From the NCBI GenBank assembly GCA_041946735.1, contig JBHGAY010000040.1:1-33959 (forward strand): 33,959 nucleotides of DNA, written 5' to 3'. Below are positions 1-33,959 of the stretch, in pieces. Position numbers and translations under genes: made by a program. This DNA is from Candidatus Eiseniibacteriota bacterium (GTDB lineage: Bacteria > Eisenbacteria > RBG-16-71-46 > CAIMUX01 > VGJL01). How positions within the stretch are numbered: the stretch's first letter is position 1; the number at the start of each line of letters is the position of its first letter. The notes beneath the pieces were generated by a model. It was not told the origin of the DNA. It ran no database searches and worked only from the letters and a program-made list of their open reading frames with translations.

Positions 1-201
1 GCCGAGACGGAGATCGGCCTGCTCCTTCCCTGCAATCTGATCGTCTACGAGCAGGAGAAGGACGCGAAGACGAGCACCGTGGCGGCGATCGATCCCGAGG
101 TCCAGCTCGGGAAGGTCGGGAGGCCGGAGCTTGCGGAAGTCGCTCGCGAAGTGAAGGATCGGCTTCGCCGCGTACTCGAGGGGGTCCAGGCGGGATCGTG
201 A
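1..201 (+). CDS. DUF302-family protein, 3' part only (truncated by window start)
   Basis: Frame 1 reads AETEIGLLLPCNLIVYEQ...TVAAIDP...LAEVAREVKDRLRRVLE...GS*, the typical DUF302 C-terminal pattern (GLLLPC..VYE). The TGA at 199-201 overlaps the tsaD GTG. Absent from the ORF track. Confidence 0.8.
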   Translation, partial: AETEIGLLLPCNLIVYEQEKDAKTSTVAAIDPEVQLGKVGRPELAEVAREVKDRLRRVLEGVQAGS

Positions 202-1250
202 ACGCCGGCATCCCTGTCTATCTCGCGCTAGAGACTTCCTGCGACGACACATGCGCGGCCGTCCTCGACTCCGGCGGGAAGGTCCTCTCCAGCGTCGTTT
301 CCAGCCAGCTGGTCCACGGCGAGTACGAGGGGGTCGTGCCCGAGCTCGCTTCGCGCGAGCACCTTCGCCTCGGCCCGACCGCGATCCGTCTCGCCCTCGA
401 GAAGGCCGGCCGCGGCTTCGCTGATCTGCGCGGCGTCGCGGTCACCCAGGGTCCCGGCCTGATCGGCTGCCTGCTCGTCGGGCTGAACCTCGCCAAGGGG
501 ATCTCGATGGCTCGCGGGATTCCGATCGTCGGGGTCAACCACATCGAGGGGCACCTTCATGCGATCCTCGCCGAGCGACCCTTCGCGCCTCCGATGGTCG
601 GGCTCGTCGCCTCGGGGGGGCACACCGAGATCCTTCACGTCCGGGACTGGGGAAGCTATGAGCTGCTCGGTTCCACGCGCGATGACGCGGCTGGTGAGGC
701 GTTCGACAAGGTCGCCAAGCTCCTCGGCCTCTCCTACCCCGGCGGGCCGATCGTCGATCGGACGGCGCGCGAAGGCCGCGACGTCTATGGCTTTCCGCGC
801 GCCTGGATGGATCTCGCCTCCGGCAACCTGGAGCTTTCCTTCAGCGGCCTGAAGACGGCCGTGAAGGTGTTCGTCGAGAGGGAGACGGAGCGGCACGGAC
901 GCGACATCCTCACCGATCCACGGTTCCTGGCTGACGTCTGCGCGTCGTTCCAGGCCGCCCTCGTCGACGTGCTGATCGCGAAGCTCGAGGTGGCGCTGCG
1001 GAGGACGCGGGCGCCTCGACTGCTCCTCGCCGGCGGCGTCGCCTGCAACTCCTCGCTTCGCAGCAAAGCGGCTGCCTTGGGACAGCGCCTCGGCGTCGAA
1101 GCAGCCTTCCCCTCCCCGCGCTTGTGCGCCGACAACGCGGTGATGATCGGTCTGGCCGCGGTTCCGCGGCTGCTAGCCGGCGAGGACGATGGAATGACAC
1201 TCGCCGCCTGCGCGAACCTCGATGACTTCCCTGCCTTCGCCGCGGCGTAG
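198..1250 (+). CDS. tsaD: tRNA N6-threonylcarbamoyladenosine biosynthesis transferase TsaD
   Basis: Motifs LALETSCDDT, GVVPELASREH, GPGLIGCL, VNHIEGH (metal HxxxH), SGGHT, DDAAGEAFDKVAKLLGL, SFSGLKT, AGGVACN, CADNAVMI. Confidence 0.97.
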   Translation: MNAGIPVYLALETSCDDTCAAVLDSGGKVLSSVVSSQLVHGEYEGVVPELASREHLRLGPTAIRLALEKAGRGFADLRGVAVTQGPGLIGCLLVGLNLAKGISMARGIPIVGVNHIEGHLHAILAERPFAPPMVGLVASGGHTEILHVRDWGSYELLGSTRDDAAGEAFDKVAKLLGLSYPGGPIVDRTAREGRDVYGFPRAWMDLASGNLELSFSGLKTAVKVFVERETERHGRDILTDPRFLADVCASFQAALVDVLIAKLEVALRRTRAPRLLLAGGVACNSSLRSKAAALGQRLGVEAAFPSPRLCADNAVMIGLAAVPRLLAGEDDGMTLAACANLDDFPAFAAA

Positions 1251-1537
1251 CCCGACGCGTGCGCGATGCCGCCCCCCCGCGGCGTCCGGTCACCGGCGGC
1301 TCCTCCAGGCTTGGCCGGTTCAACTCGGCCAACGCGCCGGGGAATCCGCCCCAGGGCGCGGGCGCGCCCGCGCATGGCTGCGCTCGCCGATCCGCCATGC
1401 AATCCGCGTCGTTTCGTCCCTCACCGTTGCGTTTCGTAAGGGCGCCCGGCACTTGCGCCGGCTCGTCGCTCCGGCGAGCGGACGCCGGAACCGGCTTCCC
1501 GCACCGGGTTTCCGTCTCCGAGCCTCCTGCGTCCGAG

Positions 1538-1554
1538 TGGCATGCCTCCTGCAA
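1538..1554 (+). promoter_or_regulatory. Putative sigma54 (-24/-12) promoter
   Basis: TGGCATGCCTCCTGCAA: GG(1539-40)-N10-GC(1551-52), close to the consensus TGGCACGNNNNTTGCW. It lies about 100 nt upstream of the REC-GGDEF ATG in a 400-nt intergenic region. Confidence 0.65.
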
Positions 1555-1652
1555 CCACTCCGGCGCTGAGACGTCGTCCGGGACCGATCGCACGCAAGAA
1601 GCGCGGGGCATTCCCCGCAACACCCGGGGCGGAACCGAGACGGGAGCATCGG

Positions 1653-2585
1653 ATGAACCGAGAGAGAATCCTGGTGGTGGAGGACGAGTCCTCCCTGCGC
1701 AAGATCTTGCAGGTGCAGCTCGAAGGAGCCGGCTACCAGGTGTCGACCGCCACCGACGGGCGCGAGGGGCTGGAGAAGATCCTCGACGATCCGCCGGACC
1801 TCGTCCTGATGGATCTGATGATGCCCAGGATGGATGGCTCGGAGCTCTGCCGGCGCATGCGCGAGAGCTTCCGGACGAGCCAGATCCCGATCATCATGCT
1901 GACCGCTCGCGGCCAGCTCGAGGACAAGATCGCGGGACTGACGGTCGGAGCGAATGATTACCTAACGAAGCCGTACTCTCTGGACGAACTTCTCGTGCGG
2001 GTGAGGAACATGCTGCAGTGGAGCCGGATCCAGCGCGAGGCGAACCCGCTCACCGGGCTCCCCGGGAACGTCATGATCGATACGGAGGCGACCAGGCGAA
2101 TCCAGGCGAAGGAGGAGTTCGCCTTCCTGTACGTCGACATCGATCATTTCAAGGCGTTCAACGACTACTACAGCTATCAGAAGGGGGACGAGGCGATCAA
2201 GCTGACTGCCGGCATCCTCCTACGGGCCGTCGCCCGCTTCGGAAGCCCGAACGATTTCGTCGGCCACATCGGCGGCGACGACTTCGTCCTCCTCTCGACG
2301 CCGGAGCACGCGCGGCGGGTCGCGACCGAGATCGTGCGGGACTTCGACGAGAGGATCGTCCAGCTCTACAACGGCGAGGACCGGGCGCGCGGGTACATCG
2401 AGGTGACGAACCGGCAGAATCAGATCATGCGCTTCCCGATCATGTCGGTGACGGTCGCCGGGATCACGAGCCTCGGGCGCAATCTCACCCACGTCGGGCA
2501 GCTCACCGACATGGCGGCGGAGCTGAAGCGATACGGAAAGAGCCGCGCGGGCAGCATCGTCGTCTGGGAGCGCCGGGCGGACTGA
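1653..2585 (+). CDS. Response regulator with C-terminal GGDEF-type (GGDDF) diguanylate cyclase domain, 310 aa
   Basis: REC domain (ILVVEDE, DLVLMDLMMP, MLTA, DYLTKPY) followed by NPLTGLPGN, DIDHFKAFNDYY, GD and GHIGGDDF. Start set at ATG 1653, which has GGGAG upstream, rather than the ORF-track start at 1542. Confidence 0.9.
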   Translation: MNRERILVVEDESSLRKILQVQLEGAGYQVSTATDGREGLEKILDDPPDLVLMDLMMPRMDGSELCRRMRESFRTSQIPIIMLTARGQLEDKIAGLTVGANDYLTKPYSLDELLVRVRNMLQWSRIQREANPLTGLPGNVMIDTEATRRIQAKEEFAFLYVDIDHFKAFNDYYSYQKGDEAIKLTAGILLRAVARFGSPNDFVGHIGGDDFVLLSTPEHARRVATEIVRDFDERIVQLYNGEDRARGYIEVTNRQNQIMRFPIMSVTVAGITSLGRNLTHVGQLTDMAAELKRYGKSRAGSIVVWERRAD

Positions 2586-2649
2586 AGGCACGGCCGCGGC
2601 CGCGAACGGCGGCAGCAACGAGACGGATCGATCGCAGCGGGAGGGCAAC

Positions 2650-3048
2650 GTGGACCGAAAGCGCATTCTTGTCGTCGACGACGAGATCTACATCGTGCAC
2701 ATTCTGGAGTTCAGCCTGACGATGGAGGGCTTCACGGTCCTGACCGCTTCCAACGGCGAAGAAGCCTTGCGGATGATCGATCAGGAGCGGCCCGACCTCG
2801 TGGTCCTCGACATCATGATGCCGAAGCTGGACGGCTACGAGGTTGTCGCCGCCCTCCGCAAAGACGAGCAGTTCCAGAGCCTGCCGGTCATCCTGCTTTC
2901 CGCGAAGGGGCGGCCGATCGATCGCGAAGCCGGACTCGCGGCCGGCGCGGACGACTACATCACCAAGCCGTTCAGCCCGCGCAAGCTGATCGAGAAGATC
3001 CGGGAGATCCTGGACCGGCAGGAACTCGGAAAGGCGGTCGGCTTCTAG
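2650..3048 (+). CDS. Single-domain response regulator (CheY/PhoB-like receiver)
   Basis: ILVVDDE, DLVVLDIMMPKLDG, LSAK, ADDYITKPFSP. GGAGGG RBS precedes the GTG. Confidence 0.93.
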   Translation: MDRKRILVVDDEIYIVHILEFSLTMEGFTVLTASNGEEALRMIDQERPDLVVLDIMMPKLDGYEVVAALRKDEQFQSLPVILLSAKGRPIDREAGLAAGADDYITKPFSPRKLIEKIREILDRQELGKAVGF

Positions 3049-3232
3049 CGCACCGCGCCTCACGCCGCCGCGTGGATGTCGCCGCCGTTTGGAGAGACCG
3101 CCCGGCCGCTCGCCGCTCCGAGCCCGGGCGGTCTCTTCGCGCCGGCGCTTGCCGCCCGATCGGGGCTCTCTTACCATGAGGACAACCCCGCCGGGAAGAA
3201 GACGAGCCCGGCGCTTCGAAGGGAGCGTGGAG

Positions 3233-3331
3233 ATGGGCAAGGAGAAGGAAGCCAAGAAGGAAGAGAAGAAGAAGCCGAAGAAGAGCCTGATGGAGAAGCG
3301 GGCCGAAAAGAAGGCCAAGAAGGAGTCCTGA
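3233..3331 (+). CDS. Small lysine-rich basic protein, 32 aa (MGKEKEAKKEEKKKPKKSLMEKRAEKKAKKES)
   Basis: ATG 3233 is preceded by GGGAG/TGGAG. Codon use is strongly coding-like (AAG/GAG), and a GC hairpin follows. Confidence 0.7.
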   Translation: MGKEKEAKKEEKKKPKKSLMEKRAEKKAKKES

Positions 3332-3375
3332 TCGCGGGAGCGGTTCGGCGATTCCACTTCGGGCATTCGAGGCGC

Positions 3376-3402
3376 GGGGGAAGGCAGGCAGCCTTCCCCC
3401 TT
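3376..3402 (+). terminator. GC-rich hairpin, possible weak terminator or mRNA-stabilising stem
   Basis: GGGGGAAGGC-AGGCA-GCCTTCCCCC is a perfect 10-bp stem, followed by only TT. Confidence 0.5.
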
Positions 3403-3476
3403 CGCGTACCCGGTCCGGCGGCTCCCGCCCGTCCCGCTTGACCGCCGTCCCGCCGCGCCGTCAATCTGTCCCTGCC

Positions 3477-5813
3477 ATGCCTGTCGGCTTTCTGCTGCAT
3501 CCGACCTACCGGATCGAGAAGGGGCTCCCGATCGTCCACCTCTTCGGGAAGCTCGAAACGGGGGAGAGCTTCGTCCTGCGCGATACGCGCGCCCGGCCCC
3601 ACTTCTTCATCGAGGAGGCGGACCTCGAGCGCGCCTCGGCGCTCCTCGGCCGGTCCGTCTCGATCGAGACGGTGCCGCTGCGGACCATGCAGGGAAGGCC
3701 GGTCGCTCGCGTCTCCTACTCCTCTCCCCCCGACACGCCGGGGCTTCGCGAGAGGCTTCGCCGCTCGGGCGTCGCCTGCTACGAGGCGGACATCCCCTTC
3801 GCAACCCGCTACCTGATCGATCACGGCATCCGCGGCGCGATGGAGATCGAGGGCGAGGGAAGGCCGGGCCGCCGGATCGGCCGCATCTTCGAGGACGCGT
3901 CCATCGCGCCCGCTTCCACCGTCCCCGCTCTTCGGGTCCTCTCGATCGATATCGAGACCGACCCGCGAGCGCGATGGCTTCTCTCGATCGGGCTTTACGC
4001 CGGCGGGATCGAGGAGAGCCTGCTCGTCCTTCCGAAGCCTGAGCGAGGGGCCGGGCCCCCGCTTCCCGCACGCGCCCGCGCCTTCGAGGACGAAAGGACC
4101 CTGCTGCGATCGTTCCTCGACCGGCTGGCCGAGATCGATCCCGACGTCCTGGTCGGATGGAATCTGATCGACTTCGACCTCTCCTTCCTCGAGGGCCGCT
4201 GCCGCGAGTTCGGCGTCCCGTTCCTGCTCGGGCGCGCGGAGATCCCGAGCACGGTCCGCGTCGACCGGTCCTTCTGGGGATCTTCGCGGGCGTCGATCGC
4301 CGGACGGGTCGCCCTCGACGGCGTCTCGCTCCTCCGCGGGGCGTCGGTGAGGCTTCCCGACTATCGTCTCGAGACCGCGGCCCGCACCTTCCTCGGAGAA
4401 GGGAAGGTCCAGGCGGGGCCCCAGCGCGCGGAGTGGATCGAGCAGGCCTGGCGCAGCGACCTCGAGACGTTCGTCGACTACAACATCCGCGACGCGCGGC
4501 TCGCGTACGACGTGATCGCGAAGCTGGGGCTGCTGCCGCTGGCGATCCGCCGCAGCCTGCTGACCGGCATGCCGCTCGACCGGGTCGGCGCTTCGATCGC
4601 CTCTTTCGACTTCCTCTATCTCCAGGAGCTGCGCAAGCGCGGGATGGTCGCGCCGAGCGTGGACGAGGAGGCGGAATCGGAGCCGACGGTCGGCGGCTAC
4701 GTCCTCGAGTCCCGCCCGGGGTTGTACAAGAACATTCTCGTGTTCGACTATCGCAGCCTCTACCCGAGCCTGATCCTGACCTTTCATCTCGATCCGCTCT
4801 CGCTTTGCGCCGAGGGAGGGTGCGACGGCGAGGAAGACCCGATCGTCGCGCCCAACGGTGCCCGGTTCCGCAGGGAAGGCGGGATCCTGCCGAGCCTCCT
4901 GGAGCGATTCTTCCCCGAGAGGCTCGCGGCCAAGGAGCGAGGCGACGCGGTCGGCTCGACCGCATACAAGATCCTGATGAACTCCTTCTACGGCGTGCTC
5001 GGCACGGCGCGCTGCCGGTTCCACTCGCCGGCGACCGCGAACGCGATCACCCGCTTCGGTCAGACGATCCTGCTCTGGACGAAGGCGTTCGTCGAGAGCC
5101 GCGGCTACCGCGTTCTCTACGGCGATACCGATTCGCTCTTCGTGGAAAGCGGGACCGAGAGCGCCGCGGAGGCGCTCGCGATCGGAAAGCGCATCGCCGC
5201 CGAGGTGAACGAGGCGTTGACGGTCCGCTTGCGCGAGGAGTGGAACGTCGAGAACCGGCTCCTGCTGCAGTTCGAGAGGCTCTACGAGAGGTTCTTCCTG
5301 CCCGGTCTCCGCCACTCGCTCGAAGGGAGCAAGAAGCGCTACGCCGGGATCGTGCGGCGCGGAGGGGAGGAGGAGATCGTCTTCACCGGCCTCGAGTCGG
5401 CCCGGCGGGACTGGACCGATCTGGCGAAGGCGTTCCAGAAGGAGCTGCTCGCCCGAGTCTTCCGGGAGGAGCCGGTCGACCGGTTCATTCGGGCGTTCGC
5501 GGAAGAGGTGCGAGGAGGACGTCGCGATTCCGACCTGATCTATCGCAAAGCGCTCCGCAAACCGGCCGAGTCGTACACGAAGACGACTCCGCCCCACGTG
5601 AAGGCGGCGCGGCAGATGGAGGATCGCGACGGCCGGATCGTCTCCTACGTGATGACGATCGCCGGTCCGGAGCCGGCCGCAGCCCCGCAGCACCCGATCG
5701 ACTACGAGCACTACGTCGAGAAGCAGCTCCGCCCCATCGCCGAATCGGTGCTGGCATGTCTCGGCTCGAGCTGGGAACGTGTCTGGTCCGGGCAGTCGGA
5801 CCTCTTCGCGTGA
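3477..5813 (+). CDS. polB: DNA polymerase II (family B), 778 aa
   Basis: Exonuclease motifs DIET, GWNLIDFD and YNIRD. Polymerase motifs DYRSLYPS, KILMNSFYG, YGDTDS and GSKKRYAG, plus TTPPHVKAAR and DYEHYVEKQL. C-terminal QSDLF. Confidence 0.95.
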   Translation: MPVGFLLHPTYRIEKGLPIVHLFGKLETGESFVLRDTRARPHFFIEEADLERASALLGRSVSIETVPLRTMQGRPVARVSYSSPPDTPGLRERLRRSGVACYEADIPFATRYLIDHGIRGAMEIEGEGRPGRRIGRIFEDASIAPASTVPALRVLSIDIETDPRARWLLSIGLYAGGIEESLLVLPKPERGAGPPLPARARAFEDERTLLRSFLDRLAEIDPDVLVGWNLIDFDLSFLEGRCREFGVPFLLGRAEIPSTVRVDRSFWGSSRASIAGRVALDGVSLLRGASVRLPDYRLETAARTFLGEGKVQAGPQRAEWIEQAWRSDLETFVDYNIRDARLAYDVIAKLGLLPLAIRRSLLTGMPLDRVGASIASFDFLYLQELRKRGMVAPSVDEEAESEPTVGGYVLESRPGLYKNILVFDYRSLYPSLILTFHLDPLSLCAEGGCDGEEDPIVAPNGARFRREGGILPSLLERFFPERLAAKERGDAVGSTAYKILMNSFYGVLGTARCRFHSPATANAITRFGQTILLWTKAFVESRGYRVLYGDTDSLFVESGTESAAEALAIGKRIAAEVNEALTVRLREEWNVENRLLLQFERLYERFFLPGLRHSLEGSKKRYAGIVRRGGEEEIVFTGLESARRDWTDLAKAFQKELLARVFREEPVDRFIRAFAEEVRGGRRDSDLIYRKALRKPAESYTKTTPPHVKAARQMEDRDGRIVSYVMTIAGPEPAAAPQHPIDYEHYVEKQLRPIAESVLACLGSSWERVWSGQSDLFA

Positions 5814-5821
5814 GGGACCCA

Positions 5822-8041
5822 ATGGGGACGGAGGATCGCGCATCGCGGATGGAGGAACGGGGGGAGCGAAAGGACGGGCCGGCGCCTGCCGCGTCCGCCC
5901 CGCTTCCGCTGCCACCACCCTCGCCCCCAGCCGCGCCCGCGACCGCCCGCTACGCGGACGTCGGCGTCCCTTCGGGAGCGCGCGCGATCTTCACCTATCT
6001 CGTTCCGGACTCGCTGCGAGGCCGCATCCGGCCCGGCCATCGAGTCGCGATCCCGTTCGGCCGGCGCCAAACGCACGGGTACGTCCTGCGATTGCACGAC
6101 GGACCGGCGCCGGACCGGCTACGCGCGATCGGGGAGCCGGATCCGCCGGAGCCGGTGCTCGACGAGGATCTGCTCGATCTGGTGCGTTGGGTCTCCGACT
6201 ACTACGTCGCCCCGATCGGCGAGGTGCTCGAGGCCGCCGCCCCGCGGGGAGCGATCGCGACCCGGCCGAGGCGGAAGCGAAAGAAGGATGCCGCGGCCGC
6301 CGAGGCCGCCGCGGCCGCCGCCGCCCCGGCCGGCGCCGGCGAGCCAGGTGCGGAGGCCGAGGCGACGCCGGACCCTGCGACAGGCGATGCGCAGGTCGAG
6401 GCGGCCCCGTCTCTCGATCCCGAGCAGGAGGAGGCGTTCGTCCGGCTGCGCGAGGAGCTGCGCGCCCGTCGCTTCTCCGTCCACCTGCTCCATGGAGTCC
6501 CGGGCTCGGGAAAAACGGAGATCTACCTCGCCCTCGCCGCTGAGGCGCTCCGCGAGGGCGGCTCGGTGCTATGGCTCGAGCCGGAGATCGGCCTTGCGAC
6601 GCAAGTGCTCGAGCGCGCGCGCCGCCGCTTCGGCGACCTCGTCGGCCTGTTCCATTCCCAGGCCGGTTTGCGCCCGCGCCGCGACACCCGGGAGCGTGCC
6701 CAGCGCGGCGAAACCCGGATCCTGATCGGCGCGCGCTCCGCCGTCTTCGTCCCGCTTCCGGATCTCCGTCTCGTCGTCATCGACGAGGAGCAGGAGCCGG
6801 CGTACAAGCAGGAGGAGTCTCCCCGCTATCACGGCCGGGACGTCGCGATCCTGCGCGCGCGCTCGGCGGGAGCGCTCGCCGTCCTCGGCTCGGCGACGCC
6901 GAGCCTCGAGGCATGGTGGAACGCGCAGTCGGGAAAGTTCCACCGCCACCTCCTGCTTCGCCGGCACGAAGACCGCCCGGCGCCGCGCGTCCACGTGGTC
7001 GATCTCCGCGTCGACCCGGGCATCGCGCCGGGAGTCCGATCGATCCCGCTGTTCTCGGGACTCCTCGTGCAGAAGATCCGCGAGAGGCTCGCCGCCGGCG
7101 AGCAGACGATCCTCTTCCTGAACCGTCGCGGACATTCGACGAGCGTGCAATGCACCGATTGCGGCGACATGTTCCGGTGCTCGCGCTGCGACGTGGTATT
7201 GACCTACCACCGCACCACCGCCGACCTGCGGTGCCATCATTGCGGCCTCGTCCGCGGGATTCCGCGCGAGTGCGGTTCCTGCAAGGGGACGCATCTGTTC
7301 TTCGGCGGGGTGGGGACGCAGAAGCTCGAGGAGCGTGTCGCGGCGCTCTTCCCGCATGCGCGGATCCTGCGGCTCGACGCCGACGCGACGCGACGCGCCG
7401 GAAGCCACGCCCGGCATATCCAGGCGATCGAAAGCGGCGACGTCGACATCCTGATCGGCACCCAGATGCTGGCGAAAGGATTGCACTTTCCCCGCGTGAC
7501 GCTGGTCGGAGTCCTTCTTGCGGATCGTGAGATGGAGCTGCCGGAGATGCGCGCGCAGGAGCGGGCGTATCAGATCCTGACGCAGGTGGCGGGTCGCTCT
7601 GGACGAGGGACGATCCCGGGCGAAGTGATCTTCCAGACGCTCCTCCCCGATCACCTGCTGCTCCGTTGCGCGGCCGAGGGGGACTACGAGGCGTTCGCGC
7701 GCGAGGAGCTGCGAAATCGCGAGGCGCTCGGCTATCCGCCCTACTCGCGGATGGTCCATCTCCTGCTCGACGGGCGTGTCGAGGAGACGGTCCGCCGCCG
7801 CGCGCAAGAGGTCGCGCTCGCCCTCGCGCGACCGGCCCGCCGCGCCGGCGTCGAGATCCTCGGCCCGGCGCCGATGTTCCTCGCCCGCCTGCAGGGCCGC
7901 TACCGCTGGCATCTCACGTTGAAGGGGGAGGGGAGCGGCTCCCTCCACCGGCTCGCCCGTCAGGCTCTCGAGCTTCCCCGCTCTCCCGGGACGGGAGGCG
8001 TGCGGATTCTCGTCGACGTCGATCCCGTTCGGACGCTCTAG
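5822..8041 (+). CDS. priA: Primosomal protein N' (replication-restart helicase PriA)
   Basis: N-terminal FTYLVP..GHRVAIPFG 3'-binding domain, GVPGSGKTEIY, GARSAVF, DEEQ..YKQ..PRYHGRD, LGSATPS, LNRRG, four CxxC pairs, GTQMLAKG, QVAGRSGR, YPPYS, DVDP. Start is 5822 or 5849; the 1294-aa ORF-track start is an overlap artefact. Confidence 0.95.
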   Translation: MGTEDRASRMEERGERKDGPAPAASAPLPLPPPSPPAAPATARYADVGVPSGARAIFTYLVPDSLRGRIRPGHRVAIPFGRRQTHGYVLRLHDGPAPDRLRAIGEPDPPEPVLDEDLLDLVRWVSDYYVAPIGEVLEAAAPRGAIATRPRRKRKKDAAAAEAAAAAAAPAGAGEPGAEAEATPDPATGDAQVEAAPSLDPEQEEAFVRLREELRARRFSVHLLHGVPGSGKTEIYLALAAEALREGGSVLWLEPEIGLATQVLERARRRFGDLVGLFHSQAGLRPRRDTRERAQRGETRILIGARSAVFVPLPDLRLVVIDEEQEPAYKQEESPRYHGRDVAILRARSAGALAVLGSATPSLEAWWNAQSGKFHRHLLLRRHEDRPAPRVHVVDLRVDPGIAPGVRSIPLFSGLLVQKIRERLAAGEQTILFLNRRGHSTSVQCTDCGDMFRCSRCDVVLTYHRTTADLRCHHCGLVRGIPRECGSCKGTHLFFGGVGTQKLEERVAALFPHARILRLDADATRRAGSHARHIQAIESGDVDILIGTQMLAKGLHFPRVTLVGVLLADREMELPEMRAQERAYQILTQVAGRSGRGTIPGEVIFQTLLPDHLLLRCAAEGDYEAFAREELRNREALGYPPYSRMVHLLLDGRVEETVRRRAQEVALALARPARRAGVEILGPAPMFLARLQGRYRWHLTLKGEGSGSLHRLARQALELPRSPGTGGVRILVDVDPVRTL

Positions 8042-8137
8042 GCCCCGGGACGTCCGCCGAATCCGCCGCAGGCCGAGCGCCGCCCGACGCCACCGAAAGC
8101 CATAGCACGCATCGCCTTGTACGCGCGGCGCGATTCC

Positions 8138-8166
8138 TTGACACCCCTCCGAAACCCCTCTAGATT
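8138..8166 (+). promoter_or_regulatory. Sigma70-type promoter for the TPR lipoprotein gene
   Basis: TTGACA (8138-8143), 17-nt spacer, TAGATT (8161-8166), about 60 nt upstream of ATG 8229. Confidence 0.8.
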
Positions 8167-8228
8167 CCGATACATCCGGACGCGCGGACGCGCCAATCGT
8201 GGTTTGGGATTGATGGGGGAGTCGGGAC

Positions 8229-9506
8229 ATGCGACGCGGTTTTTCTTGGATCCTCGCCGGTTTCTTCGTTCTCGGTCTCGCTGCAACGGGCTGCAAGAAT
8301 CCTCAACTCAGCGGTGGAATCCTTCACTTCGATCAGAAGAGGTACGAACGGGCTCGCGAAACGCTGCTGAACGCCGTCAAGCAGGAGCCGAACAACGCCG
8401 AAGCGCATTTCTGGCTCGCGAAGGCCTACGCCGAGCTGGATAGCACCGCGCAGTCGCGCGCCGAGTTCGACAAGGCGGCGCAGCTCGCGGAGCAGTACAA
8501 CCCGGAGCTGAAGCCGGAGATCACGAACGCGCTCGGGCATTACTGGAGCGAGCACCACAACAAGGGGCTCACGTTCGGCAAGGCGGCGCAGGACGCGCGC
8601 AATGCCGAGACCCCGGACGAGAAGCTCGCGCAGGAGAACTTCCGTCTGGCGCTGAACCAGTTCAAGCGGGCGCGGGTCTTCGACCCGACAAAGGAAGAGA
8701 CCCCGAGGAACATGGGGGTGATGTACTTCAACCTCGGGCAAGTCGACTCCGGGATCGTGGAGCTCCAGGAGTCGCAGAGGCTCTCGCCGGCGGGCGACTC
8801 CCAGGCGGGGGAGATCCTGTTCACGCAGTACCGGCGGCTCGGGGACCAGGCGGCCGAGAAGGGAAGCCCCGAGAACCCCACGGGTCTCCAGGATGCCGTG
8901 AAGTTCTACACGCTGGCCGAGCAGATCCAGCCGAACGATGCGGACCTGCTCTTCTCGCTCGGCGTCGTCAACTACCAGCTTGCGACGGCCGACACCGCCC
9001 GCCACGTCGAGTACTACCGCAAGGCGGCCTCGTACTTCGAGAAGACGCTCGAGCAGAAGCCGGACGACGTGGACGCGCTGAACAACGTCGCGAACCTGTA
9101 CTACGACCTGAAGGACTGCGAGAAGGGGCTGGTCTATGCGCAGCGCCTGCTCGATCTGAACCCCTGCGAAGGACGCTCCTACGACCTCGTCGGCCGGATG
9201 AACGATTGCCTCGGCAAGAAGAACGAGCGCGTCGCCGGCCTGGTCTTCGCTCGCGGCCTGCAGTCCGGTACCCAGGTCCCGGTCGCGGACATTCAGACCG
9301 AGCTGGAGAAGCTGTCGGCCTCTGCGCTCCGGAAGTACCGCGAGGAAGGGAAGCCGGAGGAGATCCGGACCTTCACCGATTCGTCCGGCGCGGACTACTC
9401 CGTATGGTTCTACTGGACTCGCGGCAAGGCGCTCGCTTTCGTGCGCGGCGACTTCAAGTACGAGACGAAGTTCAAGCCGCAGCAGAAGCCGTGCGGGCAG
9501 CCGTAG
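8229..9506 (+). CDS. Tetratricopeptide-repeat lipoprotein
   Basis: Signal peptide MRRGFSWILAGFFVLGLAATG-C with lipobox. Several TPR-like units (EPNNAEAHFWLAKAY, QPNDADLLFSLGVVNY, KPDDVDALNNVANLYY). GGGGAG RBS. Confidence 0.85.
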   Translation: MRRGFSWILAGFFVLGLAATGCKNPQLSGGILHFDQKRYERARETLLNAVKQEPNNAEAHFWLAKAYAELDSTAQSRAEFDKAAQLAEQYNPELKPEITNALGHYWSEHHNKGLTFGKAAQDARNAETPDEKLAQENFRLALNQFKRARVFDPTKEETPRNMGVMYFNLGQVDSGIVELQESQRLSPAGDSQAGEILFTQYRRLGDQAAEKGSPENPTGLQDAVKFYTLAEQIQPNDADLLFSLGVVNYQLATADTARHVEYYRKAASYFEKTLEQKPDDVDALNNVANLYYDLKDCEKGLVYAQRLLDLNPCEGRSYDLVGRMNDCLGKKNERVAGLVFARGLQSGTQVPVADIQTELEKLSASALRKYREEGKPEEIRTFTDSSGADYSVWFYWTRGKALAFVRGDFKYETKFKPQQKPCGQP

Positions 9507-9559
9507 GCTCGGCCGCCGATCGACGGCGATAGGCCGGCCGCGTCCGATTGATGCAACGA

Positions 9560-9590
9560 GGGCGCACGAGGTTCATCGCTTCGTGCGCCC
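9560..9590 (+). other. Stable intergenic hairpin between the TPR gene and ilvC
   Basis: GGGCGCACGA...TCGTGCGCCC is a perfect 10-bp stem, extendable by G-U and G-C pairs to a 7-nt loop. No clear U-tract follows directly. Confidence 0.45.
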
Positions 9591-9694
9591 CGCGCGTTTC
9601 TCCCTCGCGGTCACCGGGCGCCCGGACTCCCTCCATCCGGAAAGACCGCGCCATCCAGAGCCATCCGGCCCTGTTCGCGACGGGAGGTCCGACG

Positions 9695-10783
9695 ATGAAG
9701 AGCGACGAGGCGTCGCGCGGTGAGTCGCGCGATGAGATGAAGCGCAACGAGGCGCACAGCCGAGACGCCAGCCGTCCCGCCGTCGACGCCGGCGCCGACC
9801 TTCTCGCGCCGCTCCGGGGACGGAAGATCGGCGTGATCGGCTATGGCAACCAGGGGCGCGCCCAGGCGGGCAACCTGCGGGACGCCGGATTCGATGTGTG
9901 GGTCGGATGCCGCGCAGGGGGCGGCTCGGCCGCGCTCGCCGCCGCCGATCGATTCCGCGTCGTCGATCCTGCGGAGATCGGGCGGCATTGTTCCGTGGCG
10001 GTGCTGCTGACGCCGGACGGCACGCACGGTCCGATTCTCGCTTCCCTGATCGACGGGCCGGCGCTCGCGGCGGTCGTCTTCGCACATGGGTTCTCCCTCC
10101 GCTTCGGTGGGGTCCCGCTCTCGAGCCGCTGGGACGTGCTTCTCGTCGCGCCCTATGGCCCGGGCACGTCGTTGCGCAGAGATGGGAAGCCGGGATCGAT
10201 TCCGGGCCTGATCGCGGTGCACCAGGATGCGAGCGGCGATGGATGGAACCTGGCTAAGGCGTATGCGGTAGCAGCAGGTTGCTCAGCCACCGCTCTCGTC
10301 CGATCCACCGTCGCGCACGAAACCGAGATCGATCTCTTCGGGGAGCAGGCGGTCCTCTGCGGGGGAATCGCAGCGCTCGTGACGGCCGCGTGGGAAACGT
10401 TGGTGGCGGCCGGCTACGATCCGCTTCTCGCCTACATGGAATGCGTGCAGCAGGTCGGACTCACCTCCGACATGATCACCCGGTTCGGTGTGGCGGGGAT
10501 GCGGGAGAAGATCAGCCCTCTCGCCCTCTTCGGAGATCTCACCCGGGGGCCGCGCGTGATCGATTCCGCGACTCGCGAGAGGCTCGCGGCGATTCTCGAC
10601 GACATCCGATCGGGCCGTTTCGCCGAGGAATGGGGGCGAGAGCAGCAATCGGGCTTCCCGGTGAGCCGGGCCGGCCTTCTCGCTTCCCGGCAGCATCCGA
10701 TGGAGGCGATCGGGCGCGAGGCGCGGGGCTGGGGACGTGAGCCGGACAGGTCCTCCGGGGAGGACGACCCGGCCGGGACATGA
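9695..10783 (+). CDS. ilvC: Ketol-acid reductoisomerase family protein (class I, divergent)
   Basis: IGYGNQGRAQAGNLRDAG Rossmann motif, LLTPD, FAHGF, ETEIDLFGEQAVLCGG, IRSGRFAEEW, HPMEAIG. GGAGGT RBS precedes ATG 9695. Confidence 0.85.
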   Translation: MKSDEASRGESRDEMKRNEAHSRDASRPAVDAGADLLAPLRGRKIGVIGYGNQGRAQAGNLRDAGFDVWVGCRAGGGSAALAAADRFRVVDPAEIGRHCSVAVLLTPDGTHGPILASLIDGPALAAVVFAHGFSLRFGGVPLSSRWDVLLVAPYGPGTSLRRDGKPGSIPGLIAVHQDASGDGWNLAKAYAVAAGCSATALVRSTVAHETEIDLFGEQAVLCGGIAALVTAAWETLVAAGYDPLLAYMECVQQVGLTSDMITRFGVAGMREKISPLALFGDLTRGPRVIDSATRERLAAILDDIRSGRFAEEWGREQQSGFPVSRAGLLASRQHPMEAIGREARGWGREPDRSSGEDDPAGT

Positions 10784-10794
10784 AGGCTTTTTCG

Positions 10795-10824
10795 TTGACA
10801 GCTTGGTTTCGGAGACCCTAGGCT
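10795..10824 (+). promoter_or_regulatory. Sigma70-type promoter of the rho-rpmE-prfA-prmC cluster
   Basis: TTGACA (10795-10800), 18-nt spacer, TAGGCT (10819-10824), preceded by a T-run. Confidence 0.65.
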
Positions 10825-11083
10825 CCCCTTGGGACGTCGGAGAAGAATCTGGGTGGCGCTCTACTCCCTCCCATGTCTACCCCAAGCTCCATGTGAGGAA
10901 TTCCAACCCGATCCTGCGGAATGAACGAAGCTATCTTCCCGGGATTTCGGTGCGGCCGATCCGGCCGCTGAGGTCGTAACCCTCGTGCAAGATCCGAATC
11001 GAGAGACCGAAGAGATGCGTACTTCCCTCGAGGAAGGGACGGTCAGCACCGCAGAGCGCAGGTCCCGCAAGGGGGCCGATTTC

Positions 11084-12331
<1,248 letters not shown>

Positions 12332-12406
12332 TCCGGGCCGCATCGGGACCGCCTCGACCGGCGGGACCGAGGGGGATGCCGGCGGGGAACGGTCAGGAGA
12401 AATGAC

Positions 12407-12652
12407 ATGAAGAAGGGGATCCACCCGGAATATCGCCGCGTTCGCATCACCTGTGTTTGCGGCAACGTGCTGGAGACGCGCTCGACGGAAGGGAAGGACT
12501 TCACGGTCGAGATCTGCTCGGCGTGCCATCCGTTCTATACCGGCAAGCAGAAGCTCGTAGACTCTGCGGGCCGCGTCGAGCGGTTCCGCCGCAAGTACAA
12601 GATGGAGACGCCCGCGGCCCCTCCCGCGGAGCCGTCGCCGTCCGAGAAGTAG
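12407..12652 (+). CDS. rpmE: 50S ribosomal protein L31 (zinc-binding type)
   Basis: [43 protein letters not shown]. Confidence 0.97.
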
Positions 12653-12667
12653 CGAGGCTCGCGCTCG

Positions 12668-12702
12668 GGCCCGGGCGACCCTTCGCGGGGCTCGCCCGGG
12701 CC
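12668..12702 (+). other. Hairpin between rpmE and prfA
   Basis: GGCCCGGGCGA...TCGCCCGGGCC has perfect 11-bp arms and no U-tract. Confidence 0.5.
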
Positions 12703-12723
12703 TAGCCGTGACCGGATCCGGAC

Positions 12724-13803
12724 ATGGATGAGCTGCTGAAGAACTACGATCACGTTCACTCCCGCGTGCAGGAGCTGACCGAGCAGATGGGGGACCCGAA
12801 GGTCCTTTCCGATCCGCGCGAAGCGAAGCGCGTCGGTCGCGAGCGGACGCGCTTCGAGAGGATCCTGCGCGCCATGGAGGCGTATCGCGCCGCTCTGCGC
12901 GCGGTCGACGAGGCCGAGGAGATCCTCGCCGGCAACGACGCCGAGCTGAAGGCGATCGCCGAAGAGGAGATCGAGTCATCCCGGTCGAGGCGCGAGTCGA
13001 CGGAGCAGGAGCTGAAGAAGCTTCTCGCGCCCCGCGATCCCAACGACGAGAAGAACGTCGTGATCGAGATCCGGGCCGGAACGGGGGGCGAGGAAGCGGC
13101 TCTCTTCGCGCGGGACATTTTCCGGATGTACGCGCGCTACGCCGAAGCGAAGGGGATGCGCCTCGAGGAGCTGTCGAGCAGCACGACCGGCATCGGCGGC
13201 TTCAAGGAAGTGATCTTCTCCTTGGATGGAGAAGACGTTTACGGCTCGTTCAAGTTCGAGTCCGGCGTGCACCGGGTGCAGCGCGTTCCGGAAACCGAGG
13301 CGAGCGGCCGCATCCACACCTCCGCCGTCACGGTCGCCGTGCTCCCGGAGGCAGAAGAGGTCGACGTCCACATCGACGAGAAGGACCTCGAGATCGACGT
13401 CTTCCGCTCGAGCGGCCCCGGCGGGCAGTCGGTCAACACGACCGATTCGGCGGTGCGCGTGAAGCACACTCCGACCGGAATCGTGGTCCAGTGCCAGGAC
13501 GAGCGAAGCCAGCTGAAGAACAAGGCGAAGGCGCTCAAAGTCCTGCGCGCCCGTCTGCTCGACGCCGAGCGGCAAAAGCAGGAGGAGGAGCTGGCGCGGC
13601 AGAGGCGGAGCATGGTATCGACCGGCGACCGGTCGGCCAAGATCCGCACCTACAACTTCCCGCAGGGACGCGTCACCGACCACAGGATCGGACTCACCTT
13701 GTACAATCTGTCCGAGGTGATGGAAGGAAGCCTCGATCCGCTGATCGAGGCGCTCCAGGCGGCCGAGAACGAAGCCCGCCTGAAGGCCCCGCAGCTCGAG
13801 TGA
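12724..13803 (+). CDS. prfA: Peptide chain release factor 1
   Basis: [30 protein letters not shown] (PxT motif of RF1), [30 protein letters not shown]. Confidence 0.98.
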
Positions 13804-13817
13804 GAGGGAGCGTCCCG

Positions 13818-14699
13818 GTGGACGCGAGCCGCCCCCCCAATCCTCTCTTCGTCTGGGTGCGCGACGCCGCGCGCCGCCTCGCCTCGATCCATGCCGGCAA
13901 TCCCCGTCTCGAAGCGGAGTACCTGATGGCGGCGGCGCTCGGAGTGCCGCGGATCCGGCTCTGGATGATCGACGATCCTCCCGATCCGCCGGCGATCGAG
14001 CGATTCGAAGCTCTGCTCGCGCGGCGGCTCGCGCGGGAGCCTCTGCAGTACGTCCTCGGCACCGCGGAGTTCGCGGGCCTCGAGATCGAGGTCGGCCCCG
14101 GCGTCTTCATCCCGCGGAGCGAGACGGAGGTTCTCGTGGAGCAGGTGGCCCGGAGGCTCGGGAGCCGAGGCGGCTCGGGCGCGCGCCGTCCTGTTCTCGC
14201 GGACGTCGGGACGGGAAGCGGCGCCATCCTGCTCGCGCTCCTTGCCCGCCTTCCCGGCTGGGAAGGAATCGGCCTCGATCTCTCCGAGGCGGCGCTCGCG
14301 TTCGCGCGGCGCAACGCCGCCCGCTCGGGCCTCTCCGGCCGCGCGCGGCTGCTCCGCTCCGACCTGCTCGCCTCGATCGCGCCCGGAGCCCGGCTGGATG
14401 CGATCGTCTCGAACCCCCCCTACATTCGGGAGGACGAGCGCGAATCGCTCTCGCCGGAGATAGCGGCGCACGAACCTCAGCTGGCGCTCTTCGCGGGAGC
14501 GGATGGACTCGACGCGATCCGACGGCTGATTCCACAAGCGGCCGAGCGGCTCGAGCCCGGAGGATTTCTTGCGCTCGAGATCGGCATCACGCAGGGAGAC
14601 GCGGTCGCGGCTCTGCTGGCCGGCCGAGCCTGGCGCGATGTGCGGGTCGATCCCGACCTGACGGGACGGCCGCGCGTGTTGCTCGCGACGCGGCGTTAG
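13818..14699 (+). CDS. prmC: Release factor glutamine methyltransferase (HemK)
   Basis: REPLQYVLG, VFIPRSETE, DVGTGSGAI, VSNPPYI, HEPQLALFAGADGL, EIG. GTG 13818 follows GGGAG, directly after prfA. Confidence 0.95.
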   Translation: MDASRPPNPLFVWVRDAARRLASIHAGNPRLEAEYLMAAALGVPRIRLWMIDDPPDPPAIERFEALLARRLAREPLQYVLGTAEFAGLEIEVGPGVFIPRSETEVLVEQVARRLGSRGGSGARRPVLADVGTGSGAILLALLARLPGWEGIGLDLSEAALAFARRNAARSGLSGRARLLRSDLLASIAPGARLDAIVSNPPYIREDERESLSPEIAAHEPQLALFAGADGLDAIRRLIPQAAERLEPGGFLALEIGITQGDAVAALLAGRAWRDVRVDPDLTGRPRVLLATRR

Positions 14700-14924
14700 C
14701 CCCGCGCCCCCCTAGCGGGCGCGGAGCCCTCCGCGCACGCCCGGCCCCCCAACTCCCTTCGATCGATCCCGAGCGGCGAGCGCGCGAACGCGGGGACGCC
14801 GCGAGCGCGCGATCGGAGGGACGCCGCGAGCATGATCGCGTGGACAGCCCGCTCCGGTTCGATGCAATGATCCGGGGAGACATGTGTCTGCGCGGCCGGC
14901 CGCGAGAGGCAGAGGAGGTAGGCG

Positions 14925-15305
14925 ATGAGCGAAGCGATCGGGCGAAGGGTCTGGGCGATCCCCGAAGGATACATACCGCCGCAGAGCCACGGGCCGGCCC
15001 CGGAGCTGACGAGCCACGAGGCGGTCTGCATCCTGAACACGGGCGAGTTCGACGCGAACGTGGAGATCACGATCTACTACGCCGACAGAGGTCCGGGCGG
15101 CCCCTACAGGATCGCCGTCCCGGCCGAGAGGACACGACACGTTCGCTTCAACGATCTGAACGATCCCGAGCCGATTCCAAAGGGGACGGACTACGCGAGC
15201 GTCATCCGCTCCGATATGCCGGTCGTCGTCCAGCACACGCGGCTCGATTCGCGTCAGGCGGAGAACGCGCTTCTCTCGACGATCGCCTTCCCTGTGTCCG
15301 ATTGA
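14925..15305 (+). CDS. Sensory rhodopsin transducer (ASRT/ASRAH) family protein
   Basis: GRRVWAIPEGYIP, SHEAVCILN, VPAERTRHVRFNDL, PVVVQHTRLDSRQAENALLSTIAF match the ASRT family pattern. GAGGAGG RBS. Confidence 0.9.
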   Translation: MSEAIGRRVWAIPEGYIPPQSHGPAPELTSHEAVCILNTGEFDANVEITIYYADRGPGGPYRIAVPAERTRHVRFNDLNDPEPIPKGTDYASVIRSDMPVVVQHTRLDSRQAENALLSTIAFPVSD

Positions 15306-15548
15306 GGCGCCGGGAGAAGGCCGGTCCGGCCCTGAGCGGTCCGGACCGACCCCGCGGGCGCGCGCGACGCAGCGGCCGGAAGTGAGAAGCGTTACGCACG
15401 ATCGTTATACGTTCTTATGACGGCCGTCGCGGCTGCGCCAGAGTATTACATTGCGTTCACCGGTCATGGCAACCCTCCGTCGTGCGGCGCTACGGTAGGA
15501 GCCGGAGACTCCATGCCCGTGGCGAGGCCGGCGCCGGGCGGACGGGCC

Positions 15549-15584
15549 TTGACATCGTCCCCTCGGTTATGTAACCGTTTACAT
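15549..15584 (+). promoter_or_regulatory. Promoter -35 (TTGACA) with a LacI-type operator overlapping the -10 region
   Basis: TTGACA at 15549-15554. Near-perfect palindrome ATGTAACCGTTTACAT at 15569-15584 has a central CG and fits the LacI-family pattern TGWAANCGNTTWCA. It lies about 100 nt upstream of the LacI gene. Confidence 0.8.
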
Positions 15585-15687
15585 GCTTCCGGACGGTGCC
15601 GCGCCCGGTCCCCGGGCTACCCGATCTTCCGCCCCGTCTGGCGTCGCCCGCGCCGGTAGCTTCGGCCTCTCTCGGGGGGAGCTTGCC

Positions 15688-16848
15688 GTGGCCACAGTTC
15701 GAGACGTCGCGCGCGCCTGTGGACTCTCGATCGCTACGGTCTCGCGCGTCTTCAACGGCAGCGCGAACGTCAGCGAGGAGACGCGTGCGCGTGTCCGCAA
15801 GGCGGCCGAAAAGCTCGACTACTATCCCAACTCCGCCGCGCGCAGCCTGACGACCAGCCGCACACACACGATCGGGGTCCTCCTTCCCGATCTCTACGGG
15901 GAGTTTTTCTCCGAAGTCATCCGCGGCCTCGACTACGCCGCGCGCCAGGCTTCGTTGCACATCCTGCTTTCCAGCGCGCACAACGACGGTGAAGCTCTCC
16001 TCGCCGCCGCTCGCTCGTTGCGGGGTCGGGTCGACGGTCTCGTCGTCATGGCCCCCGATTCGGGTTCGGCCGAGGCGATCCACAGGATCGCCTCGCAGTT
16101 CCCCGTCGTTCTCCTCAATCCGGGAACGAGCGCCACTCGCTGCAGCACGATCTCAATCGACAACCGGGAAGGAGCGCGATCCGTGGTCGCGCATCTCGTT
16201 CGCCTGGGACACCGGAGGATCGCGATCATCCTGGGGCCGCGCGGGAACATCGACGCGCAGCAGCGCCGGGAGGGATACCGCCGGGCCCTGGCGGCGGCGA
16301 GGATCGCGCCAGCCGTCGCGCTCGAGATCCCCGGGGACTTCACCGAAGCGGGCGGGTACCGCGCCGGGAAGCTTCTCCTCCAAATGCAACCTCGCCCTTC
16401 GGCCGTCTTCGCCGCGAACGACAACACCGCCATCGGACTCCTCGGAGCCCTCCGCGAGGCCCGCATCCGCGTGCCGCAGGACGTCGCAGTGGCGGGATTC
16501 GACGACATCGCCATCTCGAAGTACGTCACTCCGCCGCTCACGACGGTGCGGGTGGACGCCTATGGGTTGGGGGAGCGTGCGATCGCACTCTGGCTCCAGA
16601 TCGCCGCTCCGCCGGGAGGCGGGCGCCCGCCGAACGGCGGCGCCCCGGCGCGGCACGTCGTGTTGGCAACGGCGCTCGTCGTCCGCAAGTCGTGCGGCTC
16701 ATCGGCCGGATCGTTCAGGCTCGAAGGAAGCAAGCGGGCGGGAGGCCGCCGCGTCTCGCTCGTCGCCGATGCCACGAACACGTCCGATCCTCTGCGGGGG
16801 CGCTCGGCGCCGTCGCAGCCACGATCGCTCCGGAGGTGCTCGACATGA
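15688..16848 (+). CDS. LacI-family transcriptional regulator
   Basis: (M)ATVRDVARACGLSIATVSRVFN HTH, YYPNSAARSL, GHRRIAII, SAVFAANDNTAIG, VPQDVAVAGFDD, PPLTTV, LVVRKSCG. GTG 15688 follows GGGGGAG. Confidence 0.95.
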   Translation: MATVRDVARACGLSIATVSRVFNGSANVSEETRARVRKAAEKLDYYPNSAARSLTTSRTHTIGVLLPDLYGEFFSEVIRGLDYAARQASLHILLSSAHNDGEALLAAARSLRGRVDGLVVMAPDSGSAEAIHRIASQFPVVLLNPGTSATRCSTISIDNREGARSVVAHLVRLGHRRIAIILGPRGNIDAQQRREGYRRALAAARIAPAVALEIPGDFTEAGGYRAGKLLLQMQPRPSAVFAANDNTAIGLLGALREARIRVPQDVAVAGFDDIAISKYVTPPLTTVRVDAYGLGERAIALWLQIAAPPGGGRPPNGGAPARHVVLATALVVRKSCGSSAGSFRLEGSKRAGGRRVSLVADATNTSDPLRGRSAPSQPRSLRRCST

Positions 16849-18737
16849 AACCTGCGTGGATTGTTTCCGTGCTCGCCATCCCCGTGATCCTCCTGGTCGT
16901 CGCCTCGTCCGCCTCGGCCCGTCCGGATGCGATCTGGGCGAGGAGCGCCGACAACTTCAGCACGATCAACCTCGACGGAGTCCTCGACGAGGGTGCTTGG
17001 GCCCTGGCCGAATCGATGCACGTCGAATATCCCGTCGATGCGGGGATCCCGGGGAGTGGATGGAAGAGCGAGGGGGGAGTGACCCCCTCCAACCCGACAC
17101 GCGCGACCTTGAAGTTCCTCGTCCGCGGCAATCAGCTCTACATGGGCGCGATCGTCCATGACACCTCGGTCGGAGGATCCGCCTCGTTCAACCGCTTCGA
17201 CGGCTTCCTCATGTCGCTCAAGGACCATTCGAGCCCGAATCATCCGAAGCCACCCGCCGAGTACACCTACGCCTGGTGGTACCCGACGCTCGTCGATCCG
17301 CAGCCGCCCGGACAGCCCCCCGCGTTCATCGGCAGGTGGGCCGAGTGGCCTCCCGGGAGCCCCCGGACGGTCGAGCAGATCGCGAACTGGGATGCGCGCA
17401 CGATCGTCCACGGCCTGTCGAACTCCGACGCCACGCTCGACACCGACTGGACGACGGAGATGCGCTTCAATCTGACCCCGATGGGCTACGACACGCAGAC
17501 GATCGCGGGCGACATCATCGAGTTCAACATTTCCATCTACGACTGCGATTGGTTCTGGCCGCTCGACCCGATCCGGTTCAGCTCCAACCGCGTCTGGTGG
17601 CAGGGGCCCTGGGCGAATGCCGCCTGGTACAACGAAGTCCGGGTTCATGCCTCCTCCGTCGTCGGGATGCACTCCGCGTTGCCGGAGATCGAGCCGGAGT
17701 ACCTGATCGGCAACGGCGCGGCCGAAGGGACTCCGGTCATCGACGGCTCGCCGGGCGACGCGGTCTGGGCGAAGGTGCCCGGCTTCGAGATCCGCTTCGG
17801 CGACGACGATCTTCGCGAGACCTATGGGGGGATCGGCCCGTACCGCGCCGGGCAGTTCCAGCCGGAGGTCAACGGCGGTCTCGCCCCGGTGCTCGATCCG
17901 GGCGACGCGACCGTGAAGATGTTCTTCAAGGGCACGATGTTGTACATGGCGTTCGATGTCCGCGATCAGGTGGTGCAGTACCACCCGAGCTTCGATCGCT
18001 GGGACGGCTTCCTGGTCAGCTTGAACGAGCGCAACGAGCAGGGGCCCGACCACAATCTCCTCGGCCGCCGGCTCTCGTTCCAGGTCGGCGAGGCCGGGGC
18101 GGCGGTCCCGCACGACTACCTGCAGACGCTCGTCGAGGCGGGCAAGGCGCAGGTGGCCGTCGCTCTCCGGAGCGGCACGACCGTCGACACGCTCGGAATC
18201 GAGCCCGACAACGGGTACGCGGCCGAGCTGGCGGTCGATCTGACGGAGTTCGGCTACCCGGCCGATCTGGGCGACGGGGCGCTGTTCATCGGAGTCGATC
18301 TGCTCGACGGAGACTCGTTCATCCCGTACACGGACAGCTACGGGACCCGCACGTGGTGGTATCGCGAGTACGAGAACGAATGCTGTCCGGTCTGGGCGTA
18401 CATGGATCCGGACCTTCCGGTCGCCGGCGCGCAAGATGACGCCTGGGATACGGTCGCTTGGGACCTCCTCGACGCGCGGCCGAATCCGTTCACCGATCGG
18501 ACCACGTTCTCCTACAGCCTCCCCTCGCGATCGAGCGTCGTCATGGAGGTGTTCGATCCGCAAGGGAGGCGCGTCGAGCGTCGCGATCTCGGGACGCTGT
18601 CGCCGGGAGAGCATCAGGTTTCGATCGAGGGGAAGGGGAGGAGCGCCGGGGTGTACCTGGTGCGGATGACGATGACGGATCCCGATGAGGGAGCGGTCCT
18701 GGGACGGATCGCGGGAAGGCTGGTTCAGCTGAAGTGA
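16845..18737 (+). CDS. Secreted protein with two CBM9/DOMON-like sugar-binding repeats and a T9SS type A/FlgD-like C-terminal domain, 630 aa
   Basis: Signal peptide (..ASSASA). Repeated INLDGVLDEGAW / PVIDGSPGDAVW each followed by ..LYM..V.D. Trp-rich. C-terminus PNPF..TTFSYSLP..EVFDPQGRRV..SAGVYLVRM..RLVQLK. GGAGGT RBS and ATGA overlap with lacI. Confidence 0.7.
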   Translation: MKPAWIVSVLAIPVILLVVASSASARPDAIWARSADNFSTINLDGVLDEGAWALAESMHVEYPVDAGIPGSGWKSEGGVTPSNPTRATLKFLVRGNQLYMGAIVHDTSVGGSASFNRFDGFLMSLKDHSSPNHPKPPAEYTYAWWYPTLVDPQPPGQPPAFIGRWAEWPPGSPRTVEQIANWDARTIVHGLSNSDATLDTDWTTEMRFNLTPMGYDTQTIAGDIIEFNISIYDCDWFWPLDPIRFSSNRVWWQGPWANAAWYNEVRVHASSVVGMHSALPEIEPEYLIGNGAAEGTPVIDGSPGDAVWAKVPGFEIRFGDDDLRETYGGIGPYRAGQFQPEVNGGLAPVLDPGDATVKMFFKGTMLYMAFDVRDQVVQYHPSFDRWDGFLVSLNERNEQGPDHNLLGRRLSFQVGEAGAAVPHDYLQTLVEAGKAQVAVALRSGTTVDTLGIEPDNGYAAELAVDLTEFGYPADLGDGALFIGVDLLDGDSFIPYTDSYGTRTWWYREYENECCPVWAYMDPDLPVAGAQDDAWDTVAWDLLDARPNPFTDRTTFSYSLPSRSSVVMEVFDPQGRRVERRDLGTLSPGEHQVSIEGKGRSAGVYLVRMTMTDPDEGAVLGRIAGRLVQLK

Positions 18738-21388
18738 CAGGGAGGATCGAAGGGACGGCGGCCCGGGGGCTTTGGGTCAAGCTCGCGCTCGCGTGGCTCC
18801 TCGCCCTCTTCGTCGCATCCGCTGCCGAGGCGGGAACGACGGGGAAGCTCGCGGGCCGCGTCCTGGATCAGGCGGGAGCCCCGGTCGCCGGGGCGACGGT
18901 GGTGATTCTCGGCGAGCCGCTCGGCGCGTTCTCCGACTCCGACGGCTACTTCAACATCCTGAACATCCCGGCCGGGACGGTGAACGTGAACGTCAGCCAC
19001 GTGGCCTACCAGACGTTGACGATCCGCGACGTCGTGATCTCCGCGGACGAGACGACCCGCCTCGACGACATCCGGATGCAAAGTCGGACGGTCGCGCTCG
19101 AGGAGGTCGTCGTGAAGGCGGAGCGGCCCGTGGTCGACGTTCACCTGACGAGCAGCCGCAGCTCGGTCGATCGCGAGCAGATCGAATCGCTTCCCGTGCA
19201 GGAGCTGCAGGACGTCGTGAATCTCCAGGCGGGGGTGGTCGAAGGGCACATCCGCGGGGGACGGATCGGCGAGGTGCAGTACCAGGTCGACGGCGTCAGC
19301 GTGAACAATCCGTTCAACAACGAGTCGACCGTGAAGATCGACCGCTCGCTCCTGCAGGAAGTGCAGGTGATCAGCGGCGTGTTCGACGCGGAGTACGGCC
19401 AGGCGATGAGCGGCGTCGTCAACGCCGTCCTGCGCGACGGCACCGATCGCTTCGAGTGGAACGCCGAGGCGTTCACGGGAGGCTACGTCTTTCCGGGTCG
19501 CGAGAGCGCCCGCCTCACCGACGACAAGATCCGCCCGACCGGGATCCAGAGCTACCAGCTCAATCTGAGCGGTCCGCTCCCGGTCCCCAAGACGGTCTAC
19601 ATCGTCAGCGGCCGCCGGGCGCTCACCGACGGCTTCGTGCGGGCGACACGCCGCTTCGTGCCGACCGACAGCTCGGACTTCCAGAACAAGGTGTTCCGCC
19701 CGACGGGGGACGACAAGAACCTCCCGCTCGGGTACACCCGGGAGTGGTCGGGGGTCGCGAAGCTGACGAACCGGTCGATCGAGGGGATCACCCTCAGCTA
19801 TCAGGCTCTCGCGAACTGGATCGAGGGGAGGAGTGCGAACTTCTACTACCGCCTGAATCCCGATGGCCTTTCGAAGCAGAAGACGAAGTCGATCGCGCAC
19901 GGCCTCGACGTGACGCAGACGCTGAGCGAGCGGACCTATTACACGCTCAGCATGCGCCAGAACTACCTCGACTACACCGATCGCGTCTACGACAGCGCCT
20001 ACGACCCGCGCTACGACGCGGCCGGCCAGCCGCGCGGCGACGACGCCTACGAGCTCGGCGCGATCGTGCAGGGCGTGGAGCCGACGCGCTACATCCAGAA
20101 GACCAACAGCTGGCTGCTCAAGGGATCCTACGTCACGCAGACCCGACGGGACGTGATGCTGAAGATGGGGGCGGAGATCGAGTGGCCGTCGGTGAAGTTC
20201 GGGACGACCGAGGATCTCGTCTGGACCGGCGACACGCTCTCCCGGTTCCCGCGGCACGTGCCGAAGAATCGACCGATCCTGAGCGCCGGTTACGCGCAGG
20301 GGCAGCTGGAGTGGAACGACCTGACTCTGCGGACCGGGCTGCGGCTTCAGTACTTCGATGCCCGTTCCTCCATCCCGAGCGATCTCGCGAACCCGGCGAA
20401 CTCGATCTCCGGAGCGCCCGAATCGCACCCGAAGTCGACGACGGTGAAGTTCACCGCCGCTCCTCGCCTGGGGATCGCCTATCCGATTACCGACCGCTCC
20501 GGAATCCACCTCGCGTACGGGCACTTCTACCAGTTCCCCGCCCTCGGCGACATCTTCTCGAACGCGGACTACTCGGTGCTCGAGGGGCTCCAGTCGGGCG
20601 GGATCTCCTACGGGGTCCTCGGCAATCCGGACATCAAGCCGGAGAAGACCGTCCAGTACGAAATGGGATACCGGCAGGCTGTGACCGAGACGCTCGGCGC
20701 CGACCTGAGCGTCTTCTACAAAGACATTCGGGATCTGCTCGGGGTCGAGTTCGTGTCGACCTACAACGCCGCCGAATACGCCCGGCTGACGAACATCGAC
20801 TTCGGCTACGTGGTCGGGGTGACGCTCTCGCTCGACCAGCAATGGATCGGCCCCTTCTCGGCGACGCTCGACTACACCTGGCAGCTCGCGGAGGGCAACT
20901 CGAGCGATCCGCGCGAGACAGCGACGCGCGCGTCGGCAGGCGAGGATCCGCGCCCGCGCCAGATCCCGCTCAACTGGGATCAGCGGCACACCCTCAACAT
21001 CACCGCCACGCTGTCGGAGCCCAATCTCTACACCGCGAGCGCAGTGCTGCGAATCGGCAGCGGCCAGCCCTATACCCCGGTGCTGGAGCAGGCGTACGGC
21101 TACGGCCTCGAGGCGAACTCGGGCCGCAAGCCGGCCGGCATGACCGTCGACTTGCGGGCCGAGCGCAGCTTCACATTCTCCAACATGGATGTAGGGCTGT
21201 TCGGGCGCGTCTTCAATCTCTTCGACACGCGCTACTGGAATGGTCCGGTCTTCGGGAGCACCGGGAGCCCGTACTACTCGCGCTTCCCGGAGGCGGACAA
21301 GGTCCAGCTCGCCGACCCGACCCGCTTCTTCGCGCCGAGGAGGATCGAGATCGGCCTGCGGCTGCGCCCCGGGAGCGCTACGCCATGA
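18734..21388 (+). CDS. TonB-dependent receptor with N-terminal carboxypeptidase-regulatory-like domain
   Basis: Signal peptide ..AEA, then GTTGKLAGRVLD..P..GATV..DGYFNILNIPAG. Plug region HIRGGR..VQYQVDGV and GVFDAEYGQAMSGVVN. Barrel motifs PRLGIAYP, GNPDIKPEKTVQYEMG, FNLFD, PRRIEIGLRL. Confidence 0.9.
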   Translation: MTGRIEGTAARGLWVKLALAWLLALFVASAAEAGTTGKLAGRVLDQAGAPVAGATVVILGEPLGAFSDSDGYFNILNIPAGTVNVNVSHVAYQTLTIRDVVISADETTRLDDIRMQSRTVALEEVVVKAERPVVDVHLTSSRSSVDREQIESLPVQELQDVVNLQAGVVEGHIRGGRIGEVQYQVDGVSVNNPFNNESTVKIDRSLLQEVQVISGVFDAEYGQAMSGVVNAVLRDGTDRFEWNAEAFTGGYVFPGRESARLTDDKIRPTGIQSYQLNLSGPLPVPKTVYIVSGRRALTDGFVRATRRFVPTDSSDFQNKVFRPTGDDKNLPLGYTREWSGVAKLTNRSIEGITLSYQALANWIEGRSANFYYRLNPDGLSKQKTKSIAHGLDVTQTLSERTYYTLSMRQNYLDYTDRVYDSAYDPRYDAAGQPRGDDAYELGAIVQGVEPTRYIQKTNSWLLKGSYVTQTRRDVMLKMGAEIEWPSVKFGTTEDLVWTGDTLSRFPRHVPKNRPILSAGYAQGQLEWNDLTLRTGLRLQYFDARSSIPSDLANPANSISGAPESHPKSTTVKFTAAPRLGIAYPITDRSGIHLAYGHFYQFPALGDIFSNADYSVLEGLQSGGISYGVLGNPDIKPEKTVQYEMGYRQAVTETLGADLSVFYKDIRDLLGVEFVSTYNAAEYARLTNIDFGYVVGVTLSLDQQWIGPFSATLDYTWQLAEGNSSDPRETATRASAGEDPRPRQIPLNWDQRHTLNITATLSEPNLYTASAVLRIGSGQPYTPVLEQAYGYGLEANSGRKPAGMTVDLRAERSFTFSNMDVGLFGRVFNLFDTRYWNGPVFGSTGSPYYSRFPEADKVQLADPTRFFAPRRIEIGLRLRPGSATP

Positions 21389-24300
21389 CCGGGCGGGGCT
21401 ACGAGGAAGGGAGGAGGGATCCCGAGTTGGGGACGAGCAAGCGTAAGGAATCGAACGGAGCGGGGCGTGCAGCCGGCGCGCCGATCCGCCGCTGCGCGGG
21501 GATCGCGATTCGAGTCGCCATCCCCGCGAGCCTCGTGCTTCTCGCCGCGGCGCTGATCGTCCCGGCGGCAAGCGGGCAGGTCCCCCCCGAGGAGCGGGGG
21601 ACGGCGGAGGCGGAGCGCTCCGGATTCCACGACGCAGCGAACATCCGGACCGTCTTCTGGAACTATGGCATGGTCGGCGACTATCCGCCCGACCCGGGGA
21701 ACGTCGATCTCTCGGTCTTCCATTCCGTCGAGGTCCCGAAGGGGACCGGAATGAACTATTCGGACGGAATCACCCCCTTCGTCCTCGCAAAGGTGCAGAC
21801 GCGCGGCGGCGAGGACGCCTACATCATGGAGACCGGCTTCCGGGAGCGGCAGGGGACGAGCCCCTACTTCAACCGCGTGATGCGCTTCGAGCCGCGCCCC
21901 GGCTACTTCCAGGCCGATCCCGACATCAACCGGGGCCGCTCGCCCGCCGTCTCCAACGATCCGCGCACCTGGCCCGATAGCTGGCCCGACAAGCTCCTCG
22001 ATCCCGACGATCCCGGTTGGGCCGGAAGCTGGAACGGCTACTTCGGCAAGCGGCCGGCTGCGGACCTCGAATCGTTCACGGTCATGGACGACCAGTACTA
22101 CGACGCATGGGACTTCTACCCGGACGACCGTGACTCCACGCGACGCGGCCTCGGGCTTCGGATCGAAGTGCGCGGGTTCCAGTGGGCGAACCCGCAAGCC
22201 GGCAACGTCATCTTCTGGCACTACGACATCACGAACGAGGGGACGACCGACTACGACGACAACATCATCTTCGGCCTGTACATGGACTCCGGCGTCGGCG
22301 GCTCGGCCCTCTCCTGCGACGGCATCTACGAGTCGGATGACGACAACGCCTTCTTCGACCGGCGCTTCAACGAGAACATCCTGAACCTGGTCTACACGTG
22401 GGATCGCTACGGGCACGGCCGCGACCTCTCCGGCTCGTGCGGCAGGACCGGCTACCTCGGCTACGCGTATCTCGAGACGCCGGGCAATCCCACCGACGGG
22501 ATCGACAACGACGAGGACGGCATCACGGACGAGAGGCGGGACGGTGGACCAGGCGAGGAGATCGTCGGCCGCGAAGCGATCCTCGCCTACGTCACGAGCC
22601 ACTACGATCTCGCCCGCTTCGAGGTCGAGCACGGCCCGGTCACGAGGCGCCCGGCCTACCGCGCCGGACGGTGGTGGACCGGCGACGAGGACCTCGACTG
22701 GAGCGTCGATCTGCACGACGTCGGCGCCGATGGGGTCGCCGACACGCACGACGCCGGCGAAGGGGACGGGATGCCGACCGAGGGGGAGCCGTACTTCGAC
22801 GGCACCGACCTGCACGAGTCGGATCAGATCGGCCTGACCGGCTTCAAGATGAACCGGATCAAGGCGGGGCAAGGCAATCCGGATCCGACGTCCGACAACA
22901 TCGTCTTCTTCACCGACGCGCAGAACTGGCCGCAGCGGCTCTACGAGCAGTTCACCGACCCGGTCGAGGCGAACCGCTTCGACCCGCCGCTCGCCGCGAA
23001 CTACAACATCGGGTTCCTCTTCGCTTCGGGACCGTTCCGGCTCGAGGCCGGAAAGACCGAGCGCTTCAGCCTCGCGCTCGCTTACGGCGGAGACCTCGAC
23101 GAGCTTCGCCGCACGGTGCAGACCGTCCAGCTCATCTACAACGCGAACTACCAGTTCGCGACCCCGCCTCCGCCCCCGATCGTGACGGCCGAGACGGGCG
23201 ACCGCCGGGTGCGCCTCTCCTGGACGGACGAGTCGGAGCGGGGCATCGATCCGGTGACCGGCGAGTACGACTTCGAGGGGTATCGCGTCTATCGCTCGAC
23301 CGATCCCGACTTCCTCGACGTCAAGCTCGTGCGCACCGGGACCGGCTCGAACACGCTCGGCAACGGAAAGCCGACCGTCCAGTTCGATCTCGCCGACGGC
23401 AAGCGGGGCTTCTCGGAGCAGACGGTCGAGGGGGTCGCCTACTACCTCGGATCCGACACGGGGATCCGGCACACCTGGACCGATTCGACCGTCACGAACG
23501 GCCAGCAGTACTACTACGCGGTGACCGCGTACGACTACGGCTCCGACTCTCTAGGCTTCTACCCCTCGGAGAACGCGATCCCCGTCTCGCGCACGCCGCG
23601 CGGCGGGCTGATCCTCGGGCAGAACGTCGTCGCGGTCCGGCCGAATCCTCCCGTGCTCGGGTACCGGCCCGCGACGATCCAGGATGTGACGCACGCGCAG
23701 GGGGAGGGGACCGGGTCGGTCGAGATCGAGGTGGTCAACTCCAACGAGGTGCCGGACGACCACCTCTTCCGGCTCACGTTCGAGACCCCGAACCCCGACT
23801 CGATCCGCGCGTCGAGCTACACGCTGACCGACAGCACGACGAGCACCGTCCTGTTCAAGTCGGGGCGCGACCTCTCGGGACGCGGCATCGGGCCGGTCGC
23901 GGAGGGGCTGCTGCCGGTGATCCGGACGCAGCGATGGGTCGAAGTCGATACGGTCCGAAGCGGATTCACGGAAGGGAGCCCGACGAGCACCAAGCTCGAC
24001 ATCTCCTACCTCCCCGATCCGCAGGTGTCGCAGAACCAACGGCGGATCGGCTACCCCGACGACGTCACGATCACGTTCGACGACGTGGTGCGCGACACCT
24101 CGCTCGCGCGCGTCGGCCTGCCGGCGCGCCCGGCGAAGTTCTTCATCACCGCGCACACCGACGCGGGCGACGTCCGGCTCGACTTTCGCTTCCGCGAAGT
24201 CGACGGGAAGATCGACGGGACGCTCAGCGATCCGGGGGAGTACATCGACATCATCACCTACCTCTCCGGCTCTCCCGTTCCGCACGCGACCTGGCGAGCG

Positions 24301-24771
24301 CAGATCGACACGACGGGCGTCGGGGATCTTCCGATCGATCCGCCGGGAGCGGGGGACGTCTACGAGATCGTGCTCACGAAGCCGTTCAGCTCCGACGACG
24401 TCTTCTACTTCCGCACGCGATCGGAAGGAGTCGACCTCGCAGCGGCCAAGGCCGAGGACTCCTTCCACCCCTACGTCGTGCCAAACCCGTACGTCGGATC
24501 CGCGAGCTTCGAGCCGGAGCGGTTCGCCGTCTCCGGGAGGGGAGAGCGCCGCATCGAGTTCCGCGGCATCCCGAGGGGCTGCACGATACGGATCTATACG
24601 GTGCACGGAGACCTCGTCGAGACGCTCCACCACGAAGGAGGGGACGAGGGCTTCCTCGCGTGGGACCTGAGGACGAAGGACAACCTGGACGTCGCGCCCG
24701 GCCTCTACGTCTTCCATGTCGACGGCGGTTCGCTCGGCGAGCGGATCGGGAAGTTCGCGATCATCAAATGA
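21385..24771 (+). CDS. Large secreted protein (about 1128 aa) with Asp-rich Ca-binding-like motifs, an FN3 domain and a T9SS-like C-terminal domain
   Basis: Hydrophobic signal ending ..AASG-Q; DGIDNDEDGITDE; DVGADG..DAGEGDG.PT.GEP; FN3 (VRLSW..FEGYRVYRS..YYYAVTAYD); C-terminus YVVPNPY..IRIYTVHGDLV..WDL..APGLYVFHV..GKFAIIK. Start placed at the ATGA overlap; the exact start is uncertain. Confidence 0.8.
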   Translation: MTGRGYEEGRRDPELGTSKRKESNGAGRAAGAPIRRCAGIAIRVAIPASLVLLAAALIVPAASGQVPPEERGTAEAERSGFHDAANIRTVFWNYGMVGDYPPDPGNVDLSVFHSVEVPKGTGMNYSDGITPFVLAKVQTRGGEDAYIMETGFRERQGTSPYFNRVMRFEPRPGYFQADPDINRGRSPAVSNDPRTWPDSWPDKLLDPDDPGWAGSWNGYFGKRPAADLESFTVMDDQYYDAWDFYPDDRDSTRRGLGLRIEVRGFQWANPQAGNVIFWHYDITNEGTTDYDDNIIFGLYMDSGVGGSALSCDGIYESDDDNAFFDRRFNENILNLVYTWDRYGHGRDLSGSCGRTGYLGYAYLETPGNPTDGIDNDEDGITDERRDGGPGEEIVGREAILAYVTSHYDLARFEVEHGPVTRRPAYRAGRWWTGDEDLDWSVDLHDVGADGVADTHDAGEGDGMPTEGEPYFDGTDLHESDQIGLTGFKMNRIKAGQGNPDPTSDNIVFFTDAQNWPQRLYEQFTDPVEANRFDPPLAANYNIGFLFASGPFRLEAGKTERFSLALAYGGDLDELRRTVQTVQLIYNANYQFATPPPPPIVTAETGDRRVRLSWTDESERGIDPVTGEYDFEGYRVYRSTDPDFLDVKLVRTGTGSNTLGNGKPTVQFDLADGKRGFSEQTVEGVAYYLGSDTGIRHTWTDSTVTNGQQYYYAVTAYDYGSDSLGFYPSENAIPVSRTPRGGLILGQNVVAVRPNPPVLGYRPATIQDVTHAQGEGTGSVEIEVVNSNEVPDDHLFRLTFETPNPDSIRASSYTLTDSTTSTVLFKSGRDLSGRGIGPVAEGLLPVIRTQRWVEVDTVRSGFTEGSPTSTKLDISYLPDPQVSQNQRRIGYPDDVTITFDDVVRDTSLARVGLPARPAKFFITAHTDAGDVRLDFRFREVDGKIDGTLSDPGEYIDIITYLSGSPVPHATWRAQIDTTGVGDLPIDPPGAGDVYEIVLTKPFSSDDVFYFRTRSEGVDLAAAKAEDSFHPYVVPNPYVGSASFEPERFAVSGRGERRIEFRGIPRGCTIRIYTVHGDLVETLHHEGGDEGFLAWDLRTKDNLDVAPGLYVFHVDGGSLGERIGKFAIIK

Positions 24772-25940
24772 GCCGGAACCGTGCGACAGAGGAGCGCGAA
24801 GCGATCTCGAAGCCGGCGGGGGACGAACTCGAAATGAGCAGGGAGATGGACGGGGCAGAGACGAACCGAACGGATGGGAGAGGGATGGACCGGCAGGGAA
24901 GCGTGAGAAGCGGAATCGCCCGATCGTCGTGGACGCGGATGGCTCTCGCCGCCGCGTGTGCGAGCCTCCTCGCGTACGGCTCGGCTGCCGCGCAGAGCAA
25001 GAGCGGCACCTCGATCGGCGCGTTCCTGAAGATCGAGCCGGGCGCGCGCGCCGCGGCGCTCGGGAATGCTGGGGTGGCGCTCGACGAGGGGATCCAGTCG
25101 GTCTACTACAATCCGGCCGCCCTCGGCAGAATCGGGGAGATCTCCGCGGGCTTCACGCACAGCGAGTGGTTCGCGGGGATCGCATTCGACTATGCCGGGC
25201 TTGCGATCCCACTCGGGAATTTCGGGACGGTCTTCGGATCGGTCACCTCGCTGAACTCCGGCGACATCGACGTTCGCACGGTCGACCAACCGCTTGGGAC
25301 CGGCGAGCGCTACGACGTGAGCGATCTCGCGATCGGCTTGGGCTACGGCCGCGTGATCACCGAACGTTTCGCGGCCGGCGCGCAGCTCAACTACGTCGAG
25401 GAGCGGATCTGGCACACCACGCTGCGCACGGTCGTGCTGAACATCGGGACGGTCTTCCGGATCTCGGAGAACGGGTTGCGCATCGGCGCGAGCATCTCGA
25501 ACTACGGGACGCGCGCGCGCTTCTCCGGGCGGGACCTCGCGATCCAGTACGATCAGGACCCGGAGACGCACGGCGACAACTCCTCGCTCCCCGGTGAGCA
25601 GTACGCGGACAAGTTCGGCGTCCCGATCGTGTTCCGCTTCGGCGGAGGGATGCCGTTCCGAGTCAGCCGGGATGCGACGCTGCTGCTGGCGCTCGACGCT
25701 CTCCATCCGAGCGACAACACGGAGAGCGTTTCGAGCGGCGCAGAGCTCACGTTCCGCGAGGCGCTGTCGGTGCGCGCCGGGTACCAGCAGCTCTTCCAGG
25801 AGGACTCGGAGGCCGGGCTGACGCTCGGCGCCGGACTCCGGGGCGCGCTGGCGGAGCACGGGTTCCAGTTCGACTACGCATGGGCGGATCAGGGCCGGCT
25901 CGAGCGGACGCATCGGTTCACGTTCGAGGTGGCGTTCTGA
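24768..25940 (+). CDS. PorV/PorQ-family (FadL-like) outer-membrane beta-barrel protein
   Basis: After the signal peptide: AFLKIEPGARAAALGNAGVA..SVYYNPAAL, alternating beta-strands, LSVRAGY, GLTLGAG, FDYAW..HRFTFEVAF with terminal Phe. The true start may be 24885 or later. Confidence 0.85.
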   Translation: MSRNRATEEREAISKPAGDELEMSREMDGAETNRTDGRGMDRQGSVRSGIARSSWTRMALAAACASLLAYGSAAAQSKSGTSIGAFLKIEPGARAAALGNAGVALDEGIQSVYYNPAALGRIGEISAGFTHSEWFAGIAFDYAGLAIPLGNFGTVFGSVTSLNSGDIDVRTVDQPLGTGERYDVSDLAIGLGYGRVITERFAAGAQLNYVEERIWHTTLRTVVLNIGTVFRISENGLRIGASISNYGTRARFSGRDLAIQYDQDPETHGDNSSLPGEQYADKFGVPIVFRFGGGMPFRVSRDATLLLALDALHPSDNTESVSSGAELTFREALSVRAGYQQLFQEDSEAGLTLGAGLRGALAEHGFQFDYAWADQGRLERTHRFTFEVAF

Positions 25941-25966
25941 GCGAACCGGGAAGGGATGCAACGACG

Positions 25967-27667
25967 ATGAGACGAAGCCTGTTCGCGCTCCTCCTGCCTG
26001 CCGCGGCCATGGCCATGGCCGCGGTCCCGGCGATCGCGGCGATCGCCGTGGGGGCGGCCGTCGCCGCCACCGTGGCCTCCGGCCCGGCCGAAGCGCTACC
26101 CGGCGAGGCGCTCGCGAACGGATCGCCCGCGAACGGATCGCTCGCGAACGGAGCGCTCACGAACGAGGCGCTCCTCGACACGCTGCAGCGCACGGCGTTC
26201 GACTTCTTCTGGAACGAGGCGAATCCCGCGAACGGATTGATCAAGGATCGCAGCACGCCCGGCTCTGCCTGCAGCATCGCGTCGGTCGGCTTCGGACTTT
26301 CCGCGATCCTGATCGGGATCGATCATGGCTGGATCACTCGGGACGAGGGGCGGGCGCGCATCCTGACGACCCTCGAGACCTTCTGGAACGGGCCGCAGGG
26401 GACGGCGCCGGACGGCATGATCGGCTACAAGGGCCTCTTCTACCACTTCCTCGACATGAACACGGCGACCCGCACGTGGGATTGCGAGCTCTCCACGATC
26501 GACTCGGCCCTCCTGTTCGCGGGGATCCTCGACGCGCGCGAGTACTTCACGACGGACGATCCGGTCGACGTCCAGGTCCGCACGCTCGCCGACTCGCTCT
26601 ACTACCGGGCCGACTGGAACTTCTTCCGCAACGGCAACCCGGGAATCCTGATGGGATGGCGGCCCGGGACCGGGTTCGCCGGCTTCGGCCAGTGGGTCGG
26701 CTACAACGAGGCGATGATCCTCTACATCCTCGCGATCGGATCGCCGACACACCCGGTGCCGGCTTCCTCCTGGAACACCTGGACGAGCGGCTACCACTGG
26801 CAGACGCAGTACGGCTACACCTACGTGATCTTCCCGCCGCTCTTCGGACACCAGTACTCGCACTGCTGGATCGATTTCCGCTATATCCAGGACGCGTACA
26901 TGCGCGGGCGCGGGATCACCTACTTCGAGAATTCCCGCCGGGCGACGCTCGCGCAGCGCAACTACTGCATCGCCAACCCCTTCGGCCACATCGGCTACGG
27001 CGCGAACCTCTGGGGGATCACCGCGTGCGACGGTCCGGACGGCTACGCGGCGCACGGCGCGCCGCCGCCTCAGAACGACGATGGGACGATCGCCCCGACC
27101 GCGCCGGCCGGCTCGATCCCGTTCACGCCCGATGAGTCTCTGGCGGTCCTGCAAAACCTGTACGACAATTACCGGGCGATGCTGTGGGGACCGTACGGCT
27201 TCCGCGACGCATTCAATCTGGACCGCGGATGGTGGGATACCGATTATATCGGTATCGACCAGGGCCCGATCGTCCTCATGATCGAGAACTACAGGACGGG
27301 GGCTGTCTGGGAGAGGATCGAGCGGAACGGGGATGTGCAATGGGGCCTTCACCTGGCCGGATTCGATGTCGCGACCGGCGTCGCCGGCGCAACGGCGGCT
27401 TCCCCGCGGCTGCTCCTGCATCCGGCATCCCCGAATCCGCTGACGAGCGACTCGGAGCTGGCTTTCGAACTTCCGGCTCCCGGGCGCGCGGTGCTGACCC
27501 TCGTCGACGTGACCGGGAGGGAGTGCGCGACTCTGCTCGACGCCTCGCTCCCTGCCGGTTCCCACGTCGCGAGGATCGACCCGTCCCGGCTGCCGAGCGG
27601 AATCTATTACGCGAGACTGATCTTCGGACACGAGGCGCGCGCGACACGCTGCCTCGTCCTCCGATGA
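25967..27667 (+). CDS. GH144 (glucoamylase-like) putative endo-beta-1,2-glucanase with a T9SS/FlgD-like C-terminal domain
   Basis: LLDTLQRTAFDFFW, GLIKDR, SIASVGFGL, ELSTIDSALL, GYNEAMILYILAIGSP, PLFGHQYSHCWIDFR, WGITACD, TIAPTA, WGPYGFRDAFN, IGIDQGPI..IENYR. Tail PNPL..DVTGR..LPSGIYYARL..RCLVLR. Confidence 0.85.
   Translation: MRRSLFALLLPAAAMAMAAVPAIAAIAVGAAVAATVASGPAEALPGEALANGSPANGSLANGALTNEALLDTLQRTAFDFFWNEANPANGLIKDRSTPGSACSIASVGFGLSAILIGIDHGWITRDEGRARILTTLETFWNGPQGTAPDGMIGYKGLFYHFLDMNTATRTWDCELSTIDSALLFAGILDAREYFTTDDPVDVQVRTLADSLYYRADWNFFRNGNPGILMGWRPGTGFAGFGQWVGYNEAMILYILAIGSPTHPVPASSWNTWTSGYHWQTQYGYTYVIFPPLFGHQYSHCWIDFRYIQDAYMRGRGITYFENSRRATLAQRNYCIANPFGHIGYGANLWGITACDGPDGYAAHGAPPPQNDDGTIAPTAPAGSIPFTPDESLAVLQNLYDNYRAMLWGPYGFRDAFNLDRGWWDTDYIGIDQGPIVLMIENYRTGAVWERIERNGDVQWGLHLAGFDVATGVAGATAASPRLLLHPASPNPLTSDSELAFELPAPGRAVLTLVDVTGRECATLLDASLPAGSHVARIDPSRLPSGIYYARLIFGHEARATRCLVLR
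26108..26173 (+). repeat. 15-bp in-frame tandem repeat (about 4.4 copies) in the GH144 N-terminal linker
   Basis: GCGCTCGCGAACGGA / TCGCCCGCGAACGGA / TCGCTCGCGAACGGA / GCGCTCACGAACGAG / GCGCTC, encoding ALANG-SPANG-SLANG-ALTNE-AL. Confidence 0.85.
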
Positions 27668-27855
27668 AAGGAGGTGGAGAGGCGGGTCGGAGCGTCGAGG
27701 CCGGCGGCTCGATCAAGACCGGTTCCGCGGTTCGCGTTCCGCACACAACCATTGCTAGAGCCACCCCGCCCCGGCGGCGCGCACGCTGCCGAATGCGGAA
27801 GGATGTTTGTTCCGTGGTCCGGTGTGGACCGCGGGTCGATGGAGGAGGTTCCACG

Positions 27856-28758
27856 ATGAAGACTCGGATCCTGCAGGCCGTCTTGCTTGCGGCGGCCCTC
27901 GTGTCGTTCAGCGGTGTCGCGTCCGCGACGCCCGATGTCAACAGCGCCGTGATCCAGCTACGGATCTTCAACGATTGCCCGACGTCGGTCGTCACGACCG
28001 ACAACAGCTATCCCACGACCATCACGATCCGCGACAGCCAGGTCAACTGCCAGAGCGGATTCGCGAACCTGCACAATTGGCGGTTCTCGGAGGACGGAGC
28101 GACCCCGGCCGTCTTCAACAACGCCGACGCGTTCCGCTTCGGCGCATGGCTCGTGCTCGACGGCACGCTCAACGGCGAGTCGGGCCTCCAGGTCAGCCCC
28201 TGGTGGTCGCAGGACGTCGACGGCCGCCTGAACGTCAAGGCGGGCGACGGCGAGATCGCCGCCTTCGGCGGCCGGCTCCCGTTCTACTCCTTCACCGCGT
28301 CCCAGGGGCTTACCTACCAGCGCGGGACTCCGATCTATCTCGAGATCGTCTACTACCCGCATGACCTCACTCAGCAGAACCCCGGGACGATCGAGTACAA
28401 GCTGAACTACAACGGCACCGACTACACGAGCGGCGTCCTCGCCTTCGACGAGGGCAACCCCAACGAGCCGTACGGCACCTGGGGGATCCTGGACAACGCT
28501 CGGGTCGGCGCCCATCTCCAGGTTCTCGTCGATCCCAACAATCCCGAGGGCTATCTCGACGCGACCTGGCGGGACATCGTGTTCGAGAAGCTCGACGGCG
28601 CCTGCTGCCTCAACGAGGTCTGCCAGATCCTCCCCGAGGAGCAGTGCCTCAACGCGGGCGGCATCTACCAGGGCAACGCCACCGGCTGCGATCCGAATCC
28701 CTGCGGAACGGCGGTCGAGACCTCGACCTGGGGTCGCGTGAAGTCGAGCTACCGGTAG
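27856..28758 (+). CDS. Secreted hypothetical protein (300 aa): beta-rich domain, six-Cys GACC module and C-terminal TWGxxK tail
   Basis: GGAGGAGG RBS; signal peptide MKTRILQAVLLAAALVSFSGVASA; strongly biased codon use; ends GACCLNEVCQILPEEQCLNAGGIYQGNATGCDPNPC-GTAVETSTWGRVKSSYR*. Confidence 0.85.
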   Translation: MKTRILQAVLLAAALVSFSGVASATPDVNSAVIQLRIFNDCPTSVVTTDNSYPTTITIRDSQVNCQSGFANLHNWRFSEDGATPAVFNNADAFRFGAWLVLDGTLNGESGLQVSPWWSQDVDGRLNVKAGDGEIAAFGGRLPFYSFTASQGLTYQRGTPIYLEIVYYPHDLTQQNPGTIEYKLNYNGTDYTSGVLAFDEGNPNEPYGTWGILDNARVGAHLQVLVDPNNPEGYLDATWRDIVFEKLDGACCLNEVCQILPEEQCLNAGGIYQGNATGCDPNPCGTAVETSTWGRVKSSYR

Positions 28759-28765
28759 CAGTCCG

Positions 28766-28820
28766 GCGGCGGTTTCCGGGGCGGCGGGCCGATCGGGCGC
28801 GCCGCCTGCGGAAACGCCGC
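28766..28820 (+). other. Long imperfect stem-loop after the secreted-protein block
   Basis: GCGGC/GCCGC, GTTTCCG/CGGAAAC and GGCGGCG/CGCCGCC are nested complementary segments. Confidence 0.6.
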
Positions 28821-28931
28821 ATGAACACGACGATCGAGACGAGGGCGCGGCCGGTTTCCAGCGGGAGCCGGCCGCTCCCGTGACGAGCGAGGTGGCGGCG
28901 GCGGCAGGCAGGCGGAGGGGGAGAGGCCAGG

Positions 28932-30185
28932 ATGGCGTCGGTTCGTCTTGAAGGGATCGAGAAGGTCTTCCCGGGAGGTCACGAGGCGCTCGTCGACGTG
29001 AACCTCGAGGTCGCCGACGGCGAGCTGGTCGTCCTGCTTGGGCCGTCGGGATGCGGGAAGAGCACGCTGCTGCGGATCGTGGCCGGCATCGAGGCGCCGA
29101 CGCGCGGGCGCCTCTTCATCGGCAAGGAGGACGTGACCGATCTGCCTCCGCAGAAGCGGGACGTCGCGATGGTCTTCCAGAACTACGCTCTCTACCCGCA
29201 CATGAGCGTCCGCGACAATCTCGCCTTCGGAATCCGGATGCGCGGGCTCGATCGCGCGGAGATCGGCGAGCGCGTGGCGACCGTCTCGAAGAGCCTGGGG
29301 ATCTCCGAGCTGCTCGACCGCAAACCCTCGCAGCTCTCCGGCGGCCAGCGGCAGCGCGTCGCCCTCGGGCGCGCGATCGCGCGCGACGCGAAGGTCTTCA
29401 TGCTCGACGAGCCGCTCTCGAACCTCGACCTCCAGCTCCGGCAGTCGACGCGGCGCGAGCTTGCCCGCCTGCACCGGCAGGTGAAGGTCCCGATGCTCTA
29501 CGTCACGCACGATCAGGAGGAGGCGATGACCCTCGGCGACCGGGTCGTCGTCCTGCGCGCCGGGCGCGTGCTGCAGATCGGCACGCCGATGGAGGTCTAC
29601 GCGAAGCCGCGGAACCTCTTCGTCGCCGGCTTCGTCGGCTCCCCGCGGATGAACTTCCTGCGCGGGCGGCTGGAGCCGGGGGATAGCGTCGCCGACCCGG
29701 CGCGGATCGGCGTGCGCGTCGTCCTCGATCCCGAGGTGAGCGGGCGACCGCAGCCGGGCGTGATCGAAATCGGCGGGACCGCGGCGGGGACCTCGCTACG
29801 CCTGCCTTGCGACGTGATCGCCGGCGTGCGGCCGGAGGATCTCGAGATCGTCGATGCGGAGGAGGGCGCGGCCGCCGACCTGCTCGCGCGCGTCGACCTG
29901 GTCGAGCCGCTCGGCCGGGAACATCTCCTCCATCTCTTCCGCGAGGGGGCCGTGCCGGATGGTGGCGCCGGCCGCGCTTCCGGCGGGGGTGGCGGGACGA
30001 TGGGACCGGGCGCCGCCGCAGGCGCCGGCGCAGGCTCCGGCGCGGGCGCCGAGCTGCGCGTCCTCGCCGAGCCGTCGCGGCGCATCGCCGCCGGCGCGCG
30101 GATCGGGCTTCGCTTGCGGCGCGACCGCCTCCACCTTTTCGATCCCGGGAGCGAGGAGCGGATCGAGGAGCGGATCGTCCGATGA
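28932..30185 (+). CDS. Carbohydrate ABC transporter ATP-binding subunit (MalK/MsmX/UgpC family)
   Basis: GPSGCGKSTLLR, AMVFQNYALYPHM, LSGGQRQRVALGRA, DEPLSNLD, YVTHDQEEAM, FVAGFVGSPRMN, C-terminal TOBE-like GVRPED..VEPLG. Confidence 0.95.
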   Translation: MASVRLEGIEKVFPGGHEALVDVNLEVADGELVVLLGPSGCGKSTLLRIVAGIEAPTRGRLFIGKEDVTDLPPQKRDVAMVFQNYALYPHMSVRDNLAFGIRMRGLDRAEIGERVATVSKSLGISELLDRKPSQLSGGQRQRVALGRAIARDAKVFMLDEPLSNLDLQLRQSTRRELARLHRQVKVPMLYVTHDQEEAMTLGDRVVVLRAGRVLQIGTPMEVYAKPRNLFVAGFVGSPRMNFLRGRLEPGDSVADPARIGVRVVLDPEVSGRPQPGVIEIGGTAAGTSLRLPCDVIAGVRPEDLEIVDAEEGAAADLLARVDLVEPLGREHLLHLFREGAVPDGGAGRASGGGGGTMGPGAAAGAGAGSGAGAELRVLAEPSRRIAAGARIGLRLRRDRLHLFDPGSEERIEERIVR

Positions 30186-31095
30186 GCGTGCTGGAAGGAG
30201 GAGGCGCGGCGGCCGAAAGTGGCGCGGGCGCGGCGCGCGGGGCGGGCGCGGCGGAGCCGCTGGCGAGTCGGCTGCTCGGGAATGGACGTACCACCGTCCT
30301 TTTGACCGAAGCGGGGACCGGTTTCACGCGGTGGGGGGACTTGTGGCTGACCCCCTGGGGCGACGATCCGGTCGAGGATCCGGATGGCTTCTTCGTCTAC
30401 CTGAGGGAGCGTGGGCCCGATCGCCCGCTCTTCTCCGCCGGAGCCGCTCCCTGCGGACTGCCGATCGACGTGCGCTACCAGCGCCCGATCTGGGGGGAGG
30501 AGAGCTTCGGGACGGCACGCAGCGAGCACGGCCTCGAGATCGTGTGGGAGGGATGCGTCCCTCCGAAGCCGGATCTCGACTTGCGCCGGCTCGTCCTGCG
30601 CAACCGCACCCGCCGCCGTCGAGTGATCGAGGCGACCTCGTGCATCGAGATCGTGCTCGCGCCGCTGAGCGCCTTTCGCGCGCACCCGGTCTTCTCGAAG
30701 CTGTTCGTGCAGACGTGGGCGGTGCCGAAGAGTGGGGCGCTCCTGGCCCGCCGGCGCCCGCGCTCGAGCGACGAGGCGACTCCCTGGCTCGCGCATGCCG
30801 TGATCGACGGCCCGATGGAAGGATACGAGACGGACCGCGCGCACTTCTTCGGACGGGGCGGCACGCGCGTGCGCCCGCGGGCGCTCGTCGCGAACGCGCG
30901 CGCCGGGCTGTCCGGGACGACCGGGAACGTCCTCGATCCGCTCTTCTCCATCCGAACGACGGTCGAGCTGGGGCCGGGGGAGAGCAAGAGGATCGTGTGG
31001 GCGCTTGGAGCGGGAGAGGATCGCGAGGAGCTGCTCGGTCGCTTCGAGGCGATGAAGCGGCCGGGCGCGGTCGAGAAGGCCTTCGGGATCGTGCC

Positions 31096-31099
<4 letters not shown>
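30182..31099 (+). CDS. Stand-alone GH94 N-terminal beta-sandwich domain (NdvB/ChvB-like), 305 aa
   Basis: LLGNGRTTVLLTEAGTGFTRWGDLWLTPWGDDPVEDPDGFFVYLRE, EIVLAP..AHPVFSKLFVQT, YETDRAHFFGRG, LSGTTGNVLDPLFSIR match the first GH94N domain of the cyclic beta-1,2-glucan synthase C-terminal region. ATGA overlaps at both ends. Confidence 0.8.

Positions 31100-33959
<2,860 letters not shown>

Follow-up and report, generated by a model that had tools for sequence, protein, structure and literature searches.

How can a TonB-dependent receptor be provided with glycan in a genome where SusD is not found? The textbook account of glycan capture is the SusC/SusD pair. The locus studied here lies in a window (the whole stretch of DNA that was analysed) of 33,959 nucleotides from a Candidatus Eisenbacteria-like bacterium, and no SusD/RagB homologue is encoded among the window's genes, at the transporter or elsewhere. 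Both SusD models, PF07980 and PF14322, were also unmatched in the genome (94.8% complete), in a search where the Bacteroides thetaiotaomicron control was positive. The receptor gene is followed by a gene for a large protein with a C-terminal sorting domain (CTD) and by a gene for a PorV/PorQ-family barrel. A first-pass annotation had proposed that the barrel exports the large protein or holds it on the surface, as a lid or substrate-capture partner of the receptor. We conclude that this trio is a real, widespread and undescribed variant assembled from known parts: no published description of a module of TonB receptor, CTD protein and PorV-like barrel was found in the literature covered, which takes in little of the subscription journals.

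The three genes are co-directional open reading frames of 884, 1128 and 390 aa, lying where the first-pass annotation had placed them and backed by GC3 frame analysis (Table 1). The ATGA overlaps it had described are indeed present, at 21385 (receptor/large gene) and 24768 (large gene/barrel); at 1128 aa, its term 'giant' for the middle protein was overstated. Both junctions are covered without differences by contigs from other public runs (X3, 21254-21503; X2, 23494-25089). In addition, a GTGA at 18734 couples the receptor gene to a fourth gene located upstream (16836-18737). The barrel start in use is probably downstream of the ATGA at 24768, and the 4-nt overlap at this place, real in the DNA, therefore need not be a translational junction. 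The signal-peptide-like stretch of the barrel starts near residue 55; in relatives, tblastn matches of the barrel start near residue 78, 72-777 nt (median 93) past the end of the large-protein match.

Table 1. Features of the locus, with window positions
Feature	Position	Strand	Evidence
LacI-family regulator, likely sugar-responsive repressor of the locus	15688..16848	+	Pfam LacI, Peripla_BP_1, Peripla_BP_3
P0274, 633-aa secreted protein with canonical T9SS-type CTD, possible CBM9-like repeat	16836..18737	+	Pfam and own-genome HMM
P0001, TonB-dependent receptor: signal peptide, CarboxypepD_reg, plug, barrel	18734..21388	+	PF13620, PF07715, PF00593 above cut-offs
P0002 leader, including a hydrophobic signal-peptide-like stretch; start codon uncertain	21385..21591	+	Translation
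P0002 residues ~70-590, modelled beta-supersandwich (galactose-mutarotase-like) with acidic DxDxDG-type loops	21592..23154	+	AF2 model, VIA-align
P0002 residues ~598-1015, FN3-like and further all-beta sandwich domains	23176..24429	+	DSSP of model, Foldseek
P0002 CTD, divergent T9SS-type sorting domain with ~15-residue insertion after PNPY motif	24457..24768	+	hhalign
P0003, PorV/PorQ-family outer-membrane barrel, predicted holder of the P0002 CTD	24768..25940	+	NF033709 184.7 bits, complex model
GH144-type putative endo-beta-1,2-glucanase with its own canonical T9SS CTD	25967..27667	+	PF10091 E 3.9e-84
300-aa protein, role unassigned, kept in part of the loci	27856..28758	+	Weak DUF3592 match only
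MalK-type ABC transporter ATPase	28932..30185	+	ABC_tran, OB_MalK, TOBE_2
GH94 phosphorylase homologue, here in two frames, split at 31096	30182..33663	+	GH94 supersandwich and catalytic domains
GH1 beta-glucosidase homologue, start only, continues past contig end	33660..33959	+	Glyco_hydro_1 E 6.2e-42

Conservation of the arrangement was evaluated in 80 related loci from other species, flank counts being taken only from loci with enough flank. The receptor gene stands directly upstream of the large gene in 52/53 loci and the barrel gene directly downstream in 63/63. Both flank it in all 44 loci with enough flank on the two sides, an arrangement far beyond chance. Co-occurrence of the three families, on which the first-pass annotation had made its reading depend, recurred within the phylum, in 31 of 39 further loci (the 8 other relatives have neither receptor nor barrel nearby), and in other phyla, in 30 of the 34 loci that could be evaluated in four genomes. 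A carbohydrate-linked neighbour is present at 14 of these 30 trios; the 16 others have none, and some adjoin peptidases. The genome under study holds three copies of the trio, of which the other two adjoin housekeeping genes and not glycan enzymes, and one Calditrichota genome gave up to 17 matches to the CTD. The trees of barrel, CTD and receptor share one division into three groups (SH-aLRT 96-100).

The first protein of the trio is a TonB-dependent receptor by its plug (PF07715, 32.4 bits, cut-off 23.9) and its barrel (PF00593, TonB_dep_Rec_b-barrel, 100.4 bits, cut-off 27). For the SusC/RagA subfamily it falls short: TIGR04056 scored 65.7 bits (cut-off 368.25), the N-terminal model positions 2-120 being the sole stretch matched.

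The end of the large protein carries the type IX secretion (T9SS)-like motifs previously pointed out, VVPNPY...WDL...GLY...GKFAIIK. Compared with 42 canonical CTDs of the same genome, its last domain gave an hhalign probability of 98.5% (E 1.9e-15, 85 aligned columns), and on this homology it is a T9SS-type sorting domain in the broad sense. The type A models (PF18962/TIGR04183) had no match above gathering cut-off in P0002. With the CTD alone, matches stayed below threshold: FlgD_ig in 17 of 24 sequences (best E 0.0047), Por_Secre_tail in 9/24 (best E 0.033) and the type B model CHU_C (PF13585) in 5/24 (best E 0.013). The insertion after PNPY is modelled with pLDDT < 50. This divergent subtype is rare, with 4 strong carriers in the genome versus 238 proteins with a canonical C-terminal CTD, and three of the four have a receptor gene on one side and a PorV-family barrel gene on the other.

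The barrel encoded directly after the large gene is, as had been supposed, PorV-like. It matches the PorV_fam model NF033709 over positions 5-326 of 326 (cut-off 90 bits; score in Table 1) and is neither PorV nor PorQ proper (NF033710, 64.7 bits versus 250; NF033711, 79.3 versus 220). No PorP/SprF model gave a row at E 0.01 or better. The same holds in Pfam for the FadL/OmpP1/TodX family (PF03349), and the only FadL-related NCBIfam row is FilD (15 bits, cut-off 970). Identity of P0003 as a FadL-type channel was consequently rejected, and its grouping with PorV and not with FadL, which the first-pass annotation had left to be decided, comes out on these scores in favour of PorV. A contact between barrel and CTD is predicted: the complex model scores 0.92, compared to 0.00 for the best of three controls, with at least 84% contact agreement between runs and partner pLDDT of at least 79, so that for this pair the interface prediction asked for by the earlier reading was obtained. 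The mark used is reached by 116/157 solved complexes versus 2/215 mismatched pairs, a calibration only roughly valid here since our own alignments were used. Resemblance to PorV-family complexes already solved, and not specificity for this pair, may also explain the pass.

What would the barrel hold? Neither Pfam nor NCBIfam gave the whole large protein a match at E 0.01 or better, and its matches in the ESM Atlas were uncharacterised clusters only. Against the PDB its sequence profile was marginal (PorU CTD, E 0.012; Fn3-like protein, E 0.039; PorZ, E 0.26). The full-length AF2 model has a pLDDT of 88.8; in the leader, residues 1-41 have pLDDT < 50 and are followed by a helix at 41-57. Matches of relatives start at residues 3-70, mostly 35-70, and the translated leader has no lipobox-type cysteine. 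The full-length model was preferred for the fold search; residues 60-600 modelled alone (alignment A4, 46 close orthologues) gave a poor pLDDT of 63.9. With VIA-align, residues ~70-590 were matched to 9ju0 (Z 20.5), 1lf6 (Z 19.6), 8rf9 (Z 18.6) and 5h3z (Z 16.0): as modelled, the N-terminal half has the beta-supersandwich fold known from the N-domains of glucoamylase and GH94. For residues ~598-1015, Foldseek returned FN3/Ig arrays, and the weak profile match to the Fn3-like protein (3mpc, E 0.039) belongs to this part as well. No global match was found for the whole model, only FN3/Ig arrays and PorZ (5m11, E 4.3e-7, TM-scores 0.09 and 0.13), a row which we read as likeness of the CTD and of beta-rich structure, not as a common body.

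The neighbouring genes point to a glycan. The protein encoded upstream of the receptor, P0274, matches FlgD_ig (E 1.1e-6), Por_Secre_tail (E 0.0012) and the own-genome canonical-CTD HMM (E 5.2e-15), CBM9_1 reaching only E 0.004, under cut-off. A homologue stands upstream of the receptor in 40/42 loci, and the protein is a candidate surface glycan-binding protein. The LacI regulator has a homologue somewhere in 30 of the 80 loci, and the 300-aa protein in 22. Downstream of the barrel, the PF10091 protein, a family which we take to be GH144, carries its canonical CTD at residues 482-565 (HMM, E 2.8e-13). This naming is supported by the available parts of PMC8861115. The two GH94 halves are in a single frame in 10/10 relatives.

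A type IX pathway, as the first reading presupposed, was found in part. SprA is present (355.9 bits, 492 with a neighbouring same-frame segment) and so is PorU, on contig 10 (596 bits, cut-off 420); the genome thus has the translocon and the sortase by which a T9SS host is recognised. GldK gave partial, weak matches under cut-off only, and GldL, GldM and GldN gave none in searches run without a positive control, as was also the case for GldM in five other carrier genomes. A reading of the large and barrel genes as a porU-porV pair was discarded, with PorU located on contig 10 and no Peptidase_C25 domain in the 1128-aa protein. SusD was absent from the tested Eisenbacteria, Calditrichota and Ignavibacteriota genomes, in line with the idea of a functional alternative to SusCD. 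It was found in one of the five carrier genomes tested, labelled Rhodothermales, so the trio is not a strict alternative.

Taken together, these elements suggest the following explanation. The window would hold a LacI-controlled beta-1,2-glucan utilisation locus whose outer-membrane core is a co-inherited cassette. P0002 would be exported by the type IX secretion pathway and its divergent CTD kept uncleaved, held by the barrel encoded just downstream. In this way a carbohydrate-type supersandwich would be fixed on the cell surface, close to the TonB-dependent receptor. P0002, the CBM9-like protein and the secreted GH144 would jointly capture glucan chains or oligosaccharides and feed them to the receptor, taking the role that SusD and surface glycan-binding proteins have in Bacteroides loci, and breakdown would be completed inside the cell by GH94, GH1 and the ABC ATPase. 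We give this whole explanation, glucan locus and surface anchoring jointly, a probability of roughly 0.55. Within it, P0002 may act as a lid or capture partner on the receptor, as synteny and the carbohydrate-enzyme type of fold would allow.

The conservation of P0002 bears on another reading, where it is a barrel-anchored surface enzyme, an undescribed glycanase or glycan-modifying enzyme working through the supersandwich and its acidic loops, and where the receptor imports the products only, with no lid contact. Its gene is the most conserved of the locus (median identity 66.5%, against 37-58% for the other genes compared). Residues ~70-590 have a mean column identity of 72% in 46 orthologues, and many Asp/Glu columns of the protein are invariant across orthologues and nearly so across the wider family. 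Since SusD-like and glycan-binding proteins are usually variable, such conservation would sooner be expected of an enzyme, or of a hub with several partners, than of a simple binder, and the best fold matches, all to domains of carbohydrate-active enzymes, go in the same direction. We nevertheless hold an enzyme to be unlikely. The enzymes matched have their supersandwich as an accessory to a separate catalytic domain, fold searches matched no further enzyme domain (with slight coverage beyond residue ~740), the locus already encodes the secreted GH144, and the acidic motifs presumably resemble DxDxDG calcium sites.

Two further readings concern the barrel. The predicted contact suits a short-lived complex no less than a stable one, and P0003 could be a private export or shuttle factor which, like SprF, pulls the atypical CTD through or off SprA; the CTD would then be cleaved and the protein released or attached elsewhere. 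The presence of PorU agrees with this, as does the description, in the available parts of PMC10202324, of PorV as a shuttle and of PorP/SprF proteins as needed for secretion of neighbouring cargo. A stable pair is better suited by the one-to-one co-inheritance and the matching three-group splits. The precedent for cognate PorV-like barrels is also CTD retention, the CTDs of PorZ and PorU staying on PorQ and PorV in the Porphyromonas gingivalis attachment complex (PMC10202324, same parts). Neither point is decisive, and a mere shuttle seems to us rather improbable. Alternatively, the three neighbouring genes may have in common only their regulation and the outer-membrane location of their products, which would not associate physically, and the barrel may be a FadL-like channel that passes small molecules, either hydrophobic or derived from sugars. 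We find this very improbable: PorV-family and FadL-family barrels are related, and a paralogous barrel on contig 13 scores 28.3 bits with Toluene_X, just under the cut-off of 29.7, but P0003 itself falls on the PorV side in the family searches, the interface model separates sharply from its controls and the rare CTD subtype tracks barrels.

If P0002 is indeed anchored by the barrel, the use of PorV-family barrels would extend from secretion machinery to dedicated nutrient-uptake anchors, and the trio is a testable candidate for the loading of TonB-dependent transporters in phyla whose tested genomes lack SusD. More tentatively, it could represent an old SusD-independent import machine of Bacteroidota-related phyla. 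In such a machine the barrel would dock an uncleaved-tail supersandwich beside the receptor as a substrate-loading lid, duplicated copies of the cassette would have been turned to many different substrates, and orphans, both cargo and barrels, would pair in trans. Nutrient uptake in these phyla would then depend on type IX secretion. The P0002 family comprises 4060 representative clusters (50% identity) matched at E 0.001 or better and its member in the window has no Pfam or NCBIfam match, so many 'hypothetical' genes of environmental genomes would gain a role.

Among known systems, the beta-1,2-glucan (SGL) cluster of Ignavibacterium album is similar in enzymes, with GH144 and GH94 homologues and a TonB-dependent transporter, speculated by the authors to import sophoro-oligosaccharides (PMC8861115, Kobayashi et al. 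2022). A large partner protein and a PorV-like barrel are not mentioned for this cluster in the main-text parts of that paper available, Figure S1 and the supplements being outside them. Type B cargo genes such as those of SprB-SprF (Flavobacterium johnsoniae) and PG1035-PorP (P. gingivalis) are, like the trio, clustered with a cognate barrel gene, the barrel being neighbour-specific and the CTD probably uncleaved (PMC10202324, available parts). The trio departs from them by its PorV/PorQ-family barrel, by a CTD closest to type A/FlgD_ig-like domains and by a TonB-dependent receptor belonging to the unit.

With PorZ-PorQ and PorU-PorV, as presented in the same parts of PMC10202324, the trio shares a PorV/PorQ-family barrel, here predicted to bind the cargo CTD. 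These pairs belong to the secretion apparatus itself and have no TonB-dependent receptor gene as a neighbour, whereas the trio pair is multiplied (three copies here, and the many CTD matches in Calditrichota) and its barrel reaches neither equivalog cut-off. The cargo body also differs, PorZ being made of beta-propellers and P0002 of a supersandwich. Unlike SusD, which is helical, P0002 is all-beta and about twice as large, and it is a T9SS cargo and not a lipoprotein, having no lipobox-type cysteine; neither the locus nor the genome has a SusD homologue, and the receptor falls short of the SusC/RagA cut-off. What the trio has in common with SusC/SusD (RagA/RagB) is the general layout: a TonB-dependent transporter with an N-terminal CarboxypepD_reg domain, an adjoining gene for a protein that we infer to be at the surface, and a regulated glycan-enzyme locus around them.

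All called genes of the 33,959-base contig (G+C about 67%) lie on the + strand, according to GC3 frame analysis and our own codon-usage gene caller. The first-pass annotation had claimed three joined genes; their ORFs proved genuine, and ATGA was found at 21385 and 24768. A fourth gene, coding for a 633-aa protein, is tied to that of the receptor P0001 by GTGA at 18734. Both trio junctions are free of differences in contigs from other public runs (X3 over 21254-21503, X2 over 23494-25089). The start in use for the barrel P0003 probably lies downstream of the ATGA at 24768. A signal-peptide-like stretch starts at about residue 55, and the matches of relatives start at about residue 78; in relatives, the barrel match starts 72-777 nt past the end of the large-protein match.

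P0001 carries the CarboxypepD_reg, Plug and barrel domains (Pfam) of a TonB-dependent receptor and falls below the SusC/RagA cut-off (65.7 bits versus 368). P0003 is PorV-like as had been proposed: it exceeds the cut-off of the PorV/PorQ family model (184.7 bits versus 90), stays below both equivalog cut-offs (PorV, 64.7 versus 250; PorQ, 79.3 versus 220) and has no FadL-type Pfam match. The large protein P0002 has no Pfam or NCBIfam match at E 0.01 or better.

Features of the trio and its sugar locus, in gene order
Feature	Position	Strand	Remarks
Anabaena sensory rhodopsin transducer homologue	14925-15305		PF07100, E 9.9e-56; just upstream of LacI regulator
LacI regulator			precedes 633-aa protein gene
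633-aa protein	16836-18737	+	canonical CTD; CBM9_1 weak (E 0.004, under cut-off)
P0001, receptor	18734-21388	+	884 aa
P0002, large protein	21385-24771	+	1128 aa
CTD insertion	24487-24540	+	P0002 residues about 1035-1052
P0003, barrel	24768-25940	+	390 aa
PF10091 (GH144-type) glucanase			after trio; own canonical CTD, E 2.8e-13
300-aa protein			between PF10091 gene and MalK-like ATPase
MalK-like ATPase			before GH94 homologue
GH94 phosphorylase homologue	30182-33663	+	two reading frames
GH1 gene			start only, at contig end

The trio is embedded in a sugar locus. Beta-1,2-glucan is the substrate on which such GH144 and GH94 enzymes work. Ignavibacterium album has a comparable cluster that includes a TonB-dependent transporter, whose role its authors offer as speculation only (PMC8861115). 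The GH94 gene occupies two frames, joined by an ATGA at 31096; in 10/10 relatives its two parts are in a single frame, separated by an additional 240-560 nt. The independent-run contig X2 (30844-33095) is identical across the split, which is therefore no mistake peculiar to this assembly. Positions 28579-29776, at the ABC ATPase gene, are covered 10- to 30-fold by metagenome contigs with many variant letters, most likely representing the conserved part of the same gene from other organisms.

An AlphaFold2 model of P0002 (95 aligned sequences; mean pLDDT 88.8, pTM 0.83) was aligned to each of 48,161 PDB representative chains. Residues about 70-590 (up to 740) align to beta-supersandwich domains of carbohydrate enzymes: dextran dextrinase (9ju0; Z 20.5, rmsd 3.0, 268 aligned), glucoamylase (1lf6, Z 19.6), 8rf9 (Z 18.6), GH94 laminaribiose phosphorylase (6ggy, Z 18.0), 1,2-beta-oligoglucan phosphorylase (5h3z, Z 16.0) and several galactose mutarotases (Z 12-14). 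The model has no catalytic alpha/alpha-barrel beside the supersandwich, and its remainder consists of FN3/Ig-like beta domains and the CTD. pLDDT drops below 50 only in leader residues 1-41 and in an insertion of the CTD.

The T9SS-like CTD attributed to P0002 was borne out by profile homology. PNPY ... GKFAIIK motifs lie within its last 110 residues. Taken alone, the CTDs of 24 aligned homologues gave only sub-threshold matches (FlgD_ig 17/24, Por_Secre_tail 9/24, CHU_C 5/24); the trio-tail profile matched that of 42 canonical CTDs from the same genome (G000) with an hhalign probability of 98.5% and E 1.9e-15. The divergent CTD differs from the canonical one in carrying the insertion, some 15 residues long, behind PNPY, and is strong in only four G000 proteins, three of which belong to trios. 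The insertion is near-invariant inside the beta-1,2-glucan group of trios and different in both paralogous groups.

An interface between the PorV-like barrel and the CTD, for which modelling had been proposed, was indeed predicted, with co-fold scores of 0.92, 0.92 and 0.93 (0.00 for the best of three controls), contact agreement between runs of at least 84% and partner pLDDT of at least 79; the barrel alignment had 31 rows and the CTD alignment 24. Among solved complexes, 116 of 157 attain the mark applied, as do 2 of 215 mismatched pairs; this is a rough guide only, because our own alignments were used. Solved PorV-family complexes exist, so the pass may mirror likeness to them. With this qualification, the complex model supports binding of the CTD by the barrel. 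The insertion lies outside the confident barrel interface and may be a docking site for a third partner.

G000 encodes SprA (C14:38532-42638) and PorU (C10:77107-81303; 596 bits versus a cut-off of 420). The canonical-CTD HMM matched 254 proteins, 238 with the domain at the C-terminus; about 240-250 such proteins represent roughly 6% of gene calls. GldK gave partial matches, all under cut-off. GldL, GldM and GldN had no match in G000, nor had GldM in five other carrier genomes; no control genome scored in these searches, so absence is not established.

Relatives of P0002 at E 0.001 or better numbered 1428 among 7999 candidates scored; the best 120 share 65-74% identity, and all those named by their source are called 'hypothetical'. 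Family clusters (representatives at 50% identity) numbered 4060 with an E cut-off of 0.001 and 607 with one of 1e-30. When each species was represented by a single genome, a relative was encoded in 307 of 335 candidate stretches; the set retained comprises 80 loci. Their record labels are Eiseniibacteriota (23), Bacteroidota (11), Ignavibacteriota (5), Rhodothermota, Krumholzibacteriota and Calditrichota (4 each), Kryptoniota, Chloroflexota and Deferribacterota (1 each), or no phylum (26). Where flanks sufficed, the receptor was immediately upstream of the large gene in 52/53 loci (about 2 kb off in the exception, L058) and the barrel immediately downstream in 63/63. A homologue of the 633-aa protein preceded the receptor in 40/42, and GH144 followed the barrel in 35/53. 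Median identity was highest for the large protein (66.5%), followed by GH144 (58.2), receptor (56.1), barrel (54.5), LacI (53.7), 633-aa protein (46.8) and GH94 (37.1).

Co-occurrence of the triad had been put forward as a check; both receptor and barrel flank the large gene at 44/44 orthologous loci with sufficient flank, and trios were found at 31/39 loci sampled across the phylum and 30/34 in other phyla. G000 itself has eight PorV-family matches above cut-off, about nine receptor-like proteins at E below 1e-14, three of them in trios, and two further trios, on contig 13 (receptor 898 aa, partner 827 aa, barrel 322 aa) and contig 11 (955, 1028 and 341 aa). The contig-13 trio is preceded by an EB_dh (DOMON-like) protein and one of 483 aa that matches the PorV family faintly; the trio's barrel is followed by a GWxTD-domain protein (L015:4910-6331, i.e. 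G000:C13:30910-32331), as is that of a Calditrichota trio (L156:11015-12298). Elsewhere, a protein of 4312 aa that bears a FlgD_ig-type CTD (L021:1167-14105) precedes a 543-aa fusion of PorV-family barrel, TSP_3 repeats and OmpA peptidoglycan-binding domain (L021:14206-15837). This pair (G000:C4:65167-79837) is another cargo with a private barrel, of a different kind from the trio.

Trio-type CTDs occur at 2-8 per genome in 61/61 sampled phylum genomes (60/60 without the unpublished G015). From 292 matches, 40 were hand-picked down the listed rows before any neighbourhood was seen; G000, G015, members of the orthologue group and various rows, some at contig ends, were excluded. Among 39 evaluable, 31 were full trios, eight lacked both receptor and barrel alongside (one, L150, comes after a complete trio) and none had just one. 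The 31 form just two further orthologue groups and count as two additional old modules rather than 31 independent instances. Trees of barrels (56 rows), CTDs (51) and receptors (35) divide into matching groups: A (beta-1,2-glucan), B (partner about 1050 aa) and C (about 850 aa). SH-aLRT support (quick method) was 100, 100 and 99 for A, B and C in the barrel tree, 96, 99 and 98 in the CTD tree, and 100 for both B and C in the receptor tree, where A has one row only. L121, with a frameshift-split partner gene, was first labelled C by size and relabelled B once the barrel tree was seen. Trio barrels stand apart from other G000 PorV-family members (SH-aLRT 88). Inside clade C falls an orphan barrel (G000:C24:20241-21191), with thiamine and peptidase genes as neighbours and no partner gene alongside. 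A 592-aa protein (G000:C12:77423-79201) has a trio-type CTD and no trio-type barrel alongside; the two could pair in trans.

In four genomes labelled Rhodothermales, Calditrichota, Ignavibacteria and Bacteroidetes, CTD-profile matches numbered 13, 17, 13 and 13. The 36 loci sampled cover 37 of the 56 listed matches, with both sides evaluable in 34; besides the trios, two had the receptor only and two neither. Gene order was receptor-partner-barrel in 29 trios and receptor-barrel-partner in one (L154). Among 79 neighbouring ORFs scanned against Pfam were five LacI regulators, three CBM9 ORFs (two also matching Por_Secre_tail), an alpha-amylase with CBM48, a Pel9A-like beta-helix, GH106, sugar kinases, ROK and RpiR regulators and solute-binding proteins. 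A carbohydrate-linked neighbour accompanies 14/30 trios; others neighbour peptidases (U32, M61, S46), SurA-like isomerases, GWxTD or DUF4397 proteins, or a multihaem cytochrome. SusD was not found in G000 nor in four of five other carrier genomes tested; the fifth, from Rhodothermales, has it.

The best-supported reading is that of a T9SS cargo with its CTD kept on its own barrel. P0002 would be this cargo, its subtype CTD being retained and held by the PorV/PorQ-type barrel, which would bring its carbohydrate-type domain to the surface, next to the receptor. We infer cooperation with the receptor solely from invariant adjacency and the phylum pattern of both neighbours (31), neither (eight) or one (none). 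P0002 may have an enzymatic role, which its very high conservation, a feature left unaccounted for, keeps in play. The cassette of TonB receptor, CTD protein and PorV-like barrel is undescribed in the literature searched, full-text searches having returned no description of it. For a CTD held by a barrel, as the best-supported reading proposes, there is precedent in PorZ on PorQ and PorU on PorV (PMC10202324).
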